From: a virus
Taxonomy: Duplodnaviria > Heunggongvirae > Uroviricota > Caudoviricetes
Length of the DNA stretch: 30,204 nt
Reading direction: 5' to 3' (one strand)
Virus record (IMG/VR): IMGVR_UViG_3300045988_156735
The position numbers and the translations under genes were made by a program. Below, one piece after another: positions 1 through 30,204 of the stretch. Numbering within the stretch: the first letter of the stretch is position 1; each line of letters begins with the position of its first letter. Under the pieces are notes generated by a model. That model was not told where the DNA came from. It did no database searches and worked only from the letters and a program-made list of their open reading frames with translations.

Positions 1-612
<612 letters not shown>

Positions 613-614
613 CT

Positions 615-959
615 ATGAGCAAATCACTTAACGCACGCTGCATCCGTCGCTGGACCGTCGAATTTAAAGGTCGCTGCGACTCAAAATATAGCCCGTATTG
701 GCGTAAGCGTGACCTGCGGGGGTACATCCGTGAGGTTGCACTGACCACCGCGGATTGCATGGTCGAGCGTATGGCTGAGGATAATGCGATGGTAGATTTT
801 CAGGGGGCTAATCGAGGATGGTCGCCGGAGTTCTCTGCCTGGTACCACGAACGCCGTGAACAGTATCTCAAAGAGGCGCGCGACCATCTGAACGAAGACG
901 CCACCAATGACGAGGTTGACGAGGAGATTCAGAACGAGCTGGAGGCCTGGAATGACTAA
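615..959 (+). CDS. Hypothetical phage protein with acidic C-terminus
   Basis: 114-aa ORF; AGGAAG about 8 nt upstream of ATG 615; its stop overlaps the next start (ATGACTAA at 952-959). Confidence 0.5.
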   Translation: MSKSLNARCIRRWTVEFKGRCDSKYSPYWRKRDLRGYIREVALTTADCMVERMAEDNAMVDFQGANRGWSPEFSAWYHERREQYLKEARDHLNEDATNDEVDEEIQNELEAWND

Positions 960-1572
960 CAGCACAGCAATTAACTATCAGGCACTGCGTGAGGCGGCAC
1001 AGAACGCGAAAGATTTAGGTGGGATTAAGAATTACAAGCGAGGCGAGCAAGCTGTTGCCGAATTTGAGTCCTTGATAACGCCACACATTGTGCTGGGGCT
1101 TCTGGATGAACGGGAAAGAAACCAGCAATACATAAAACGCCGTGACCAGGAGAACGAGGAAATTGCGCTAACGGTAGGGAAGCTGCGCGTTGAGCTTGAA
1201 GCAGCAAAATCAAAACTCAACGAGCAGCGTGAATATTACGAGGGAGTAATCGCGGATGGAAGTAAGCGCATTGCAGAACTGGAAGCACGGGAAATAAAAC
1301 CAGCCAAAGGTGAGGTTCTTGTCGTTGTTTCTGGTTTTACTGGTTGCGGAAAAAGCGCCATTGCCGGGGAAATAGAAATCGCGATGAAGGCTATTGGTGT
1401 ACCGGTTCAGTGGACTAATGGCGATGCGGAAAAGCGCATGACAGGAGCTGACTGGCTGACAGCGATTGAGATGTACAAACCAACAGTGCGCATCATGGAA
1501 GTTAATGTGCCACGCGCCGCTGGAATTCGCACCAAAGGAGACGCAGGAGAGCAAAACGATGAAAAACCGTAA
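952..1572 (+). CDS. Coiled-coil protein with C-terminal Walker-A-like motif (GFTGCGKS); possibly Ead/Ea22-like
   Basis: ATG 952 overlaps the upstream stop; N-terminal charged heptad-like region (EELQ/EAAK-rich), C-terminal VLVVVSGFTGCGKSAIAGE matching GxxxxGK[ST]. The Ea22 family assignment is from memory and uncertain. Confidence 0.5.
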   Translation: MTNSTAINYQALREAAQNAKDLGGIKNYKRGEQAVAEFESLITPHIVLGLLDERERNQQYIKRRDQENEEIALTVGKLRVELEAAKSKLNEQREYYEGVIADGSKRIAELEAREIKPAKGEVLVVVSGFTGCGKSAIAGEIEIAMKAIGVPVQWTNGDAEKRMTGADWLTAIEMYKPTVRIMEVNVPRAAGIRTKGDAGEQNDEKP

Positions 1573-1744
1573 AGCTAAGATGCTTATCTCCCGTGTATAC
1601 AGACTTTGCTATCCCAGCCAGTGGTTGAGAGTTAGCAATCGCCGTGTGGTGTTGTTCTCATTTTCTGGAATTGCCAGAGAGGGAGTAAAAGAGAAGCGCA
1701 GCGCGGCGCAAAACCGCTGGAAAAACCACTTATATAAGCTGTAG
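1559..1744 (+). CDS. Small basic hypothetical protein (61 aa)
   Basis: ATG 1559 with GGAGAG 7 nt upstream; overlaps the end of the previous gene by 14 nt; no recognisable motif. Confidence 0.25.
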   Translation: MKNRKAKMLISRVYRLCYPSQWLRVSNRRVVLFSFSGIAREGVKEKRSAAQNRWKNHLYKL

Positions 1745-1969
1745 TGAGAAACCATGCGCTTACGAGCAGTATTCAGATATTCAGAGCGGGTAATGAAGCA
1801 CATACAACCGAAAACATGGCAGAAACTGGACTCTATGGGAGTTAAGTTGGAGAAGATTACTCAACTTAAGCAGTGGCATATCGGCGAATATTATGGAAGT
1901 CCTGGTTGGGATGTTCGGTTGGTAAAAAGTTGAACATTGCTTTTTTATTGATCGATTAACCACGATATG

Positions 1970-2064
1970 AAGGTTTTTTTATGGGAAAACCTTGTTTTAG
2001 GTGGTAACTGGGTGTAGTGTTTCATTTAACGTAGTAAAACTGCGTTAAGCGATTACCGCGTAAT
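1970..2064 (+). promoter_or_regulatory. Structured leader upstream of lysis genes: three perfect hairpins
   Basis: AAGGTTTT/AAAACCTT at 1970-1993, TTAACG/CGTTAA at 2026-2048, ATTAC/GTAAT at 2052-2064, all in a 380-bp ORF-free stretch before the holin. Confidence 0.35.
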
Positions 2065-2079
2065 TTGTTGCTTTATGAA

Positions 2080-2110
2080 GCCCTGCCTTTTTCGGCGGGG
2101 CTTTTTTTTT
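2080..2110 (+). terminator. Rho-independent terminator immediately upstream of the holin gene (tR-prime-like)
   Basis: GCCCTGCC - TTTTTC - GGCGGGGC stem-loop (one mismatch) followed by nine T; ends 13 nt before ATG 2124. Confidence 0.6.
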
Positions 2111-2123
2111 AACGAGGATTTCA

Positions 2124-2519
2124 ATGTCAGCAGAACCAATTTCCGGTACGGCCGTTGCTGCTGGTGGCCTGATGGGTGCCAGCGTTTTTGGTATTGCAAC
2201 TGGTATTGATTACGGCGTTGTATTCGGGGCATTTGCTGGCGCTGTTTTCTATGTTGCTACAGCGGTGAATATTAGCCGTCTCAAGCTGATTGGCTATTTC
2301 TTTACATCGTTCATTGTTGGAGTGATTGGAGCGCCGTTAGTTGGCTCATTTCTTGCCAAATGGACCAGCTACAACGATCGTCCTCTGGATGCGCTTGGTG
2401 CGGTTATTGTGGCTGCATTGACCATTAAAATCCTCACGTTCGTAAACAGCCAGGATCTCGGTAGCATCTTTGGAATGCTTTCCCGCTTACGTGGAGGGGG
2501 TTCAAATGGTAAGCAGTGA
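2124..2519 (+). CDS. Putative holin (multi-pass membrane protein)
   Basis: 131 aa, three to four hydrophobic Gly/Ala-rich segments and a charged C-terminus (RLRGGGSNGKQ); GAGGA 5 nt upstream; first gene of the lysis cassette. Confidence 0.55.
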   Translation: MSAEPISGTAVAAGGLMGASVFGIATGIDYGVVFGAFAGAVFYVATAVNISRLKLIGYFFTSFIVGVIGAPLVGSFLAKWTSYNDRPLDALGAVIVAALTIKILTFVNSQDLGSIFGMLSRLRGGGSNGKQ

Positions 2520-2802
2520 CCCGTCAGCACTGATTAATGCGGTGCTTTGCACAGTAATAGTAATGGCGCTGATGCTTTATCGACGGAAAGACTCCAGGCA
2601 TCGTCCATTTGTTTCCTTTCTGGCTTATATCTACGTCATTGTATACGCCAATGTTCCCTTCCGTTATGTGTTCGGTCTTTATCAAGAATCCCACTGGCTG
2701 GTGGTTATTGGAAATCTGATTATCTGCATCGTTGTTCTGTATTTCAGGGGCAATCTGGCGCGGATAGTTGACGCATTAGGGTTTAATCATGACCAAAGAT
2801 GA
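2506..2802 (+). CDS. Second small membrane protein of the lysis cassette (holin or antiholin-like)
   Basis: 98 aa from ATG 2506 (GGAGGGGG upstream), about three hydrophobic segments; overlaps the upstream gene and the endolysin start. Confidence 0.45.
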   Translation: MVSSDPSALINAVLCTVIVMALMLYRRKDSRHRPFVSFLAYIYVIVYANVPFRYVFGLYQESHWLVVIGNLIICIVVLYFRGNLARIVDALGFNHDQR

Positions 2803-3331
2803 GATTTTTAACAGCATTCTTGGAAAAGAGGGCGGCTATGTGGATCACCCTGACGACAAGGGAGGCCCAACAATGTGGGGCATTACTCAGAACACTGCCC
2901 GTGCTCATGGATACCGTGGCGATATGCGCGATTTAACCCGCGAACAGGCACTGATGATTCTTGAAGGTGATTATTGGTATGGACCTCGTTTTGACCAAGT
3001 GGCGCAATTTTCCCCTGATATTGCGGCGGAGATGTGCGATACGGGCGTCAACATGGGGCCGACTGTGGCGACGAAGATGCTTCAACGTTGGTTGAATGTT
3101 TTCAACCGTGGCGGGAAGTTGTATCCAGATATGGATGTGGATGGGCGAATCGGCCCGCGCACCATTGCGGCATTACGTGCTTATCTTGGGAATCGGGGAA
3201 AAGACGGCGAACGGGTAATGCTGACGGCCCTGAACTGTACGCAGGGCGACCGTTATCTGGACCTGGCAGAGAAACGCGAAGCAAATGAGTCGTTTGTCTA
3301 TGGCTGGATGAAAGAGCGAGTGGTGGTATGA
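2789..3331 (+). CDS. Endolysin, glycoside hydrolase family 108-like N-terminal domain with C-terminal peptidoglycan-binding domain
   Basis: N-terminus EGGYVDHPDDKGGPTMWGIT is the hallmark I recall for GH108; C-terminal region resembles PG_binding_3; sits between holin and spanins. Confidence 0.8.
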   Translation: MTKDEIFNSILGKEGGYVDHPDDKGGPTMWGITQNTARAHGYRGDMRDLTREQALMILEGDYWYGPRFDQVAQFSPDIAAEMCDTGVNMGPTVATKMLQRWLNVFNRGGKLYPDMDVDGRIGPRTIAALRAYLGNRGKDGERVMLTALNCTQGDRYLDLAEKREANESFVYGWMKERVVV

Positions 3332-3606
3332 CTGGTTTGAAAGCCGTTTTGTCATTTATCGGCACCATTATATTGGTTGCATTCGGCGCATTTGGTTTTG
3401 GTCGTATGAAGGGGCGAGAAAAGGCCGAAGATGAAGCTGAAAAGCAGCGCATTAATGAGAATGCAGCCGCCGTAAAAGCCACTGCGGAGCGGCGTATAGA
3501 AGTGACAAAAGAGGTGGGGAATGTACAGCAGAGTGTTAACCATATGGCTGATGACGATGTTGATCGCGAGCTGCGGGAGTCGTGGAAGCGTCCCGGTGGT
3601 GGTTGA
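3328..3606 (+). CDS. Rz-like i-spanin
   Basis: 92 aa; ATG overlaps the endolysin stop (ATGA); N-terminal transmembrane helix (LKAVLSFIGTIILVAFGAFGF) then a charged coiled-coil-like region. Confidence 0.65.
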   Translation: MTGLKAVLSFIGTIILVAFGAFGFGRMKGREKAEDEAEKQRINENAAAVKATAERRIEVTKEVGNVQQSVNHMADDDVDRELRESWKRPGGG

Positions 3607-3730
3607 TACCGCCTGTGATTGGGTAAAGCCCATCTACCTGACTGATCACGATATCGATGTTATGGACCGCCAGACAAAGAAAGATATTCTGGCTCATAAC
3701 AGGGCATGGGAAATCAACTGCCCCAAGTAA
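3521..3730 (+). CDS. Rz1-like o-spanin lipoprotein, overlapping the 3-prime end of Rz in the +1 frame
   Basis: ORF starts inside Rz in another frame; signal peptide with lipobox LIASC (MYSRVLTIWLMTMLIASCGS); GAGGTGGGG upstream of ATG 3521. Confidence 0.6.
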   Translation: MYSRVLTIWLMTMLIASCGSRGSVPVVVDTACDWVKPIYLTDHDIDVMDRQTKKDILAHNRAWEINCPK

Positions 3731-3762
3731 TATATATTTCTATAATTATATAAATATATAGT
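3731..3762. repeat. AT-rich alternating TA block containing AATTATATAA, left boundary of the tRNA/methyltransferase cassette
   Basis: tatatatttctataattatataaatatata directly after the Rz1 stop; the same 10-mer recurs at 4872-4881. Confidence 0.5.
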
Positions 3763-3899
3763 TACAACATTCTATGCGCTTTTCTCATGAGCGCACGCAT
3801 CAACCATGTTTGTCTGATATGCCGCCGCGCCCAAAAATCCTGAATTTATTGGCTGGGATTTTCGTGCGCGGCGCCACACCAGACAAACAGATCAAATAT

Positions 3900-3975
3900 G
3901 GCCCCTTAGCTCAGTGGTTAGAGCAGGCGACTCATAATCGCACGGTCATCGGTTCAAATCCGGTAGGGGCCACCA
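3900..3975 (+). tRNA. tRNA with CAU anticodon (tRNA-Ile2-like; could be annotated tRNA-Met)
   Basis: 76-nt cloverleaf folded by hand: acceptor GGCCCCT/AGGGGCC, D-arm GCTC-AGTGGTTA-GAGC, anticodon arm GGCGA-CTCATAA-TCGCA, T-arm ATCGG-TTCAAAT-CCGGT, discriminator A and encoded CCA. The 5-prime half matches my memory of E. coli ileX. Confidence 0.85.
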
Positions 3976-4283
3976 ATTCACTCTCACACATAAAGATAAG
4001 CGCGGTGGAGTTACTTCCTTCGTGCTCATCTTTATGCGTGCCTGGTGCGCATTTCGGGCGAACGTGGGGCTAAGTTACAGGCAGGGCCTGTTATCCGCAA
4101 AGGGGTAAAAGCTGGAGCGGCACGGAACTGTAGCCGTGTTACCAAAACAGCGTTGTCGGGCGATATCCGGCACACAACAGGCAAGGGCATTAATCAGTCT
4201 GGTTAGTGCCCTTTTCGTTGTGTTTGCTGTAGAGCTGGCCAGCGTTATGACTGCCGGAGATAAGCGCCGGAGGCACAACTAAC

Positions 4284-4871
4284 ATGGAGGCAATTGCATT
4301 GTTTAATCTGATTTATGCAGATCCCCCCTGGGAATACAAAGACAAGTGTAAGGATGGGAATCGTGGAGCTGGTTTTAAGTATCCAACGATGAAAGCTGAG
4401 GAGATTGCTCGTATTCCTGTCTGGCAACTTGCTAATCCTGAATCGTGTTTGTTGGCCATGTGGTGGGTTCCGACTCAGCCAGAAGAAGCGTTGCTGGTGG
4501 TGAAAGCATGGGGGTTCAGGCTTATGACCATGAAGGGCTTCACATGGAACAAATGTGGTAGCCGACAGCCAGATAAGCTGGTGATGGGGATGGGGCATAT
4601 GACTCGTGCGAACAGTGAAGATTGCTTGTTTGCGGTAAAAGGCAAACTGCCGACCCGCCTTGATGCGGGGATCATTCAGTCGTTTACATCGCCTCGTCTG
4701 GAACATTCACGGAAGCCTGATGTGGTTCGTGACAAGCTGGTAAGACTGTTAGGTGATGTTCCTCGTATTGAGCTGTTTGCTCGCGGTGATTTACCTGATG
4801 GCTGGCATGGCTGGGGCAACCAGTGCAACGGAGGTATCCAGTTGCATGATGCTCTCTGGCAAGTGCCATAG
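4284..4871 (+). CDS. MT-A70-family N6-adenine DNA methyltransferase (orphan, no restriction partner seen)
   Basis: 195 aa with the catalytic DPPW tetrapeptide (LIYADPPWEY) near the N-terminus and layout typical of small phage MT-A70/Dam-like enzymes. Confidence 0.75.
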   Translation: MEAIALFNLIYADPPWEYKDKCKDGNRGAGFKYPTMKAEEIARIPVWQLANPESCLLAMWWVPTQPEEALLVVKAWGFRLMTMKGFTWNKCGSRQPDKLVMGMGHMTRANSEDCLFAVKGKLPTRLDAGIIQSFTSPRLEHSRKPDVVRDKLVRLLGDVPRIELFARGDLPDGWHGWGNQCNGGIQLHDALWQVP

Positions 4872-4900
4872 AATTATATAATTATAGATTTATATAAAAA
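4872..4900. repeat. AT-rich block containing AATTATATAA, right boundary of the tRNA/methyltransferase cassette
   Basis: aattatataattatagatttatataaaaa directly after the methyltransferase stop; shares a 10-mer with 3744-3753. Confidence 0.5.
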
Positions 4901-4983
4901 GTGCTTTACAGGTGGGAAAAAAATTCCTAAGGTTATACCCGAAACCGAGCGATACCCGCCCTGGTTAAACCGGAGATAACCCG

Positions 4984-5253
4984 ATGAAAGTACAAGACCG
5001 TGAAGTAGTAAAAAACCTCCTGCAATACCTGACCTCAAAAAACCTGACGGGCAGCGTTGAGTTCCGTGAAGCGTTAAAACATTTCAACGTCACTACGGTT
5101 TATCGTTGGGAAAACCAACATTCTGAAAGACCGTATGTGGTGGATGTTTTTGCGCCTGATATTGAGTGCGGTTTTGAGCGTCATTCATTCAAGAAGAAAC
5201 ATTCCGCTGATGTTTTTTGTGAGGTTGTATGTGCGGCAGGAGATGATGAGTGA
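4984..5253 (+). CDS. Hypothetical protein (89 aa), first gene of a two-gene overlapping pair
   Basis: GGAGA upstream of ATG 4984; stop overlaps the start of the next ORF (TGATG); no recognised motif. Confidence 0.5.
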   Translation: MKVQDREVVKNLLQYLTSKNLTGSVEFREALKHFNVTTVYRWENQHSERPYVVDVFAPDIECGFERHSFKKKHSADVFCEVVCAAGDDE

Positions 5254-5450
5254 TGCGTATTTCCTTCAAACGTGCGACTGAGCAGCAACGCAAAGAGTTC
5301 CTGGCTGATGATGTAGCGGCCGTTTATGACCTCATGAAAGAGGTTGTGGAATCAGGGAACTACACGGCGGCAAAGATGCTTAAACTGCAATTCTTGCTGG
5401 GCGATCTGAAATACAAATCCGAAGTTGTCGCCGGACGACGCGAGCATTAA
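5253..5450 (+). CDS. Hypothetical small protein (65 aa), second gene of the pair
   Basis: ATG 5253 overlapping the upstream stop; predicted helical, charged; followed by an intrinsic terminator. Confidence 0.45.
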   Translation: MRISFKRATEQQRKEFLADDVAAVYDLMKEVVESGNYTAAKMLKLQFLLGDLKYKSEVVAGRREH

Positions 5451-5472
5451 ACCGTAACGATAACGAACAACG

Positions 5473-5500
5473 AGCCTCGGCAATTGCCGGGGCTTTTTTA
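5473..5500 (+). terminator. Rho-independent terminator
   Basis: Near-perfect palindrome AGCCTCGGCAA/TTGCCGGGGCT centred on AATT, followed by TTTTTT. Confidence 0.6.
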
Positions 5501-5524
5501 CATCCAGACAAAGGAGAACATGGG

Positions 5525-5980
5525 ATGCCTTCGACAAGCACCAAAAAAGAAATGGCGATTAGTGATGTGCTTTACGCGCTTTCGATTATGTGTGACGGAG
5601 CAATGATGAGGATGAAAGTCCTCCATGAAGCATACGGAAAAAGTCACGATGAGGCAGCCAAAGAGTGCCTGAATGAGATTGTGGACTTCCTTGATAGTTA
5701 TCGGTCGATGATAGCTCTCGATAACCAGCCGCAAGCCGAAGAATGCCAGAAGCGCGAGTATAAAACGATATATGGGAATAAGTTCTCCTGTCTAAGCGAG
5801 TTGGCTGCAAAGGTGGCCGACATTCTGGAGAACAACGGCGGTCGAATGCGTCAGGTTAGCTGTCTGGCTGAATATGAATCTCTAATCATGTTAGTTGATT
5901 ATTTAGTTGATACCGGAGCTTTACAGCTCAACTGCGTAAGGCTATCTGGTCATCCGATAAAAATGAATGGAAGGATATAA
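5525..5980 (+). CDS. Hypothetical protein (151 aa)
   Basis: AAGGAG 8 nt upstream of ATG 5525; soluble, Cys-containing, no recognised motif. Confidence 0.5.
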   Translation: MPSTSTKKEMAISDVLYALSIMCDGAMMRMKVLHEAYGKSHDEAAKECLNEIVDFLDSYRSMIALDNQPQAEECQKREYKTIYGNKFSCLSELAAKVADILENNGGRMRQVSCLAEYESLIMLVDYLVDTGALQLNCVRLSGHPIKMNGRI

Positions 5981-5982
5981 CC

Positions 5983-6189
5983 GTGGACTTGCCGAGTGAT
6001 TTGTTCTGGTTTCCGCTTCCAATAAGAGATTTGTTGGTATTTCTGGCTGGCGCTTACGTCTGGAGAAAAGCGAAAGACACCTCGTTATCTTTGAGGTTTG
6101 TCTTAGCTATATCGGTAGGAACCGCGCTGGGGACGGCGTATCTCTTGACATTACTGGAGATATTCATTGAAGAATGGATAGTTTCATGA
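5983..6189 (+). CDS. Small membrane protein (68 aa, about two transmembrane helices)
   Basis: GTG start 3 nt after the previous stop; hydrophobic segments LLVFLAGAYVW and FVLAISVGTALGTAYLLTLL. Confidence 0.4.
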   Translation: MDLPSDLFWFPLPIRDLLVFLAGAYVWRKAKDTSLSLRFVLAISVGTALGTAYLLTLLEIFIEEWIVS

Positions 6190-6338
6190 ATGGTGTTGGC
6201 ATTTTTCTGATGGTTGTGGCCGTGTGTTTTTGTATCTCGCTGGTGGTTATCGCTGGTGTCCTGTGGCGCATCTTAGTGGCGCAGAGAGCTTTTCGGCGTA
6301 AGCGGGAGCAATTATTTATTGATAAATTTAGGCAGTAA
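6186..6338 (+). CDS. Small single-pass membrane peptide (50 aa), not in the supplied ORF track
   Basis: ATG 6186 overlaps the previous stop (ATGA); translation MNGVGIFLMVVAVCFCISLVVIAGVLWRILVAQRAFRRKREQLFIDKFRQ has one transmembrane helix then a basic tail. Confidence 0.4.
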   Translation: MNGVGIFLMVVAVCFCISLVVIAGVLWRILVAQRAFRRKREQLFIDKFRQ

Positions 6339-6425
6339 TTGGTCGATTAAAATGAGGCATAAATAAAACAATGTGTCTTTTTTTAAAGGTTGTGTAACAT
6401 TTGCGTTCCATTTAAGGAGGGTAAA

Positions 6426-6833
6426 ATGCGCACCGATCTAGATTATCTAAAAAAGATGCTGACTGTGTTTTTGGATTCAGAAAGCACGTTCATAACAGTA
6501 AATCAACTAAGAGACGCGGGGTTTGATATAGCCTCAGAAAAGGGCATGTTTCATTATATGCAATTGATTGAGCAAGGTTTTATCAGCAATATGAAGATGG
6601 AAACGCGTGATCCTCTGCGTCTTGGCTATGTTAATTTTTTGGCAGGAATGAGGACTGTTGATGTAGATATTAGATTGACTACAGAGGGACAGGATTTTGC
6701 CTGTGCACTAGAGAGCAAAGATGTTTTCGCTAGACTAAAAGAAATTAGCAATGAGCCATTGGCTGTTATGAAGGATGTTGGTGTAGAACTTCTCAAGTCA
6801 TTGGCAAAGAAGAAGTTTGGTTTATCTGATTAG
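6426..6833 (+). CDS. Hypothetical protein (136 aa), possibly winged-helix-like
   Basis: Strong RBS AAGGAGG 5 nt upstream of ATG 6426; AT-rich upstream region; intrinsic terminator directly downstream. Confidence 0.55.
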   Translation: MRTDLDYLKKMLTVFLDSESTFITVNQLRDAGFDIASEKGMFHYMQLIEQGFISNMKMETRDPLRLGYVNFLAGMRTVDVDIRLTTEGQDFACALESKDVFARLKEISNEPLAVMKDVGVELLKSLAKKKFGLSD

Positions 6834-6861
6834 TGCAGATACCTGTTTGCTATTTATTTAT

Positions 6862-6891
6862 AAAACCACCTGCGGGTGGTTTTGTTTTTTT
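6862..6891 (+). terminator. Rho-independent terminator
   Basis: AAACCACC - TGCG - GGTGGTTT hairpin followed by a T-rich run (tgttttttt). Confidence 0.7.
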
Positions 6892-6952
6892 AGCATTACA
6901 GCAGCTCTTGTGCTTACCAGGGGCTGCGATAATGCGCAAACCAAAGCTGCCT

Positions 6953-6996
6953 CATTAACTCCAGCTCGCTGTGGAGTTAATGCTGGTGGCTTTTTT
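6953..6996 (+). terminator. Second hairpin with T-run (possible tandem terminator or structured RNA)
   Basis: 11-bp perfect stem CATTAACTCCA/TGGAGTTAATG with 8-nt loop, then GCTGGTGGC and TTTTTT. Confidence 0.35.
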
Positions 6997-7125
6997 ATTA
7001 CTGGAAGGTGGGCGACCGCCGTCAGTTGCGACCTGACGACAGTCATTCATACCCACAGGGTGCCGTGGATACAAACCGAGGCCCACTTGCTTGCACAAGC
7101 GAGGGGATTTTAGCGGATAAACGGC

Positions 7126-7749
7126 ATGACAAAACATCTTAATGTGGTTTCTTTACCACTTTCTGTGTTGATTGGTTATGAAAAGAACGCTCGCACACAC
7201 TCCGTGGAGCAGGTAGATCAGATTGTTGCCAGCATACAGGAGTACGGATGGACTAATCCGATCCTGATAGACGAGAACAACGTTGTAATTGCTGGTCATG
7301 GTCGAATTGCTGCGGCCACTCAGTTGGGGATGGATGATGTTCCCTGCATTGTTCTGGAAGGGCTAACGGAGAATCAGAAGAAGGCATATCGTCTGGCCGA
7401 CAACCGTATTCCGCTGAATGCTGGTTGGGATGAAGAGCTGTTAAGCGCGGAGCTTGCAGATCTTGCGGCCGATGATTTTGCTCTGGACTCAATTGGTTTT
7501 ACTCAGCGCGAACTGGATAACTTATTGAGTGCGGCGGTCTACGATGACACAGAGGGTATGGATATCCCATTTGAGAAGGATGAGGCCAAATCAGGCGTAA
7601 AAGTTCAGTACCTGTCATTTGGAGGTCATAAAATCCCGGCAACGGATGAGGAAGCGGATCGTTTTGACTGCGCGGTGTCTCGTTATGTTGATGATAATGG
7701 CAGCTATATCGGATTTGTATCCGCATTGCTGGCTGGGGAGGTGTGCTGA
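7126..7749 (+). CDS. ParB-like N-terminal domain protein (paralog 1)
   Basis: 207 aa; ParB/Srx-type block ...NPILIDENNVVIAGHGRIAAATQLG...; about 60 percent identical by eye to the ORF at 10416-11006 over the N-terminal 100 aa. Confidence 0.65.
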   Translation: MTKHLNVVSLPLSVLIGYEKNARTHSVEQVDQIVASIQEYGWTNPILIDENNVVIAGHGRIAAATQLGMDDVPCIVLEGLTENQKKAYRLADNRIPLNAGWDEELLSAELADLAADDFALDSIGFTQRELDNLLSAAVYDDTEGMDIPFEKDEAKSGVKVQYLSFGGHKIPATDEEADRFDCAVSRYVDDNGSYIGFVSALLAGEVC

Positions 7750-9122
7750 TGCTTCACCTCAATTACGACATAACGCACCTACGCGGCGCGGAATATAACC
7801 CGCGTTTTATCGGTGAGGATGATCTTGCGAGGCTGGCGGAAAGCGTCAGGGAGCTGGGGCTTGTGAAGCCATTGATAGTGCGCGGCGATTTGCTGGTGGC
7901 GGGACACCAAAGGACGAAGGCGCTACGTAAGTTGGGAATAACGCGTGCTGCGGTGTATGTGTTGCCCTGTGAAACGACGGTATACGACGAAGTACGGTTT
8001 AACCAACTGCATAACGGAACGGATTTTGATAGCGGAGATGAGCGTTGCAGGGTGTCCGGTCTGGAAGATAAGCATGGTTTTGTTCAGGTATCGGCAAGCC
8101 AGATCTCAGGCAATATGCGCGCGAAAATGGCATATGTTCGAAAGAACATAGCGGAACTGGTTATCAAGTATGGTCCGTGGGGTGGTTGTGTTGCTACTCA
8201 GTCTGGTGAGGTTATTCACTGTGCTCAGTATGCATTAGCAGCGAAAATGACGCGCACACCGCTAACGGTGTTTGTGATCCCTGATGTTGAGAAGGAAAAA
8301 TACCAAAGTTATCTGAATAAAACTTATGGTGTATTTGAGTATTCTCATCTGGAGAAAACAACATACATCCAGACGTATGCGCAGCTTATGCGGTTGCGTA
8401 ATGGTGGCAGCCTGAAATCAAATCTGTATGAGTCGTTGATCCTCCCGATCATTGCCAAGACGCCAAGAGGAATTGATTTTGGTTCGGGGCAGGGAGACTA
8501 CGCGCGAATGCTCAGGGCAAAGGGATATAACCTGCATGATCTCGAGCTTTTCCGCCGTAAGGGCGCTGGAAACACTCTGGATAGGGCCGCAACAAACCGG
8601 ATGATTGATACGCTGGTGGACGACTTAAAAACGCGAGGGCGTTATGACTACGTGATTTGCGATAGCGTTTTGAACTCGGTCGATAGTGTCGAGGCTGAAT
8701 GGTCCGTTCTGACGGTTCTAAAAGGCCTGTGTAAAGCTGGTGGGTCAATATTCTTTTCTGGTCGTAGCCGTGGAGAGCTGGAAACAGTCCTGAAGCAAAC
8801 ACAAGCGGCGAGTTCCAAAAGCCGGCTTTATTTTATTGATCATAACGGTTTTACCGCGTTGTACCGGAAGGGGCACTGGTTTTACCAGAAGTTTCACTCT
8901 GATGATGAAGTGAAGCAGTTGTGTCGTGTACATGGTTTCAGGATTAAGCGGTCAATATTCAACTGTAAGAGCTGGTATTTGCACGTCATTAACGATGATT
9001 CCCTTAGTTGGGCGAGTCTGGAGAAAGCTGTTCGTTTTGAGTTTGAGTTGCCGTTGCCTGGTGGTTCAACAATCGGACGATCTGATGATGTGCTGGCGGC
9101 TTTCCGGCCGTTGATTAAGTAG
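7749..9122 (+). CDS. Fusion protein: ParB-like N-terminal domain plus C-terminal class-I SAM-methyltransferase-like domain
   Basis: ATG 7749 overlaps the upstream stop (ATGA) with GGGGAGG 9 nt upstream; N-terminus LIVRGDLLVAGHQRTKALRKLG (ParB-like); C-terminal half has IDFGSGQGDY (glycine-rich SAM motif I-like) and YDYVICDSVLNSV; no DPPY/NPPY-type motif seen. Confidence 0.55.
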   Translation: MLHLNYDITHLRGAEYNPRFIGEDDLARLAESVRELGLVKPLIVRGDLLVAGHQRTKALRKLGITRAAVYVLPCETTVYDEVRFNQLHNGTDFDSGDERCRVSGLEDKHGFVQVSASQISGNMRAKMAYVRKNIAELVIKYGPWGGCVATQSGEVIHCAQYALAAKMTRTPLTVFVIPDVEKEKYQSYLNKTYGVFEYSHLEKTTYIQTYAQLMRLRNGGSLKSNLYESLILPIIAKTPRGIDFGSGQGDYARMLRAKGYNLHDLELFRRKGAGNTLDRAATNRMIDTLVDDLKTRGRYDYVICDSVLNSVDSVEAEWSVLTVLKGLCKAGGSIFFSGRSRGELETVLKQTQAASSKSRLYFIDHNGFTALYRKGHWFYQKFHSDDEVKQLCRVHGFRIKRSIFNCKSWYLHVINDDSLSWASLEKAVRFEFELPLPGGSTIGRSDDVLAAFRPLIK

Positions 9123-9138
9123 TGTGTAGGAGGCGCTG

Positions 9139-9858
9139 GTGGCTGACAGAATTGAGATAAAGATGGATTTTTCTTCTCAGGATATTCAACGACAACTCCA
9201 GCGCCTTGAAGAACGCGAATTGCCGTTCGCAATGGCGCTTGCGGCAACCAGAACGGCAAAGGCTTCTCAGGCTGCGATTAAGAATGAAATTAATCGGGTA
9301 TTTGACAGGCCCACGCCGTGGATTCAGAACTCTACTTACGTTTTGGCCGCAAAGAAGAGTGATCCTACAGCCATTGTGTATGCTCGTGAATGGGGAGGAA
9401 CGCCAGCCCCTGTAACGTTGACTCCGCAAATCGAAGGTGGCCAACGACAGTACAAACGCTCAGAAGGGGCGCTAAGGGCTGGTGGATATTTGCCTAACGG
9501 CTGGCAGCTTGCTCCTGGTCCCGGCGCAAAGCTGGACAAATACGGGAATATTTCGCGGGGGCAATTACAGCAGGTCTTATCTGGCCTAAGAGTTCAGCGA
9601 GATGCGCATCAAAATCGCCGTCAGGGCAAGCCTACGGAGTTTTTTGTTGTTCGACCTGGTACAAGTAACCCGCTTCAACCAGGCGTCTGGCAGCGCGTTG
9701 GGCGGCGTCCTACGTTGATCCTTACGTTTATCCAGCAACCTAACTATTCGCAGCGTCTTGATTGGCATGGCGTGGCGCTGCGTGCTGGTGAGGATGCGTT
9801 TGCTGATGAAGTCACAAAGGCTATTGATGACATTCTTTCTAAGACCTTCTCTCGTTAA
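9139..9858 (+). CDS. Hypothetical protein (239 aa), third gene of the ParB-like module
   Basis: GTG 9139 with AGGAGG 6 nt upstream, 16 nt after the previous stop; Gly/Pro/Arg-rich central region; no motif recognised. Confidence 0.5.
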   Translation: MADRIEIKMDFSSQDIQRQLQRLEERELPFAMALAATRTAKASQAAIKNEINRVFDRPTPWIQNSTYVLAAKKSDPTAIVYAREWGGTPAPVTLTPQIEGGQRQYKRSEGALRAGGYLPNGWQLAPGPGAKLDKYGNISRGQLQQVLSGLRVQRDAHQNRRQGKPTEFFVVRPGTSNPLQPGVWQRVGRRPTLILTFIQQPNYSQRLDWHGVALRAGEDAFADEVTKAIDDILSKTFSR

Positions 9859-10048
9859 TCATCGTGTGGTTGATGGTGTTGTTATGCAGAGTGTATTCAC
9901 TGTGTTCTGTAGCGTCGCTCGCTGGCTGTCTGTGGGGGAGCACGAGCATCGTTTCATCGTCCGGCAGAATTGGGTCCTTCTGGCCAAAAGCGTTGGATGC
10001 GGGTCATTCGAACCCCGATGTTCGGCTAGCTAAACGTGAAAAAAGTTA

Positions 10049-10419
10049 GGTTAAAAGTTGCGGTAAAAGAAATTTACTCATCTCATTGAAAAATATCGGG
10101 AAAACGTGATTTTTTGCTGTATTTGTGCTGGTAAAAAGAAAGTAGAAAATTTTCTTTTAGATCATCAAGATACGCGCAGATCTTTAACCAATGTGATGTT
10201 GTTCTGATAAAAATCGTTATAAATCATGCAAATACATCCAATCTTTTAACCAAAACACCATCTCAAGATCCTTTTTACTTATAAAAACTTAATAAAATCA
10301 GATGATTATGCTGGTTTGTGTGATTTTTTATGAGTAAAAAGATCGTCATTTTTCTCTTTTAGTATCAATAAGTTAAACAGTTTTCTTTAACCTGTTGTGT
10401 TATGGCGGTTAAAAAATGG
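10049..10419. promoter_or_regulatory. AT-rich spacer with iterated TCTTTAACC-type motifs and GATC sites (candidate packaging site, protein-binding array or promoter)
   Basis: Direct repeats TCTTTAACCAA (10181), ATCTTTTAACCAAAA (10241), TTCTTTAACC (10383); inverted GGTTAA copies at 10049 and 10407; GATC at 10160, 10179, 10267, 10341; no credible ORF. Confidence 0.4.
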
Positions 10420-11006
10420 CTCTAAAAATCGAATATTTACCAGTCGGTAAGCTGCTCAGATACGCCAAAAATTCACGGACTCATTCAGATGAGCAGGTTG
10501 AACAGTTGGTGAACAGTATCCGTGAGTTCGGTTTCACTAATCCTGTGCTGATCGATGAAAAGAATGAACTGATTGCGGGGCATGGTCGGCTTGCAGCAGC
10601 CGAAATTCTGGAAATGGATAAAGTTCCGGCGATTCGGTTGAGTAACCTTTCTGAAAAACAGAAGAAGGCTTACAGGATTGCAGATAACAAGCTGGCCTTA
10701 AATGCTGGCTGGGATATGCAGCTTCTGGCCGAAGAAGTCAAAGAGTTAATGGATGATGATTTTGATATTGATCTGCTTGGGTTTAATGATGCAGAGCTTG
10801 ACGAAATGTTAAGCGATGAACAGCCGCAGGAAGAAGACGATAATTCTTCCCCTGTTGTTCAAATTAAGTACCTGTCTATTGATAAAGAACGTATTCCCGC
10901 GACGGATATGGAAATTGCATTGTTGCTGGATGTTTATCGTCAGTACCACGACGCGCATGAAACGCATGAGGGATTTGTTCAGTATCTTGCTAATGGTTGC
11001 AAGTAA
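10416..11006 (+). CDS. ParB-like N-terminal domain protein (paralog 2), immediately upstream of the terminase genes
   Basis: 196 aa; ...NPVLIDEKNELIAGHGRLAAAEILE...; stop overlaps the small terminase start (TAATG). Confidence 0.65.
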   Translation: MALKIEYLPVGKLLRYAKNSRTHSDEQVEQLVNSIREFGFTNPVLIDEKNELIAGHGRLAAAEILEMDKVPAIRLSNLSEKQKKAYRIADNKLALNAGWDMQLLAEEVKELMDDDFDIDLLGFNDAELDEMLSDEQPQEEDDNSSPVVQIKYLSIDKERIPATDMEIALLLDVYRQYHDAHETHEGFVQYLANGCK

Positions 11007-11557
11007 TGGCCATCGTCAGTAAGTCAGAGTTTGCTCGCCGGAAAGGTATTTCTCCGGCAATGGTTACGAAGCTCTGTCGTTCCGGTCGCATTCCAGTGCT
11101 GAAAAGCGGCAAGCTGGATTTTGATAAAGCCAGTGCGGCTTATGAAGCGAGCCGACAGGTTGGTCGTGAGGTATCTGCTGAAAATGGAAAAAGAGGGCAT
11201 GGGATATCTTCGGAACAACCAGAGTTACCCGCTGATGATGCCGGATTAGCTGGTGGTACTTCCGGTGTTGCGGTGCAATTCAACAAGGCTAAGACCGCAG
11301 AAAAAATTTATCAGGCAAAGCTGAAACGCCTTGAATTTGAAGAAAAGGAAGGCTCTCTCATCGCTAAAGATGCGGTCAGGGATGATGCATTTCTGGCAGC
11401 TAATGAATTGCGTAGCCGCTTATTTAGTATTGCTCCAAGAGCAGCTCCCCGTTGTGAAGGCAAAACAGCCAGGGAGATCGAACGCATTATTGAAGACGAG
11501 ATTAATTTTGCGCTTCAGGCGCTCCAGGAATCCCGATTTATTAAGCAGGAAGAATAA
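11006..11557 (+). CDS. Terminase small subunit
   Basis: 183 aa from ATG 11006; N-terminal HTH-like segment (SKSEFARRKGISPAMVTKL); ends 5 nt before the large terminase. Confidence 0.65.
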   Translation: MAIVSKSEFARRKGISPAMVTKLCRSGRIPVLKSGKLDFDKASAAYEASRQVGREVSAENGKRGHGISSEQPELPADDAGLAGGTSGVAVQFNKAKTAEKIYQAKLKRLEFEEKEGSLIAKDAVRDDAFLAANELRSRLFSIAPRAAPRCEGKTAREIERIIEDEINFALQALQESRFIKQEE

Positions 11558-11562
11558 ACCTC

Positions 11563-13419
11563 ATGGGCGAAACAGTATGGAGCACCGCTTTTTTCCGTGC
11601 GCTTCGCCCTAAATCACGGCTAACTGTTTCCGAATGGGCTGATAAGTATCGTCATGTAGCGCCGGGAACGTCTCCAGAGCCAGGGCCGTGGCGTACAAGC
11701 CGAGTGCCATATTTGCGTGAACCAATGGATGTTATTGGTGACGCTGATACAGAAACAGTAGTGATGCAATGTAGCTCGCAAATTGGTAAATCCGAATTAC
11801 AGCTAAATGTTATGGGTTACTTTGCAGATCAGGAGCCATCTCCTCAGTTGATGATTTATCCAACGGTAGAGGCGGCTGAGGCTTTTTCAAAAGAGCGTAT
11901 TGATCCGACGTTCAAATATTCCCCTGGTTTGAAACACAAGCTGCATGAAGGGAAAGAGGGGCGCGGTGCAGCCAAAAAGTCCAGCACGACTATACGTATG
12001 AAGCATTACGCTGGTGGATATATAGCACTTGTTGGTGCTAATTCCCCAGCAGGTCTTGCATCCAGGCCAATTCGAATACTGTTAGCTGATGAGATTGATC
12101 GTTACGGTGTGACGCAGGAGGGCGACCCACTAAAACTAGGTATTCAGCGTACTACCAACTTTCATAATCGTAAGAAAGTTTTTGTTTCTACTCCTGTTTT
12201 GGAGGAAACGAGCAAAATCCACAAGTGGTTTAAGCTCTCCGATCAGCGTTACTACCATGTTCCTTGCCCATGTTGTGGCACCATGCAGGTGATGAAATGG
12301 TCGCAAGTCAGATGGGATAAGAGCGATTCAGGTGAGGCGTTACCGGAAACGGCCAGATATGAGTGCTGTGAGTGCGGCGGGATTATGCGCGGATCTGGTA
12401 AACCAGACGTTGATTGGTTGGCGAAGGGGGTATGGATAGCTGAACATACTGGAGTTAAAGGTATTGTTGGTTTTCATATTAACAGTCTTTACTCCCCGTG
12501 GGTTGCATTGTCAGAGCTGGTTGAAGAATTTACGGAAGCAACCAGAAACCGCGATAAAAATGGATTAATGGAGTTTATTAACCTTAAGCTGGGTGAGCCA
12601 TGGAAAGAGGATGCTAAAGACGATATCGATCCTGAATACTTGTTGCAACGCAGAATAAGGTTTGAAGAGTTTTTACCAGATGATGTTTTATTGTTAAGTG
12701 CTGGTGTTGACGTACAGGACACGTATTTAGTTTGTGAATTGGTCGGTTGGGGAAAAGGTAAGGAGTCATGGGGGATAGAATATAAAATATTCCCAGGTGA
12801 TCCCGCACAAGATGTTGTCTGGAAACAACTTGATGAATACTTACTCCGTAGCTGGTCATTCCGTGACGGTCGAAAATTACAGATTTCTTCCGTTTGTATT
12901 GACTCTGGTGGGCATTTTACGACAGAGGTATATCGCTTTACTAAGCCGAGAGAATCAAGGCGAATATACTCTATCAGGGGGCGTGGTGGGGTAGGTTTAC
13001 CATTTATAGGAAAGCCAAGTAATAATAACCGTGTGGGTGCTATGTTGTTTAATTTGGGGGTTGATGATGGTAAAGGGACCATCATGGCAAGAATTAAACT
13101 ACATGATCCTGGTCCTGGTTATATGCATTTCCCATTAGATTCTGACAGAGGATATGATACCGAATACTTTAAAGGATTATTATCAGAGAAGAAAATATTT
13201 GAATATAAAAATGGGCAGACAAAAGAAAAGTGGGTGAAAGTCTACGAGCGTAACGAGCCTCTTGATTGCCGTAACTATGCAACTGCCGCGATGGAAATTC
13301 TGAACCCTAATTTTAACTGGCTTGCCGAACAGGAAATGCGAGGTAATGTGTATGTGCAGAACTCGTCAGGTATACGTAGAAGACGCCGTAGAGTTATAAG
13401 TAAAGGCGTAACCATATAG
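11563..13419 (+). CDS. Terminase large subunit, lambda GpA family
   Basis: 618 aa; N-terminal region with VMQCSSQIGKSE P-loop-like block and overall length and layout matching GpA-type terminases as I recall them. Confidence 0.8.
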   Translation: MGETVWSTAFFRALRPKSRLTVSEWADKYRHVAPGTSPEPGPWRTSRVPYLREPMDVIGDADTETVVMQCSSQIGKSELQLNVMGYFADQEPSPQLMIYPTVEAAEAFSKERIDPTFKYSPGLKHKLHEGKEGRGAAKKSSTTIRMKHYAGGYIALVGANSPAGLASRPIRILLADEIDRYGVTQEGDPLKLGIQRTTNFHNRKKVFVSTPVLEETSKIHKWFKLSDQRYYHVPCPCCGTMQVMKWSQVRWDKSDSGEALPETARYECCECGGIMRGSGKPDVDWLAKGVWIAEHTGVKGIVGFHINSLYSPWVALSELVEEFTEATRNRDKNGLMEFINLKLGEPWKEDAKDDIDPEYLLQRRIRFEEFLPDDVLLLSAGVDVQDTYLVCELVGWGKGKESWGIEYKIFPGDPAQDVVWKQLDEYLLRSWSFRDGRKLQISSVCIDSGGHFTTEVYRFTKPRESRRIYSIRGRGGVGLPFIGKPSNNNRVGAMLFNLGVDDGKGTIMARIKLHDPGPGYMHFPLDSDRGYDTEYFKGLLSEKKIFEYKNGQTKEKWVKVYERNEPLDCRNYATAAMEILNPNFNWLAEQEMRGNVYVQNSSGIRRRRRRVISKGVTI

Positions 13420-13430
13420 AGGAAATATAA

Positions 13431-13670
13431 ATGAACAATGAAGCATTTTCTCTGACTGAAGCCAGAGAGATGTTATCTGTCTGGCGGGAAGCATATCGCG
13501 CTATTGCTATTGGCGGTCAGTCATATAAATTTGGTACGCGGCAGTTAACTCGTGCGGATTTATCAGAAGTCAGAAAAGAGATGGATTACTGGCGTAATGA
13601 AGTAGAAAGATTATCAGCAGGTATACGCCGAGGCCCACGAATTAAACGAGTGGTGATAAGAGATTTATGA
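13431..13670 (+). CDS. Head-tail joining protein, lambda gpW-like
   Basis: 79 aa between terminase and portal; AGAGGA RBS; basic C-terminus (RRGPRIKRV). Confidence 0.6.
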   Translation: MNNEAFSLTEAREMLSVWREAYRAIAIGGQSYKFGTRQLTRADLSEVRKEMDYWRNEVERLSAGIRRGPRIKRVVIRDL

Positions 13671-15241
13671 ATATTCTTGATCGAGTTATTGCGCCGTTTT
13701 CACCTCAGAGGGCATTAAATCGAGCTTTGGCAAGAAAACGGTTAGAAGCACTTGAAGGTATTAATAACCTTGGATATTCACGTCATGGTGCAAGCACTCA
13801 TAAAAAATCATTAAGGGGTTGGTTTAGTAAAGCTGGTTCTCCTGATGATGATATTGTTAAAAATATAGATAAATTGCGTGAGCGTTCTCGTGATCTCTTC
13901 ATGGGAAACCCGCTATCGGTTGGCGCAATAAAAACTATCAGGACAAACGTTGTTGGTTCCGGTTTAAAACTAAATGCGAACATTGATGCCGATTTCTTGG
14001 GGATGACGCAGGAAGAAGCGCGAGCATGGGAAAAGCATGTTGAGCGTGAGTTTAGATTATGGGCTGATTCTCCAAATTGTGATGCATCAAGAATGTGTAC
14101 TTTTGGACAATTGCAATCATTGGTCCAAATATCTGCGTTAACATCTGGCGATATATTTGCTGCGCTACCAGTTATTAAGCGTAAGGGTGTTATATATGAT
14201 TTGTGCGTCTATTTAATTGAAGGTGATCGTGTTTGCAATCCAGAGGATCGTTTTATACCAAATCTTTACGGTGGCGTAGAGGTTGGTGAATTTAGCGAGC
14301 CTGTGGCGTACTGGGTTGCAAAACATCACCCAGCCGGGACTTCTGGTTTTGTAACCCGCAAGTGGGAACGTATTCCCGCATATGGGAGTAAAACAGGAAG
14401 AAGAAATATTCTGCATGTCATGCAGGATTTTGAAAGGCCTGGGCAACGTCGTGGCGTTCCTGTCCTTGCTCCTGTTATTGAAGCATTGAAGCAGTTAGGA
14501 CGATACACCGATGCTGAATTGGTTGCTGCGGTTGTGTCAGGGATGTTTACTGTCTTTATTAAAACAGACGCTCCTGATGGACCAGTCGGTGAATCGGGTA
14601 TCCCTCAGTACGAGCAGATCGATAACCATGATGATAACACCCAAGAAATGGGGAATGGCTCCATAGTAAGTTTGGGTGAAGGTGAGTCGATAGATACAGC
14701 AAATCCCGGGCGACCAAATACGGCATTTGATGGTTTTGTTGTCGCCATATGCCGTCAAATTGGGGCTGCTTTAGAACTCCCTTACGAACTCTTGGTAAAG
14801 CATTTTACAGCAAGTTATAGCGCAAGCAGGGCCGCATTACTTGAAGCCTGGAAAATGTTCCGTATGCGACGTGACTGGATGGTTCAGTCATTTTGCCAAC
14901 CGATCTATGAGGAATGGTTGGCCGAAGCCGTTGCTAAAGGTCGTGTTATTGCCCCTGGTTTTTTTTATGGGCCTGAATATCGCGCTGCATGGAGTGGCGC
15001 TCAATGGTATGGCCCATCACAAGGCCAATTAGATCCCCTTAAAGAAGTCAAAGCTGCAAAACTGCGTGTTGAGGAAACATTCTCTACCCGTGAAAAGGAA
15101 GCGGCTGAAATGTCAGGTCTTAACTGGGAAGAAACCGCACAAATTTGTGGCAGAGAAGAGAATGCTCGCCGTGAGTTGGGGCTGATTACGCCTCCTGTTT
15201 CTGAGGTAAATGAACAAAATATGGAGACAGATGATGCCTAA
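13667..15241 (+). CDS. Portal protein (lambda gpB-like)
   Basis: 524 aa; ATG overlaps the gpW-like stop; canonical position between W and the prohead protease. Confidence 0.8.
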   Translation: MNILDRVIAPFSPQRALNRALARKRLEALEGINNLGYSRHGASTHKKSLRGWFSKAGSPDDDIVKNIDKLRERSRDLFMGNPLSVGAIKTIRTNVVGSGLKLNANIDADFLGMTQEEARAWEKHVEREFRLWADSPNCDASRMCTFGQLQSLVQISALTSGDIFAALPVIKRKGVIYDLCVYLIEGDRVCNPEDRFIPNLYGGVEVGEFSEPVAYWVAKHHPAGTSGFVTRKWERIPAYGSKTGRRNILHVMQDFERPGQRRGVPVLAPVIEALKQLGRYTDAELVAAVVSGMFTVFIKTDAPDGPVGESGIPQYEQIDNHDDNTQEMGNGSIVSLGEGESIDTANPGRPNTAFDGFVVAICRQIGAALELPYELLVKHFTASYSASRAALLEAWKMFRMRRDWMVQSFCQPIYEEWLAEAVAKGRVIAPGFFYGPEYRAAWSGAQWYGPSQGQLDPLKEVKAAKLRVEETFSTREKEAAEMSGLNWEETAQICGREENARRELGLITPPVSEVNEQNMETDDA

Positions 15242-16298
15242 TTGGTGGGAAATAAAAAATAGCACGGGTGAAGATGACTCTCCGGCTGAACTTTTAATCT
15301 ACGGATATATTGGCGAATTTGATGAGGTTTCTTCTTCTGACATAGTTAATAAATTAAAGGATATATCATCAAATGCTATCAACGTAAAAATTAATAGTTA
15401 TGGTGGTTCTGTTTTTACTGCTCAAGCTATTCTTTCTTCATTAAAACGTCATAAGGCTAATATTACTGTTTATATTGATGGTATTGCTGCATCGGCTGCA
15501 ACCATTATTGCAATGGCAGGTGATAAAGTTGTTATCCCATCTAATGCTATGATGATGATCCATAATCCGTGGACATTTGCTGCTGGTGATGCGGATGAAC
15601 TACGTGATATTGCTGAGATGATGGATAAGATACGAGATAGTATTTTATCTGCATATAAGGAGAAAACAGGGCTTTCTGAGGATAAATTAATTGAACTAAT
15701 GGATCAGGAAACATGGCTAAATGCAGAAGAGGCTGTAGAGCTTGGATTTGCTGACGAAGTTGAAAAACCAATGCGCTTATCCGCTTCTATAAAGGAAGGG
15801 ATGCTTTCGCTCAATGGAATAACTTTTGAAGCATCAAGGTTTTCAAAATTACCTGATTCGCTCGCAAAGTTGCCACAAAATAAAAATGAATTATCTACTG
15901 AATTAAATGAACAAAATGAGGACGATGTTGTGACTCTTGATGAATTAAAAAATAAACATCCAGAATTATACAATCAGGTTTTTAATGCTGGTAAAGACGA
16001 GGGCGTTAAATCAGAACGCGAGCGCATTGAAACAATCGAGAATAGCGTGATTCCAGGTCATGACGACCTGGTTAAGAATGCAAAATTCAAAACGGGAGTT
16101 TCTGCGGCTGAACTTGCTTTGGAAATTATGAATGCAGAGCGAGCGCGTAACAAAAACTTTCTTAATCAACGGCAAGAAGACGCAAATGAGGTGAATGATT
16201 CAGTTGATGTTAATCAACCAGAAAACAACGGAGATAAACAAGCTGAAGTAGTAAAAAATGTTATTGGGTCAGTATTTAAAAACCGCGATAAAAATTAA
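15210..16298 (+). CDS. ClpP-like (S14) prohead protease fused to a scaffold-like C-terminal domain
   Basis: 362 aa; N-terminal half ...YGGSVFTAQAIL...IDGIAASAATIIAMAGDKVVIPSNAMMMIHNPW... is ClpP-like; C-terminal 150 aa is charged and helical. Start may instead be ATG 15231 or 15234. Confidence 0.75.
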   Translation: MNKIWRQMMPNWWEIKNSTGEDDSPAELLIYGYIGEFDEVSSSDIVNKLKDISSNAINVKINSYGGSVFTAQAILSSLKRHKANITVYIDGIAASAATIIAMAGDKVVIPSNAMMMIHNPWTFAAGDADELRDIAEMMDKIRDSILSAYKEKTGLSEDKLIELMDQETWLNAEEAVELGFADEVEKPMRLSASIKEGMLSLNGITFEASRFSKLPDSLAKLPQNKNELSTELNEQNEDDVVTLDELKNKHPELYNQVFNAGKDEGVKSERERIETIENSVIPGHDDLVKNAKFKTGVSAAELALEIMNAERARNKNFLNQRQEDANEVNDSVDVNQPENNGDKQAEVVKNVIGSVFKNRDKN

Positions 16299-16307
16299 GG
16301 TGAGTTT

Positions 16308-16691
16308 ATGCGAGAGTCTTTTTCATTTGAACCAGATAATCTGATTATTTCTGGTGGTATGCCAGCAATTACAACAAGTATTAAACTTGCCAGCGGTAAA
16401 GTAAATCGAGGTGAGTTGCTTGCTTTTGTCAGTATTGATCAGACAACAAATGTTGTCACTGTAGCACCAATAAATCTCTCTGGTGAGGGGGTGGCAAAAG
16501 AACCGTATTGTATCGCTCAACACAGTATTGATGCGACTGATTCAGCGCAAGTTGGAACAGCATGGCTGACCGGAATGTTCAATGCACATGCGGTTATCCT
16601 TCCTGAATCAGCAAAGATTGCCGATGTATATCTGGCTTGCCGGAAGGTTGGGATATTCCTTAACACCGCACAACAAAATCCATCTGCATAA
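16308..16691 (+). CDS. Head decoration protein (lambda gpD-like)
   Basis: 127 aa, immediately upstream of the major capsid gene; AAGGTGAG RBS. Confidence 0.6.
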   Translation: MRESFSFEPDNLIISGGMPAITTSIKLASGKVNRGELLAFVSIDQTTNVVTVAPINLSGEGVAKEPYCIAQHSIDATDSAQVGTAWLTGMFNAHAVILPESAKIADVYLACRKVGIFLNTAQQNPSA

Positions 16692-16711
16692 TATAAAGAG
16701 GTCGTATTTTT

Positions 16712-17755
16712 ATGCCGAATATTGATATTTTTGAACGACGTACAATGCTTGAGCCTGTTATTCAGAATTTCAAGGCTCGTCGTTTTCTTCTTCGTACCTT
16801 TTTTCCTGGTGTTCAGACCTTTAATACAAAGAAAGTTGATCTGGATTTTGTTCGCGGTGGCCGTACTATGGCTCCGTTTGTTGGTAAAGGTTTTGGCTCA
16901 AAAACCGTTGAGCGACGCGGCTTTGTAACGAGAACTCTGGAGCCACCACTTGTTGCACCTGATTTGGTAACAACAGCAGAGCTGCTTTTAAACAGGCTTC
17001 CGGGTGAGAATATTTACAACGCAAAATCGCCAGCAGAACGAGCCGCCGAGCAATTAGGTAAAGATTTGCTTGAGCTTGATGAAATGGTTAACCGCCGTGA
17101 AGAATGGATGTGTGCACAAGTCTTGTTTACGGGGCAGGTTGATATTGTTGGTGAAGGTGTGGATGACACAGTTTATTTTTGGCCTGAAGAGGAAGGAGAT
17201 AAACCATATCTTGAACTGACAGGTGATGATTTATGGAGTGCTGCAAAATCAGATCCGTTGGTCAATGTTCGCAACTGGAAACGTCGGGTATCACTAACTT
17301 CAGGTTTTACACCTCGTGTTGCCGTAATGGGCGCAAAAGTTGTTGATGCTTTCGTTAAAAATGAAGCAGTAACTAAATATCTTGATAATCGCCGAAAAGA
17401 GCTTGGGTATATTGAGCCTAAGGAGTTAGAAGAAGGCGTAACTCATTATGGCAATCTTGAAGGTGTCGATTTTTATGGTTACGACGAACTTATTCGCAAT
17501 GATAAAACAGGAAAACCAGAACCATTAGTACCGGAAGATAAGATCCTCTTTGGCTCTCCTGGTCGAGGAACGATGCTGTATGGTGCTGTAGAGCTTGTAG
17601 ATGACGCCGAAAAGACTCTAACGATTGTTGAGTCACCACGAGTTCCAGACACCTGGGTAACTCGTAAGCCGGCTGGCCGTTATGTTGCCATGAAGTCATC
17701 TCCACTGCCTAATCCTGGTGTGGCTGATGCCTATCTGGTGGCTAAGGTGGTTTAA
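16712..17755 (+). CDS. Major capsid protein, lambda gpE family
   Basis: 347 aa; C-terminal VPDTWVTRKPAGRYVAMKSSPL resembles the lambda gpE C-terminus as I recall it; length and position fit. Confidence 0.8.
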   Translation: MPNIDIFERRTMLEPVIQNFKARRFLLRTFFPGVQTFNTKKVDLDFVRGGRTMAPFVGKGFGSKTVERRGFVTRTLEPPLVAPDLVTTAELLLNRLPGENIYNAKSPAERAAEQLGKDLLELDEMVNRREEWMCAQVLFTGQVDIVGEGVDDTVYFWPEEEGDKPYLELTGDDLWSAAKSDPLVNVRNWKRRVSLTSGFTPRVAVMGAKVVDAFVKNEAVTKYLDNRRKELGYIEPKELEEGVTHYGNLEGVDFYGYDELIRNDKTGKPEPLVPEDKILFGSPGRGTMLYGAVELVDDAEKTLTIVESPRVPDTWVTRKPAGRYVAMKSSPLPNPGVADAYLVAKVV

Positions 17756-18148
17756 ATGGCCAGACTGATTAAAAACATTGATACGATAAGCCACGGCTCG
17801 CTAAAAGCGGGCCGTTTGCTTAATGGGCTAATGGATAACTCCAGAATTGCCGAACTGATTGCGTCAGGACATGCTATTGCCACCGAAGAGGATGGTGATT
17901 TGGCATCGGCCGGGGGCTATGATGCTGCTAAGTTAGCTTTTGAGCATGGATACGCATCTGCTGTTAATGATGCTGTGGACGCGGGGTTGATTACGCGAAC
18001 GGAGGCGGGTAGCTGTGTATTCGAGGTTGAGTTTGAGGATGATGGCGGCAATGAGGAAACGGTTGCTGATGATTCATCTGAATCTGTAGCTACTTCTGAT
18101 ACCAGTAATGCGAAAAAATCAACGCAAAAAAAAGGTAATAAGAAGTAA
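17756..18148 (+). CDS. Hypothetical head-associated protein with acidic C-terminal tail
   Basis: 130 aa; ATG overlaps the capsid stop region; acidic stretch EVEFEDDGGNEETVADDSSE. Confidence 0.45.
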   Translation: MARLIKNIDTISHGSLKAGRLLNGLMDNSRIAELIASGHAIATEEDGDLASAGGYDAAKLAFEHGYASAVNDAVDAGLITRTEAGSCVFEVEFEDDGGNEETVADDSSESVATSDTSNAKKSTQKKGNKK

Positions 18149-18492
18149 TGAACTCCTTCAAAGAGGTTATAGCGCAAGATATTTCTGCAATATTCCTCAA
18201 TGAAAAAGAGTTTGCCGATACATATAACATAGACGGCAAGGATATCCTTGCCGTTATTGATACAGACCTTATTCATGAGCGGAATAAACGCTCATATGCT
18301 GAGTTTGCAGAGGGAATAAATCAGGGGCAAATAATATTATTTGTTTCAAGAAAAGATTTTCCTGTTCTCCCTGTCAAAGACCAGTCAATGAAAATCAACG
18401 GTAAAAATTATATTGTTGATGAAGTATCAGATAATGTTGGTGTATTGGAAATAACTCTCACTGTTAATACTAACAGAGGAATGCCGATTTGA
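18148..18492 (+). CDS. Putative head-tail connector or head completion protein
   Basis: 114 aa in the head-to-tail transition block; assignment by position only. Confidence 0.4.
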   Translation: MNSFKEVIAQDISAIFLNEKEFADTYNIDGKDILAVIDTDLIHERNKRSYAEFAEGINQGQIILFVSRKDFPVLPVKDQSMKINGKNYIVDEVSDNVGVLEITLTVNTNRGMPI

Positions 18493-18974
18493 TTAATCTT
18501 TTGATAGATGCAATAAAAAATCGGTTGGAACATGAGGTTTTCCATGATTTATTAGTGCAGGGGCCTCCTTATGATGAAACAGACAGCGATATTAAATTGT
18601 TTGTTCCAACAATATTTAAAGGGTACTTGCCTCCTAAATCACAACCATCTCCAGATAAACCGCCAGAATTTCCTCATGTGATTATCAGGCCCACGGAAGG
18701 AGGAATGCAGCCTGAAACGGATGAAGTTAAGGTTAAGTTTCTTCTAGGTGGTTTTTGTGAGGACCATACTGGATATGAATGGGTAATGGCTCTTCTTGAA
18801 AGGATGATGTTTCATTTTCAGGAGAAGCCTTTACTTGAAGAGAAATTTCTCTTTCAGGGTGATATCAGATGGCGAATGTTTGATGATCAACCATATCCAT
18901 ATTGGATAACGGAAGCAACTGGAACGTGGCTAGTATTAAAGCCTCAGAATATTCAGTCTCAGGAGTTTATCTAA
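18489..18974 (+). CDS. Putative tail completion or neck protein (TTG start)
   Basis: 161 aa; TTG start overlapping the previous stop; assignment by position only. Confidence 0.4.
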   Translation: MINLLIDAIKNRLEHEVFHDLLVQGPPYDETDSDIKLFVPTIFKGYLPPKSQPSPDKPPEFPHVIIRPTEGGMQPETDEVKVKFLLGGFCEDHTGYEWVMALLERMMFHFQEKPLLEEKFLFQGDIRWRMFDDQPYPYWITEATGTWLVLKPQNIQSQEFI

Positions 18975-19265
18975 ATGGCTAATAAGAAAAGTAGTAAAGA
19001 AGATATAGAAAAGAAGGAAGATGTTGCTCAAACATTTGTATATATAGGACCAACAATCCCTCAACTCTCAATTTTGAAGCATAAACTATTTAAGAATGGT
19101 TTATCTCCAGAGTGTAAAAAATTAATATCACATATTCCTGGTGCAAAGTGTTTGTTTGTGGCAACCAGTGATTTTGCAGATGCAGAAAAAAGACTTTCTG
19201 ATAAAACCAGTGTCGAGTATGTAATGTACTCTAGAGTTTCTTCTTCTATCATGGAGATTAAATAA
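18975..19265 (+). CDS. Hypothetical virion-region protein (96 aa)
   Basis: ORF immediately after the previous stop; its stop overlaps the sheath start (TAATG). Confidence 0.4.
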   Translation: MANKKSSKEDIEKKEDVAQTFVYIGPTIPQLSILKHKLFKNGLSPECKKLISHIPGAKCLFVATSDFADAEKRLSDKTSVEYVMYSRVSSSIMEIK

Positions 19266-20728
19266 TGGGATATCGCCACGGTATTTATATATCTGAGCTG
19301 GCTACATCTATAACTCCTCCAGTACAAGTTAGTGCTGGGTTGATTGTCGCATTTGGTACAGCTCCTGTTAATCAGTTAGAAGATCCAGCCTCAGCGGTAA
19401 ATAAACCTATCATTGCTTATACATACGCAGAGGCCGTATCTAAAATAGGATATAGCACAAACTTCGAGAAATATACTTTAAGCGAAGTAATTAAAGTCGC
19501 ATTTGGAATATATGGTGTTGCGCCAGTTGTATTTATTAATGTGCTTGATCCAGCAAAGCATAAGAAAGACGTAACTGATGAGGTAGTAAAACTTTCTGGC
19601 GGGAAAGGTACGCTCTCTAACGATGGTGTCTTATATAAATCTGTTGTTGTGAAAAAAGCAGATGGTGATTCGGCAGGATTAACGGTTGACACCGATTATG
19701 TGCTGGCGCTGGATGATAATGGCTATACGGTCATTACCGCTATTAGCGGAGGAAAAATTACCGAAAAAGACGCTACTCTTAAGGTTAGTTATACGCATCT
19801 TGATCCCGGTGCCGTAACTAAAAATGACATTATCGGTGGTGTGGATTCCAACACTAAAGCCAATACAGGGCTTGAGTTACTGTCTGATGTGTATCCCCGC
19901 TTCAAGTTGGTTCCTGGACAAGTGATTGCGCCTGGATTTAGTTCTGATAGTGAAGTTGGTCAGCTAATGGCGGCTAAAGCCGCGTTGATTAGTGAATTGT
20001 TCAAAGCAGAAGCCATAACTGATGCACCGACCGATAAATCTACTATCAGTGATTACTCGGCTGTTCCTGAATGGAAACAGAACAATAATCACATGGCCGC
20101 TAACCAGACAGTGTGCTGGCCGATGGTGAAACTTGGTGACAATATTTACCATCACTCAACCCATTTAGCGGCCGCAACATGCTTGCTGGATAGTCAGTAT
20201 GGTGATATTCCATCACGTTCTCCGTCAAATATAAAACTACAGATGGACGGTGCTGTACGTAAAGATGGCAGTGAAGTATGGCTTAACATTAGCCAGGCAA
20301 ACTACTTAAATGGACAGGGGATTGTAACAAGCCTTAATTTTGATGGTTGGAAATCATGGGGAAACCGTAATGCTATTTATCCAACATCTACAGACCCCAA
20401 AGACGCATTTCGTGTTTGCCGACGTATGTTTAACTGGGTGGGTAATACGTTAATTCTTTCGCATTGGTCAAAAATAGACAATCCTGCAAACCGTCGATTA
20501 ATTGAATCGATTGTTACAAGTGCGAATATTTGGCTTAACGGCCTCACAGGTAATCAGGATATTGCAGGTGGTGTTGTTACCTTTGATCAATCTGAAAACA
20601 CGATTACGTCATTGATGGACGGGATTGTTAAATTCCATGTAAAAATGACACCATTCTCACCTGCCAGAGATATAGAGTTCGTCATGGAATATAATCCTGA
20701 TTATCTGCTGAACTTGTTTTCTGAATAA
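19265..20728 (+). CDS. Contractile tail sheath protein
   Basis: 487 aa directly upstream of the tube gene; size, composition and position typical of Mu/P2-type sheaths. Confidence 0.75.
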   Translation: MGYRHGIYISELATSITPPVQVSAGLIVAFGTAPVNQLEDPASAVNKPIIAYTYAEAVSKIGYSTNFEKYTLSEVIKVAFGIYGVAPVVFINVLDPAKHKKDVTDEVVKLSGGKGTLSNDGVLYKSVVVKKADGDSAGLTVDTDYVLALDDNGYTVITAISGGKITEKDATLKVSYTHLDPGAVTKNDIIGGVDSNTKANTGLELLSDVYPRFKLVPGQVIAPGFSSDSEVGQLMAAKAALISELFKAEAITDAPTDKSTISDYSAVPEWKQNNNHMAANQTVCWPMVKLGDNIYHHSTHLAAATCLLDSQYGDIPSRSPSNIKLQMDGAVRKDGSEVWLNISQANYLNGQGIVTSLNFDGWKSWGNRNAIYPTSTDPKDAFRVCRRMFNWVGNTLILSHWSKIDNPANRRLIESIVTSANIWLNGLTGNQDIAGGVVTFDQSENTITSLMDGIVKFHVKMTPFSPARDIEFVMEYNPDYLLNLFSE

Positions 20729-20744
20729 ATAATAGGAGGTTGCT

Positions 20745-21266
20745 TTGAGCAATCAAATTCCTGAGAGACTTATTAACTTTACAGTATACGGTGAGGGAAA
20801 CCGTATTATCGGTGTTGCTGACGCAAAGCTGCCATCAATTGAGATGATGACAGAAACTGTTAGTGGTGCAGGTATCGCTGGAGAGCTTGAGAGCGGAACG
20901 CTGGGGCATTTCAAACCAATGACTGTCTCTCTTAAATGGCGAACTCTGACCTCTGCTGGTACAAAATTATTTCTATCCTCATCGCATCAGGTAGATTTTC
21001 GCGGTAGCCAGCAGGTTTATGATGCAGGAACAGGAAAATATAAAACGGTTCCTATTCGGGCTTCAATGAAGCTAAACCCTAAAAAACTGGATTTAGGTTC
21101 GCTACAGGTGGCAAAGGCTACTGATTCAGAGAATGAATTTGAAGTTCTCTATATCAAATTATTTATTGATGGAAAAGAAGTCTTGGAAATTGATAAGTTG
21201 AACTTTATTTGTATCTTTGATGGTGAAGATATATTAAAAAGCGTTCGTGATGATTTAGGTTTATAA
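20745..21266 (+). CDS. Tail tube protein (TTG start)
   Basis: 173 aa; AGGAGG 5 nt upstream of TTG 20745; follows the sheath. Confidence 0.7.
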   Translation: MSNQIPERLINFTVYGEGNRIIGVADAKLPSIEMMTETVSGAGIAGELESGTLGHFKPMTVSLKWRTLTSAGTKLFLSSSHQVDFRGSQQVYDAGTGKYKTVPIRASMKLNPKKLDLGSLQVAKATDSENEFEVLYIKLFIDGKEVLEIDKLNFICIFDGEDILKSVRDDLGL

Positions 21267-21275
21267 GGTGACAAA

Positions 21276-21557
21276 ATGGAAACCGTTAAATTAAGTAAAG
21301 AATATCGTTTTGAAGACTTTGAGCCGGTGACTGAACTCAACCTTGATTTAGACAACCTAAAAGGCAGTGATATTTTAGAGGTATCGGACTTACTGCAATC
21401 TCAAGGGCATGTTTCAGTTCAAACATCACTTGATAATAAAGTCCATGCAGCCTTGGCTGCTCGCTGTATTGGCCGTCCAATAGAGTATCTGAATGGATTG
21501 CCAGCGAAAGACTTTGTTAAAGTTTGTCAAAAGGTACAGAATTTTTTGCTCTCGTAG
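21276..21557 (+). CDS. Tail assembly chaperone (P2 gpE / lambda gpG analog)
   Basis: 93 aa between tube and tape measure; slippery heptamer near its 3-prime end. Confidence 0.65.
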   Translation: METVKLSKEYRFEDFEPVTELNLDLDNLKGSDILEVSDLLQSQGHVSVQTSLDNKVHAALAARCIGRPIEYLNGLPAKDFVKVCQKVQNFLLS

Positions 21558-21706
21558 GTTTTGATGAGCAAAAACCTATTGATAAGCAAATAATGAGGGC
21601 CGCGAGTTCTCTATCTCAATCATCTCAATCAACACCTATATCCTACTGGCTTTCGCTTCGGTTGAGGCGAATCGTCGCATGGATTGATGTGTTTAATGAG
21701 GATTAA
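21542..21706 (+). other. Programmed -1 frameshift site (T TTT TTG at 21542-21548) and extension giving a chaperone fusion of about 140 aa
   Basis: Zero-frame codons AAT TTT TTG give the X XXY YYZ heptamer TTTTTTG; the -1 frame stays open to 21706, 6 nt before the tape measure start. Confidence 0.6.
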
Positions 21707-21711
21707 TACTA

Positions 21712-24504
21712 ATGGCCAGCAATAAGAACTTTAAGCTGGCTTTTGAAATTGGCGGCAAAGTTGCCGCCTCTCTCCCCAAAAGTTTTACTACAGCTAATCA
21801 GGCTGTTGCTAAATTAAATGCCGAGCTTGCTGGATTAACGAAAGAACATGGGGAAATTCAAAAGCTACAATCTGTAAAAGTAAAGGTTGGACAGACTGCC
21901 CTCGAATATCATAAAGCTGCCGCTCGCGTTGAAGAGTTACAGAAGCAAATAAAAAACACGGCCAATCCAACCAGAGCGATGCTTCGTGACTTTGAGAAGG
22001 CAAAAACACATTCATCGAATTTACGAGCATCACTACGTTCTCAGCGTGAAGAACTGGCCGCTTTAAAGTCTGCCTATCAGGGAGCTGATACATCTGCCAG
22101 AGCTTTGGCCTCAAGAGAGAAAGAGCTTAAAGCCAGCATTGATCGTAATCGTGAGGCTCAGGTCCGTAGCGTTGAGCAGGTTAACCGCTACAGAACGGCT
22201 TTGGCTTTAGCCAGAGCAAATGTTCAGCAAGTGAAAAAACAGCAGGAGGAACTTAACCGGGCATTAGAAAAACAACGTATTGATAAAATTAACAGCTATA
22301 AAAATGCGTTGGCTGAAGCACGGAAAAATGTTCTTGCAGTAAAACGTGCTCAGGAGGAGTTAAACCGCGCGTTGGAAAGGCAGCGTGAATTGAAGCGAGA
22401 GCATCTTGGTGAGGCAAAGAGTCAACTTGTAAGGTCAGGATTACAAACTGGTGCTGTAGCGGCTGGTGCATTTGCTGCTGCTAACAATGCAGCAAATTTC
22501 AATCGTGAAAACAAAATGATTGGTCTTACGGCAGATATGAAGCCGGAAGAAGTTCAGGCGATGGGGCAGGCGATGCTTGTTACCGGAACGGCCACCAACC
22601 AGTTTGCATCTGATATTCAGGCCGCTCAGGGTTTTCTCGTCGCTGCTGGGCAGGATTATAAAGAGGCTCAGGCGAATCTACTAACTATTGGGCGAACAGC
22701 TACAGCTACTGGCTCTGATATCCTCGATGTCTCGAAAGCATCATTTACATTAAGTGACTCATTGAAGATTGATCCATCTCAAATGAAGTCTGCAATGGGG
22801 ATTCTGGTTCAGGCAGGGAAAGAGGGAAACTTTGAATTTAAAGATATGGCCAAAAATCTTCCTGTGCTTGGTGCTCAGTTCCAGGCATTAAAAATGGGAG
22901 GTAAAGAAGCCGCCGCGACGATGGGGGCAGCTTTGCAGATAGCTCGCAAAGGTGCTGCAACTTCGGATGAGGCTGCTAATAATATGAACAACTTTTTGGC
23001 GAAAATACTTTCCCCTGAAACACTAAAAAAAGCAAAGAAAAATTTCGGTGTAGATTTATATAAAATTGTCACAACAGCGCAGAAAAAAGGGAAGAATCCA
23101 TTCGAAGCTGCAATGCATTCTGTCATGAAAATGACTAAGAACGGAGATCAGAAGTTACTTGGTGAGCTATTTGGCGATATGCAGGTTCAGAACTTTGTTC
23201 GTCCGATGATTCAAAACTGGAAGGAATACCAGAGAATCAAAGCAACATCTCTTGGTGCTGGAAGTGCTGTTATTGACCGCGATTTTGCCAACATAACGAA
23301 AGACAATGCGGAGCGATTGAAACAATTACGTATTCAGGCTAGCAATGCATCATTAAGTTTTGGTCAGGCCTTGCAACCTGCTTTGAATGCCGCGCTTAGT
23401 GTTTTGGTTCCGCTGATTACAAAAATTAGTGAATTTGTAGCTAACAACCCCAATTTTGTGTCTCAGGTTGTGATGGCGGCAGGTGCGTTTCTAACCATGA
23501 AAAGTGTGGTTATAGCGTGTAGGGTAGCTATGCTGGCTTTATCTGTAGCGACAAAGCTAACACCCTTCGGGTGGATTCAGATGGCTATATCTGCGCTGGT
23601 TGCCGCAGGAATATTGCTCTATCAGAACTGGGATAAGATCAGAGATTATGCTGTCAGAGTTTGGCCTTCTGTTAAGGAATATACAGTTAAATCGTTTGAA
23701 GCTATAAAAAACTTTATCTTAAACTTTGATCTCAATGGATGGATTATATCTATGTTTGGTAAAGCATGGGATTATCTTTCCAACATAAACTGGAGTTCGG
23801 CAGGAGTAAGAATTTACAGTACATTAATTAGTGCTTTTAAATGGATGTCTCCGCTTCCGTTCTTAATTAAAGCATTTAAACTTACAACAAATTACCTTTC
23901 TGGTATTAACTGGAGCGAAACAGGAAAGAAAATCATAGATACACTGGTATCTGTTTTTATGCGTTTTTCACCAGTTGGACTCTTTATAAGAGCATTCCAA
24001 TCTGTAACGGCTTATTTGTCTGGAATAAACTGGAGTGAGTCAGGCGCAAAAATAATTGAGACGTTAATCACTGGGATAAAATCAAAAGCAAATGCTTTAA
24101 TTAATGAAGTGAAAGGCGTTTTTTCTTCTGTACGTGAGTATTTACCGTTCTCTGACGCGAAAAAAGGTCCATTCTCACAGCTAACAAAGTCAGGTGGTGC
24201 AATAATGACTACTCTGGCATCAGGCGTTAGCAGGAATAACAGCTTACAGAATGCAATAGCAACCAAGTTCGGGCAATCAAATTTATCACCTCACGGGATA
24301 TCTGCCGCCGGGACTTCTGGACCTCGCCAGAACGTTAATGCTGTGACTGGTGGAATAACCTATTCACCTGTAATCAATCTTCCGGCTGGTTCACCAAAGG
24401 AAACTGAGGCGGCAGCTAAAAGAGCATTAGATGCGGGATATTCTGATTTTGAGAAGAAATTGAGTGCTCATATGTTCCAACAACGGAGATTAAGTTTTGG
24501 ATGA
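21712..24504 (+). CDS. Tail tape measure protein
   Basis: 930 aa; coiled-coil N-terminus with duplicated EELNRALE units, central hydrophobic segments, three tandem YLSGINWSE.G.KII.TL repeats. Confidence 0.85.
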   Translation: MASNKNFKLAFEIGGKVAASLPKSFTTANQAVAKLNAELAGLTKEHGEIQKLQSVKVKVGQTALEYHKAAARVEELQKQIKNTANPTRAMLRDFEKAKTHSSNLRASLRSQREELAALKSAYQGADTSARALASREKELKASIDRNREAQVRSVEQVNRYRTALALARANVQQVKKQQEELNRALEKQRIDKINSYKNALAEARKNVLAVKRAQEELNRALERQRELKREHLGEAKSQLVRSGLQTGAVAAGAFAAANNAANFNRENKMIGLTADMKPEEVQAMGQAMLVTGTATNQFASDIQAAQGFLVAAGQDYKEAQANLLTIGRTATATGSDILDVSKASFTLSDSLKIDPSQMKSAMGILVQAGKEGNFEFKDMAKNLPVLGAQFQALKMGGKEAAATMGAALQIARKGAATSDEAANNMNNFLAKILSPETLKKAKKNFGVDLYKIVTTAQKKGKNPFEAAMHSVMKMTKNGDQKLLGELFGDMQVQNFVRPMIQNWKEYQRIKATSLGAGSAVIDRDFANITKDNAERLKQLRIQASNASLSFGQALQPALNAALSVLVPLITKISEFVANNPNFVSQVVMAAGAFLTMKSVVIACRVAMLALSVATKLTPFGWIQMAISALVAAGILLYQNWDKIRDYAVRVWPSVKEYTVKSFEAIKNFILNFDLNGWIISMFGKAWDYLSNINWSSAGVRIYSTLISAFKWMSPLPFLIKAFKLTTNYLSGINWSETGKKIIDTLVSVFMRFSPVGLFIRAFQSVTAYLSGINWSESGAKIIETLITGIKSKANALINEVKGVFSSVREYLPFSDAKKGPFSQLTKSGGAIMTTLASGVSRNNSLQNAIATKFGQSNLSPHGISAAGTSGPRQNVNAVTGGITYSPVINLPAGSPKETEAAAKRALDAGYSDFEKKLSAHMFQQRRLSFG
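23770..24130 (+). repeat. Three tandem repeats of about 120 bp inside the tape measure gene
   Basis: Units containing aactggag(t/c)(t/g)(c/a)(g/a) at 23789, 23909 and 24029, encoding INWS(S/E)(A/T/S)G. Confidence 0.6.
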
Positions 24505-24715
24505 TTATAGAACGGTTCAAGGGGACTCATGGGATAGTATCGCGTTAAAGTTGTATGGTAATGAGTACCTGTCTTATCTTCTTATTGATGCTAATACTGA
24601 GCACCGCTTTACGGTGCTTTTTTCTGCGGGAATTATTCTTAAAGTTCCTGATGCTCCGGTTATGCCAATATCAGTAAACAATTTGCCTCCGTGGAGACGC
24701 AATAGTGTTACGTAA
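24497..24715 (+). CDS. Small tail protein, P2 gpX-like (LysM-like)
   Basis: 72 aa; ATG overlaps the tape measure 3-prime end; YRTVQGDSWDSIALKLYG resembles a LysM-like fold. Confidence 0.55.
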   Translation: MDDYRTVQGDSWDSIALKLYGNEYLSYLLIDANTEHRFTVLFSAGIILKVPDAPVMPISVNNLPPWRRNSVT

Positions 24716-25706
24716 AACGCTTTTTGATGTTATATATCAGAATGTAAATATTACCGCTCATATGTCACCTGATGTTTTGTCAATGTCTTATACAGATAAT
24801 GAAGATGGTCAGGTCGATGATATTTCTATTATATTAAAAAATGATGATGGGAAATGGTCTGGAGACTGGACACCTAAAAAGGGTGATTTTATTGATTTGA
24901 GCTTTAAGCCTATAAATCAAATCGTCCTTGAGTGCGGGAAATTCCAGGTAGATGGCATAACTTGCTCTGGACCACCTTCTGTTGTTGAGGTGACTGCTGT
25001 TTCTGTTCCTGTTTCATCAGGCATTAGACGTGATTTAAAAAGTAATGCATGGGAAAAAACAACTCTTAAAGATATAGCAACCTCTATAGCTAAATTAGCT
25101 AACCTTGAACTGTTGTTTCTTATTGATGGTGATAGTAATCCATATTATGCGCGTGAAGATCAAATGGAGGAAAGCGATTTAAAATTTCTCCATCGACTAT
25201 GCCAGGATGAAGGGGTGTCGTTAAAGGTCACTGATAGCCAATTAATAATATTTGCTCAAGAGATGTTTGAGCAAAAAGATCCTATCGCTACGCTTACGTT
25301 AGGTATTGATGAGATAATCAGATATAGCTTTAGCACACAATCTACAGATTTGTATAAAAGTTGCACGTGCAAATATCGCGTACCTAAAAAAAGAAAGTCG
25401 CTTTCGTATACTTGGGTAGATCCATCCGTAGAAGAAGGGTCGAATCTTAAGATAAGAAAACTGGTAGCTAATTTAGATGAAGCAAAACGTAAGGCAAAGG
25501 CTGCTTTGCGGCTTAAAAATAGATATCAAAATACAGGATCTTTAGTATTGGTTGGAGACACCAGATTGGTAGCTGGTGTAACTATAAATCTGGACGGATT
25601 CGGTTCATTTTCTGGAAAATATCTTATATCGAAAGCTGTGCATTCAATTGGGGCTAGTGGTTATACCACCTCGATTGATGTCCGAAGAGTAATTAATGGG
25701 TATTAA
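24705..25706 (+). CDS. Baseplate hub / tail protein, P2 gpD or Mu gpP-like
   Basis: 333 aa, GTG start overlapping the previous gene; follows the tape measure and X-like gene. Confidence 0.55.
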   Translation: MLRKTLFDVIYQNVNITAHMSPDVLSMSYTDNEDGQVDDISIILKNDDGKWSGDWTPKKGDFIDLSFKPINQIVLECGKFQVDGITCSGPPSVVEVTAVSVPVSSGIRRDLKSNAWEKTTLKDIATSIAKLANLELLFLIDGDSNPYYAREDQMEESDLKFLHRLCQDEGVSLKVTDSQLIIFAQEMFEQKDPIATLTLGIDEIIRYSFSTQSTDLYKSCTCKYRVPKKRKSLSYTWVDPSVEEGSNLKIRKLVANLDEAKRKAKAALRLKNRYQNTGSLVLVGDTRLVAGVTINLDGFGSFSGKYLISKAVHSIGASGYTTSIDVRRVINGY

Positions 25707-25708
25707 TT

Positions 25709-26329
25709 ATGAATGATTTAGAAACATTATTACGTCAGACTATAAGAGTTGGCGTTGTTTCTGATATTGATGATGGTGATGTTACAGCAAGAGTTACTTT
25801 CGATGATCAGGATAACGTCACTTCGGCAAAGTTATCAGTTATTGTGAAAAATACGGATAAGAATGCTGATTACTGGATGCCAGATATTGGTGAGCAAGTT
25901 TTGTGTATCTTTCATCCCGCAGGGCCGCAACAAGGTTTTATTCTTGGTAGTTTTTATGATGAAACACAGAAGCCGCCATCTAATACTGTTAATAAACGCG
26001 TCATTAGATTTAATAACGGAACTCGTATTGAGGTAGACAGAGAATCTAATTTACTCCTTGTTGATGCTGTCGGAGATGTAACCGTTAAGGCTACAGGAAC
26101 CGTAACTATTGATGCTCCAGAAACCATCATTACCGGAAATGCTACAGTTGAAGGATTACTAACCTTCAAAGGTGGAATGAAAGGATCTTCTGCTGGAGGT
26201 GTTGCAGCTACAATTTCTGGGGATGTTAAGGTTGTTGGTGGTGATATAGATGTTGATGGGATTAAATCTAAAGGCCACCATCACACGGCTCAGGGGGAAT
26301 ACGCTCCGACAACGGAGGCTCAGGCATGA
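25709..26329 (+). CDS. Baseplate spike protein, P2 gpV-like
   Basis: 206 aa; N-terminal OB-like region then a Gly/Val-rich beta-repeat C-terminus (GDVTVKATGTVTIDAP...GDVKVVGGDIDVDG). Confidence 0.65.
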   Translation: MNDLETLLRQTIRVGVVSDIDDGDVTARVTFDDQDNVTSAKLSVIVKNTDKNADYWMPDIGEQVLCIFHPAGPQQGFILGSFYDETQKPPSNTVNKRVIRFNNGTRIEVDRESNLLLVDAVGDVTVKATGTVTIDAPETIITGNATVEGLLTFKGGMKGSSAGGVAATISGDVKVVGGDIDVDGIKSKGHHHTAQGEYAPTTEAQA

Positions 26330-26793
26330 TTGTGGGTATGCTTGGTACAATGCCTTTTGTTGCCTCATCAATAGTGGTGAATACGTTCAACAATTTTAAA
26401 AGGACGTCAAAGCGTCGTGTAGCGCGCCATGATGTTATTGGGCTTAAACCTGTTCTGGAGGATATAGGTCCAGATCTGGATGAAGTTAGTTTTAATATGC
26501 GGTTGGATACAACACTTGGCATTGTTCCATTGGCTGCGCTTTCATTACTTAGGACAATGCAATCAATTCAGGAAGTAAATCCTGTTGTAATTGGTATTCA
26601 GTATTTTGGTAATTTTATAATTACAGATATAGAGGAATCATGGACTTATTTCGGTCCAACTGGGAATCCACGAGTGATTATCGTCGGCATTAAATTACAG
26701 GAAGTCGGACAGACCTCTCTGAAAGAAGCATTAGTTGATATTGCTGGCAATATAGAGTCAAAAACTAGAAGTGCGTTAGGTAAATTATTATGA
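26326..26793 (+). CDS. Hypothetical baseplate-region protein (155 aa)
   Basis: Translationally coupled between the V-like and W-like genes; no motif recognised. Confidence 0.45.
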   Translation: MIVGMLGTMPFVASSIVVNTFNNFKRTSKRRVARHDVIGLKPVLEDIGPDLDEVSFNMRLDTTLGIVPLAALSLLRTMQSIQEVNPVVIGIQYFGNFIITDIEESWTYFGPTGNPRVIIVGIKLQEVGQTSLKEALVDIAGNIESKTRSALGKLL

Positions 26794-27110
26794 ATAATAC
26801 GTTTACCATATCATCACCTTCTTACTCGATTGATTGGTCGCCCAAAACAGTTGTAGAAGAAGTTTTGCAAAATGTCTCTACTATTATTAATACTCAGATT
26901 GGCACTGTACCATATGCCAGAAAATTAGGAGTTAATTCAAGTCTTGTTGATAGCCCTAGCCCAATTTTTATTGCTACAGCAACACGAGAAATAATTCAAA
27001 AAATTAGTGAGTTTGAGCCTAGAGCGATTATCCATTCTGTTACTTTTGAAAGAACGGACGTTTCTGATGGTTTTATTAGGCCAAAACTTGTGATAGGAGT
27101 TAGAGAATGA
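26790..27110 (+). CDS. Baseplate wedge protein, P2 gpW / T4 gp25-like
   Basis: 106 aa; EEVLQNVSTIINTQIGTVPYARKLG matches the gp25/W pattern as I recall it. Confidence 0.65.
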   Translation: MNNTFTISSPSYSIDWSPKTVVEEVLQNVSTIINTQIGTVPYARKLGVNSSLVDSPSPIFIATATREIIQKISEFEPRAIIHSVTFERTDVSDGFIRPKLVIGVRE

Positions 27111-28231
27111 CGTTGCCGCGCGGTGGTTTGCCAGATATTACTTTCGCAGATTCTAACCCGACTGATATAACAACTCGTTCAATCAGGGCTTTTGAGAGTA
27201 TAACAGGTGAAACATTAGCACCTGCTGATCCACGTAGATTATTCATCTTGTCATTGTGTGAGATTATTATACAGCAAAGAAAAGCTATCGATTTTTCTGC
27301 AAAACAAAACCTTCTTACATATGGTGGGGGTGAATATCTCGACCATATAGGCTATCTGACGGATACGCCTAGGCTGGAAGCTCAATCTGCCTTGACTACA
27401 TTTGAGTTTAATCTGTCAACAAAATTATCGGGGATATATACAATACCTGCTGGCACTCAAATTTCAACTGGAAATAGTGTTATTTTCCAAACAGATGTTT
27501 TGTTGGAAATACCAGCTGGGAAAACAGTTGGTACAGTCTCAGGATATGCTGTTATACCTGGCTTATCGGGGAATGGATTTTTACCTGGGCAAATAAACGA
27601 GTTGGTGACTCCGTTGCCGTATGTTTCCAGCGTAAGGAATCTAACAACATCTAATTCTGGTGCTGATACAGAGTCAGATGATAATTATGCTGAAAGAATA
27701 AAACTGTCGCCGGAAAAACTGTCTACAGCAGGGCCGGAGGATTCTTATAAATATTGGACAAGAACAGCCAATCAGAATATAAAAGATGTGAATGTATATA
27801 CACCATCGCCCGGAACTGTAGAAATCCGTTCTTTGTTAGAGAACGGGGATATACCTTCTGATGAACTATTAGAGCAGATAAATAGCGTTCTCTCTGCAAC
27901 TAATATTCGACCATTCACAGATAAAGTTCTTGTTAAGAAACCAGAGAGCATTGAATACGATATAATAATTAAATACTGGATTAACTCATCGGAAAAAAAC
28001 AGAACAACGTTAATTCAAAGTGAGGTTGAGAAAGCTCTTGATGAGTATAAACAATGGCAACGTTCGGTTATGGGAAGAGATATAAATCCAGATGAAATTA
28101 TTCAACGTTTAAAAAATGCCGGGGCTAAAAGATTAGAAATATCAAGTCCTGTATTTACTGTAGTTGGAGAGACGCAGGTCGCCAGAGAGAGAAATATAAA
28201 TTGCCAGTATGCGGGGTTAGAGGATGGCTGA
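27107..28231 (+). CDS. Baseplate protein J-like
   Basis: 374 aa following the W-like gene with ATGA overlap; size and position typical of Baseplate_J. Confidence 0.7.
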   Translation: MTLPRGGLPDITFADSNPTDITTRSIRAFESITGETLAPADPRRLFILSLCEIIIQQRKAIDFSAKQNLLTYGGGEYLDHIGYLTDTPRLEAQSALTTFEFNLSTKLSGIYTIPAGTQISTGNSVIFQTDVLLEIPAGKTVGTVSGYAVIPGLSGNGFLPGQINELVTPLPYVSSVRNLTTSNSGADTESDDNYAERIKLSPEKLSTAGPEDSYKYWTRTANQNIKDVNVYTPSPGTVEIRSLLENGDIPSDELLEQINSVLSATNIRPFTDKVLVKKPESIEYDIIIKYWINSSEKNRTTLIQSEVEKALDEYKQWQRSVMGRDINPDEIIQRLKNAGAKRLEISSPVFTVVGETQVARERNINCQYAGLEDG

Positions 28232-28805
28232 TATCTTTAATGTTAGCTTGTTGGATGTTTTACCTCCTAACTTAGCTAGAGATCCCAACGTGATAGCTAT
28301 GTCGAAAGCTATTGATGATGAACTACAAGCAATTAACAATTTAATATATAAGACAGAAATATATAGCGTTGTTGATAACCTGGACTCAGTTGTTCTCGAT
28401 CATTTAGCTTGGCAATGGAATGCTGATACATGGAGGGATAGTTGGCCTGTATCGTTAAAGCGTTCTGTTTTTAAATCAATAATACGAACAAAGCGAATAA
28501 AGGGTACAAGGGCAGCGGTTGAAGATGTAGTAAATAGCTTGGGTGGAGAGGTAAACATAACAGAATGGTTTGAAACATCACCACCTGGCGAACCATATAC
28601 AGCCTCAATTGTTGCTTCGATTAACTCTTTTGATGGTGCCGTTCCTTCGAAAGAGATGTTGGAAGATACGTTAAGAAGTATCAAGAGCGCAAAGTCGGCA
28701 AGAACATTATTTACATTTTCGCAAGCAGCCAATGTTTCTGGTGGTGTCGGTATTGTTGGTGCTTGTCAGCCTGTGTCTTATGTACGATTAATTGGCGAGT
28801 GCTAA
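28224..28805 (+). CDS. Tail protein, P2 gpI-like
   Basis: 193 aa; N-terminus MADIFNVSLLDVLPPNLARDPNVIAMSKAID typical of P2 gpI-like proteins; precedes the fiber gene. Confidence 0.65.
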   Translation: MADIFNVSLLDVLPPNLARDPNVIAMSKAIDDELQAINNLIYKTEIYSVVDNLDSVVLDHLAWQWNADTWRDSWPVSLKRSVFKSIIRTKRIKGTRAAVEDVVNSLGGEVNITEWFETSPPGEPYTASIVASINSFDGAVPSKEMLEDTLRSIKSAKSARTLFTFSQAANVSGGVGIVGACQPVSYVRLIGEC

Positions 28806-28835
28806 TTCGCAATTTGTTAATTCAAGGAATTAAGC

Positions 28836-30204
28836 GTGAGTAAATTATTATTTACGATGACTGACGCCGGGCGTCAGGAGCTGGTTAATGCCAACAAAAC
28901 AGGAACAAATAAAGTTGAGATTGTTTCTGTTGGTTTAGGTAGTAGATATTATGTCACGTCAACTTCACAAACAAATATAACAAACGAAATAAAACGACTT
29001 ACCACAATAGGTGGCAAAGTTGTTTCCCCTGATACAATTCATGTAACGGCGAAGGATGATAGTAAAGATGAGTATGTTGTCCATACAATAGGATTGTATA
29101 CAAATAAGGGAACGTTGTTTGCTGTATACTCGCAAGAACAAGCAATAATAAATAAAGCATCATCTACTATTGCTTTAATATCAAGTGACATAGCAATCAA
29201 GACTCTTGATACTAAAAATATTACATTTGGTGATATTGAGTTTATTAATCCTCCCGCAACCGAAACTGTTGTTGGGGTTGCAAGATTTGCCAATGAACAA
29301 GAAATTGATGACGGTACAGATGATTCCCTTGCTGTTTCAGCAAAGCGGCTTAAGCAAGCCATTGTGAAACATGAACAATCACGTAATCATCCTGATGCAA
29401 CTTTAACCTCAAAAGGCTTTGTTCAACTTAGCAGCGCCACCAATAGCTCGTCTGAAACGCTTGCTGCGACGCCTAAGGCTGTTAAGGCAGCATATGACCT
29501 GGCTAATGGCAAATACACCGCACAGGACGCTACCACAGCGCGAAAAGGGATTGTTCAGCTCAGTAGTGCCACCAACAGCACGTCTGAAACGCTAGCAGCA
29601 ACACCAAAGGCTGTTAAGGCAGCGTATGATCTTGCGGCCGGAAAGGCTCCGTCCAATCACACGCATTCGTGGGAGCAGATAACAAATGTGCCTGTAGCTT
29701 CACTGACTGTAAGGGGAATAACTCAGCTCAGTAGTTCCACCAACAGCACGTCTGAAACACTGGCCGCGACATCGAAAGCGGTCAAGGCGGTAATGGATGA
29801 AACGAACAAGAAAGCGCCCTTAAACAGTCCTGCGTTGACCGGAACGCCAACAACGCCAACTGCGCGACAGGGAACGAATAATACCCAAATCGCAAGCACG
29901 GCTTTCGTTATGGCTGCGATCGCTGCCCTCGTGGACTCGTCACCTGACGCACTGAATACGCTGAACGAGTTAGCGGCGGCGCTGGGAAACGACCCGAATT
30001 TTGCGACCACCATGACTAACGCGCTTGCGGGTAAGCAACCGAAAGATGCCACCCTGACGGCGCTGGCCGGGCTTGCTACTGCGGCAGACAAGTTTCCGTA
30101 TTTTACGGGGAATGATGTCGCCAGCCTGGCACCCCTGACAAAAGTCGGGCGGGATATTCTTGCGAAATCGACCGTTGCTGCCGTTATCGAATACCTCGGT
30201 TTAC
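28836..30204 (+). CDS. Tail fiber protein, P2 gpH-like N-terminal part (3-prime end beyond the window)
   Basis: GTG 28836 with AAGGA 7 nt upstream; three copies of the fiber repeat (G/L)(I/F)(V/T)QLSS(A/S)TNS(T/S)SETLAAT(P/S)KAVKA; NSPALTGTPTTPTARQGTNNTQIASTAFV collar-like segment; no stop before 30204. Confidence 0.8.
   Translation, partial: MSKLLFTMTDAGRQELVNANKTGTNKVEIVSVGLGSRYYVTSTSQTNITNEIKRLTTIGGKVVSPDTIHVTAKDDSKDEYVVHTIGLYTNKGTLFAVYSQEQAIINKASSTIALISSDIAIKTLDTKNITFGDIEFINPPATETVVGVARFANEQEIDDGTDDSLAVSAKRLKQAIVKHEQSRNHPDATLTSKGFVQLSSATNSSSETLAATPKAVKAAYDLANGKYTAQDATTARKGIVQLSSATNSTSETLAATPKAVKAAYDLAAGKAPSNHTHSWEQITNVPVASLTVRGITQLSSSTNSTSETLAATSKAVKAVMDETNKKAPLNSPALTGTPTTPTARQGTNNTQIASTAFVMAAIAALVDSSPDALNTLNELAAALGNDPNFATTMTNALAGKQPKDATLTALAGLATAADKFPYFTGNDVASLAPLTKVGRDILAKSTVAAVIEYLGL
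29416..29805 (+). repeat. Three imperfect tandem repeats of about 90 bp inside the tail fiber gene
   Basis: Units beginning 29416, 29539 and 29713 share (c/t)agcag(c/t)(g/t)ccaccaa(t/c)agc(t/a)cgtctgaaac(g/a)ct(t/a/g)gc(t/a/c)gc(g/a)ac(g/a). Confidence 0.7.

Follow-up and report, generated by a model that had tools for sequence, protein, structure and literature searches.

The AT-rich flanks of the tRNA and methyltransferase genes

The 30.2-kb stretch of phage DNA analysed here (30,204 nucleotides, hereafter the window) carries a CAU tRNA gene and an MT-A70 methyltransferase gene between two AT-rich tracts, and it was asked what these tracts are. They had been read either as remnants of the recombination junctions that inserted a cassette behind the lysis genes, or as promoter- or terminator-like elements. 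The features at the two borders are:

3521-3730, + strand: Rz1-type o-spanin gene, the last of the lysis cassette (ORF; PHROG 1275 Rz-like spanin, 2.9e-33)
3730-3761, unstranded: left iteron array (array E), four tandem 8-bp units ATATATAT TTCTATAA TTATATAA ATATATAG, in register
4866-4897, unstranded: right iteron array (array F), four tandem units CCATAGAA TTATATAA TTATAGAT TTATATAA

The original observation of a pair of AATTATATAA sequences beside stop codons, bracketing the CAU tRNA and the MT-A70 gene, was borne out. The exact 10-mer is present on the + strand at 3744-3753 and 4872-4881, with its reverse complement at 4874-4883; the left tract begins on the final base of the Rz1 o-spanin stop codon (TAA, 3728-3730), and the right tract overlaps the stop codon of the methyltransferase gene (TAG, 4869-4871). 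No further exact copies were found in the 30.2-kb window (0.14 expected; a count of 3 was reached in none of 100 shuffles). As stand-alone evidence the shared 10-mer was dropped, since a direct 10-mer common to two 30-nt tracts is unremarkable once both are taken as TA-rich (P = 0.08 when composition was shuffled and 0.33 under a first-order Markov model). The tracts share their longest exact match in inverted orientation: the 15-nt sequence TCTATAATTATATAA at 3739-3753 matches the reverse complement at 4875-4889 (P = 0.001-0.017). Array E is trailed by two degenerate units, TTACAACA and TTCTATGC, which reach to 3777 and contain a -35-like GTTACA. Because a sigma-70 consensus scan of 3500-5600 called no promoter, including after array E, the promoter assignments given below are taken entirely from conservation across lineages.

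A family of arrays dispersed over the phage-plasmid

A near-identical complete replicon for the window is the 48.7-kb phage-plasmid pRHB23-C02_4 of E. fergusonii. It carries eight arrays of tandem 8-bp units with the consensus TTATATAA, each of 3 to 6 contiguous units, while no arrays of TTATATAA-type units were obtained in shuffled sequence. The unit matrix derived from 34 units reads W-T-M-T-A-K-A-W, with T4 in 33 and A5 in all 34 of them. Three of the eight arrays are located around an operon of a type Ib parA and a gene for a small protein; the other five are intergenic, ahead of other genes. All eight are found at orthologous sites in the plasmids of Salmonella Weltevreden and Concord, where they are kept while the nearby methyltransferase block is only ~75-79% identical at the nucleotide level, and the arrays are conserved better than the adjoining coding DNA. 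Array E is unchanged in four Escherichia-type plasmids despite varying flanking bases and nearly identical in three Salmonella plasmids; array F is conserved in Salmonella as well. The two AT-rich tracts are therefore members of a dispersed array set and not insertion scars; the arrays have the look of iterons that are bound by a protein and placed where transcription units begin. AT-rich arrays of this kind would also attract H-NS or Fis.

The locus was found at a coverage of at least 80% in 67 of 5,426 complete E. coli genomes, including that of the reference strain ATCC 25922, whose member of the family is NZ_CP009073.1. An assignment of the element to the 'pSLy3' group of phage-plasmids was considered and proved wrong (pSLy3 belongs to the SSU5 supergroup), and no published name for this phage-plasmid family was found in the literature.

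tRNA-Ile2 and structured non-coding DNA behind array E

Between array E and the methyltransferase gene, the following features were assigned:

3807-3889, + strand: long hairpin with 34-nt arms, between array E and the tRNA gene (inverted repeat I1)
3900-3975, + strand: tRNA-Ile2 with anticodon CAU, a predicted ileX-like AUA decoder (ARAGORN; Rfam RF00005)
3985-4040, + strand: hairpin with 25-nt arms directly 3' of the tRNA (inverted repeat I4; forms in the MFE fold)
4046-4298, + strand: structured non-coding leader from the tRNA to the methyltransferase gene (conservation, fold, terminator scan)
4299-4871, + strand: predicted orphan MT-A70 family N6-adenine methyltransferase gene (Pfam, PHROG and PDB matches)

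The long hairpin (fold of -40.3 kcal/mol, z = -6.35) is kept in Salmonella with three pairs altered on both sides and is a candidate RNA processing or stability element, a function suggested by its structure. The CAU tRNA was confirmed by ARAGORN and by Rfam (RF00005, 67 bits against a gathering score of 29), and its identity is predicted to be tRNA-Ile2, a lysidine-modified AUA reader, rather than tRNA-Met. Over all 76 nt it is 89.5% identical to chromosomal E. coli genes annotated as tRNA-Ile (5,424 of 5,426 genomes), and the plasmid copy is likewise named tRNA-Ile by PGAP. Positions 1-42 (5' acceptor strand, D arm and anticodon arm) are identical to the ileX sequence, and so is the 3' acceptor strand, with the differences lying in the variable loop and the T arm. 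The element is enriched in AUA, which is used at 15.2 per 1000 codons overall and at 19.3 in the structural genes, where it accounts for 30% of the Ile codons.

The region 3976-4300 folds with -135.6 kcal/mol (z = -5.2). Within the leader, a terminator-like stem-loop (4172-4223, core 4183-4213) is followed by TTTTCGTT, a match of the terminator scan, and four pairs of the terminator stem are altered on both sides. From ~4075 on, the leader is ~93-95% conserved in comparison to Salmonella where alignable, against ~75-79% for the block including the coding sequence. In the leader, a small ORF (4045-4206) was judged non-coding: the seven substitutions relative to Salmonella show no 3-nt or codon periodicity, and its frame is broken by an indel. 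In pESBL3215, positions 4053-4155 are deleted. When Rfam was applied to the window and to the Salmonella locus with gathering and E-value thresholds, the tRNA alone passed; microRNA-type matches of the hairpin were judged spurious, and a rydB-like match at 4226-4281 (27 bits against a gathering score of 50) was taken as chance. No sigma-70 promoter could be recognised downstream of array E, and transcription of the lysis operon might simply continue into the tRNA and methyltransferase genes.

The orphan methyltransferase

The predicted orphan MT-A70 adenine methyltransferase likewise stood up to the database comparison. Pfam PF05063 (MT-A70) matches with 2.2e-23 and 83.5 bits (cut-off 23.9), covering 172 of 172 profile positions, and the ORF ending at 4871 matches PHROG 359 (DNA methyltransferase, 5e-102). 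The nearest solved structures are MT-a70 family/METTL3 catalytic domains, and the translation contains ADPPW, with the catalytic motif DPPW, near its N-terminus. No restriction gene is located next to it, the neighbours being the tRNA and genes for small proteins without assigned function (PHROG 6143, 6621 and 14707). The start annotated by PGAP is ATG 4284. An alternative TTG at 4299 is preceded by a conserved GGAGG plus 8 nt. In Salmonella a 4-nt indel separates the two candidates, so that only this TTG stays in frame; the start is thus probably TTG 4299, 15 nt downstream of the annotated one. A frameshift variant of the gene occurs in S. salamae.

A putative promoter-leader module at the right flank

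On the right, array F runs into a module that leads to two small genes:

4874-4987, + strand: promoter-leader module of 114 nt, one of three copies on the replicon (repeat family D2)
4984-5253 and 5250-5450, + strand: two small genes (ORFs; PHROG 6143 and 6621, function unknown)
5472-5495: predicted intrinsic terminator closing the two small genes (terminator scan)

The module comprises the last units of array F, a -35 hexamer TTTACA (4905-4910), a 17-bp spacer with an inverted repeat, a -10 hexamer TAAGGT (4928-4933), a 5'UTR hairpin and the Shine-Dalgarno sequence GGAG (4972-4975) ahead of ATG 4984. TTTACA-17 bp-TAAGGT has 8 of 12 consensus matches, a combination not called by the sigma-70 consensus scan. 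The geometry of -35, 17 bp and -10 is kept across lineages, and the -10 variants (TATGGT in Salmonella, TATTCT and TAATAT in Serratia, TATTAT in Vibrio) retain T1, A2 and T6. Array F and its two paralogues stop 7 nt upstream of a -35 hexamer, and the promoter spacer contains a second conserved inverted repeat, (T)AGGA-N7-TCCT(A). A putative sigma-70-type module promoter is predicted to drive the genes at 4984-5253 and 5250-5450, with array F as its upstream part. The alternative that the flanks are promoter- or terminator-like was hence broadly right, in that array F forms the upstream part of a conserved module of predicted promoter and 5'UTR.

The module copies are 92-99% identical; the three copies are near-identical within a genome while differing between the E. 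coli, Salmonella and Serratia lineages, a pattern of concerted evolution. The module recurs in pCREC-544_3 and in a conjugative plasmid. pCREC-544_3 was at one point regarded as an unrelated plasmid sharing the right module, which was rejected; it is a deletion derivative of the same family.

The par operon and its 82-amino acid protein

The par operon with its three arrays is encoded on the same replicon, outside the 30.2-kb window. One of its arrays precedes the -35 of parA, a second separates the -10 from the ribosome-binding site, and the third fills the gap from parA to the small gene. ParA (217 amino acids) matches CbiA/ParA models and is of the small Walker type (type Ib); given this length, it has no N-terminal HTH extension. 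The small protein encoded after parA comprises 82 amino acids and is of the WP_000730008.1 type; its gene occupies record positions 2526-2774 on the minus strand. Its E. fergusonii and Salmonella versions, which go with one and the same unit, are 91% identical. No match to it was obtained in Pfam, NCBIfam or PDB sequences, with either the single sequence or a profile, and its homologues were absent from the GTDB species genomes. The search of IMG/VR returned the same family only, and a set of 5.8 billion proteins contained no distant homologues, only relatives at 79% identity or more. The lineage diversity of the par systems was hence sampled via ParA instead of the small protein.

In an AF2 monomer model of the 82-amino acid protein, residues 1-45 are disordered and are followed by helices 47-59 and 62-81. 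Foldseek with this two-helix monomer model returned nothing meaningful, and hhalign against ParG (1P94) placed residues 40-72 in register with the ribbon-helix-helix, at a non-significant E = 0.058. The predicted architecture, a disordered N-terminal tail with a C-terminal strand-helix-helix pattern, resembles that of ParG (TP228) and omega (pSM19035), a likeness of fold that is statistically unsupported.

The layout array-promoter-array-parA-array-small gene was found in every pair of ParA and small protein examined, in six lineages. The TTATATAA-type unit is common to Escherichia/Salmonella and the conjugative plasmid; besides it there are four distinct units, TTAAATAA in Serratia, TTCTTTAA in Vibrio, TTCGCTAA in Pseudomonas and TAACGCTA in Halomonas. 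A cross-scan was almost perfectly diagonal, in that each genome contains arrays of essentially its own unit only, the sole off-diagonal match being one of TTAAATAA type in Vibrio. Across the six lineages, the repeat unit changes together with the cognate protein. Divergence of unit and protein is not strictly proportional: in the conjugative plasmid the small protein is just 39% identical, whereas the unit closely resembles TTATATAA. The association of unit with protein was drawn from six lineages, and further backbone genes are inherited along with the par genes.

Dispersed arrays accompany homologous pairs of ParA and small protein in the phage-plasmids of Serratia, Vibrio and Pseudomonas. 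Nine arrays were counted in the Vibrio phage-plasmid and six in that of Pseudomonas, including sites within tail operons, and five in the conjugative plasmid, two of them within the type IV secretion operon; the corresponding shuffles gave none.

Proposed function of the arrays and alternative explanations

The reading we favour, and consider reasonably probable, is that the arrays are dispersed centromere/operator iterons of a ParG/omega-like partition protein; here we infer both the binder and the effect. Each 8-bp unit would take up one dimer of the 82-amino acid protein, and the arrays would be coated cooperatively. Such coating would provide the par operon with a centromere as well as autoregulation, while the other five arrays might act as extra centromere sites and/or as operators setting the expression of accessory units in the plasmid state. 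Array E would then head a non-coding unit (hairpin, tRNA-Ile2 and structured RNA with terminator) leading into the orphan MT-A70 gene, and the tRNA-Ile2 would supply decoding of AUA, a codon heavily used by the late genes of the element.

An inserted mobile cassette, with the shared AT-rich sequence as a duplicated or recombined target site, would also account for similar sequences that bracket the block, each beside a stop codon; the repeated arrays and 114-nt modules are possible substrates of homologous recombination, and the block is missing in its entirety, along with the two arrays, from a Serratia relative that shares the backbone and the lysis cassette. This relative without the cassette, a comparison suggested at the outset for locating the junctions, did not bear out junctions at the repeats: since the arrays are missing together with the block, it indicates gain or loss as one or two units, and all downstream genes differ. 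The repeat is, moreover, not confined to the two ends: each genome has eight arrays at intergenic sites, of which three belong to the par operon, and the exact 10-mer AATTATATAA is present at five intergenic loci of the complete replicon. Boundaries of exchange lie elsewhere, too: three Salmonella plasmids retain both arrays, the hairpin, the leader and the methyltransferase gene, and only the tRNA segment (~3896-4045) is exchanged, for 370-660 nt of other structured non-coding DNA, which puts the breakpoints (~3896 and ~4046) inside the block. All 61 PLSDB plasmids with the left module (61/61) also have the methyltransferase leader, so that the tRNA-methyltransferase block is core to the family and not variable, and an IMG/VR scan with the left-module 16-mer returned the same two types only, Escherichia and Salmonella, plus chance matches. 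In addition, the best match between the flanks is inverted and not direct, and no integrase, transposase or recombinase gene adjoins the block, which borders on lysis genes and on small genes of unknown function (a single recombinase-family gene is located ~28 kb off, beside an invertible tail-fibre segment). The better conservation of the arrays than of the adjoining coding DNA would be unexpected for scars. Recombination-junction remnants were thus not borne out, given the array family at eight intergenic sites and the exchange boundaries elsewhere, and the cassette explanation is largely refuted and very improbable.

More weight, albeit little, is due to a generic AT-rich promoter architecture, in which UP elements, curved DNA or H-NS/Fis sites were copied with a duplicated promoter and no dedicated plasmid protein is involved. 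The distance of 7 nt from array F and its two paralogues to the -35 is the UP-element position, three near-identical module copies fit plain duplication, and H-NS, which prefers TA-step-rich DNA, would find suitable sites here. The strict 8-bp register with near-invariant T4 and A5 is, however, unlike the helical phasing of curvature, and arrays that follow the parA -10, separate parA from the small gene, directly precede ribosome-binding sites or lie inside tail and secretion operons make no sense for an UP element. Since the Pseudomonas TTCGCTAA and Halomonas TAACGCTA arrays contain GC, AT-richness is not the conserved property, and the use of essentially one own unit per lineage likewise makes this explanation quite unlikely. 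Iterons of a different plasmid regulator, for instance a small HTH protein or the 124-amino acid protein upstream of parA, appear somewhat less improbable, yet still unlikely. The ribbon-helix-helix assignment of the 82-amino acid protein is weak, several small regulators are co-inherited with the backbone, and at least one further regulator probably acts at the module promoters, because their spacer has the second conserved inverted repeat. On the other hand, parA and the small gene are the sole constant neighbours of the par arrays in six lineages, whereas the upstream neighbours vary, and the CI-like repressor has its own distinct palindromic operator candidates at a divergent promoter region. 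Tandem units of 7-8 bp with one dimer each are, furthermore, the known mode of ribbon-helix-helix partition proteins (PMC3130281, PMC3074150).

The centromere/operator reading may extend further, although this is held only tentatively: ParG/omega-like iterons would have spread from par to 3-6 further sites per genome across a widespread class of phage-plasmids, covering the Escherichia/Salmonella, Serratia, Vibrio and Pseudomonas lineages and tailed-phage modules of more than one kind. These sites would include the heads of accessory units (tRNA-Ile2/MT-A70 and the three identical promoter modules) and intergenic gaps of late operons, with unit and protein co-evolving and the modules kept identical by gene conversion. 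As a genome-wide organiser, the protein would give the element several centromeres and, in the plasmid state, keep accessory and lytic transcription silenced or insulated.

Comparison with known partition systems and significance

Omega of pSM19035 binds arrays of heptads that overlap three promoters and are also parS sites (PMC3074150). In this type Ib delta-omega system, a small protein with an unstructured N-terminal tail and a ribbon-helix-helix is encoded beside a small Walker ParA, and contiguous short iterons, direct or inverted, act as operators and centromeres (PMC3074150). The arrays described here are alike in that 3-6 contiguous units, whose orientation is mixed owing to the palindromic nature of the 8-bp unit, are found at the parA promoter and at further ones. 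They differ in unit length (8 bp, TTATATAA, versus 7 bp, WATCACW, for omega), in the Gram-negative host and the phage-plasmid replicon, and in the arrays inside late operons of related elements; the 82-amino acid protein has no detectable sequence similarity to omega, and its binding is predicted. ParF/ParG of TP228, a type Ib system of Enterobacteria, has arrays upstream of the ATPase gene which serve as centromere and operator, and ParG coats arrays of 4-bp boxes with 4-bp AT-rich spacers at parH and OF (PMC3130281). In TP228 the arrays are restricted to the par locus, whereas five further arrays are found elsewhere here; the similarity of the 82-amino acid protein to ParG (E = 0.058) is not significant, and the unit is a TA-rich palindrome without an ACTC box.

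In the linear phage-plasmid N15, the sites of the partition protein are several and separate (IR1-IR4) instead of forming one cluster (PMC7205306). N15 (SopAB) thus resembles the present element as a phage-plasmid with dispersed partition-protein sites, which are predicted ones here. Ravin, Rech and Lane reportedly described (J Bacteriol, 2008) that the N15 sites are located in phage regions and that the Sop system affects late gene expression. Unlike the system described here, that of N15 is type Ia, with the large HTH protein SopB of the ParB family and single palindromes of the 16-bp type. KorB of the IncP plasmid RK2 is both a partition protein and a global transcriptional regulator with about a dozen dispersed OB operators. 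It is an HTH protein of the ParB family acting at single 13-bp palindromes on a conjugative plasmid, in contrast to the phage-plasmid studied here.

As for the accessory genes, orphan N6-adenine methyltransferases are common in phages (PHROG 359), and P1-like plasmids (~90-97 kb) encode a tRNA that is 95-96% identical to the tRNA-Ile2 of the window. In contrast to other phage-borne tRNA-Ile(CAU) genes, the one described here lies inside a conserved structured non-coding unit behind an iteron array. For annotation, the AT-rich tracts should be treated as probable regulatory elements and the tRNA as Ile2 instead of Met, while the start codon of the methyltransferase gene should probably be moved 15 nt downstream.

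The coupling of segregation and expression by one protein has precedents in omega of Gram-positive plasmids and in KorB of IncP plasmids; for phage-plasmids with this partition type, no description of it was found in the literature. For a phage-plasmid family that is frequent in E. coli of clinical and animal origin, the arrays offer a map of a partition-linked iteron system that lends itself to testing. If the small protein binds all eight arrays, segregation and the expression of accessory genes (a rare-codon tRNA, a methyltransferase and several unknowns) would be coupled via one protein.

Arrays of 8-bp units in the phage-plasmid

Both AT-rich tracts bracketing the tRNA and MT-A70 methyltransferase genes (hereafter the block) consist of tandem 8-bp units in register. 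The replicon carrying them was identified via window positions 2100-7100, which match the E. fergusonii plasmid pRHB23-C02_4 (NZ_CP057564.1; circular, 48,686 bp) at a reported identity of 100.0%, with one base differing near 4923 (window position = record position - 9491). This replicon is a phage-plasmid. It encodes RepA, a RelE/ParE toxin-antitoxin pair, a small ParA and a CI-like HTH/S24 repressor. Early genes, a lysis cassette (holin, GH108, spanin), terminase, and modules for the head and for a contractile tail are also present. The family is common in E. coli; the locus is found at ≥80% coverage in 67 of 5,426 complete E. coli genomes as well as in three Yersinia phage records, and its PLSDB members include the 48.5-kb plasmid of E. 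coli ATCC 25922.

When the whole replicon was scanned, eight arrays of 3-6 units each were detected, all of them intergenic, against zero arrays in shuffled sequence. The consensus over 34 units is W-T-M-T-A-K-A-W, with T4 present in 33 and A5 in all 34.

Arrays of 8-bp units (positions in NZ_CP057564.1)
2787-2818: spacer between parA and the gene of an 82-aa protein after it
3495-3534: 3' of the parA -10, right before the parA ribosome-binding site
3576-3607: 5' of the parA -35, past the terminator of the preceding gene
7330-7361: before a DUF3560 gene
8547-8578: past the terminator of the DUF3560 gene, before the next ribosome-binding site
13221-13252 (window 3730-3761): array E, left flank of the block; units ATATATAT TTCTATAA TTATATAA ATATATAG
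14357-14388 (window 4866-4897): array F, right flank of the block; units CCATAGAA TTATATAA TTATAGAT TTATATAA
47099-47122: before a 126-aa gene near the toxin-antitoxin pair

The 10-mer originally reported from both flanks is correctly placed at 3744-3753 and 4872-4881, and its proximity to stop codons was confirmed: the left tract starts on the last base of the Rz1 stop and the right one overlaps the methyltransferase stop. Elsewhere in the window only its reverse complement (4874-4883) was found, with 0.14 exact copies expected. Conditioned on two 30-nt TA-rich tracts, the shared 10-mer is not significant (P = 0.08-0.33), and the longest exact match between the tracts is an inverted 15-mer (3739-3753 and 4875-4889; P = 0.001-0.017). 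Nor is the 10-mer tied to the block ends; it is present at five of the eight array loci of the complete replicon. The significance of the observation lies in the array family, not in the 10-mer.

Other repeats are located in the structural genes, namely three tandem 132-nt repeats in the large tail-fibre gene (window 29411-29806) and three 45-nt repeats at 120-nt spacing in the tape-measure gene (23769-24053). Inverted repeats of 55-80 nt surround oppositely oriented tail-fibre and assembly genes adjoining a recombinase-family gene (NZ_CP057564.1 39645-42730; partly in the window at 30154-30204 and continuing beyond). This segment looks like a Gin/Cin-type invertible host-range segment.

Conservation of the block in related plasmids

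In the original prediction, the flanks were regarded as possible remnants of recombination junctions through which the block was inserted as a cassette. This is refuted by the arrays recurring at eight sites of the replicon and staying in place in three Salmonella plasmids. These relatives have diverged: their endolysin and spanin genes are different, and nucleotide identity in the methyltransferase block is approximately 75-79%. These plasmids retain array E, the hairpin following it, the methyltransferase leader, the methyltransferase and array F. The exchange is limited to ~3896-4045, covering the tRNA and the hairpin after it, which are replaced by 370-660 nt of other DNA; the exchange boundaries are therefore internal to the block and do not fall at the repeats. 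Furthermore, the arrays are unchanged where adjacent bases differ among relatives, and between genera they are more conserved than coding sequence. Each transcription unit seems to come with an array of its own, which likewise argues against junction scars.

The replacement DNA lacks a tRNA, its ORFs do not exceed 66 aa, and it is strongly structured (z = -6.3; locus L005, 3305-3965, Weltevreden plasmid LN890526.1; also in the Salmonella plasmids L007 and L014). Possibly, the tRNA position is a slot in which non-coding RNA genes are exchanged. A 34-nt part of the replacement DNA reappears in a P1-like plasmid (L009, 2893-2926), 3' of a 95-96% identical tRNA.

The methyltransferase leader accompanies the left module in 61 of 61 PLSDB plasmids, and IMG/VR contigs fall into the same two types (Escherichia and Salmonella). 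A Serratia phage-plasmid shares the backbone and the lysis cassette and has a different structural module with a non-contractile tail. Here, the spanin gene is directly followed by the terminase genes, and both the block and any arrays are missing between them. Since the block is present in the PLSDB and Salmonella relatives and absent from this one, it was acquired or lost at some level of the family's divergence.

Candidate promoter-leader module at the right flank

The alternative proposal, that the flanks serve as promoter- or terminator-like elements, is supported for its promoter part, as the last units of array F belong to a predicted promoter-leader module; it is refined here to dispersed candidate iteron arrays. 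The 114-nt module exists in three copies (92-99% identical), each terminating precisely at the ATG of a different gene.

Copies of the promoter-leader module
4874-4987 (window): right flank of the block
7338-7451 (NZ_CP057564.1): second copy
47099-47212 (NZ_CP057564.1): third copy

The array is followed by 7 nt, TTTACA, a 17-bp spacer with an inverted repeat, TAAGGT, a 5'UTR with a hairpin, GGAG and ATG. The promoter was missed by a consensus scan because just 8 of 12 positions match. Other lineages have TATGGT (Salmonella), TATTCT and TAATAT (Serratia) or TATTAT (Vibrio) as -10, retaining T1, A2, T6 and the promoter geometry. The inverted repeat in the spacer, (T)AGGA-N7-TCCT(A), is also found in the Vibrio parA promoter and may be a second operator. 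In the 5'UTR hairpin the loop ATACC is constant and the stem covaries (AACC..GGTT versus GGCC..GGCC). Since the copies are near-identical within each genome and carry lineage-specific differences at shared positions among E. coli, Salmonella and Serratia, concerted evolution is indicated, either by gene conversion or by a co-evolving trans-acting factor. At 4917-4925 the window has GGGAAAAAAATTCC, where NZ_CP057564.1 and both paralogous copies have GGGAAAAAATTTCC, a single-base difference within the inverted repeat.

A candidate array-binding partition protein

The arrays are linked to the par operon, and each lineage tends to have a unit sequence of its own. ParA is a 217-aa Walker-type ATPase lacking an N-terminal HTH domain. 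In the 82-aa product of the gene after parA, a Pro/Lys-rich tail precedes QMAFNVDPEFKREYKTFASSMDMSLKEVLTKSFELLKAQ. In the AF2 model, residues 1-45 are disordered and helices span 47-59 and 62-81, which would fit a ribbon-helix-helix protein whose strand forms only in the dimer. With hhalign, residues 40-72 were in register with the ribbon-helix-helix of ParG at a non-significant E of 0.058; no match was obtained among database models or PDB sequences, and Foldseek was uninformative. The comparative evidence is the stronger argument for the small protein as predicted array binder. Homologous pairs of ParA and small protein are found in five further backbones, each with the layout array-promoter-array-parA-array-small gene.

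ParA and small-protein homologs (% identity) and their array units
E. coli conjugative plasmid NZ_CP037908.1: ParA 45%, small protein 39%, unit TTATATAA-like
Serratia phage-plasmid: ParA 53%, small protein 40%, unit TTAAATAA
Vibrio phage-plasmid: ParA 38%, unit TTCTTTAA
Pseudomonas phage-plasmid: ParA 38.5%, unit TTCGCTAA
Halomonas plasmid: ParA 39%, unit TAACGCTA

Cross-scanning six genomes with five units gave a near-perfect diagonal, the sole off-diagonal count being one TTAAATAA-type match in Vibrio. Because G and C occur in the units of Pseudomonas and Halomonas, AT-richness is not what is conserved, which speaks against a purely generic role of the arrays as UP element or H-NS site. For the CI-like repressor, other palindromic operator candidates were identified at the divergent promoter region belonging to it.

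Arrays are also scattered beyond the par locus in all the full genomes that were examined. The conjugative plasmid has five arrays, two of them within the type IV secretion operon, Serratia at least six, Vibrio nine and Pseudomonas six, with zero in shuffled controls. Vibrio NZ_CP049915.1 and P. aeruginosa NZ_CP097559.1 are contractile-tailed phage-plasmids of ~41-43 kb with the same ParA and small-protein module, with nine and six dispersed arrays, respectively, each of its own 8-bp unit, and several of these arrays lie between tail genes. Judging from these genomes, iteron dispersal looks like a general trait of this phage-plasmid class.

tRNA, RNA structures and methyltransferases

RNA features between the arrays (window)
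3807-3889: hairpin with 34-nt arms between array E and the tRNA; -40.3 kcal/mol, z = -6.35
3900-3975: tRNA, anticodon CAT
4172-4223: terminator-like stem within the leader; four compensatory pairs

The predicted CAU tRNA is real. Across all of its length it shares 89.5% identity with chromosomal E. coli genes annotated as tRNA-Ile, the name also given to the plasmid copy by PGAP, and P1-like plasmids carry a 95-96% identical tRNA. Positions 1-42 and the 3' acceptor strand match ileX, with differences confined to the variable loop and T arm. AUA is used 15.2 times per 1000 codons in the whole element (NZ_CP057564.1) and 19.3 times in the structural genes (window ~10400-30204), compared to about 4 per 1000 in standard codon tables of E. 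coli; a supply of tRNA-Ile2 for late translation would therefore be a sensible function. Its share of Ile codons is 25% overall, 30% in structural genes and 12-14% in early and lysis genes, a distribution in keeping with a tRNA-Ile2 gene carried immediately 5' of the late region.

The 3807-3889 hairpin is kept in Salmonella with three pairs altered on both sides, and the stem of the S. salamae copy is perfect over 24 bp. The hairpin is not followed by a U-tract; it could serve in RNase III-type processing or as a stabiliser. The interval of ~320 nt between tRNA and methyltransferase (3976 to 4298/4300) is non-coding and strongly structured (z = -5.2), and from ~4075 this leader differs less between E. 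coli and Salmonella than the methyltransferase coding sequence does. Rfam gave no family match for the leader, only a sub-threshold rydB-like match (4226-4281). The natural plasmid pESBL3215 lacks 4053-4155 of it.

The MT-A70 reading frame was confirmed by a family match, and its orphan character is supported by the lack of a restriction gene nearby. The 190-aa protein (PHROG 359) contains DPPW; among solved structures, MT-a70 family/METTL3 catalytic domains come closest to it. The start annotated by PGAP (ATG 4284) is probably wrong and TTG 4299 the start instead, because GGAGG, the 8 nt and TTG 4299 are conserved and a 4-nt indel in Salmonella puts ATG 4284 out of frame. The methyltransferase gene of the S. 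salamae plasmid CP053324.1 (L014, ~1500-1515) has five C instead of six in GATCCCCCCTGG, which shifts the frame in the DPPW motif. Either the gene is naturally knocked out or the homopolymer was misread in sequencing.

Adjacent genes at 7126-9122 encode a 207-aa ParB/Srx N-terminal domain protein and a 459-aa ParB-N-domain protein, whose Salmonella orthologue is annotated as 'methyltransferase domain-containing'; on these grounds the element probably has a second, ParB-fused DNA methyltransferase. Another ParB/Srx gene lies immediately before the terminase genes.

Possible roles of the arrays

Taken across lineages, the sequences support the tracts as dispersed iteron arrays of a candidate ParG/omega-like partition protein. 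We infer that dimers of the small protein, one per 8-bp unit, would coat the arrays. Coated arrays of the par operon would provide centromere and autoregulation, and those elsewhere further centromeres, operators or roadblocks. Next to array E there is only a -35-like GTTACA, and a convincing -10 is lacking. Transcription running on from the lysis operon may therefore express the tRNA and methyltransferase, in which case array E would be a roadblock or a centromere. The partition system of N15 reportedly affects late gene expression.

Such coating has precedents: ParG coats 4-bp boxes set apart by 4-bp spacers (PMC3130281), and omega coats heptads that overlap three promoters and double as parS sites (PMC3074150). 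N15 shows that the partition sites of a phage-plasmid can be multiple and separate (IR1-4; PMC7205306). A partition protein with multiple operator/centromere arrays is a known kind of system, and the putative variant in this E. coli phage-plasmid family would be new.

What the first reader, a model, noticed from the sequence alone, without database searches (positions are those of the whole stretch)
4984..5500. Two-gene overlapping mini-operon of unknown function, terminator-bounded
An 89-aa and a 65-aa ORF are translationally coupled (TGATG overlap), preceded by an RBS and followed by a strong intrinsic terminator. Neither protein matches a family I recognise. Size and arrangement fit toxin-antitoxin pairs or small phage defense or anti-defense effectors carried as morons.
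Basis: inference. Interest (0 to 1): 0.5.

Follow-up and report, generated by a model that had tools for sequence, protein, structure and literature searches.

The report
Conserved two-gene accessory operon, phage-plasmid
Two small overlapping genes with their own promoter and terminator are a real, conserved but individually dispensable part of a 48-kb E. coli phage-plasmid; they are not a toxin-antitoxin pair and most likely act early after entry against host defences, though that role is untested.

Summary
ORF1 (4984-5253, 89 aa) and ORF2 (5253-5450, 65 aa) overlap in TGATG, follow a GGAG ribosome-binding site and end at a strong terminator (-18.8 kcal/mol). The pair recurs in five diverged lineages of one 46-50-kb phage-plasmid family, which includes the plasmid of E. 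coli ATCC 25922. It always follows an MT-A70 methyltransferase gene, and dN/dS is 0.07-0.37.

New points:
- The 115-121-nt promoter, leader and start codon upstream of ORF1 occur three times per plasmid at 98-99% identity. Each copy is preceded by tandem 8-bp AT-rich repeats that also flank parA.
- ORF1 is a stand-alone copy of an N-terminal domain. Other phages fuse it to at least three different C-terminal regions and place it first in early operons. Serratia plasmids carry it beside methylase and ArdB/KlcA anti-restriction genes.
- ORF2 is a lineage-restricted helical hairpin.
- Natural plasmids carry an ORF1 deletion with ORF2 intact, and ORF2 nonsense or frameshift alleles with ORF1 intact. 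This refutes the toxin-antitoxin reading.

No known family, defence system or solved fold matches. My best guess is an early, establishment-phase counter-defence or host-interaction module. Interest is moderate.

The parts
4868..4899 (+). Array of four tandem 8-bp AT-rich units (ATAGAATT ATATAATT ATAGATTT ATATAAAA) directly upstream of the -35 hexamer. It is a candidate UP element or operator.
   Evidence: Arrays of at least 3 such units occur at 7 places on the 48-kb plasmid, against 0 in 100 Markov simulations. The places include upstream of all three promoter copies and both flanks of parA.
4905..4933 (+). Putative sigma-70 promoter: -35 TTTACA (4905-4910), 17-nt spacer, -10 TAAGGT (4928-4933).
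   Evidence: The window version is below the scanner's threshold. The homologous site reads TTTACA-17-TATGGT and is called by the scanner in L007 and L028. The intergenic region has 92% mean column identity across lineages in which ORF1 is only 55-66% identical in DNA.
4867..4987 (+). Promoter, 5' leader, RBS and ATG cassette, present in three near-identical copies per plasmid.
   Evidence: blastn found 121 nt at 98.3% upstream of a 126-aa gene followed by an HTH gene, and 102 nt at 99% upstream of a DUF3560 gene on NZ_CP062206. Nearly all listed related plasmids show 3 matching places per record. There is no Rfam match and the leader folds weakly, z = -1.6.
4984..5253 (+). ORF1, 89 aa, acidic (pI 5.8; 4.5-5.1 in relatives). 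It is a stand-alone copy of a modular N-terminal domain.
   Evidence: It matches PHROG 6143 positions 1-88 of 218. The AF2 model has pLDDT 89 with topology alpha-alpha-beta-beta-beta-alpha. Relatives of 176-280 aa carry at least three different C-terminal regions. dN/dS is 0.16-0.37.
5238..5242 (+). AGGAG Shine-Dalgarno sequence for ORF2, inside the end of ORF1.
   Evidence: Seen in the sequence. A GGAG or GGGAG is conserved upstream of the overlap in L006, L007 and L015.
5253..5450 (+). ORF2, 65 aa, mildly basic (pI 9.0). It is a two-helix hairpin restricted to this phage-plasmid family.
   Evidence: It matches PHROG 6621. The AF2 model has pLDDT 91 with helices at 10-34 and 39-59. An exhaustive profile search of 1.84 billion representatives found its own cluster, one diverged full-length relative, and fragments or frameshift products of the same gene. 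dN/dS is 0.07-0.29.
5472..5499 (+). Intrinsic terminator closing the unit.
   Evidence: A terminator at the same position but with different stem sequences follows ORF2 in L006, L007, L015 and L028.
4284..4871 (+). MT-A70 family DNA methyltransferase gene, the conserved upstream neighbour. No terminator lies between it and ORF1.
   Evidence: Pfam PF05063, E = 2.4e-23. It sits directly upstream of the pair in the window, L006, L007, L009 and L028. The previous + strand terminator is at 4183-4213.

Best explanation
The region is a small, autonomously transcribed accessory operon of a 46-50-kb myovirus-type phage-plasmid of Escherichia.

Shown:
- A conserved sigma-70-type promoter with an AT-rich upstream array, a ~43-nt leader and a GGAG site drives ORF1.
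- ORF2 starts on the last base of the ORF1 stop codon.
- A strong terminator ends the transcript, so the pair can be expressed independently of the surrounding genes.
- Both proteins are under purifying selection across genera.
- Either one can be lost in nature without loss of the plasmid, and phage genomes lacking ORF1 have been deposited.

Inferred:
- The pair is expressed when the element enters or establishes in a cell. It would be co-regulated with the two other operons that carry the same promoter-leader cassette.
- The tandem 8-bp repeats may be bound by the ParG-like ribbon-helix-helix protein encoded after parA.
- ORF1 is an acidic binding domain that acts on a host or defence component. 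Other phages attach different C-terminal regions to the same domain.
- ORF2 is its lineage-specific helical partner or a second effector.
- The most likely role is counter-defence (restriction evasion or similar) alongside the adjacent orphan methyltransferase. It is not addiction and not structure.
For: Anatomy and conservation.

Three-copy promoter-leader: and 3 places per record.

8-bp arrays shared with parA. There is a precedent for a ribbon-helix-helix partition protein that binds repeat arrays overlapping several promoters (PMC9499535; PMC3130281).

Contexts of ORF1 relatives:
- First gene after a cI-like gene, a hairpin with a T run that I read as a terminator (the scanner did not list it), and a TTGACA-17-TAGATT promoter in a lambdoid prophage.
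- Within the first genes of the operon that diverges from the terminase genes in Erwinia Pavtokvirus phages and relatives; a small 78-87 aa ORF precedes it.
- Beside RecE/RecT genes.
- On Serratia plasmids, directly after an N6_Mtase-domain gene and 3 kb upstream, on the same strand, of a PF03230 Antirestrict gene.
- In the window and four other lineages, directly after an MT-A70 methyltransferase gene.

Protein properties: ORF1 is acidic and folded with high confidence. Its relatives carry variable C-terminal regions on a conserved head.

Non-essentiality.
Against: - No functional datum exists. PADLOC holds defence systems, not anti-defence proteins, so its silence is neutral.
- The neighbourhood argument rests on few independent contexts.
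- The timing of the promoter is unknown. Repeats shared with parA could equally mean expression in the plasmid state, which would fit a host-protecting (defence or exclusion) role.
- Interaction between ORF1 and ORF2 is not shown. ORF2 shows no sequence relation to the C-terminal regions of long ORF1 relatives.
Confidence: 0.4

Rival explanations
1. Prophage-state protective module (superinfection exclusion or anti-phage defence). It would be expressed from the plasmid during lysogeny as a moron and benefit the host.
For: - The promoter-genes-terminator layout is embedded among lytic genes.
- The upstream 8-bp array is the same repeat that flanks parA, a gene needed in the plasmid state.
- Loss-of-function alleles segregate among plasmids, as expected for accessory cargo.
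Against: - There are no PADLOC hits.
- The pair is fixed at one position in all five lineages and has backbone composition, unlike sporadic morons.
- ORF1 relatives sit at the head of early lytic operons, including in Erwinia phages deposited as free phage genomes.
- On Serratia plasmids they lie beside anti-restriction genes, not defence genes.
Confidence: 0.2
2. Small DNA-binding regulators of the phage-plasmid's own gene expression, for example control of the methyltransferase or of the lysis-lysogeny switch.
For: - ORF2 is basic, with a short N-terminal segment followed by two helices, loosely like a ribbon-helix-helix protein.
- In one prophage the ORF1 relative occupies the slot next to the repressor.
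Against: - ORF1 is acidic, pI 4.5-5.8.
- The scores are at noise level, and PH-domain halves score higher.
- The first helix of ORF2 is 25 residues, about twice the length I recall for ribbon-helix-helix proteins.
- Knockouts of either gene persist in otherwise intact plasmids.
- No Pfam HTH or RHH model matches.
Confidence: 0.12
3. Type II toxin-antitoxin or abortive-infection pair, with one product toxic and the other its antidote.
For: There are two small overlapping genes, an acidic upstream product and a basic downstream product, carried on a plasmid.
Against: - Natural alleles remove either partner alone with the promoter intact. The ORF1 deletion fused to ORF2 is found in at least 3 E. 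coli plasmids and 2 phage genomes. ORF2 E15* and a codon-10 frameshift occur with ORF1 intact; the frameshift is probably in three assemblies of one strain, judged from match length.
- There is no homology to any toxin or antitoxin family.
- The promoter is shared with two unrelated operons, so it is not an autoregulated private promoter.
- The ORF1 domain occurs fused or alone without ORF2 in many replicons.
- ORF2 exists only in this family.
- The plasmid already carries a RelE/ParE-type pair elsewhere.
Confidence: 0.03

Closest known systems
Phage morons (promoter-gene-terminator units within late regions of temperate phages; concept of Hendrix and colleagues, cited from my own knowledge)
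   Same: It is an autonomous unit with its own sigma-70-type promoter and a strong terminator. It sits between the lysis and packaging modules, and the genes are dispensable.
   Different: It is present at the same position in every lineage examined, and its base composition equals the backbone. Its promoter is one of three identical copies on the replicon rather than a private one.
Omega regulon of plasmid pSM19035, and ParG/parH of TP228 (ribbon-helix-helix partition proteins that bind arrays of short repeats overlapping several promoters; PMC9499535, PMC3130281)
   Same: Arrays of three or four contiguous short direct repeats lie at the parA promoter and at several other promoters of the same replicon. 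A small protein that reads as a disordered tail plus beta-alpha-alpha is encoded right after parA.
   Different: The repeat unit here is 8 bp and almost pure A/T. Binding has not been tested, and the 82-aa protein matches no Pfam or PDB entry. This concerns the regulation of the pair, not what the two proteins do.
PHROG 6143 proteins of Erwinia Pavtokvirus phages (PEp14 gp63, Pavtok gp62, Stean gp6; function unknown)
   Same: ORF1 aligns with their N-terminal ~90 residues at 37-40% identity. The shared motifs are DRxVVxxLL, HFN(I/V)T, VDV and ER..F.
   Different: Those proteins are 226-227 aa and carry a C-terminal domain that the window lacks. They are not followed by an ORF2 homologue or preceded by a methyltransferase gene.
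Anti-restriction islands of plasmid leading regions (ArdB/KlcA, PF03230)
   Same: Stand-alone ORF1-like genes on Serratia plasmids lie in same-strand arrays with an N6_Mtase-domain gene, DUF1281 and a PF03230 gene. In the window an orphan methyltransferase gene is the immediate neighbour.
   Different: Neither ORF1 nor ORF2 has any sequence or fold similarity to ArdA, ArdB or KlcA. The link is by neighbourhood only.
Type II toxin-antitoxin modules
   Same: Two small overlapping genes on a plasmid, with products of opposite charge.
   Different: Either gene is lost alone in nature, there is no family homology, the promoter is shared rather than private, and the distribution is restricted and syntenic.

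Membership tests
Type II toxin-antitoxin system | Two small adjacent co-transcribed genes | tested here: met
   TGATG overlap, a single promoter and a single terminator.
Type II toxin-antitoxin system | One product is toxic and needs the other for neutralisation, so the antidote gene cannot be lost alone | tested here: not met
   The test is indirect. The ORF1 deletion with ORF2 intact and ORF2 E15* or frameshift with ORF1 intact both persist in complete plasmids with an intact promoter.
Type II toxin-antitoxin system | Homology of at least one partner to a known toxin or antitoxin superfamily | tested here: not met
   No Pfam, NCBIfam, PADLOC or PDB sequence hits. The fold matches are generic.
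Type II toxin-antitoxin system | Private, autoregulated promoter-operator | tested here: not met
   The same 102-121-nt promoter-leader occurs at 98-99% identity in front of two unrelated operons.
Moron (autonomous accessory unit in a temperate phage) | Own promoter and own terminator | tested here: met
   A conserved TTTACA-17-TA(A/T)GGT promoter and a terminator at -18.8 kcal/mol. Both are sequence predictions; no transcript data are available.
Moron (autonomous accessory unit in a temperate phage) | Sporadic presence among close relatives, often with deviant base composition | tested here: not met
   The pair is present at the same place in five lineages. GC is 0.43 and 0.49, against 0.44 for the window. 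The segment after the terminator is the variable one.
Known anti-phage defence systems (PADLOC-DB 2.0) | Match to a model of a defence protein | tested here: not met
   No hit at E <= 1 for ORF1, ORF2 or the two downstream proteins.
PHROG 6143 / PHROG 6621 (phage protein families of unknown function) | Significant profile match | tested here: met
   ORF1 scores E = 4.1e-52 but covers only positions 1-88 of 218. ORF2 scores E = 1.2e-48 over the full length.
Ribbon-helix-helix DNA-binding proteins (considered for ORF2) | Short N-terminal strand, helix A of about 12-15 residues (from my knowledge), turn, helix B; match to RHH profiles | tested here: not met
Anti-restriction / anti-defence proteins | Demonstrated inhibition of a defence system, or homology to a protein with that activity | not testable with these tools
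   Only neighbourhood evidence exists: MT-A70, N6_Mtase and PF03230 neighbours, and early-operon positions. No library of anti-defence proteins was available.

The most novel reading that the evidence does not exclude
The ORF1 fold would define an undescribed family of entry-phase phage and plasmid proteins. It would be a conserved acidic 'head' domain that docks on a host or defence target. Different elements would pair it with different effector modules, either fused (at least three C-terminal types) or translationally coupled (ORF2 here, a 274-aa protein on Serratia plasmids). It recurs next to orphan DNA methyltransferase genes. In this phage-plasmid its expression would be wired, through a thrice-repeated promoter-leader and 8-bp repeat arrays, to the plasmid partition protein. 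That would link plasmid maintenance and counter-defence in one regulon.
Probability: 0.15. Interest if true: 0.6.

Novelty: new member of a known kind. Interest (0 to 1): 0.36.

Why it matters
The element is common. It is found in 74 of 5,426 complete E. coli genomes, and it is the 48.5-kb plasmid of the quality-control strain ATCC 25922. Natural phage variants with and without ORF1 exist. The pair can therefore be tested at once with existing material.

If ORF1 proves to be a counter-defence domain, it would annotate a family spread over phage-plasmids, lambdoid prophages, Erwinia phages and Serratia plasmids.

The repeated promoter-leader with partition-type repeat arrays would be a compact example of how a phage-plasmid coordinates scattered operons. 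If nothing comes of it, this is one more pair of small phage ORFs of unknown function, now safely excluded from the toxin-antitoxin class.

Tried and rejected
- **Family scans.** Pfam, NCBIfam and PADLOC scans of both proteins and their neighbours gave nothing above noise.
- **PDB by sequence.** Profile searches of PDB sequences found nothing significant.
- **Gene-fission idea.** I tested whether ORF2 is a split-off version of the C-terminal regions of long ORF1 relatives. hhalign probabilities were at most 0.5%.
- **RNA tests.** Rfam found no family in the conserved leader, and it folds weakly, z = -1.6. A local fold that masks the ORF2 ribosome-binding site is no better than shuffles, z = -0.4.
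- **Literature.** The protein accessions and phage names appear in no paper. My guesses that the element belongs to the pSLy3 or 'pO111' groups were wrong or unsupported. pSLy3 belongs to the SSU5 supercommunity, whose elements I recall as ~100 kb, and pO111 is an IncF virulence plasmid.
- **ATCC 25922 allele.** A 1-nt length difference made me suspect an ORF1 frameshift in ATCC 25922. It lies in the leader, and ORF1 is intact there.
- **Frameshifted ORF1 products.** Products from the T6 run at 5213-5218 exist in the protein database (P0003, P0004). I could not tell real alleles from homopolymer sequencing errors, so I do not use them.

Full report
**What the window is.** The region matches Yersinia phage vB_YpM_39 at 98%. 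At 90-99% it matches sequences in 74 of 5,426 complete E. coli genomes, almost all on circular 46-50-kb plasmids. One of these is the 48.5-kb plasmid of E. coli ATCC 25922. A full copy, NZ_CP062206, carries RepA, ParA, an XRE/S24 repressor and a RelE/ParE pair. It also has a complete myovirus set: terminase, portal, capsid, sheath, tube, tape measure and baseplate. It is therefore a phage-plasmid.

In the window, + strand terminators at 2077-2104, 4183-4213, 5472-5495 and 6860-6885 cut the region between early genes and packaging genes into units. These are:
- the end of an early-type operon;
- the lysis cassette plus a tRNA;
- MT-A70 methyltransferase plus the two ORFs;
- a variable block;
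- the ParB-like and terminase genes.

**The observation.** ORF1 (4984-5253, 89 aa) and ORF2 (ATG 5253-5450, 65 aa) overlap in TGATG. GGAG precedes ORF1 by 8 nt and AGGAG precedes ORF2 by 10 nt. The terminator has a 10-bp stem and a T run, at -18.8 kcal/mol and z = -5.6.

Chance ORFs of this size abound, so the case for real genes is comparative. The same pair occurs in four further lineages:
- an ENA metagenome contig, L006;
- Hafnia MAG contigs, L007-L012;
- a Logan contig, L015;
- an IMG/VR contig, L028.

Protein identities to the window run from 75% down to 43%. Each copy has a 1- or 4-nt stop/start overlap and a terminator at the same place built from different stem sequences. dN/dS is 0.16-0.37 for ORF1 and 0.07-0.29 for ORF2.

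**Regulatory anatomy.** The 112-nt spacer between MT-A70 and ORF1 has 92% mean column identity across lineages whose ORF1 DNA is only 55-66% identical. It reads as follows:
- four tandem 8-bp AT-rich units at 4868-4899;
- TTTACA at 4905-4910;
- a 17-nt spacer;
- TAAGGT at 4928-4933, which is TATGGT in other lineages, where the scanner calls it a promoter;
- a ~43-nt leader, then GGAG and ATG.

The whole cassette, up to and including ATGA, occurs three times on the plasmid at 98-99% identity. The other two copies lie in front of a DUF3560 gene that heads an eight-gene early-type operon, and in front of a 126-aa gene followed by an HTH gene. Nearly all listed related plasmids show three matching places. 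The leader matches no Rfam family and folds weakly.

Arrays of at least three of the 8-bp units occur at seven places on the plasmid, against none in 100 simulations. They lie upstream of the three promoter copies, after the DUF3560 gene, after the lysis cassette (window 3728-3759, opposite orientation), upstream of parA, and between parA and the next gene.

That next gene encodes 82 residues that I read as a disordered basic tail plus strand-helix-helix. This is the build of ParG and omega, but no profile confirms it. In pSM19035, omega binds arrays of 7-bp repeats that overlap three promoters and double as centromeres, and at least four contiguous repeats are needed (PMC9499535). ParG binds arrays of tetramer boxes with AT-rich spacers (PMC3130281). 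By analogy, the ORF1-ORF2 promoter may belong to a regulon tied to the partition protein. This is inference.

**The proteins.** Neither matches Pfam, NCBIfam, PADLOC or any PDB sequence. Both fall in PHROG families of unknown function.

ORF1:
- It covers only the first 88 of 218 profile positions of PHROG 6143.
- Searches seeded with Erwinia phage relatives found proteins of 176-280 aa that share its ~90 N-terminal residues at 37-51% identity. These carry at least three unrelated C-terminal regions. Stand-alone forms of 79-97 aa also exist.
- AlphaFold2 models it with pLDDT 89 as alpha-alpha-beta-beta-beta-alpha.
- It is acidic, pI 4.5-5.8.

ORF2:
- An exhaustive profile search of 1.84 billion representatives found its own cluster, one 43%-identical full-length relative, and fragments or frameshift products of the same gene.
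- It is absent from 185,579 species-representative genomes.
- In PLSDB it occurs on 56 non-mobilizable plasmids, 55 of them from Escherichia.
- It shows no relation to the C-terminal regions of long ORF1 relatives.

**Test of the toxin-antitoxin idea.** Nature has made the knockouts.
- **ORF1 lost, ORF2 kept.** Phages vB_YpM_41 and vB_YpM_44 and at least three E. coli plasmids lack 5008-5252. This 245-nt deletion joins ORF1 codons 1-8 in frame to the ORF2 ATG, so ORF2 keeps a start signal.
- **ORF2 lost, ORF1 kept.** Plasmid pMB9698_3 has G5295T, which gives ORF2 E15*. pMB17626_3 of strain 405 lacks G5282, a frameshift in codon 10. Two further assemblies of that strain give the same match length, so they probably carry the same allele. 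ORF1 is intact in both plasmids read.
- **Promoter.** The promoter-leader is intact in all of these plasmids.

So neither protein is needed to neutralise the other at native expression. Four further points agree:
- The promoter is shared, not private.
- Neither protein is homologous to a toxin or antitoxin family.
- ORF1 relatives are widespread without ORF2.
- The plasmid carries a RelE/ParE pair elsewhere.

Together these leave the toxin-antitoxin reading at a few per cent.

**Is it a moron?** It has the promoter-genes-terminator build. But it is fixed at one position after MT-A70 in every lineage, and its GC content (0.43 and 0.49) matches the backbone. The hypervariable stretch is the one after the terminator (5496-7125), which holds different genes in each lineage. 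I would call it a conserved accessory operon rather than a moron in the strict sense.

**What it most likely does.** The only functional leads are neighbourhoods.
- In a Rac-like lambdoid prophage, the ORF1-domain gene follows the cI-like gene, a hairpin with a T run that I read as a terminator (the scanner did not list it), and a strong operator-flanked promoter. It is the first gene of the early leftward operon, ahead of KilR.
- In Erwinia Pavtokvirus phages and relatives, it is among the first genes of the operon diverging from the terminase genes.
- In another phage contig, it lies just upstream of RecE/RecT.
- On Serratia plasmids, a stand-alone 94-aa copy directly follows an N6_Mtase-domain gene and overlaps by 4 nt a 274-aa gene. 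It lies in a same-strand array with DUF1281 and a PF03230 (ArdB/KlcA) anti-restriction gene.
- In the phage-plasmid, it directly follows an orphan MT-A70 methyltransferase gene.

These contexts are all typical of genes used on entry into a new cell. Two of them pair the domain with unrelated orphan DNA methylase genes.

I therefore commit, at about 0.4, to an entry- or establishment-phase module that acts on host or defence proteins. ORF1 would be the conserved acidic binding domain, and ORF2 its lineage-specific coupled partner or a second effector.

The rivals are:
- a lysogen-expressed protective module (0.2), favoured if the parA-type repeats mean expression in the plasmid state;
- small DNA-binding regulators (0.12);
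- a toxin-antitoxin pair (0.03).

The remainder is 'something else'.

**Novelty and interest.** The pair is unannotated and its families are undescribed beyond PHROG numbers, but small phage ORFs of unknown function are ordinary. What lifts it somewhat is fourfold:
- a modular ORF1 domain with coherent entry-phase contexts;
- the thrice-repeated promoter-leader with partition-type repeat arrays;
- natural single-gene knockouts;
- presence in a standard laboratory strain, which makes decisive experiments cheap.

I rate it a new member of a known kind, with interest 0.36.

Noticed in passing
window 3728-3759 (minus orientation) and 4868-4899; plasmid NZ_CP062206 record 3605-3636, 3677-3708, 4386-4409, 8747-8778, 46740-46763, 47949-47972: Tandem 8-bp AT-rich repeats (ATA[GT]A[AT]TT) form arrays at seven or eight intergenic places on the 48-kb plasmid, against none in simulations. 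The places include both flanks of parA. The 82-aa protein encoded after parA reads as a ParG/omega-like ribbon-helix-helix protein with a disordered basic tail. The arrays may be its centromere or operator sites.
   Followed up: partly
L003 131-232 and L014 8659-8779 (outside the window); window 4867-4987: The promoter-leader-ATG cassette of ORF1 is triplicated on the plasmid at 98-99% identity. The copies stand in front of three unrelated operons: DUF3560, a 126-aa gene followed by an HTH gene, and ORF1-ORF2. Identity stops exactly after ATGA.
   Followed up: partly
window 5496-7125: The segment between the ORF2 terminator and the ParB_N gene is hypervariable. In the window it holds a 151-aa protein, two small membrane-like ORFs and a DUF2513-like protein. 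Every other lineage and the Yersinia phages carry different genes there. It is bounded by terminators at 5472-5495 and 6860-6885.
   Followed up: partly
window 3900-3975 and 3801-3892: ARAGORN calls this tRNA gene tRNA-Met (anticodon CAT), but RefSeq annotates it as tRNA-Ile, so it is possibly a lysidine-modified tRNA-Ile2. The stretch just upstream gave sub-threshold Rfam microRNA-precursor matches, which suggests a long hairpin. I did not fold it.
   Followed up: no
window 7126-9122 and 10416-11006: Three ParB/Srx N-terminal-domain genes lie ahead of the terminase gene. One is fused to a methyltransferase domain (Methyltransf_23 in relatives). With MT-A70, that gives two DNA-methylase-type genes within 5 kb.
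   Followed up: no
protein P0017 (Logan contig): This is a natural chimera. ORF1 codons 1-8 are joined to ORF2 residues 1-50, then to the last 40 residues of the DUF2513-like protein (window 6390-6833). A further deletion has removed the terminator and the variable block.
   Followed up: no
window 5213-5218: A T6 run lies near the end of ORF1. Database proteins P0003 and P0004 (98 aa; P0004 on 29 contigs) are frameshift products at this run that read into ORF2. They could be real alleles or homopolymer sequencing errors.
   Followed up: partly
window 29411-29803 and 23769-24053: Diverged tandem direct repeats lie in the tail-fibre region (three 93-nt copies, 65-83% identical, 132-168 nt apart) and in the tape-measure gene (three 45-nt copies, 120 nt apart).
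   Followed up: no
L040 1825-5409 (Serratia fonticola plasmid pSR07_2) and L041 5828-10755 (pSF002): The gene order N6_Mtase-domain protein, ORF1-like 94 aa, 4-nt-overlapping 274-aa protein, DUF1281 is seen on pSR07_2. On pSF002 the ORF1-like gene, a 248-aa gene and DUF1281 are followed by an ArdB/KlcA gene 3 kb downstream. This looks like an anti-restriction island.
   Followed up: partly

Follow-up and report, generated by a model that had tools for sequence, protein, structure and literature searches.

The window, a 30,204-nt stretch of DNA from a virus of the Caudoviricetes, is part of a ~48-kb myovirus-type temperate phage-plasmid and carries, in the lytic operon, a real cassette of three co-linear, translationally coupled genes that encode one soluble protein (p151) and two small hydrophobic proteins (p68 and p50). 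On comparative sequence grounds, p151, p68 and p50 are shown to be real genes whose order and coupling are conserved among relatives of this element. Our best guess on their role, to which we assign a probability of about 0.3, is an accessory complex, anchored in the membrane, that would serve exclusion or defence in lytic growth. The cassette and its immediate surroundings comprise the following features:

5472..5501, plus strand: intrinsic terminator with a 10-bp G+C-rich stem, a 4-nt loop and T6, ending 25 nt before the p151 start
5511..5516, plus strand: Shine-Dalgarno sequence AAGGAG of p151, 8 nt 5' of the ATG (read from the sequence)
5525..5980, plus strand: p151, an open reading frame with an ATG start for a soluble 151-aa protein (hypothetical protein in RefSeq)
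5525..5710, plus strand: N-domain of p151 (residues 1 to ~62), a predicted helical hairpin (alignment, AF2)
5711..5977, plus strand: indel-prone linker and separable C-domain (residues ~75-151) of p151
5969..5975, plus strand: Shine-Dalgarno-like sequence GGAAGGA of p68, within the end of p151 and 7 nt 5' of the GTG (read from the sequence)
5983..6189, plus strand: p68, a hydrophobic protein of 68 aa whose GTG start lies 2 nt past the p151 stop
6186..6338, plus strand: p50, a 50-aa single-pass membrane peptide (open reading frame and hydropathy)
6426..6833, plus strand: DUF2513-like gene, 135 aa (phrog_585, E 1e-25; Pfam DUF2513 below cut-off)
6860..6891, plus strand: terminator-like hairpin and T-run (terminator scan), closing the unit p151-p68-p50-DUF2513

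Each of the three open reading frames lies where the original prediction had placed it (5525-5980, 5983-6189 and 6186-6338), and the proposed ATGA coupling was confirmed at 6186-6189, where the p50 start codon overlaps the p68 stop. An in-frame ATG at 6174, upstream of this start, would give a product of 54 aa. The GGAG of the p151 Shine-Dalgarno sequence is invariant in five lineages. The statement that one of the genes was absent from the open reading frame track is true of the track used at the time, in which p50 was missed as shorter than 60 aa, but not of RefSeq, where the missing gene is p68. In RefSeq, p151 and p50 are annotated (p50 as WP_172906167 and related entries) and p68 almost never is; it is absent from every RefSeq feature table inspected. 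Of the 59 PLSDB plasmids with a match to p68, nearly all have no feature beneath it, and among the 40 matches listed it is called a hypothetical protein in three.

The phage-plasmid was found in 71 of 5426 complete E. coli genomes (~1.3%), including the reference strain ATCC 25922, and belongs to a family of ~48-kb elements of E. coli, Salmonella and Citrobacter, with further relatives in Klebsiella and as infectious Yersinia-plating phages. Two candidate members were rejected: pSLy3 is a 114-kb SSU5-type element, and Yersinia phage HQ103 is an unrelated 32-kb phage. Our literature search found no published work on the biology of this phage-plasmid, no expression data for its genes and no paper naming vB_YpM_39; a prophage-induction paper on ATCC 25922 deals with chromosomal prophages only.

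The Salmonella-type relatives (L021 and L027) have the same three-gene order and overlapping starts as the E. coli type, with open reading frames of 67 and 50 aa at matching positions and overlaps (BLASTP E 3e-20 and 1e-6, respectively). The cassette proteins of the two types are 34-42% identical (42% for p68), whereas the flanking genes are 75-90% identical; the p50 orthologue of Citrobacter was matched with E 1e-9. At the DNA level, the island 5012-6926 is unalignable with the Salmonella type by blastn, whereas its flanks are 75-77% identical, and the terminator together with the p151 ribosome-binding site is the sole part of the divergent island that can be aligned (Salmonella, Citrobacter). 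Between the E. coli and Salmonella types, pN/pS is 0.33-0.39 with synonymous sites saturated (for p68, pN/pS 0.385 and pS 0.98), which indicates long-range purifying selection on the cassette. Searches beyond this family gave little. Three word-index protein searches returned close relatives only, at least 65% identical, two scans of GTDB species genomes for homologues returned nothing, a metagenome scan gave three near-identical loci, and scans of viral contigs added a single divergent locus, L021.

Within E. coli, non-synonymous and synonymous differences number 18:4 in p68 and p50 together versus 2:17 in the flanking genes (Fisher p 6e-6), and pN/pS of p50 varies from 0.3 to 2.7 on very few sites. 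The short-range polymorphism is mostly non-synonymous, with 31:13 in p68 and 20:4 in p50. The cassette lies, as originally proposed, within a variable accessory stretch of the phage genome and evolves much faster than the genes around it. Such a rate fits an envelope function of the conflict type, though relaxed constraint on a function of marginal value could also explain it. The three-gene unit is not fixed. The p68-p50 segment is present in 69 of the 71 E. coli genomes with the element and near full length in 68, and frameshifted or truncated copies of the small open reading frames occur in a few assemblies. The Citrobacter lineage has lost p68, and some E. coli copies (L018-L020) encode a p68 truncated to 64 aa; ~70% of E. 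coli copies lack the C-terminal two-thirds of p151. In the variant with a 99-aa form of p151, the p68 frame stays open across the recombination joint with a different (ATG) start codon.

The p151 protein has no membrane-like hydrophobic segment by hydropathy, in agreement with its description as soluble. Over its whole length it belongs to phrog_14707 (E 5.1e-101), with residues 1-151 aligned to all 151 profile positions, and a further match, to phrog_8319 (the 99-aa form), covers its first 65 residues. Both PHROGs are without functional annotation and confined to this phage-plasmid lineage, so that membership is uninformative on function. The earlier statement that none of the three proteins resembles a known family stands for Pfam and NCBIfam, in which no family scored above threshold, and for PADLOC-DB v2, with zero families at E up to 1, but it overlooks the PHROGs family of unknown function to which p151 belongs. 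Among the PADLOC queries, only the neighbouring MT-A70 gene was matched (type II methyltransferase models).

Comparison of its length variants shows that p151 is modular, with a p50-accompanied N-domain, predicted to be helical, and a separable C-domain. By alignment, the N-domain is common to the 99-, 151-, 246-, 251- and 323-aa forms, and a p50 homologue accompanies it in every lineage examined; AF2 places its helices at residues 4-37 and 41-58 (pLDDT 60-78). The C-domain, with the motif YKTxYGxKFSxLSxLA...MLIDxLVDxGxLxLN, is present in 21 of ~71 E. coli copies, and the common 99-aa form has an unrelated short tail in its place; the boundaries of this swap fall at 5706-5990 of the window. 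The C-domain alone forms a 94-aa protein in an unrelated lambdoid contig (L026), where neither membrane gene adjoins it. Sub-threshold hints of a winged helix in the C-domain came from DUF7343 (E 0.03 in six of ten family members) and HTH_60 (E 0.084 in the 94-aa homologue). Because the AF2 models of p151 are poor (mean pLDDT 51 with a 12-row alignment and 48 with a 9-row alignment including distant homologues; below 55 within the C-domain), the N-terminal hairpin and the winged-helix idea are both insecure. Compared with the PDB by Foldseek, the better model gave generic helical bundles and nothing at E <= 0.001, and a profile search of PDB sequences gave only de novo helical-bundle designs, at E of at least 0.03.

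The N-domain of the window shows weak homology to the Salmonella form: BLASTP with the window copy found no match, HMMER reported a second matched stretch, and the ATCC 25922-type copy gives E 9e-5. A small terminase reading of the Salmonella N-domain was rejected, as its matches to DUF1804 (E 3e-3) and phrog_756 (E 3e-4) are sub-threshold and seen in two members only, and the element carries genes of its own just ahead of the large terminase.

The p50 peptide has one very hydrophobic segment at residues 4-26 (Kyte-Doolittle 3.1; Hessa-scale sum ~-4.5, with all such sums using the scale of Hessa et al. 2005 without position weighting), followed by the conserved basic tail RILVAQRxFxRKREQ. Its charge distribution predicts the N-terminus out and the C-terminus in. 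On hydropathy, we are confident in calling p50 a single-pass membrane peptide, which upholds the original view of it. For p68, described earlier as a two-helix protein, the hydrophobic character and one marginal segment were recovered, at residues 40-58 (Kyte-Doolittle 1.9; Hessa-scale sum ~+0.4; transmembrane limits ~38-60), but the second helix was not: the stretch 7-25 contains P, P, R and D, with a Hessa-scale sum of ~+7.9 (+4.6 in the Salmonella orthologue). Judged from sequence, two membrane helices in p68 are possible. The invariant core of p68 is LLxFLAxAYVWxKAKxxxLS, and in both p68 and p50 conservation is highest at the charged juxtamembrane stretches, not in the hydrophobic cores.

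The cassette has the orientation of the whole lytic operon. The upstream terminator folds with -23.1 kcal/mol (z -3.8; none of 200 shuffles as good) and is conserved in four lineages, and in relatives the upstream space holds a conserved ~290-nt element that ends in the terminator. Two consensus scans found no σ70-like promoter for the cassette, unusual promoters being beyond such scans. Because of the lytic-operon orientation, the strong terminator 25 nt upstream and the negative promoter scans, expression of the cassette in the lysogen, and with it the co-transcription in the lysogen originally envisaged, is doubtful. The DUF2513-like gene is present in only six of ~71 E. coli copies, on which ground it was rejected as a fourth cassette member; elsewhere, its slot holds a phrog_1935 gene or others. 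It is variable cargo after p50 and probably shares the transcription unit. A recombination joint lies at ~6312, within the last eight codons of p50.

We infer that p151, p68 and p50 probably come together as a single assembly on the cytoplasmic side of the inner membrane. In this assembly, p50 would be the anchor, with a single pass, its N-terminus out and its basic tail inside; p68, whose conserved KAK loop would lie in the cytoplasm, would be a second membrane subunit that is optional; and p151 would be held via its conserved N-terminal helical hairpin, with the exchangeable C-domain, possibly winged-helix-like, as the sensing or effector part. The cassette would be read with the long lytic operon by read-through of the conserved terminator and would therefore act mainly after induction or infection. 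It can be speculated that its role is an accessory conflict function at the envelope, for example excluding or aborting competing phages in lytic growth. Among the functions offered by the original prediction (superinfection exclusion, abortive infection and lysis modulation), neither sequence nor structure points to any one. Counting against exclusion or defence, the proteins have no similarity to known exclusion or defence proteins above threshold in PADLOC, PHROGs, Pfam or NCBIfam, and a cassette silent in the lysogen, if it is so, would not give the lysogen the protection that is the usual logic of prophage exclusion genes.

The Imm and Sp proteins of phage T4 are very small inner-membrane superinfection-exclusion proteins that act at the lytic stage and are accessory and dispensable in laboratory growth. 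In a similar way, p68 and p50 are tiny predicted membrane proteins in a lytic operon, with exclusion putative here. Unlike the cassette proteins, Imm and Sp lack a soluble partner and are not encoded in a coupled three-gene string, and no sequence similarity to p68 or p50 was detected (PHROG search at E up to 1, noise only). A bolder form of the exclusion or defence reading, which we regard as distinctly unlikely, is that the cassette constitutes a hitherto unrecognised system for conflict between phages, modular in build, anchored in the membrane and peculiar to this lineage of phage-plasmids. In such a system, p50 with or without p68 would be the membrane effector or anchor at which the p151 N-domain docks, the swappable C-domain (winged-helix-like, absent or extended by lineage) would set what is sensed, and the ~290-nt terminator-ended leader would gate expression in some lineages.

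Among the other explanations, the cassette could be a lysis-timing module in which p68 and/or p50 are antiholin-like or holin-modulating and p151 is a cytoplasmic regulator, together tuning the upstream holins. The lysis cassette (2124-3730) has the same orientation and lies ~1.9 kb upstream, expression with the lytic operon fits, and the C-domain-only homologue of the lambdoid contig lies two genes after a holin. With its ~70 aa and two hydrophobic stretches, p68 resembles class II holins or pinholins and antiholins (phage 21 S68/S71), and it too is located downstream of lysis genes in the same operon. The T4 proteins RI and RIII act on the holin T in lysis inhibition, and the cytoplasmic and small membrane proteins of the cassette could likewise modulate a holin. 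However, the phage already has a full lysis set, with two holin-family genes, a GH108 endolysin and an Rz-like i-spanin whose gene overlaps that of a lipobox o-spanin, and p68 does not adjoin the endolysin, as a tRNA gene, the MT-A70 methyltransferase gene, two small genes and two terminators intervene. Furthermore, searches at E up to 1 gave no Pfam, PHROG or NCBIfam holin or antiholin family for p68 or p50. The first of the two hydrophobic stretches in p68 makes a poor membrane helix, and Citrobacter dispenses with p68. We consider lysis timing rather unlikely.

A second explanation is host takeover by effectors produced in lytic growth. The small membrane peptides would target a machine of the host inner membrane (the divisome, a transporter or a sensor kinase), much as small regulatory membrane proteins or phage division inhibitors do, and p151 would be their partner in the cytoplasm. 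The lytic-operon position fits, and p50 is built like small bitopic regulators, with a transmembrane segment and then a basic amphipathic tail. Its sole profile likenesses, all sub-threshold, are to CcmD (TIGR03141, E 0.001 and 19.1 bits against a cut-off of 25.95; PF04995, 12.7 bits against 25.6) and, for the Citrobacter copy, FtsL (E 0.04-0.09). With CcmD-type bitopic proteins p50 shares the short N-terminus, one membrane helix and basic cytoplasmic tail, but no cytochrome c maturation genes lie nearby, and the resemblance is most simply compositional, such sub-threshold matches being typical of any transmembrane-plus-basic-tail peptide. Moreover, host machines are conserved, and therefore a divergence down to 34% identity between Escherichia and Salmonella elements, with neighbours at 75-90%, is unexpected for a host-targeting peptide. 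On balance, host takeover appears unlikely.

The explanation closest to the original prediction is a lysogen-expressed moron with its own unrecognised promoter, which would protect the plasmid-bearing cell by classical superinfection exclusion of the prophage kind or by abortive infection of the Rex type. Like many morons, the unit has a terminator on either side; it sits in a variable region prone to recombination, with the joints at the ends of genes, and fast evolution agrees with this view. The pairing of soluble and membrane proteins recalls RexA and RexB of the temperate phage λ, a soluble cytoplasmic protein beside a small hydrophobic membrane partner. RexB has ~144 aa and four membrane helices, and both genes are transcribed with the repressor in the lysogen. 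In contrast, the membrane parts of the cassette have 50 and 68 aa and one helix each (that of p68 marginal), and the cassette sits in the lytic operon behind a terminator and matches no PADLOC model. The 25 nt between terminator and start codon, the two scans without a σ70-like promoter, the lytic-operon orientation and the conserved ~290-nt element that fills the upstream space in relatives likewise speak against a moron, and its probability is low.

We judge it very unlikely that p50, and perhaps p68, is a membrane-depolarising toxin of the type I kind that stabilises the plasmid, with p151 or an RNA as antidote. The size and extreme hydrophobicity of p50 do recall type I toxins in general, and the element is a plasmid that already encodes a RelE/ParE-type addiction module. 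However, p50 is ATGA-coupled in a three-gene string rather than stand-alone, and the scan for an antisense promoter yielded nothing convincing, with a weak 9-of-12 match within p151 as the one promoter-like site of the minus strand. In addition, Rfam gave no family in 3500-7400 other than tRNA, and the genes for replication and partition are far from the cassette, which is situated in the lytic operon. Finally, the idea that one or both small open reading frames arose by chance in an intergenic spacer, suggested by the omission of p68 from RefSeq annotation, the mostly non-synonymous short-range polymorphism and the few broken copies, is already contradicted by the comparative data, namely the retention of length, position, overlaps and hydropathy where the DNA is no longer alignable, the protein-level matches and pN/pS values, the survival of the p68 frame across a recombination joint despite a new start codon and the near-full-length segment in all but three of the 71 E. 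coli elements.

Returning to exclusion or defence during lytic growth as the preferred reading, the cassette evolves faster than any other stretch between the lysis genes and the packaging genes of a phage-plasmid that is common yet unstudied, in a position where conflict functions tend to sit. As p68 is missing from public annotation, it is overlooked by pan-genome, defence-island and small-protein surveys. If the cassette proved to have no phenotype, it would be one more lineage-restricted accessory gene set. If it is an exclusion or lysis-control device, its very small membrane proteins would make up a compact system that is easy to test, for which ATCC 25922 would be a ready experimental host.

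The cassette consists of three consecutive ORFs, all of which are present where the original prediction had placed them:

5525-5980, + strand, p151, a soluble protein of 151 aa, with an ATG start and AAGGAG at 5511-5516
5983-6189, + strand, p68, a hydrophobic protein of 68 aa, with a GTG start 2 bases past the p151 stop and GGAAGGA at 5969-5975
6186-6338, + strand, p50, a membrane peptide of 50 aa, whose ATG overlaps the p68 stop as ATGA

The predicted coupling of p50 to p68 by ATGA is thus confirmed; an in-frame ATG at 6174 is an alternative start that gives 54 aa. By hydropathy, p151 is without a hydrophobic segment and p50 has a single very strong one at residues 4-26, with a basic tail after it (RILVAQRAFRRKREQ...), as expected for the soluble and single-pass proteins proposed. 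The two-helix description of p68 holds in part. One marginal segment (residues 40-58) was detected, and the N-terminal hydrophobic stretch is broken up by P, P, R and D and, on a simple Hessa-scale sum, would not self-insert; for this reason p68 is described as a predicted membrane protein in which one helix is likely and the other doubtful.

None of the three proteins has an above-threshold match in Pfam, NCBIfam or PADLOC, and PHROGs yields only families without assigned function (phrog_14707 for p151, and also phrog_8319 for its N-domain, residues 1 to ~62). In line with the original prediction, the cassette belongs to no characterised family. Below threshold, p50 matches CcmD (19.1 bits, cut-off 25.95), the p151 C-domain (residues ~75-151) matches two families of winged-helix or HTH type, DUF7343 and HTH_60, and the N-domain of the Salmonella form matches DUF1804 and phrog_756. 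The structure prediction for p151 is of low confidence, an N-terminal helical hairpin being its only moderately confident feature, and fold and PDB searches with p151 returned nothing informative.

Comparison of RefSeq feature tables found p151 and p50 annotated and p68 missing. Using tblastn of p68 against the 59 matching PLSDB plasmids, we found nearly no feature beneath the match, with a hypothetical protein in 3 of 40 among the matches listed. Both p68 and p50 are genes. An exhaustive HMMER search with p151 identified distant relatives of 323, 251 and 94 aa. In elements of the Salmonella Weltevreden type (L021, whose sequence is that of plasmid NZ_LN890526, and L027), a 246- or 323-aa p151 homologue is followed by a 67-aa ORF, which overlaps its stop as ATGA, and then by a 50-aa ORF with an overlap of 13 nt. 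The 67-aa protein shares 42% identity with p68 over 66 ungapped residues (E 3e-20), and the 50-aa protein 34% with p50 (E 1e-6). The DNA of 5012-6926 is unalignable with the Salmonella type save for 73 nt round the terminator and ribosome-binding site, and the flanking DNA aligns at 75-77%. In the same comparison, pN/pS (Nei-Gojobori) is 0.385 for p68, 0.33 for p50 and 0.33 for p151, with synonymous sites saturated or nearly so, and 0.11 and 0.06 for the flanking MT-A70 and ParB-like genes. Finally, the p68 reading frame survives a recombination joint at which its start was exchanged; the ATCC 25922-type copy starts at an ATG lying within the 3' end of the preceding gene. Beside the missing p68 annotation stand this conserved order and frame, and that p68 and p50 are non-genes is highly improbable. 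The hyper-divergent island 5012-6926 extends from the C-terminal part of an 89-aa gene (p89) to the DUF2513 gene, with p66 and the cassette between them. Since p89 and p66 hold their positions in the Salmonella-type element at protein identities of 45% and 36%, they may be functionally allied with the cassette.

Among E. coli-type variants, pN is 0.02-0.09 for p68 and p50 versus 0-0.011 for flanking genes, and the amino-acid divergence of the two is about ten-fold or more above that of the flanks. In one variant pair, the ratio of non-synonymous to synonymous changes is 18:4 for p68 and p50 together versus 2:17 for the flanks (Fisher p 6e-6). For pairs within E. coli, and calculated from very few sites, p68 has a pN/pS of 0.37-0.84 and p50 one of 0.34-2.7. 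These values indicate much weaker constraint than on the neighbours, and positive selection is not claimable. Substitutions in membrane segments are mostly hydrophobic-for-hydrophobic, and the invariant parts are charged juxtamembrane stretches (LLVFLAGAYVWRKAKDTSLSLRFVLAIS in p68, RILVAQR...KREQ in p50).

In 71 complete E. coli genomes with the family marker (a ParB-methyltransferase pair), p68-p50 is found in 69, the C-terminal two-thirds of p151 in 21, and the DUF2513 gene, which follows p50 in the window, in 6. The common E. coli first gene encodes 99 aa, comprising the same N-terminal ~62 residues and a short unrelated tail (SSITISAPVINI). This tail resembles the very C-terminal end of the long forms of Salmonella and Citrobacter (E 0.023), which suggests that the 99-aa form arose from a longer ancestor by internal deletion and the 151-aa form by losing the tail. 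The middle of p151 is prone to indels; the hot spot (5650-5760, residues ~45-75) shows an RRMP insertion, a 9-residue deletion and, between a pair of similar A(K/E)EC motifs, a deletion of 26 residues. In Citrobacter freundii, a 251-aa form is directly followed by a 55-aa p50 homologue, and p68 was not found in 8.7 kb of this locus. A 94-aa C-domain-only protein is encoded in an unrelated lambdoid contig, two genes past a holin and upstream of a phrog_1935 protein; neither p68 nor p50 was found near it. The Citrobacter locus, the stand-alone C-domain and the 99-aa form together point to the N-domain and p50 as the constant pairing, with p68 present as a rule but optional and the C-domain separable as a module. 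Within the last eight codons of p50, at ~6312, is a second recombination joint, to which differing cargo genes are joined downstream. In relatives, p50 is usually followed by a gene for a phrog_1935 protein (87-136 aa, no assigned function), whose slot in the window is taken by the DUF2513-like gene. The phrog_1935 genes are located as follows:

2811-3221 of L003
6121-6384 of L021
4964-5269 of L024
6304-6708 of L026, the lambdoid contig

In a few assemblies p68 and p50 are fused or truncated by deletions or frameshifts, which may be genuine or due to assembly error (L011 930-1053; proteins P0002, P0006, P0022-P0024); the deletion in L011 begins within p68 and extends into the next gene.

Nearly all long ORFs of the window are on the + strand. 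By megablast, the region matches 69 of 5426 complete E. coli genomes, and 70 of the 71 matching places are on plasmids of ~46-52 kb. Further matches, in other collections, are to three phages that plate on Yersinia pestis (vB_YpM_39, 41 and 44) and to E. fergusonii, Klebsiella aerogenes and Salmonella plasmids. The closest full record, E. fergusonii pRHB23-C02_4 (99.9% identity over the query), has a plasmid part (RepA, ParA, RelE/ParE module) adjoined by a repressor-like helix-turn-helix gene, then one rightward string of early, lysis, tRNA, MT-A70 methyltransferase, small, ParB-domain methyltransferase, terminase, head and contractile tail genes. The cassette lies between the lysis and packaging genes. 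Three ParB/Srx N-terminal-domain proteins, one fused to a methyltransferase domain (459 aa), are encoded between cassette and terminase (7126-9122 and 10416-11006) and are highly conserved (81-90% identity to the Salmonella type). A tRNA gene with anticodon CAT (3900-3975, + strand) is Met by ARAGORN and in the Yersinia phage record, and tRNA-Ile in RefSeq for E. coli plasmids; a terminator-like hairpin (4183-4213) lies downstream of it. A literature search found no publication on this phage-plasmid family; pSLy3 and phage HQ103, checked as possible members, are different elements.

Based on the gene coupling, the co-occurrence of the N-domain with p50 and the conserved cytoplasmic stretches, we infer that the three proteins would assemble into a single complex on the cytoplasmic side of the membrane, p151 being attached by its N-domain. 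An envelope function, as originally proposed (superinfection exclusion, abortive infection or lysis modulation), is plausible. Ranked first, tentatively and with a probability of about 0.3, is a conflict function, e.g. the exclusion of competing phages, with which the fast divergence, the presence of optional parts and the location in an accessory slot prone to recombination would agree.

Control of lysis timing is a rather unlikely role. The upstream lysis cassette is complete (two holin-family genes, a GH108 endolysin, an i-spanin and an overlapping lipobox ORF), hence p151-p68-p50 is not needed for canonical lysis:

3328-3606, + strand, Rz-like i-spanin gene
3521-3730, + strand, 69-aa lipobox ORF with a lipoprotein signal (…LIASC…), overlapping the end of the i-spanin gene

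The 69-aa ORF, which has no annotation in the RefSeq records compared, looks like the o-spanin.

The cassette and the DUF2513 gene are bracketed by two sites:

5472-5501, strong intrinsic terminator (-23.1 kcal/mol, z -3.8), ending 25 nt upstream of the p151 start
6860-6891, terminator-like site downstream of the DUF2513 gene

The former and the following ribosome-binding site are kept in Salmonella, Citrobacter and divergent E. coli lineages, and neither a tool scan nor our own laxer scan found a σ70-like promoter for the cassette. The simplest reading would be transcription with the lytic operon via terminator read-through, which would make expression in the lysogen unlikely and renders that part of the prediction doubtful; an unusual promoter is possible. 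Directly upstream of the p151 homologue, relatives carry a ~290-nt intergenic element:

4665-5000 of L021
2041-2372 of L004
3664-4000 of L024

Salmonella, Citrobacter and a divergent E. coli lineage share this element at 91% identity, the flanking proteins being just 31-45% identical. Two intrinsic terminators enclose it, and it ends in the one preceding p151; it has no match in Rfam and is absent from the window save its last ~50 nt (at 5455-5524). A role as leader/attenuator or as small RNA is conceivable; the element is too conserved for informative covariation.

Host-takeover peptides are improbable, and equally so is a moron expressed in the lysogen, which the original prediction implied. 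A toxin-like module is very unlikely, and the remaining probability falls to some further function. The cassette can best be described as a new, lineage-restricted variant on a familiar theme, the phage accessory cassettes of very small membrane proteins.

What the first reader, a model, noticed from the sequence alone, without database searches (positions are those of the whole stretch)
7126..9858. Translationally coupled ParB-like / ParB-methyltransferase-like / unknown three-gene module
Three tightly linked genes (ATGA overlap at 7749, 16-nt gap at 9123-9138) encode a small ParB-like protein, a 459-aa fusion of a ParB-like N-terminal domain with a class-I SAM-methyltransferase-like domain (IDFGSGQGDY motif I, no DPPY-type amino-methyltransferase motif), and a 239-aa Gly/Pro/Arg-rich protein I cannot place. 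The module sits between two terminator-bounded accessory cassettes and the packaging genes, and is more GC-rich by eye than its flanks. ParB/Srx-like domains are known in partition, nuclease and CTP-switch roles; a fusion to a non-DNA-type methyltransferase fold with a dedicated third gene is not a module I can assign to a described phage function. It could be a DNA or nucleotide modification system, an anti-restriction device, or a defense island.
Basis: partly seen in the sequence, partly recalled or inferred. Interest (0 to 1): 0.75.

Follow-up and report, generated by a model that had tools for sequence, protein, structure and literature searches.

The report
Phage ParB plus ParB-methyltransferase gene pair
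The three genes are real, but only the first two form a conserved unit: a small ParB-like protein and a ParB-methyltransferase fusion of untested function that sits just before the DNA-packaging genes in phages of many bacterial phyla; the third gene is a tail-completion-like protein that travels with the lambda-type packaging genes.

Summary
The window is a ~48.5-kb E. coli phage-plasmid, 99.6% identical to a plasmid of ATCC 25922 and to Yersinia phage vB_YpM_39.

All three ORFs exist as described, but the triad is not a module.

- **g1 and g2 are the conserved unit.** Among 65 dereplicated loci encoding a g2 relative, 53 have a g1-like small ParB directly upstream on the same strand. In 40, a large terminase follows within a few genes. 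These loci span Proteobacteria, Bacillota, Chloroflexota, Bacteroidota and Planctomycetota.
- **g3 is separate.** It accompanies g2 only in the closest enterobacterial kin. Its own family (508 hits in IMG/VR) sits directly before lambda-type TerS/TerL and is the last gene before the right cos end in phages such as Pseudomonas F10. It has an HK97-gp10/gpZ-like fold.
- **g2 architecture.** It has a ParB NTP-pocket domain (GHQR), a family-specific middle domain and a class-I SAM methyltransferase with no DNA-methyltransferase motifs.
- **Prior knowledge.** The fusion architecture was catalogued in 2025, but its function is untested.

My best reading, which is an inference, is a late-expressed, ParB-escorted nucleic-acid (probably DNA) methylation module acting before packaging. 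I rate the interest as moderate.

The parts
6860..6885 (+). Terminator-like hairpin followed by a T-run, upstream of g1. It marks the boundary with the preceding accessory ORFs.
   Evidence: 11-pair stem, then TTTTTTT; sequence.
7126..7749 (+). g1: a small ParB-like protein of 207 aa. It has an NTP-pocket domain with GHGR, a helical linker and a conserved C-terminal domain, and no HTH. It is the conserved partner of g2.
   Evidence: phrog_620, E 2.9e-74; conserved N21, G57xxR60, DN92-93, WD101-102, and C-terminal E176/G192/G196-F197 across 50 loci; at position -1 on the same strand in 53 of 65 loci.
7749..9122 (+). g2: a 457-aa fusion of a ParB NTP-pocket domain (residues 1-95, GHQR), a family-specific middle domain (about 96-235) and a class-I SAM methyltransferase with a C-terminal extension (about 236-457). 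The start is probably the ATG at 7749 (TGATG overlap, GGAGG 9 nt upstream).
   Evidence: phrog_5475 over the full length, E 1.6e-265, 'unknown function'; AF2 pLDDT 92.7; the middle domain occurs almost only in ~460-aa proteins at residues ~96-238.
9139..9858 (+). g3: a 239-aa protein with an HK97 gp10 / lambda gpZ-like (tail-completion-like) fold. It is the last gene before cos and belongs with the lambda-type packaging/head module, not with g1-g2.
9986..10055 (.). A conserved cos-like block (…AAAAGCGTTGGATGCGGGTCATTCGAACCCCG…AAAAAGTTAGGTTAAAAG) in an otherwise diverged, AT-rich 557-nt spacer.
   Evidence: it is the only long run of invariant columns shared with the relatives whose g2 is 90% and 70% identical; the Yersinia phage record OR545053 starts at window 10002, inside this block. 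Assigning it as cos is an inference.
10049..10413 (.). A cluster of five TTTAACC heptamers between the cos-like block and g4. They are candidate binding sites for TerS or for g4.
   Evidence: 5 of the window's 9 copies lie here; the 70% relative has many GTTAACC/TTTAACC copies in the same spacer.
10416..11006 (+). g4: a second small ParB of the g1 type (196 aa, 48% identical to g1 over the full length). Its end overlaps the terS start.
   Evidence: (ParB_N 33.7 bits, above the cut-off).
10997..13419 (+). Context: the small terminase (10997/11006-11557) and the lambda GpA-type large terminase (11563-13419).
   Evidence: (phrog_57).

Best explanation
g1 and g2 form a two-gene, translationally coupled late-phage module.

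**Proposed mechanism.** g1 is a small ParB-fold protein with an NTP pocket and a C-terminal domain but no HTH. It escorts or activates g2, which carries the same type of ParB pocket, a family-specific middle domain and a class-I SAM methyltransferase. Most likely the two ParB pockets engage each other in an NTP-dependent way on replicated phage DNA. The enzyme then methylates the nucleic acid, probably DNA, shortly before packaging. This would mark or protect the genome that enters the capsid.

**g3 is not part of this.** It is a gpZ/HK97-gp10-like tail-completion-type protein that travels with the lambda-type terminase/head module and is the last gene before cos.

**What is shown:** the gene structure, the domain folds, the conservation of the pair, its position before the terminase genes, and the independence of g3.

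**What is inferred:** that the substrate is DNA, that g1 and g2 interact, that an NTP gates the activity, and that the genes are expressed late.
For: **The pair is the conserved unit**
- Of 65 g2 loci dereplicated at 85% identity, from IMG/VR and GTDB genomes, 61 have a small ParB nearby. In 53 it is at position -1 on the same strand.
- The stop and start overlap by 1-14 nt in most loci.
- Pairwise identities of g1 and g2 correlate at r = 0.65. In the phrog_38-terminase subset, r(g1,g2) is 0.75 against r(g2,TerL) of 0.32.

**Position relative to packaging genes**
- A large terminase lies within +2 to +5 genes in 40 of 65 loci. Two unrelated TerL clusters are involved: phrog_38 type in 26 loci and lambda GpA type in 14.
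- Bacteroides phage BS-TP3 has the order ParB, methyltransferase, TerS, and a TerL annotated as Terminase_6.
- Independence from the terminase family points to a job done on DNA before packaging, not to a part in terminase chemistry.

**Pocket motifs are kept**
- g2 has invariant A-G-H-Q-R, which aligns with Spo0J's GERR.
- g1 has GHGR, conserved in 94-98% of partners.

**Analogies that point to DNA as the substrate**
- The first ~135 residues of g1 and g4 are the same module that is fused to annotated DNA adenine methyltransferases in hundreds of phages.
- In E. coli phage vB_EcoS-673R7, a g4-like ParB sits directly before a TET-associated glycosyltransferase and TerS.
- A small phage ParB with a nucleotide-binding domain and a C-terminal domain, but no evident DNA-binding domain, activates its cognate thymine dioxygenase on dsDNA, and terminases co-occur in 19% of such contigs (PMC13229309).
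- Kaljevic et al. report ParB + Methyltransf_23 as a phage/prophage-enriched fusion, and ATP binding by SAM-methyltransferase fusions (PMC12704722).

**g3 is independent**.
Against: - The methyltransferase domain has none of the DNA-methyltransferase hallmarks. There is no DPPY-type and no PCQ/ENV motif.
- Its nearest solved structures are small-molecule and tRNA methyltransferases: 3d2l, 3h2b, Trm9, GNMT, METTL6 and UbiG.
- No DNA-binding domain is recognisable in g1 or g2.
- In the one characterised ParB-plus-enzyme pair, mutating the NTP-pocket residues did not affect activation (abstract of PMC13229309), so NTP gating may not apply.
- There is no methylome, expression or interaction data for any member.
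- The adjacency to terminase genes could simply reflect the known hot-spot for accessory genes between lysis and cos.
Confidence: 0.45

Rival explanations
1. g2 methylates something other than DNA: a protein (such as a packaging or virion protein, or a host factor), a nucleotide or other small molecule, or RNA/tRNA. The ParB pockets would then serve only as NTP sensors or as an adaptor.
For: - The closest structures are small-molecule and tRNA methyltransferases.
- No DNA-methyltransferase motifs are present.
- ParB/Srx folds also occur in non-DNA enzymes such as sulfiredoxin and the serine kinase SerK (PMC12704722; a weak SerK hit).
- Invariant Arg/Lys/His residues in the methyltransferase lid (R270, R339, R373, K381, H383) would suit any anionic substrate.
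Against: - The g1-type ParB module is otherwise attached to, or paired with, enzymes that act on DNA bases: N6/N4 methyltransferases, TAGT and a thymine dioxygenase.
- Similarity within the class-I fold is a poor guide to substrate.
Confidence: 0.25
2. The ParB domains are NTP-regulated nickases or nucleases that help or regulate terminase at cos/pac, as HNH proteins do in HK97-like phages. The methyltransferase would tune this activity.
For: - The pair sits immediately upstream of terS/terL in most loci.
- g4 is translationally coupled to terS.
- A B. cereus prophage ParB-methyltransferase beside TerS nicks DNA non-specifically (PMC3592412; PMC5512222).
Against: - The pair occurs with unrelated terminase families. 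This includes the lambda GpA type, which to my knowledge needs no accessory nuclease.
- Many phages with the same terminases lack the pair. Of 82 g3/GpA loci, 5 have a small ParB and 2 have g2.
- Nuclease activity of ParB folds is now widely reinterpreted in the light of NTP-switch function (PMC12704722).
Confidence: 0.12
3. g1, g2 and g4 are plasmid-partition proteins that maintain the phage-plasmid, as the database annotation 'chromosome (plasmid) partitioning protein' suggests.
For: - The element is a plasmid in 76 of 79 E. coli occurrences.
- The proteins have the ParB fold.
Against: - The plasmid has its own ParA with a small downstream partner and RepA about 13 kb away, in the maintenance region.
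- g1 and g2 lack an HTH and score far below TIGR00180 (31 and 16 bits against a cut-off of 58).
- No parA is adjacent.
- The same pair is found in chromosomal prophages and in phage contigs of many phyla.
Confidence: 0.03
4. One reading: g1, g2 and g3 act together as one three-component modification or defence system.
For: - The three genes are tightly spaced in this lineage.
- They are retained together in all ~74 E. coli copies.
Against: - g3 is absent from every g2 locus below about 70% g2 identity.
- Of 82 g3-family loci, 2 carry g2.
- g3 keeps its own synteny with lambda-type terminase genes and has a virion-protein-like fold.
Confidence: 0.03

Closest known systems
ParB-CTPase-fold + Methyltransf_23 (PF02195 + PF13489) fusion proteins of phages and prophages, catalogued by Kaljevic, Sukhoverkov, Johnson, Hocher & Le, PNAS 2025 (PMC12704722)
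   Same: g2 has this architecture and the same phage/prophage setting. One bacterial and one phage member were cloned for NTP-binding assays.
   Different: That survey is domain-centric and assigns no function. As far as I read it, it does not describe the obligate upstream small-ParB partner, the family-specific middle domain or the position before the terminase genes. I could not check whether their tested proteins belong to the g2 family.
ParB-fused N6/N4 DNA methyltransferases of phages (phrog_498; PADLOC MTase_II PDLC03229; e.g. B. cereus Bce_0392, Wolbachia WO met2-type)
   Same: They share the ParB N-terminal module with g1 and g4 (about 135-150 residues, E 1e-38 to 1e-52) and are often located near terminase genes.
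   Different: In those proteins the methyltransferase is a bona fide amino-methyltransferase fused in cis. Here g1 and g4 are stand-alone, and the enzyme g2 has a different class-I methyltransferase without DPPY, plus its own ParB domain.
ParB-dependent phage thymine dioxygenases (5mYOX176/ParB176; O'Toole et al., PNAS 2026, PMC13229309)
   Same: A small phage ParB with a nucleotide-binding domain and a C-terminal domain, but no evident DNA-binding domain, is encoded next to a DNA-modifying enzyme that it activates on dsDNA. Terminases are frequent neighbours.
   Different: The partner there is an Fe/2OG dioxygenase, not a methyltransferase, and it carries no ParB domain of its own. Homology between g1 and ParB176 was not tested because I had no ParB176 sequence.
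Lambda gpZ / HK97 gp10 tail-completion (neck) protein superfamily (comparison for g3)
   Different: g3 is about twice as long, with a long N-terminal helix and insertions. It is below Pfam thresholds. It is encoded not in the neck/tail cluster but as the last gene before cos, directly upstream of terS.

Membership tests
ParB/Srx (ParB-CTPase) fold | Sequence match to PF02195 or to solved ParB N-domains | tested here: met
   g4 scores 33.7 bits, above the cut-off. g1 scores 24.8 and g2 24.3 bits, just under 26.3. The g2 family profile hits Spo0J 6sdk at E 3.7e-8 and other ParB/Noc structures. phrog_620 matches g1 and g4 at E 1e-74.
ParB/Srx (ParB-CTPase) fold | P-motif GxxR arginine in Box II | tested here: met
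   GHGR in g1 and g4, and GHQR in g2. It is invariant in the g2 family and 94-98% conserved in g1 partners. It aligns with GERR of Spo0J.
ParB/Srx (ParB-CTPase) fold | NTP binding or hydrolysis | not testable with these tools
   Only by analogy: ATP binding is reported for ParB + SAM-methyltransferase fusions (PMC12704722).
Canonical partition ParB (ParABS) | HTH DNA-binding domain plus C-terminal dimerisation domain; TIGR00180 above its cut-off | tested here: not met
   TIGR00180 scores 31, 16 and 40 bits against a cut-off of 58.45. No HTH family was hit.
Canonical partition ParB (ParABS) | Adjacent parA gene | tested here: not met
   The only ParA of the plasmid lies about 13 kb away on the other strand with its own small partner. 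No conserved upstream neighbour other than the small ParB was found.
ParB + Methyltransf_23 fusion class (Kaljevic et al. 2025) | PF02195 and PF13489 in one polypeptide, in a phage or prophage context | tested here: met
   PF13489 scores 32.7 bits, above 27, together with ParB_N. Precomputed Pfam for more than 100 homologues lists both domains. The context is a phage-plasmid.
Class-I SAM-dependent methyltransferase | Rossmann-like fold with motif I GxGxG and an acidic residue after beta-2 | tested here: met
   The AF2 model (pLDDT 92.7) matches many class-I methyltransferases at probability 1.0. D243-F-G-x-G247 and E266 are invariant.
DNA amino-methyltransferases (N6A/N4C) and C5-methyltransferases | Catalytic motif IV (D/N/S)PP(Y/F/W), or PCQ together with ENV | tested here: not met
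   None is present in g2. The single 'PCE' lies in the ParB domain. There are no Pfam, NCBIfam or PADLOC hits of the methyltransferase domain to DNA-methyltransferase families.
Lambda gpZ / HK97 gp10 tail-completion superfamily (g3) | Fold similarity to a solved member | tested here: met
Lambda gpZ / HK97 gp10 tail-completion superfamily (g3) | Pfam PF06763 or PF04883 at the gathering threshold | tested here: not met
   g3 itself gives no hit. Ten of 58 relatives hit Minor_tail_Z only weakly, best E 1.3e-4.
Lambda gpZ / HK97 gp10 tail-completion superfamily (g3) | Presence in virions or a role in tail completion | not testable with these tools
   Needs virion proteomics or a knock-out.
Known anti-phage defence systems (PADLOC-DB) | A match to a defence-system protein model beyond a shared generic domain | tested here: not met
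   Only the ParB N-terminus matches the first ~150 positions of MTase_II. g3 has no hit.

The most novel reading that the evidence does not exclude
g1 and g2 form an NTP-gated ParB hetero-clamp that loads on phage DNA and delivers a methyltransferase of a class not known to act on DNA. It would install a non-canonical mark (not m6A, m4C or m5C) on the genome before packaging. Alternatively, it methylates a nucleotide or other non-DNA target in a ParB-pocket-dependent way. Either case would define a new enzyme class and a first biological role for the phage ParB + Methyltransf_23 fusions.
Probability: 0.15. Interest if true: 0.8.

Novelty: new member of a known kind. Interest (0 to 1): 0.42.

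Why it matters
ParB-fold proteins outside chromosome segregation are a current open question. A 2025 survey found ParB-methyltransferase fusions enriched in phages but assigned them no function. In 2026 one small phage ParB was shown to activate a DNA dioxygenase.

This locus puts a well-conserved member of that uncharacterised class, together with its obligate small-ParB partner, in a genetically tractable setting. It sits on a plasmid of the standard strain E. coli ATCC 25922 and in cultured Yersinia phages.

If the pair modifies DNA, it would add a new methyltransferase class to phage anti-restriction or epigenetic toolkits. It would also extend the 'ParB as escort for DNA-modifying enzymes' idea. 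If it does not modify DNA, the target would still be of interest.

The negative result matters too: the third gene should not be included in knock-out or cloning designs as part of the system.

Tried and rejected
- **Tandem ParB folds in g2.** From the secondary-structure pattern I suspected that the g2 middle domain is a second, degenerate ParB fold. hhalign of the N-terminal profile against the middle-domain profile gave no similarity (probability 0.2%). I dropped the idea. The domain could not be fold-searched on its own.
- **Middle domain in other architectures.** An exhaustive phmmer search of 1.84 billion representatives gave 210 hits, nearly all ~460-aa proteins with the domain at residues ~96-238. 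One 1348-aa hit, P0242, is a translated tandem repeat and so an artefact.
- **g3 against the neck-cluster 161-aa protein.** No similarity was found. Whether the neck cluster holds another gp10-like protein is therefore unresolved. Pfam gave nothing for the four neck ORFs; PHROGs gave Hc1 and 'virion structural protein'.
- **The search for related loci with the full g3 alignment** failed because no block was conserved enough. A 13-sequence sub-alignment worked.
- **Defence hypothesis.** PADLOC gave only the shared ParB N-terminus.
- **Presence/absence polymorphism in E. coli.** The module is in 74 genomes and the terminase in 72, so the module is fixed in this lineage and gives no accessory-gene signal.
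- **Rfam on the whole window** found only the tRNA.
- **Literature on the Yersinia and E. coli phage records** gave nothing about these genes. vB_YpM_HQ103 is an unrelated 32-kb phage. The Serratia phage paper only mentions ParB homologues.
- **Cluster 1 of the neighbourhood analysis** (155-aa ORFs at +1, some on the opposite strand) has no family hits. It is probably an ORF-calling artefact over terS.
Full report
**What the window is.** Region 7000-10000 is 99.5-99.9% identical to ~48-kb circular plasmids of E. coli, among them the ATCC 25922 plasmid NZ_CP009073. It is equally close to Escherichia phage vB_EcoM-613R2 and Yersinia phages vB_YpM_39/41/44. Of 79 E. coli occurrences, 76 are on plasmids. 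The ATCC 25922 plasmid carries RepA, ParA, a toxin-antitoxin pair, a lysis cassette, lambda-type terminase/portal/protease/capsid genes and a contractile tail. The element is therefore a phage-plasmid, and the finding lies in its late region.

**Checking the observation.**
- The three ORFs are present at 7126-7749, 7743/7749-9122 and 9139-9858.
- The g1/g2 junction reads GGGGAGGTGTGCTGATG. The TGA stop and the ATG start share one base, and a GGAGG lies 9 nt upstream. The ATG at 7749 (457 aa, as in RefSeq) is therefore the likelier start.
- g3 starts at a GTG, 6 nt after an AGGAGG.
- Pfam gives ParB_N for g1 and for the g2 N-terminus, just below the cut-off, and Methyltransf_23 above the cut-off for g2.
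- IDFGSGQGDY is present, and no DPPY-type motif exists.
- g1-g3 are GC-richer than the structural genes.
- Terminator-like hairpins lie upstream at 5472 and 6860. None was found after g3.
It is 48% identical to g1 over its full length and overlaps the terS start.

**The conserved unit is a pair, not a triad.**
- g2 has more than 771 homologous 90%-identity clusters, almost all ~460 aa with the same two Pfam domains.
- I fetched 120 loci encoding g2 relatives from IMG/VR and GTDB genomes. I called ORFs and searched them with profiles of g2 and g3 and with g1, g4, TerS and TerL. I then dereplicated at 85% g2 identity, which left 65 loci.
- A small ParB is present in 61 of the 65 and sits immediately upstream on the same strand in 53. 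Ends usually overlap by 1-14 nt.
- A large terminase follows within +2 to +5 genes in 40 loci. Two unrelated TerL clusters are involved: phrog_38 type in 26 loci and lambda GpA type in 14.
- Bacteroides phage BS-TP3 shows ParB, methyltransferase, TerS, then a TerL annotated as Terminase_6.
- Hosts include Enterobacterales, Alphaproteobacteria, Bacillota, Chloroflexota, Planctomycetota, Bacteroidota, Chlorobiota, Myxococcota and Kiritimatiellia.
- g1 and g2 identities co-vary at r = 0.65. In the phrog_38 subset the values are 0.75 for g1-g2 against 0.32 for g2-TerL.
- g3 was detected only in the closest enterobacterial loci, those with g2 at 70% identity or more.

**What g3 is.**
- Its family is large: 508 confirmed stretches in IMG/VR.
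- Of 62 loci with at least 3.5 kb downstream, 54 have a GpA-type TerL starting 243-1784 nt after the g3 stop. The distance is mostly 600-830 nt, which is room for one TerS. Of 82 loci, 2 contain g2, and those are the window's own kin.
- Four distant homologues (31-42% identity) all lie directly before Nu1-like TerS, GpA TerL and Phage_portal_2. The three of these loci that extend far enough also show a gpW-position gene, an S49 protease, HDPD and the E-type capsid gene. None has a ParB.
- In cultured cos phages the homologue is the last gene of the linear genome. In Pseudomonas phage F10, gp063 ('minor tail protein', 38357-39100 of 39199 bp) follows holin, endolysin and Rz, and TerS starts at nt 67.
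- Several IMG/VR contigs end 42-123 nt after the gene.
- BFVD adds weak hits to HK97 gp10, tail-component and Ne1 proteins.
- Ten of 58 relatives weakly hit Pfam Minor_tail_Z, and homologues in LESphi2 and LESphi3 are annotated 'minor tail protein Z'.
- g3 is thus a divergent gpZ/gp10-like protein tied to the lambda-type packaging/head module. I cannot tell whether it is a virion protein or a cos-proximal packaging helper. HK97's gp74 HNH endonuclease, which Xu et al. describe as part of a family encoded next to cos and the terminase genes, is a precedent for the second possibility (PMC3592412).

**cos and g4.**
- The 557-nt spacer after g3 is AT-rich (GC 0.366) and mostly diverged among relatives. 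The exception is one block at about 9986-10055, which is conserved in relatives whose g2 is 90% and 70% identical.
- The Yersinia phage record begins inside this block, at window 10002. I infer that this is cosN.
- Five of the window's nine TTTAACC heptamers lie between this block and g4. The 70% relative has many GTTAACC/TTTAACC copies in the same spacer.
- On the virion DNA, g1-g2-g3 would then be the right-end genes and g4-terS-terL the left-end genes.

**Anatomy of g2 and g1.**
- The g2 model is confident: pLDDT 92.7, pTM 0.88.
- Residues 1-95 align with the Spo0J CTP-binding domain, with VAGHQRTKA over VAGERRFRA. A14, Y16-N-P-R19 and A51-G-H-Q-R55 are invariant in 51 diverse members.
- Residues ~96-235 form a strongly conserved domain (FNQLHNGTD, WGG.VAT.SGE.IH.AQYA, YGVF.Y…Q..AQ..R) with no Pfam hit. 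It occurs almost exclusively in this architecture: 210 representatives in 1.84 billion proteins.
- Residues ~236-457 are a class-I methyltransferase. Its nearest solved relatives are small-molecule and tRNA enzymes. It has invariant D243, G245, G247, E266, R270, D305, N309, D312, R373, W377 and F378, and near-invariant R339, K381 and H383.
- g1-type partners keep N21, G57xxR60, D92-N93 and W101-D102. They also keep a conserved C-terminal signature, E176…G192…G196-F197, which g4 shares.
- The first ~135-150 residues of g1 and g4 are the module found at the N-terminus of ParB-fused DNA adenine methyltransferases in hundreds of phages.

**How it most likely works.** The function itself is not shown by anything here. 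The inference rests on four observations.
- The pair is translationally coupled and co-inherited.
- It is independent of terminase type but is placed just before the packaging genes.
- The g1-type module is elsewhere fused to, or paired with, enzymes that modify DNA bases. Examples are the N6/N4 methyltransferases and a TET-associated glycosyltransferase in E. coli phage vB_EcoS-673R7 (PF20691, E 1e-34).
- A small phage ParB has been shown experimentally to activate its neighbouring thymine dioxygenase on dsDNA (PMC13229309).

I therefore favour a ParB-escorted nucleic-acid methylation step on replicated phage DNA before packaging, at confidence 0.45. The lack of any DNA-methyltransferase motif and the small-molecule-like neighbours keep a non-DNA substrate a serious rival, at 0.25. 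A nickase or packaging-helper role is supported by the B. cereus ParB-methyltransferase that nicks DNA (PMC3592412). The diversity of terminases weakens it, so I put it at 0.12. A partition role is unlikely: there is no HTH and no adjacent ParA, and the plasmid has a separate ParA locus.

**Comparison with what is known.**
- g2 belongs to the ParB-CTPase + Methyltransf_23 fusion class that Kaljevic et al. listed as phage-enriched. They cloned one bacterial and one phage member for nucleotide-binding assays, and they report ATP binding for SAM-methyltransferase fusions.
- PHROGs lists the family as phrog_5475, 'unknown function'. RefSeq names it only by its domains.
- In the papers I read I did not find three things seen here: the near-obligate small-ParB partner, the private middle domain, and the synteny with terminase genes across phyla.

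**Verdict.** The finding is real but mis-bounded. It is a member of a catalogued, functionally untested class. Interest is moderate. It offers a tractable E. coli system for an open question rather than a new kind of system.

Noticed in passing
window 10416-11006 (+): A second g1-type small ParB (g4, 196 aa, 48% identical to g1, with the same C-terminal signature). Its end overlaps the terS start. The phage therefore has two paralogous small ParBs, one coupled to g2 and one coupled to the terminase.
   Followed up: partly
window 9986-10055: A conserved block (…GCGGGTCATTCGAACCCCG…AAAAAGTTAGGTTAA…) in an otherwise diverged AT-rich spacer. The Yersinia phage vB_YpM_39 record starts inside it, at window 10002. 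It is likely cosN, which would place g1-g3 at the right end of the virion DNA.
   Followed up: partly
window 10049-10413: Five TTTAACC heptamers on both strands lie within 365 bp, out of nine in the whole 30-kb window. The 70%-identity relative L010 has many GTTAACC/TTTAACC copies in the same spacer. They are candidate cosB-type sites for TerS or g4.
   Followed up: partly
L129 (Escherichia phage vB_EcoS-673R7) 4989-6705: A g4-like ParB (61% identical over the N-terminal 135 aa) is followed directly by a TET-associated glycosyltransferase (PF20691, E 1e-34) and then TerS/TerL. This is another 'small ParB plus DNA-modifying enzyme before the terminase' pair, in a lambdoid E. coli phage.
   Followed up: partly
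L099 761-4960; L100 8536-13561; L097 2381-5292; L094 9938-13119: Chloroflexota loci (Kouleothrix, Chloroflexales, Oscillochloris) carry two or three tandem full-length g2 paralogues flanked by small ParB genes. This looks like a lineage-specific expansion of the family.
   Followed up: no
window 3900-3975 (+): A phage tRNA with anticodon CAT. It is annotated tRNA-Ile in RefSeq (ATCC 25922 plasmid) but tRNA-Met in the Yersinia phage record and by ARAGORN. An MT-A70-family methyltransferase gene lies just downstream in the ATCC 25922 annotation.
   Followed up: partly
NZ_CP173475.1 (hit H69, E. coli strain 98224): In one E. coli copy of the phage-plasmid, the large terminase gene is split by an IS1203 insertion, so that copy is probably defective for packaging.
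   Followed up: no
L205, L147, L198, L200: Several IMG/VR contigs end 42-123 nt after the g3 homologue. This is consistent with assemblies that stop at a cos end just downstream of this gene.
   Followed up: partly
window 17756-19265 (+): The four small neck ORFs between the capsid and sheath genes have no Pfam hits. PHROGs calls one Hc1 and one 'virion structural protein'. No obvious gp10/gpZ-type protein was recognised there, which leaves open whether g3 supplies that function.
   Followed up: partly

Follow-up and report, generated by a model that had tools for sequence, protein, structure and literature searches.

The cos site of a 48-kb E. coli phage-plasmid is flanked by two diverged small ParB-like genes, ParB1 and ParB2, both located in the 30,204-nt stretch of DNA analyzed here (the window). 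Comparative analysis indicates that they diverged long ago within a single subfamily of short phage proteins with the ParB/Srx (ParB-CTPase) fold. We consider it fairly probable that each of these ancient paralogs, ParB2 in the packaging core and ParB1 in a portable cassette, serves as an accessory factor that activates or loads a different partner enzyme. A preliminary description of this DNA had placed both ORFs exactly, and RefSeq labels both products as ParB/Srx N-terminal domain proteins:

7126-7749, plus strand: ParB1, 207 aa; ParB/Srx protein with no DNA-binding domain; opens the portable cassette.
10416-11006, plus strand: ParB2, 196 aa; ParB/Srx protein without a DNA-binding domain, first gene 3' of cos.

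The two proteins are co-linear over their full length, as had been proposed. BLASTP pairs residues 5-204 of ParB1 with residues 3-194 of ParB2 (97 of 201 positions identical, 48%; 65% positives; E 4e-62), so the similarity involves the whole protein and is not confined to a short generic motif. Broken down by domain, a global alignment gives 60% identity for the nucleotide-binding domain (residues 1-98) and 50% for the helical pair; the linker (33%) and the C-terminal domain (35%) score lower, and the C-terminal domain is the fastest-diverged part of both proteins. The N-terminal identity of about 60% noted earlier is thus reproduced for residues 1-98, but not as the mark of a special relationship: it is the background level among hundreds of other prophage ParB_N proteins, a family-wide plateau, which by itself does not link ParB1 to ParB2. 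The real link is the common C-terminal tail, whose similarity had also been recognized.

At the nucleotide level the genes are 54% identical (codon-aligned), with 32% identity at third codon positions; synonymous sites are therefore saturated and the pair is not a recent duplication, in agreement with the low nucleotide identity first remarked upon. Each copy has its own orthologues in relatives (59-86% identity), and dN is much below dS in both (dN/dS ~0.06 for ParB1 and ~0.04 for ParB2), suggesting that both are under purifying selection. In the ParB tree the copies fall into separate clades, ParB2-type proteins forming a single clade with 97% bootstrap, and the deep nodes carry no resolution. 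Full-length co-linearity would also be expected if a recent duplication had left one copy redundant or decaying, but that explanation is refuted by the saturated third positions, the separate orthologues and clades and the low dN/dS of both genes, and we give it practically no credence.

ParB2 exceeds the Pfam ParB_N cut-off (PF02195; 33.7 bits against 26.3), while ParB1 falls just under it (24.8 bits); both match phrog_620 (E 3e-74 for ParB1, 2e-75 for ParB2). ParB2 is thereby placed in the ParB/Srx superfamily by its Pfam score, and ParB1 by phrog_620 and its homology to ParB2. The AF2 model of ParB2 comprises a nucleotide-binding domain (residues 1-92), helices (101-132), a disordered segment (139-147) and a C-terminal domain (151-192), and ParB1 is co-linear with this architecture. 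In both proteins the nucleotide-binding domain is followed by a helical pair, a disordered linker of acidic character and a ~45-aa C-terminal domain. Foldseek ranks M. xanthus ParB, Noc, PadC and C. crescentus ParB highest for the ParB2 model, with sulfiredoxin matched as well. Across 26 sequences, R21, G55-H56-G57-R58 and D90-N91 vary little or not at all, and N19-x-R21 is likewise kept. The GHGR box aligns to GERR of Spo0J. The predicted NTP phosphate-binding residues (box I arginine, box II GxxR and box III asparagine) are retained, and the hydrolysis residues are altered (Q to N, E to H), with histidine standing where GERR has its glutamate.

Neither protein resembles a partition ParB beyond this fold. 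No HTH domain was matched by Pfam in ParB1 or ParB2, the C-terminal domain is also without a Pfam match, and in the ParB2 model just three short helices precede the disordered linker. Against the TIGR00180 partition-protein model the two proteins score 31.0 and 40.0 bits, below the cut-off of 58.45. Neither gene has a ParA neighbor; a ParA (217 aa) with its own 82-aa partner is encoded elsewhere on the plasmid, >13 kb away. Prophages integrated into chromosomes also carry genes of both types, at the same positions. The identification of ParB1 or ParB2 as the partition ParB of the plasmid was rejected on the lack of a DNA-binding domain, the location of ParA and its partner and the TIGR00180 scores. 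More broadly, one or both proteins might bind a centromere for partition, or act as KorB/VirB-like spreading regulators of late transcription, which would suit a low-copy plasmid prophage, a ParB nucleotide-binding fold with its phosphate-binding residues retained and a repeat array adjoining ParB2. Such a role is very unlikely in light of the missing HTH, the sub-threshold scores, the distant ParA pair and the chromosomal prophages, and the array itself occupies the cosB position of lambda-type phages.

ParB1 is accompanied by the following further features:

6860-6891, plus strand: intrinsic-terminator-like hairpin and T run from a terminator scan; closes the upstream accessory genes, just 5' of the ParB1 leader.
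6997-7125, plus strand: structured 5' leader; closing stem GGUGGGC/GCCCACUU enclosing three hairpins.
7749-9122, plus strand: fusion protein, 457 aa; ParB_N, a second alpha/beta unit and a class I SAM methyltransferase (Methyltransf_23); second gene of the cassette.

ParB1 and the fusion gene overlap by 1 nt (TGATG). The N-terminus of the fusion supplies a third ParB_N domain in the region, and its second alpha/beta unit is possibly a degenerate ParB-like domain. The N-terminal module of PADLOC MTase_II matches ParB1 at E 6e-38. A ParB1 orthologue followed by the fusion gene was found in nine loci outside the window's own lineage, in one case (L076) with an intervening reverse-strand ORF, and in Klebsiella, Serratia, Bacteroides and environmental phages the pair sits just 5' of unrelated terminase genes. 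Closer to the window, the pair is missing from ~18 close relatives and present in some other near relatives; locus L019 has it and L020 has none, the ParB2 genes of these two being nearly identical, and L016 retains just the final 31 codons of the fusion gene. Comparison of these loci indicates that ParB1 and the fusion form a portable two-gene cassette, and that its slot, in many unrelated phages, is the end of the late region, just 5' of the packaging genes.

The methyltransferase domain of the fusion conserves DFGxG, has no PP(Y/F) among its conserved columns and resembles in fold small-molecule and tRNA methyltransferases, without DNA-methylase motifs. A canonical N6A, N4C or C5 DNA methylase was rejected as its identity on the absence of those motifs. 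In other phages the same slot holds ParB_N together with a TAGT glycosyltransferase, or ParB_N fused to an N6_N4 DNA methylase (SCPPY), and these genes point to DNA modification. In relatives, the accessory slot of the cassette holds an Acb2/Tad1-like sponge, toxin-antitoxin genes or RelA_SpoT genes. An anti-defence device acting on a target other than phage DNA, for instance one in which the ParB folds bind a nucleotide or signalling molecule and the methyltransferase modifies it, with ParB1 as a regulatory subunit and ParB2 functionally unrelated, would accommodate these slot neighbors, the polymorphism of the cassette among close relatives, the small-molecule and tRNA affinities of the methyltransferase fold and the binding of ATP, CTP or GTP by ParB folds. 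We nevertheless find it quite unlikely, since elsewhere the same slot and the same ParB_N module belong to bona fide DNA modifiers (N6_N4 methylase, TAGT), a place right before the packaging genes suits action on DNA about to be packaged, and no nucleotide-modifying precedent was found.

The ParB1 leader is 85% identical in nucleotide sequence to that of a Klebsiella prophage (L011) whose ParB1 protein is just 50% identical. RNAalifold places 27 pairs in it; 97.3% of cells are paired, compared with 23-48% for slid partners, and over these pairs the covariation score is 0.198, compared with at most 0.085 in slid controls; compensatory changes are visible in A6 and A7 of the leader alignment. 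An 18-nt leader core is present in 56 IMG/VR contigs, and wherever the downstream ORF was captured (51/51 contigs) a ParB_N gene starts 50-54 nt downstream of the core. A leader covariance model built here matches the window at 6983-7112 (118 bits) and has no match upstream of ParB2, and the leader is seen only ahead of ParB1-type genes. Some ParB_N/DNA-methyltransferase fusions, 62% identical to ParB1 in the N-terminal module, also carry it. With the 4227 Rfam covariance models, nothing in the window except a tRNA reached the gathering threshold, and matches at 6700-7300 were at chance level (E up to 1). The hairpin at 6860-6891 is also visible in spurious Rfam alignments. The covarying leader is a conserved structured RNA element outside Rfam, of which the cassette brings its own copy.

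ParB2, by comparison, is embedded in the packaging region:

9139-9858, plus strand: p239, 239 aa; phrog_1924, labelled 'minor tail protein'; last gene 5' of cos.
10002-10013, strand not assigned: cosN, 12-nt cohesive end GGTCATTCGAAC within the invariant core GGGTCATTCG(A/T)ACCCC.
10046-10415, strand not assigned: cosB-like array of short repeats CTTT(T)(T)A(A)CC.
11006-11557, plus strand: terS, small terminase subunit; phrog_57.
11563-13419, plus strand: large terminase, lambda gpA-type, with ATPase and endonuclease; Pfam GpA_ATPase E 7e-76, GpA_nuclease E 1e-84.

The position of cosN is predicted from phage record ends and conservation. The record of Yersinia phage vB_YpM_39 begins at the 12-mer, whereas that of vB_YpM_44 has the 12-mer as its last bases and starts with the base directly after it; the ends of the two records thus differ by exactly the 12-mer. 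The cos core is invariant across Escherichia, Salmonella-type, Serratia and Yersinia relatives. A gpA-type TerL, with a cohesive end defined from record ends upstream of the terminase genes, points to lambda-type cos packaging. The cosB-like array has three reverse copies (10049, 10062, 10130), then forward copies (10182, 10243, 10385). At homologous positions in Serratia and Yersinia, TTGTTAAC replaces CTTT(T)(T)A(A)CC, likewise with three reverse copies and forward copies after them, and 10/12 and 8/8 of its copies per locus, respectively, lie inside this spacer.

In all relatives, with the cassette present or absent, p239 lies directly upstream of cos and ParB2, and it is a backbone gene outside the cassette. 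The proposal that the paralogs bracket a single module with the 239-aa gene as a member consequently fails, cos itself lying between the copies. The ParB2 stop overlaps the terS start by 1 nt (TAATG), an arrangement of translational coupling; this overlap and TGATG bear out the suggestion that one paralog heads a module and the other is coupled to the small terminase. As to whether relatives carry one copy or two, ParB2 is present in every relative or locus with TerL at least 75% identical, and its clade is tied to the order p239-cos-ParB2-TerS-TerL in every relative examined, so that the variable copy is ParB1. ParB2 is thus a core gene of a cos packaging module made up of cosN, the repeat array, ParB2, TerS and TerL. 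Relatives whose TerL is 56% identical carry a ParB_N gene immediately 3' of terL.

Both proteins could instead be ParB-type nucleases or nickases, ParB2 aiding the terminase at cos in the manner of HNH proteins of HK97-like phages and ParB1 nicking or degrading DNA for the cassette. Methylase-fused ParB/Srx domains and Osa are reported to have non-specific nicking or DNase activity (PMC5512222). The place of ParB2 between cosB and terS, its coupling to terS, the frequency with which ParB_N is the first gene beside the terminase in other phages and the ParB_N gene after the more distant terL would all suit such a helper. However, an endonuclease domain is already part of the gpA-type large terminase, no nuclease motif is seen beyond the generic ParB fold, and the GERR-box glutamate has become histidine. 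In lambda, this type of terminase is not known to need a helper nuclease. Pfam and phrog searches gave no HNH match in ParB1, ParB2, the fusion or p239. The one phage ParB with this architecture that has been assayed to date is an activator, not a nuclease (PMC13229309), and overall we regard a nuclease role as unlikely.

Since ParB2 is tied to the backbone and the ParB1 cassette is polymorphic and portable, the cassette would have been inserted into a lineage that already had ParB2. The mosaic join of two phage lineages suggested at the outset thus stands in part: the cassette is portable and its ParB1 separate from the ParB2 clade, but an insertion is indicated, not two genome halves joined. 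These patterns indicate different origins for the two genes, a portable cassette and a packaging core, although the gene may instead have duplicated long ago within the lineage, with one copy exported afterwards. GC3 is 0.47-0.52 in the cassette against 0.39-0.43 in the packaging genes, and p239 and early genes are also GC-richer; composition hints weakly at a foreign origin. The two-copy state is retained in Escherichia, Salmonella and Serratia versions. Functional specialisation, the other explanation first offered, is supported indirectly by this retention, the low dN relative to dS, the different downstream partners and upstream control regions, and the fast-diverged C-terminal domain.

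By analogy with known systems, the most likely role of ParB1 and ParB2 is that of activator or loader, each for a different partner enzyme working on phage DNA. One phage ParB that has a nucleotide-binding and a C-terminal domain but lacks a DNA-binding domain activates the DNA dioxygenase with which it is paired, and does so with specificity for the cognate partner (PMC13229309), and fusions of ParB-fold and Methyltransf_23 domains are enriched in phages (PMC12704722). ParB1 may serve the adjacent methyltransferase fusion, much as that ParB makes the cognate thymine dioxygenase active on double-stranded DNA, and the partner of ParB2 may be the terminase complex at cos or some DNA-modifying enzyme whose gene lies elsewhere. 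Fast C-terminal divergence would keep the copies from cross-pairing, and we propose that both can therefore coexist. Against the activator reading, the fusion already carries its own ParB_N domain, ParB2 neighbors a terminase and no modifying enzyme, and the literature searched held no precedent for a ParB-terminase partnership. Given its small-molecule/tRNA-like methyltransferase domain without DNA-methylase motifs, DNA as the substrate of the fusion is an assumption, which also weighs against this reading.

Among known systems, partition ParBs of ParABS type (Spo0J, P1 ParB, KorB, Noc) share the N-terminal ParB/Srx NTP-binding fold, box II arginine and box III asparagine with ParB1 and ParB2, which differ in having no HTH, GHGR instead of GERR and no adjacent parA, in scoring below the TIGR00180 cut-off and in occurring as types in integrated prophages. 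The lambda cos module (cosN-cosB-Nu1-A) is matched by the predicted 12-nt cohesive end with partly symmetric flanks, the array of repeats that separates cosN from the terminase genes and the gpA-type TerL; unlike in lambda, which has no such gene, a ParB-like gene lies between cosB and terS. As with the HNH helpers of HK97-like terminases, an extra small gene sits beside cos and terminase, but it has no HNH domain. ParB1 and ParB2 match the N-terminal module of ParB_N/DNA-methyltransferase fusions (phrog_498; PADLOC MTase_II PDLC03229) over their first 140-150 residues (E 1e-38 to 1e-52); a B. cereus ParB-methylase is another such fusion (cited in PMC5512222). Unlike the ParB_N/N6_N4 fusions, ParB1 and ParB2 end in the ~45-aa C-terminal domain and not in an N6_N4 methylase with (S/D)PPY, and the neighboring 457-aa protein has a class I Methyltransf_23 domain without (S/D)PPY. 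A close likeness is to the 5mYOX-associated ParB176 (O'Toole et al., PNAS 2026, PMC13229309), with its nucleotide-binding domain, short helical segment, unstructured linker and C-terminal domain and no DNA-binding domain, an architecture predicted for ParB2 by its model and for ParB1 by co-linearity. From its published description, the mutated N-x-R, S and G-x-x-R positions of ParB176 correspond to N19, R21, S34 and R58 of ParB1 and ParB2. Structurally, the 5mYOX-associated phage ParBs come closest to M. xanthus and C. crescentus ParB, a result they share with the ParB2 model, and their genes lie beside a DNA-modifying enzyme, often near terminase genes (PMC13229309). ParB1 lies beside the methyltransferase fusion in every case and ParB2 beside TerS; the partner here, unlike the dioxygenase of the 5mYOX systems, would be a SAM methyltransferase with its own ParB_N for ParB1 and the terminase for ParB2.

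The preliminary description of this region had claimed two diverged, co-linear ParB-like paralogs (here ParB1 and ParB2; both prove to be of the ParB/Srx type) that did not arise by recent duplication. The two genes and the features around them are as follows:

3900-3972, tRNA gene
4284-4871, MT-A70 family methyltransferase gene, ~5.5 kb upstream of ParB2
6997-7125, + strand, predicted structured RNA leader directly upstream of ParB1
7126-7749, + strand, ParB1, ORF of 207 aa
7749-9122, + strand, fusion of ParB_N and Methyltransf_23 domains, 457 aa
9139-9858, + strand, p239, 239 aa, phrog_1924, labelled 'minor tail protein'
10002-10013, predicted cos with the 12-nt cohesive end GGTCATTCGAAC, located from the ends of two Yersinia phage records
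10046-10415, cosB-like repeat array, three reverse copies and then several forward copies
10416-11006, + strand, ParB2, ORF of 196 aa

Pairwise protein and nucleotide alignments bear out both parts of this claim. By BLASTP the two proteins match end to end (48% identity over 201 columns, E 4e-62), so that the similarity spans the whole proteins and extends beyond a short motif. Divided by domain, the identity falls from 60% (nucleotide-binding domain) and 50% (helical pair) to 33% (linker) and 35% (C-terminal domain). The genes share 54% nucleotide identity, with third positions at 32%, which corresponds to saturation. Saturated third positions combined with full-length similarity indicate that the paralogy is real and that the duplication is old. 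For each gene dN is far below dS, dS itself being saturated. The stop codon of ParB1 overlaps the start of the next gene, which encodes the fusion (TGATG), and that of ParB2 overlaps the start of terS (TAATG).

The ParB2 structural model (pLDDT 84.7) contains a nucleotide-binding domain (residues 1-92), three short helices (101-132), an acidic disordered linker (139-147) and, at the C-terminus, a small domain in which a beta-hairpin is combined with two helices. Structural comparison places it closest to the nucleotide-binding regions of M. xanthus ParB, Noc, PadC, C. crescentus ParB and KorB. Within the ParB1/ParB2 family, box II reads GHGR, not GERR, and there is no variation in the phosphate-binding Arg, Arg and Asn. 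A role in partition or regulation is one alternative to the adaptor function considered below; both proteins score below the cut-off of the partition-ParB model, and no HTH was found in either by Pfam search or in the ParB2 model.

The N-terminal 135-150 residues of both copies match the N-module of prophage ParB/DNA-methylase fusions, and PADLOC made no defence-system assignment beyond this ParB-methylase N-module. The observed N-module identity of 55-64% is a plateau, common to hundreds of clusters with unrelated C-termini. Co-linearity through the C-terminal domain is found in a minority, about 1 in 10 among the best 150 representatives. It is this domain that separates ParB1-type from ParB2-type proteins, since identities to ParB1's domain (35-84%) and to ParB2's (56-81%) within each type compare with 27-42% across types. 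Because every sequence returned by the ParB2 homologue search was at least 98% identical, distant relatives of ParB2 were taken from IMG/VR loci and the representative library. An N-domain tree built by neighbour-joining (custom distance and NJ code) contains a ParB2-type clade (97% bootstrap) and a ParB1 clade (70%), which are separate and not sisters; its deep nodes are without resolution. A representative search gave 35,755 clusters of orphan ParB-fold proteins at 50% identity. In one protein, P0364 (406 aa), two ParB2-like modules follow each other within the same chain.

The order p239, spacer, ParB2, TerS, TerL (the last two being the terminase subunits) is kept in every locus with a TerL at least 75% identical and enough flanking sequence, and this constancy identifies ParB2 and p239 as backbone. 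The ParB1-fusion pair occurs in few lineages only, namely the E. coli lineage, Salmonella-type relatives (ParB1 81% and fusion 90% identical) and Serratia proteamaculans (59% and 70%), and is absent from ~18 IMG/VR contigs and a Yersinia mollaretii prophage. Two related loci, one with the pair (L019) and one without it (L020), have nearly identical ParB2 genes, and in a third (L016) the backbone is 99% identical to that of the window and the fusion is reduced to its last 31 codons. Pairs of a ParB1-type gene and the fusion are also found next to unrelated terminases, immediately upstream of them, in Klebsiella and Serratia aquatilis lambdoid prophages, in Bacteroides phage BS-TP3 and in environmental phages. 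A further pair is present in a Bradyrhizobium prophage region, with no terminase in the stretch examined. Patchy among close relatives and found beside unrelated terminases, ParB1 and the fusion thus constitute a portable cassette. The fusion family comprises at least 771 clusters, 45-60% identical across phyla. Base composition gave no clear separation of cassette from backbone. The earlier choice between a mosaic join of two lineages and functional specialisation is partly supported, in a sharper form: judged from gene order across relatives, a lineage with a backbone paralogue has acquired the cassette beside it and has retained both copies.

In L016 (5519-5707, equivalent to L082 2456-2548), other DNA takes the place of ParB1 and most of the fusion, and the remnant is a small chimeric ORF that ends in the last 31 fusion residues. 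An accessory slot upstream of the cassette or of cos in relatives holds an Acb2/Tad1-like protein (L009 7230-7508), a RelA_SpoT and NA37 pair (L010 2148-4213) or a PrlF/YhaV toxin-antitoxin pair (L071 5134-5948), which suggests a hotspot for conflict genes.

The 557 bp following p239 are AT-rich and contain the cos site. Its core, GGGTCATTCG(A/T)ACCCC, is invariant in Escherichia, Salmonella-type, Serratia and Yersinia relatives. The 12-mer GGTCATTCGAAC is flanked by the breaks of two phage records from one study: one record starts with the 12-mer, and the other ends with it and starts directly after it. Breaks so placed are the signature of a 12-nt cohesive end, as predicted from the deposited records. 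With cos between the two ParB copies, ParB2 would be the leftmost virion gene and ParB1, the fusion and p239 the rightmost. The array repeat, CTTT(T)A(A)CC, reads CTTTTAACC in the window and TTGTTAAC at the same positions in Serratia and Yersinia. Part of the array is dispensable, since phage vB_YpM_44 (L004 1-330 against window 10014-10416) is viable without ~90 bp of it, roughly window 10138-10228. One relative has a 389-aa ORF between p239 and the cos spacer (L097 1612-2781, - strand). Two others with TerL ~56% identical (L102 and L107, 6879-7298) have a ParB_N gene directly downstream of terL and none upstream of terS. Nothing relevant on a ParB-like protein acting with the small terminase or at cos was found in the literature searched.

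Over its full length the fusion protein matches phrog_5475, a family of unknown function. In its model (pLDDT 93.9), the ParB_N domain is followed by a second alpha/beta unit and then by a class I methyltransferase. The order of secondary-structure elements in the second unit is the same as in the ParB_N domain; residues ~99-190 (window 8043-8318) show this ParB/Srx-like order with invariant G153, H157, Q160 and Y161. Residues 99-200 align in register, weakly and below significance, with the ParB_N profile (hhalign probability 7.7%; pairwise E 0.0045), and they match neither the fusion's own first domain nor any Pfam entry. The middle unit may be a second ParB domain, with weak support. The ParB C-terminal domain shows no profile similarity to the fusion in any of its parts.

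The 130 nt that precede ParB1 share 85% nucleotide identity with those of a Klebsiella prophage whose ParB1 is only 50% identical, so the leader is far better conserved than the protein it precedes. It recurs in four other loci (L011 7859-7988, L010 7852-7986, L009 7859-7989 and L019 3612-3739) and in 56 IMG/VR loci (L108-L163), where it directly precedes ParB1-type genes and further ParB_N genes of prophages. In the alignment, two hairpins carry compensatory changes and a third has G-U pairs changed to A-U. Paired cells amount to 97.3%, as against 23-48% with the partners slid, and covariation scores 0.198 as opposed to 0.085 or less, from few independent events because the sequences are closely related. 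An invariant 18-mer within the leader is present in the 56 IMG/VR contigs; in all 51 of these with a captured downstream ORF, the start of a ParB_N gene, of varied architecture, lies 50-54 nt further on. The leader has no Rfam match and no RefSeq annotation.

A second cos-like DNA site was considered for this element, prompted by the resemblance of GTCATTCATACCC to cosN GTCATTCGAACCC, and was rejected as the main reading. Such a 7-mer match would arise here by chance about one time in six, the element has strand-specific G-U pairs, and it also occurs in prophages with Terminase_2- or Terminase_6-type terminases, typical of headful packagers. As a structured RNA, the leader was found by the covariance model before ParB1-type genes and not before ParB2-type genes, so the two copies would differ in their regulation and not only in their origin. 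The model gave a single weak match (16.7 bits; L071 2325-2453, + strand) in the Yersinia mollaretii prophage, which has the same backbone. A stand-alone gene for an N6_N4 DNA methylase directly follows this match, which has the cores TGGGCGGC and CGAACCAAGGCCCA in common with the leader.

The window region matches ~48-kb circular plasmids at 99% identity or more, in 74 of 5426 complete E. coli genomes, ATCC 25922 among them, and is also matched in phages vB_EcoM-613R2 and Yersinia vB_YpM_39/41/44. The full record of one such plasmid, pP136-7, encodes RepA, ParA and its 82-aa partner, a contractile tail of P2-like type, and a lambda-like terminase, portal and ClpP protease, a gene content that marks it as a phage-plasmid. 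Tractable hosts are at hand, the element being present in ATCC 25922 and lytic isolates being available.

Phage ParB homologues that consist of nucleotide-binding and C-terminal domains activate a cognate thymine dioxygenase on dsDNA (PMC13229309). These activators have no DNA-binding domain, are specific for their cognate enzyme and are often encoded near terminases (PMC13229309). In other prophages the slot before the terminase is occupied by a ParB_N gene with a TAGT (TET-associated) glycosyltransferase or by a ParB_N/N6_N4 methylase fusion (ParB_N genes in this slot include L075 6001-7636 and L037 7001-8320). From this precedent and these neighbours, we infer that ParB1 is probably the cognate accessory factor of the cassette's methyltransferase, and that ParB2 would act as a comparable adaptor for the packaging module. 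The MT-A70 family methyltransferase, a second orphan methylase, could be a candidate partner of ParB2. Besides partition or regulation, the alternatives to an adaptor are that the ParBs are nuclease helpers or that the target is something other than DNA. In a joint reading that we consider improbable as a whole, both ParBs would be nucleotide-gated adaptors through which enzymes are coupled to the phage DNA when it is packaged. ParB2 would be loaded onto the repeat array at cos as a partner of the terminase, and ParB1 would deliver a non-canonical SAM methyltransferase that makes an as yet undescribed modification of DNA (or of nucleotides). The leader would be a novel regulatory RNA that responds to a ligand or a protein and controls DNA-modification genes of phages.

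Phages very commonly encode orphan ParB-fold proteins, almost none of which has a known role; the first functional one, the DNA dioxygenase activator, dates from 2026. Two diverged copies with different partners in one genome, with single-copy close relatives, form a natural test case, and the system could show whether phages generally use ParB-type adaptors to bring enzymes onto phage DNA ahead of packaging. As a gene pair the cassette is widespread and strongly conserved, and the RNA leader is a candidate regulatory element missed by current annotation. A 2025 survey found ParB-fold/Methyltransf_23 fusions to be phage-enriched and functionally untested (PMC12704722). Orphan phage ParB-fold proteins and ParB-methyltransferase fusions are of an already known kind, and it is the combination of partners, the two-copy arrangement around cos and the RNA leader that appear to be new.

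Follow-up and report, generated by a model that had tools for sequence, protein, structure and literature searches.

Locus, genes and hosts

An intergenic spacer at positions 9859-10415 separates a 239-aa gene from the packaging genes of a circular Escherichia/Salmonella phage-plasmid of about 48 kb, an element that exists also as plaque-forming Yersinia phages. The features of this spacer and the genes past it are collected in Table 1, with coordinates in the window, that is, the whole stretch of 30,204 nt that was analysed. On one strand, lysis genes come first, then the region that we read below as a cos site and then the terminase genes, as in lambda. An earlier note on this DNA had described the spacer as devoid of credible coding potential, very rich in AT and placed upstream of a ParB-like/TerS/TerL operon. 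The first and the last of these points are borne out: an ORF check that included small frames of at least 20 aa found none that was conserved or credible, the longest (61 and 91 aa) spanning the non-conserved stretch 9870-9949 and the cut site, and the ParB-like gene starts at 10416. The description as AT-rich applies to 10014-10415 (30% GC) but not to 9859-10013 (about 52% GC).

Table 1. Features in and beside the spacer, in window coordinates
Feature	Position	Strand	Remark
Spacer past the stop codon of the upstream 239-aa gene	9859..9969		Non-conserved, GC-normal
Putative cosQ-like heptamer GGGTCCT	9972..9978	+	23 nt before the inferred top-strand nick
Spacer between putative cosQ and nick, 23 nt, ending ..GCG	9979..10001	+	Near-invariant in three enteric lineages
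Predicted cosN, 12-nt cohesive end GGTCATTCGAAC	10002..10013	+	Ends of phage records
I2-like conserved block CCCGATGTTCGGCTAGCTAAACG beside the nick	10014..10036	+	Shared pattern CCCG..TTCG.CTAGCTA
First two repeat copies, GGTTAAAAG (10049) and GGTAAAAGA (10062)	10049..10070	+	Proposed R3-equivalent, core cosB
Third repeat copy, same orientation, GGTAAAAAG	10130..10138	+	TGGTAAAAAGAA invariant in E. coli and Salmonella types
Dispensable 90 bp, holding TCTTTAACC (10181) and GATC 10160, 10179	10140..10229		
Inverted copy GGTTAAAGATC	10179..10189	-	First TCTTT(T)AACC copy of the earlier note; GATC inside unit
Inverted copy GGTTAAAAGATT	10240..10251	-	Second TCTTT(T)AACC copy of the earlier note; not conserved
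GATC-closed inverted repeat/hairpin	10267..10344	+	Arms are opposed repeat units GATCCTTTTTACT, AGTAAAAAGATC
IHF-consensus match TATCAATAAGTTA	10363..10375	+	One of three perfect matches in 30 kb
Inverted copy GGTTAAAGA	10384..10392	-	Third TCTTT(T)AACC copy of the earlier note; conserved
GGTTAAAAA, overlapping the ribosome-binding region of the ParB-like gene	10407..10415	+	
ParB/Srx N-terminal-domain protein, 196 aa	10416..11006	+	First gene past the cos region
Small terminase (TerS), gpNu1 family, N-terminal helix-turn-helix	11006..11557	+	ATG start per RefSeq
Large terminase (TerL), gpA family	11563..13419	+	Pfam GpA_ATPase 7e-76, GpA_nuclease 1e-84

The 196-aa protein matches the N-terminal (Srx-like) domain of ParB only (Pfam ParB_N, E 3.8e-8; phrog_620, E 2e-75) and is 59% identical to the first gene product of Vibrio phage X29; solved ParB/Noc structures align to it over residues ~5-91 only, and no helix-turn-helix was detected in it. 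TerS matches phrog_57 (E 7e-42), the same PHROG that lambda Nu1 matches at 1e-76, and Cox-like/HTH profiles cover its residues 5-39; it shares 43% identity with the TerS of X29, the helix-turn-helix region being diverged, and a sequence search found no solved homologue. A TTG-started ORF for terS begins at 10997. TerL is about 28% identical to gpA of lambda and N15 and 63-65% identical to the TerL of the Vibrio relatives. One related lineage (L032) lacks terS altogether.

Of 5426 complete E. coli genomes, 72 carry the phage-plasmid family, among them that of the reference strain ATCC 25922, and in 71 of these 72 it is a plasmid; it occurs also in E. fergusonii, E. albertii, Klebsiella and Salmonella. 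Three Yersinia phage records (YpM_39, YpM_41 and YpM_44) are 99% identical to the window, and a literature search found no paper on the YpM phages. Phages of Yersinia pestis have been isolated that are, in essence, this same phage-plasmid. The pSLy3 phage-plasmid group was considered as a home for the element and rejected, pSLy3 being a member of the SSU5 supergroup.

Scans for other kinds of element in or around the spacer came back negative. A tRNA search found nothing in 9859-10415, the sole tRNA lying at 3900-3975; the tRNA-like look of GGGTCATTCGAACCCC was rejected, this sequence being cosN. Rfam gave no match in 9000-11500 at E<=1, the RNA of 9855-9975 folded no better than shuffles (z -0.17), and a scan for sigma-70-like promoters and terminators returned no promoter and no relevant terminator in the region. 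The left part, 9859-9969, has an identity of 0.17-0.40 to Salmonella-type relatives, with indels.

The inferred cut site and the putative termination signal

The records of YpM_41 and YpM_39 start with GGTCATTCGAAC and finish in ..GGATGCG, while that of YpM_44 starts with CCCGATG and finishes in ..GGTCATTCGAAC; these ends are read from the GenBank linearisation, and all three records are flagged circular. They point to nicks 12 nt apart, the top strand being cut at 10001|10002 and the bottom strand at 10013|10014. A homologous 12-mer, GGTGCTCGCGAC, bounds the linear records of four Vibrio phages (PVP-XSN, XM1, R19R and X29). The PVP-XSN record begins with it and finishes 23 nt past GGGTCCT, and the XM1 record carries it at both ends together with an extra A, a duplication that fits fill-in and A-tailing of a 5' overhang. 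The genome ends of X29 were experimentally defined by read-coverage drop-off (PMC5690320), and the end of the Acinetobacter phage HFM1 is annotated as 5' cos by PhageTerm. The cohesive ends GGTCATTCGAAC are probably 5'-protruding. Rotational symmetry in cosN extends over 10 of 22 bp, as in lambda. A metagenome scan for contigs beginning at cos covered 11 loci, with 0 starting there, none of 25 IMG/VR loci begins at cos, and a literature search found no paper quoting the 12-mers.

The interval 9990-10069 is the best conserved non-coding DNA (identity 0.80-0.88), with unalignable DNA on its left; in the IMG/VR loci, 10042-10059 was itself the search pattern, and its conservation there is in part a matter of ascertainment. 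Immediately past the nick, the pattern CCCG..TTCG.CTAGCTA is common to the Salmonella type, to Vibrio XM1 and X29 and to Serratia BZS1, and loosely to lambda (TTTTCGCTATTTA). To the left of the nick, 9979-10001 is conserved whereas the DNA further left is unalignable.

The heptamer GGGTCCT occurs once in the window and once in the whole 48.8-kb plasmid, both strands searched, and is invariant across the E. coli, Salmonella and L032 lineages. In lambda it lies at 48473-48479, 23 nt ahead of the end at 48502, and the corresponding spacing is 23 nt in Vibrio XM1 and PVP-XSN, 22 nt in X29 and 24 nt (as annotated) in Serratia BZS1. In the literature cosQ is a highly conserved 7-bp site required for termination (PMC4669245). 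We regard GGGTCCT at 9972-9978 as a putative cosQ, akin to the packaging-termination signal of lambda.

The repeats past the inferred cut site

The repeats that had drawn attention to the spacer are real. Three copies of TCTTT(T)AACC had been described, and direct reading places them within 1 nt of their earlier positions, as TCTTTAACC at 10181-10189 and 10384-10392 and TCTTTTAACC at 10242-10251; the inverted GGTTAA copies described at both ends are present as well, at 10049 and 10407. These TTAACC repeats belong to a larger family, GGT[AT]AAA[AG][AG] (GGTWAAARR).

The copies differ in conservation. Diverged Salmonella-type relatives keep those at 10049, 10181 and 10384 (+48, +180 and +383 from the end) as well as that at +129, and are without the copies at 10242 and 10407. 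Within the copy at 10181, T.TTT.ACC is conserved in Salmonella and L032, and the copy at 10384 reads TCTTTTACC or TTTTTAACC in relatives. Where the copy at 10242 stands, relatives read TTTTTTTACT; that at 10407 is replaced by GGTGAA (Salmonella type) or GGCTAC (L032), and GGTTAAAAA is unlikely to be a functional repeat. In vB_YpM_44, a plaque-forming Yersinia phage, 10140-10229 is missing altogether (the junction is ambiguous by 2 nt), and because this natural 90-bp deletion is found in a viable phage, one repeat and two GATC sites are dispensable.

Position and homology link the array to packaging. The first copy begins at +48, lambda R3 occupies the same place, and the first GGT(T)AAC-type copy of the relatives lies at +50 in XM1, +51 in X29, +48 in BZS1 and +49 in HFM1. 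Because the +48 position matches the repeats of the relatives and lambda R3, the protein that would bind the repeats is most likely the small terminase, a member of the gpNu1 family. A scan with the IHF consensus found no convincing site between the first repeats, and a 10.5-bp phasing of AA/TT dinucleotides (P=0.008) suggests that intrinsic curvature may stand in place of an IHF bend.

A probable cos site and its rival readings

We therefore consider it very probable that 9970-10415 is the cos site of the phage-plasmid and that it works like lambda cos. The candidate cos or packaging-recognition region of the earlier note stands in so far as this would be the cos of a GpA/gpNu1-type terminase, with the GGTTAA-core repeats as the best candidates for TerS sites; it has to be corrected in that the cut site is outside the AT-rich repeats, both cosN (10002-10013) and cosQ (9972-9978) falling in the GC-normal left part.

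For the binder of the repeats, the polarity of the overhang and the direction of packaging, we infer the following course of events. The gpNu1-family small terminase would bind GGT(T)AAA-core sites on concatemeric DNA, at 10049 (47 bp rightward of the cut), 10062 and 10130 and at the inverted copies downstream, in AT-rich and presumably curved DNA. Its binding would position the gpA-family large terminase on cosN, which would then nick at the two places given above, 12 nt apart, and leave the cohesive ends GGTCATTCGAAC, probably 5'-protruding. Packaging would proceed rightward, into the ParB-like/terS/terL side, until the next cos, where GGGTCCT, 23 bp before the nick, would take the part of cosQ in the termination cut. 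Once the DNA is injected, its ends would anneal and the circle re-form, to be kept as a plasmid by RepA and ParA encoded far off.

A first alternative concerns the distal part alone. Besides belonging to cos, the segment ~10230-10415 could be a regulatory leader of the packaging operon, either a promoter, activator-dependent or Dam-sensitive, or else a structured RNA that works on read-through transcripts as an attenuator, a stabiliser or an RNase III-type processing site; we hold this to be possible but rather unlikely. The block 10270-10389 is as conserved as coding DNA (identity 0.62-0.78), and the stretch 10267-10344, with arms of 31 nt that are 77% complementary and an apical stem AAUCAG/CUGGUU, folds far better as RNA of the + strand (-25.7 kcal/mol, z -5.6) than of the - strand (-14.6, z -2.8). 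Nine variants keep its outer and apical stems (95.7% of cells paired), and the stems persist in diverged lineages, with one compensatory pair (CG<->UA); the GATC sites at 10267 and 10341, which close the stem, are mostly conserved, and so is TAAAAT at 10293-10298, as read from the alignment. An IHF consensus at 10363 adds to this, kept in L032 and absent from the Salmonella type; perfect matches number 3 in 30 kb against 2.2 expected and are therefore not significant. Since the Vibrio relatives lack the distal segment, cos function as such does not require it. Against a leader, the scans gave neither a sigma-70-like promoter nor a terminator, Rfam gave no match, the covariation amounts to one event only, and no motif is shared with the other intergenic regions of the plasmid (all matches E>=0.45). 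The hairpin arms are two opposed repeat copies, so that paired protein sites explain the symmetry equally well, and a promoter in the left arm and an RNA hairpin would be mutually exclusive.

The methylation-sensitive late promoter that the earlier note had offered as one option found no positive support, given that no sigma-70-like promoter was found. The four GATC sites on which it drew are indeed present at 10160, 10179, 10267 and 10341, but three of them are part of the repeat unit, two are not conserved and two are deleted in a viable phage; in Salmonella-type relatives 10267 and 10341 are mostly kept, 10179 partly, and 10160 is lost.

A bolder version, which we think improbable, is that the enteric-specific ~270 bp (10140-10415) are a switch peculiar to the phage-plasmid lifestyle and not passive cosB padding. 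The core of such a switch would be the conserved, GATC-closed 78-nt hairpin or inverted repeat at 10267-10344, made of two opposed repeat units of the terminase type, with the flanking inverted copies. If so, expression of the ParB-like gene, terS and terL would be tied to occupancy by terminase, to the state of Dam methylation or to RNA processing, and the packaging genes would be silent during plasmid replication.

We also think it improbable that the repeats are an array for the adjacent 196-aa ParB-like protein and not for the small terminase, and that this protein takes part in partition or is an accessory packaging or nuclease factor. The ParB_N gene starts directly past the array, as it does in the Vibrio relatives, and the element codes for three ParB_N proteins. 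However, the GGTAAC-type repeats of Serratia BZS1 and Acinetobacter HFM1 lie at +48 and are followed directly by terS, with no ParB-like gene in between, which is why this option of the earlier note fares poorly; moreover, the protein has the N-terminal (Srx-like) domain only and no detected helix-turn-helix, and the ParA gene of the plasmid lies about 16 kb from the cos region beside AT-rich repeats of its own that are different. A ParABS partition site was likewise considered and rejected on this distance and these distinct repeats, as parS or centromere repeats usually adjoin parA/parB and are bound by a centromere-binding ParB.

Very improbable, in our judgement, is that the repeats and the GATC cluster are functionless products of chance in low-complexity AT-rich DNA. 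An unbiased test, in which GGTTAAA occurs 5 times, gives P=0.07 for the maximum 7-mer multiplicity and P=0.32 for 8-mers; the GATC sites exceed the number expected for the local composition (4 against 0.87, P=0.007), and yet in 30 kb of DNA an equally tight cluster of four would turn up by chance in about one case in two (P=0.54). The copies at 10242 and 10407, furthermore, are not conserved. On the other side, repeated 8-mers in the region number 21 against 9.3 expected (P=0.003), and when the frequency of the repeat was set against base composition, 3 copies of the original motif stood against 0.01 in local dinucleotide shuffles, a post hoc comparison. The GGTWAAARR family, also defined post hoc from the inspected sequence, counts 7 members within 402 bp where 0.09 are expected locally, with 2 more in the remaining 29.8 kb of the window, and 7 of the 10 copies of the whole 48.8-kb plasmid lie in the region. 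The Salmonella lineage keeps the copies at +48, +129, +180 and +383, and homologous arrays stand at the same offset in four other phage lineages.

To a replication origin, plasmid or lytic, with iterons, a DNA-unwinding element and Dam sites (compare P1 oriR), we give next to no credence: the 30% GC, the short repeats, the four GATC sites and the plasmid state in 71 of 72 E. coli genomes would suit it, but of the features of an iteron origin AT-richness alone fits, repA lies about 24 kb off with the repeat motif absent near it, the region holds no DnaA box with at most one mismatch, the stretch lies at the physical end of virion DNA, a viable phage does without 90 bp that include one repeat and two GATC sites, and homologous repeats stand beside cos in phages that are not plasmids.

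Implications of the cos reading

With the reading as a cos site, the true genome ends and the orientation of the map are fixed, and the small terminase gains concrete candidate recognition sites. DNA that carries the ~100-150 bp of 9970-10140 becomes a candidate for transduction by these phages, which bears on the spread of resistance genes, on cosmid-like vectors and on packaging assays for the family. The persistence of the lambda cosQ heptamer and its 23-bp spacing alongside terminases that are ~28% identical to gpA is a modest datum on packaging termination. The element is of a known kind, with the classic lambda cos design, and its identification is useful for annotation without adding a new kind of site.

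Comparison with known systems

The closest model for the arrangement is lambda cos (cosQ-cosN-I2-cosB), which shares with the present site GGGTCCT at 23 nt from the nick, a 12-nt stagger, the 10/22 bp symmetry of cosN, CG to the left of the top-strand nick, and a first putative TerS site at about +48 (lambda R3) with further copies inverted, like R2. The TerS belongs to the PHROG of Nu1, the TerL has the GpA ATPase and nuclease domains, and lysis genes lie upstream on the same strand. Differences are equally clear. GGTWAAARR is unrelated to the lambda R sites, TerL is only ~28% identical, and the distance from the end to the next gene is 414 bp here and 190 bp in lambda. That next gene codes for the ParB-like protein, as it does in the Vibrio relatives, so that terS does not stand directly past cosB. 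There is no clear IHF site between the first repeats, whereas a complex cosB has IHF between R3 and R2, and the element here is a plasmid-prophage with a contractile tail. Membership of the 'lambda-like phages' as understood by Feiss rests on cohesive ends with significant identity to those of lambda (PMC4669245); since GGTCATTCGAAC is identical to the lambda end GGGCGGCGACCT at 3 of 12 positions, the site works like lambda cos and yet is outside this narrow cohesive-end group.

N15 is likewise a phage-plasmid with a lambda-type cos, and its 'simple' cosB consists of a single R3 and a non-essential inverted rR2 ~200 bp distal (PMC4669245). A critical site near +50, inferred here, and non-essential distal inverted copies are thus common to both, the +180 copy being deleted in YpM_44. 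In contrast to the present element, N15 has lambda-like cohesive ends (10/12), a TerL 65% identical to that of lambda and its rR2 inside terS, and is a linear plasmid with telomeres, whereas the element here is circular with RepA.

The Vibrio phages X29, phi 2, XM1, PVP-XSN and R19R, proposed as 'Weiviridae' (PMC11432961), share the order cos, ParB-like gene, terS, terL (TerL 63-65% and ParB-like protein 59% identical), as well as GGGTCCT, the 12-nt end GGTGCTCGCGAC, CCCG..TTCG.CTAGCTA past the nick and GGTTAA-core repeats from +50. Their repeats, however, are five direct and regular (17-24 bp) copies of GGTTAACAC in 140-153 bp, without the AT-rich extension and without inverted copies, and integrases take the place of plasmid functions (PMC5690320). 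No cos site is described for these phages in PMC11432961 or PMC5690320.

Serratia vB_SspM_BZS1 and Acinetobacter HFM1 share a gpA-family TerL (37-46% identical), a phrog_57 TerS, annotated cos ends at the equivalent place and GGTAACA/GCTAACAC at +48/+49. BZS1, the end of which is annotated cosL, also has GGGTCCT 24 nt (as annotated) before the end and TCTAGCTA past it, whereas HFM1 has an 11-nt end and no GGGTCCT. Both differ from the present element in having no ParB-like gene between cos and terS and a much shorter distance to terS (+75 in BZS1, +183 in HFM1).

The host element and its genes

Of 5426 complete E. coli genomes, 72, including ATCC 25922, match the stretch at 97-100% identity, in 71 cases on a plasmid of ~48 kb; E. 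fergusonii, E. albertii and Klebsiella carry it as well. A near-identical plasmid, p48 of strain 1428, encodes RepA, ParA and an XRE repressor, and is ordered from an early region through lysis genes, the gap studied here and terminase to head and contractile-tail genes, most of them on the same strand. The Yersinia pestis phages vB_YpM_39, _41 and _44 match the stretch at 98.5-99.6% identity and its large terminase (TerL) at 100%. The element thus forms infectious particles and is a phage-plasmid. It does not belong to the pSLy3 group (SSU5 supergroup).

Three proteins with a ParB N-terminal domain (ParB_N) flank the putative cos site (7126-7749, 7743-9122 and 10416-11006): two phrog_620 paralogues (207 and 196 aa long) and one fusion of ParB_N to a methyltransferase, of 459 aa (phrog_5475). 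Salmonella relatives keep this order, with ParB-like and ParB-methyltransferase genes before cos and a ParB-like gene after it. A tRNA at 3900-3975, flanked by the lysis genes and a gene for an MT-A70 methyltransferase, is called tRNA-Met (CAT anticodon) by ARAGORN and tRNA-Ile by RefSeq on p48; the latter would imply a lysidine-modified CAT.

Repeats and base composition of the gap

An earlier note, made from the sequence alone, had described the gap as an AT-rich spacer devoid of coding potential, with repeats around a TTAACC core and a GATC cluster. The only ORFs of at least 60 aa cross non-conserved DNA and the cut site, so that no credible ORF is present, and every motif listed was found at most 1 nt from its assigned position. 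The AT-richness holds for 10001-10400, where GC falls to 0.31, but not for the leading ~150 bp (9859-10013; ~52% GC).

Features of the gap and the genes to its right (window positions)
Feature	Position	Remarks
Gap	9859-10415	from the stop of the upstream 239-aa gene (9139-9858) up to the ParB_N protein start
TCTTTAACC	10181, 10384
TCTTTTAACC	10242
GGTTAA	10049, 10407
GATC	10160, 10179, 10267, 10341
GGT[AT]AAA[AG][AG], one orientation	10049, 10062, 10130, 10407
GGT[AT]AAA[AG][AG], opposite orientation	10181, 10243, 10384
AGT variants of the repeat	10271, 10333
Conservation segment	9870-9949	identity 0.17-0.40; essentially unalignable
Conservation segment	9990-10069	identity 0.80-0.88; highest among non-coding DNA
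Conservation segment	10190-10269	identity 0.30-0.50; weak
Conservation segment	10270-10389	identity 0.62-0.78; roughly equal to flanking genes
Inverted repeat	10271-10301 and 10311-10341	31-nt arms, 77% complementary; in the conserved part of the distal segment
ParB/Srx N-domain protein	starts 10416	first gene right of the gap
Small terminase (TerS)	right of gap	phrog_57, E 7e-42; lambda Nu1 matches the same PHROG (1e-76)
Large terminase	right of gap	gpA-family
DUF6148 protein	right of gap	gpW-like
Portal	right of gap	lambda-type

The repeat motif far exceeds expectation for the local composition (three copies against 0.01 in dinucleotide shuffles), although this test was post hoc and the unbiased ones are weaker: GGTTAAA occurs five times (maximum 7-mer multiplicity, P=0.07), and 21 8-mers are repeated against 9.3 expected (P=0.003). 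Similarly, the four GATC sites exceed the 0.87 expected locally (P=0.007), whereas an equally tight cluster anywhere in the 30-kb window is unremarkable (P=0.54). Window-wide, GATC is scarcer than expected, with 78 sites against 103.6 +/- 8.7 in shuffles, all of which held at least 78; the density quoted for the whole window is 20 sites per 7.7 kb. The element encodes several methyltransferases, and sites related to Dam or to restriction may be avoided.

A putative cos site

The gap is best described, from its sequence and that of its relatives, as a probable lambda-type cos site composed of a termination element (cosQ), a 12-nt cut site (cosN), an I2-like block beside the nick and a cosB of repeated small-terminase sites. 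The records of YpM_41 and YpM_39 start with GGTCATTCGAAC (10002) and end with ..GGATGCG (10001), while that of YpM_44 runs from CCCGATG (10014) to ..GGTCATTCGAAC (10013). Two break points exactly 12 nt apart in independent assemblies are the signature expected of a 12-nt cohesive end. The same gene order and a 63-65% identical TerL are found in Vibrio phages whose records break likewise at the homologous 12-mer GGTGCTCGCGAC: that of PVP-XSN opens with this 12-mer and closes immediately ahead of it, XM1 carries a copy at either end and one extra A, as would follow from fill-in and A-tailing of a 5' overhang, and the breaks of R19R and X29 lie at most 1-2 nt from its right border. Rotational symmetry of cosN covers 10 of 22 positions, the same as in lambda.

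When the window was anchored on the inferred nick and compared with the lambda ends (NC_001416), GGGTCCTT aligned without gaps. GGGTCCT occupies 9972-9978, 23 nt ahead of 10001|10002, and in lambda 48473-48479, 23 nt ahead of the last base; we take the lambda heptamer to be the cosQ mapped by the Feiss laboratory, and our data give the same heptamer at the same distance. No second GGGTCCT occurs on either strand of the window or the whole plasmid. cosQ is a highly conserved 7-bp site needed for the termination cut (Feiss and colleagues, PMC4669245).

Conservation was profiled against Salmonella-type relatives and a third lineage, all ~62% identical to the window overall. IMG/VR and metagenome loci were fetched by patterns from 10027-10059, so that conservation there is partly ascertained; that of cosQ and cosN is free of this effect.

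The repeats as candidate small-terminase sites

The TTAACC copies fall within a wider family, GGT[AT]AAA[AG][AG], with seven copies in the gap against 0.09 expected in local shuffles and only two more in the other 29.8 kb; the gap holds 7 of the 10 copies on the whole plasmid. Written on the + strand, the unit is (G/A)ATC(C)TTT(T)WACC, and three of the four GATC sites (10179, 10267 and 10341) lie inside such units, so that the repeats and the GATC cluster largely coincide.

With numbering from the first cohesive-end base, the first copy lies at +48. Repeats with a related core begin at a matching offset in relatives: they occur in XM1 at +50, +66, +83, +102 and +125 (GGTTAACAC/G) and in X29 from +51 onward; Serratia BZS1, with cosL annotated in its record, has GGTAACA at +48, +55 and +67, and Acinetobacter HFM1, whose record gives a 5' cos by PhageTerm, has GCTAACAC at +49. 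Lambda R3 lies at about +50. The repeats are most likely TerS (R-type) sites, judging from position and homology, because TerS is the single candidate binder found in all lineages compared; both its helix-turn-helix and the repeat flanks differ between enteric and Vibrio lineages.

The earlier note had weighed three readings. Its packaging reading is right in kind, with the flagged repeats as probable small-terminase sites and the cut site and termination signal just to their left. A methylation-sensitive promoter gained no positive evidence and is at most a less likely reading of 10267-10344, and scans of the distal segment found no sigma-70-like promoter, terminator or Rfam family. A ParB-like binding array is countered by BZS1 and HFM1, which have repeats without a ParB-like gene between cos and terS. 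We also rejected a partition site, as ParA lies ~16 kb away with different repeats and the protein adjoining the gap has the ParB N-terminal domain only, and a replication origin, as repA is ~24 kb away, the motif is absent near it and a search of the gap found no DnaA box.

Two other repeat sets on p48 (8624-8736 and 9919-10040 of the plasmid) are unlike the cos repeats: AT-rich TATAAATCTATA-type repeats directly upstream of the ParA gene, likely a partition or operator site, and three CACAnnTnGTGGTTT repeats in the divergent region beside the XRE repressor, likely operators.

Dispensable DNA and the distal segment

YpM_44 carries a 90-bp deletion (10140-10229, junction ambiguous by 2 nt) that removes copy 10181 and GATC sites 10160 and 10179; since this phage was isolated on Y. 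pestis, these elements are non-essential. Copy 2 (10242) and the 10407 copy are not conserved, and the latter overlaps a ribosome-binding site.

Over 10014-10415, AA/TT dinucleotides are phased at 10.5 bp (P=0.008), which suggests intrinsic curvature. For 10262-10350 the predicted + strand RNA fold has -25.7 kcal/mol (z -5.6; none of 200 shuffles folds as well), the - strand fold -14.6 kcal/mol (z -2.8). The outer stem of the inverted repeat is closed by two conserved GATC sites, and outer and apical stems are kept in nine variants of three lineages (95.7% of cells paired against ~50% in slid controls), with only one compensatory pair, a single event. The arms are two opposed repeat units, and paired protein sites therefore account for the symmetry as well as RNA structure does. 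The IHF consensus occurs three times in 30 kb (2.2 expected), once in this segment at 10363-10375, and no motif common to the distal segment and other intergenic regions of the plasmid was found.

A further relative, IMGVR_UViG_2824588292_000004, has a perfect cosQ-cosN core (cosN at locus position 4417) and a diverged AT-rich segment in which three repeat sites read GGTGAAA. Homology ends ~60 codons into the ParB-like gene and restarts at 114-, 161- and 99-aa ORFs preceding a 489-aa tail-sheath-like ORF (compare window 10590-18148), and the whole terS/terL/portal/protease/capsid module, ~7.5 kb, thus seems to have been deleted. Either a defective element in decay or a cos-bearing hitch-hiker that relies on the terminase and heads of a helper would fit.

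Comparison with known cos sites

We found no description of this cos, which belongs to a widespread enteric phage-plasmid, in the literature searched. Its dispensable distal copy (10181) has a parallel in N15, which needs its one R3 but can do without the distal inverted copy (rR2) (PMC4669245). From the cohesive end, the ParB-like start codon is reached at +140 to +153 in the Vibrio phages but only after 414 bp in the enteric phage-plasmids, and BZS1 reaches terS at +75. Both the ParB-like gene inserted between cosB and terS and the partly conserved 270-bp extension of cos are of interest.

The spacing from GGGTCCT to the end is 23 nt in XM1 and PVP-XSN, as here, 22 nt in X29 and 24 nt in BZS1 as annotated (MT843275.1, cosL beginning GCATTGCGCGCC). 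If the BZS1 end were moved by 1 nt, the junction would become CG|GG, the right flank CGCG and the spacing 23 nt, as in lambda and the window; the cosL annotation may be one base out. The cohesive end agrees with that of lambda at only 3 of 12 positions, and it is of interest that the lambda cosQ heptamer and its spacing are retained although TerL is only ~28% identical to lambda gpA.
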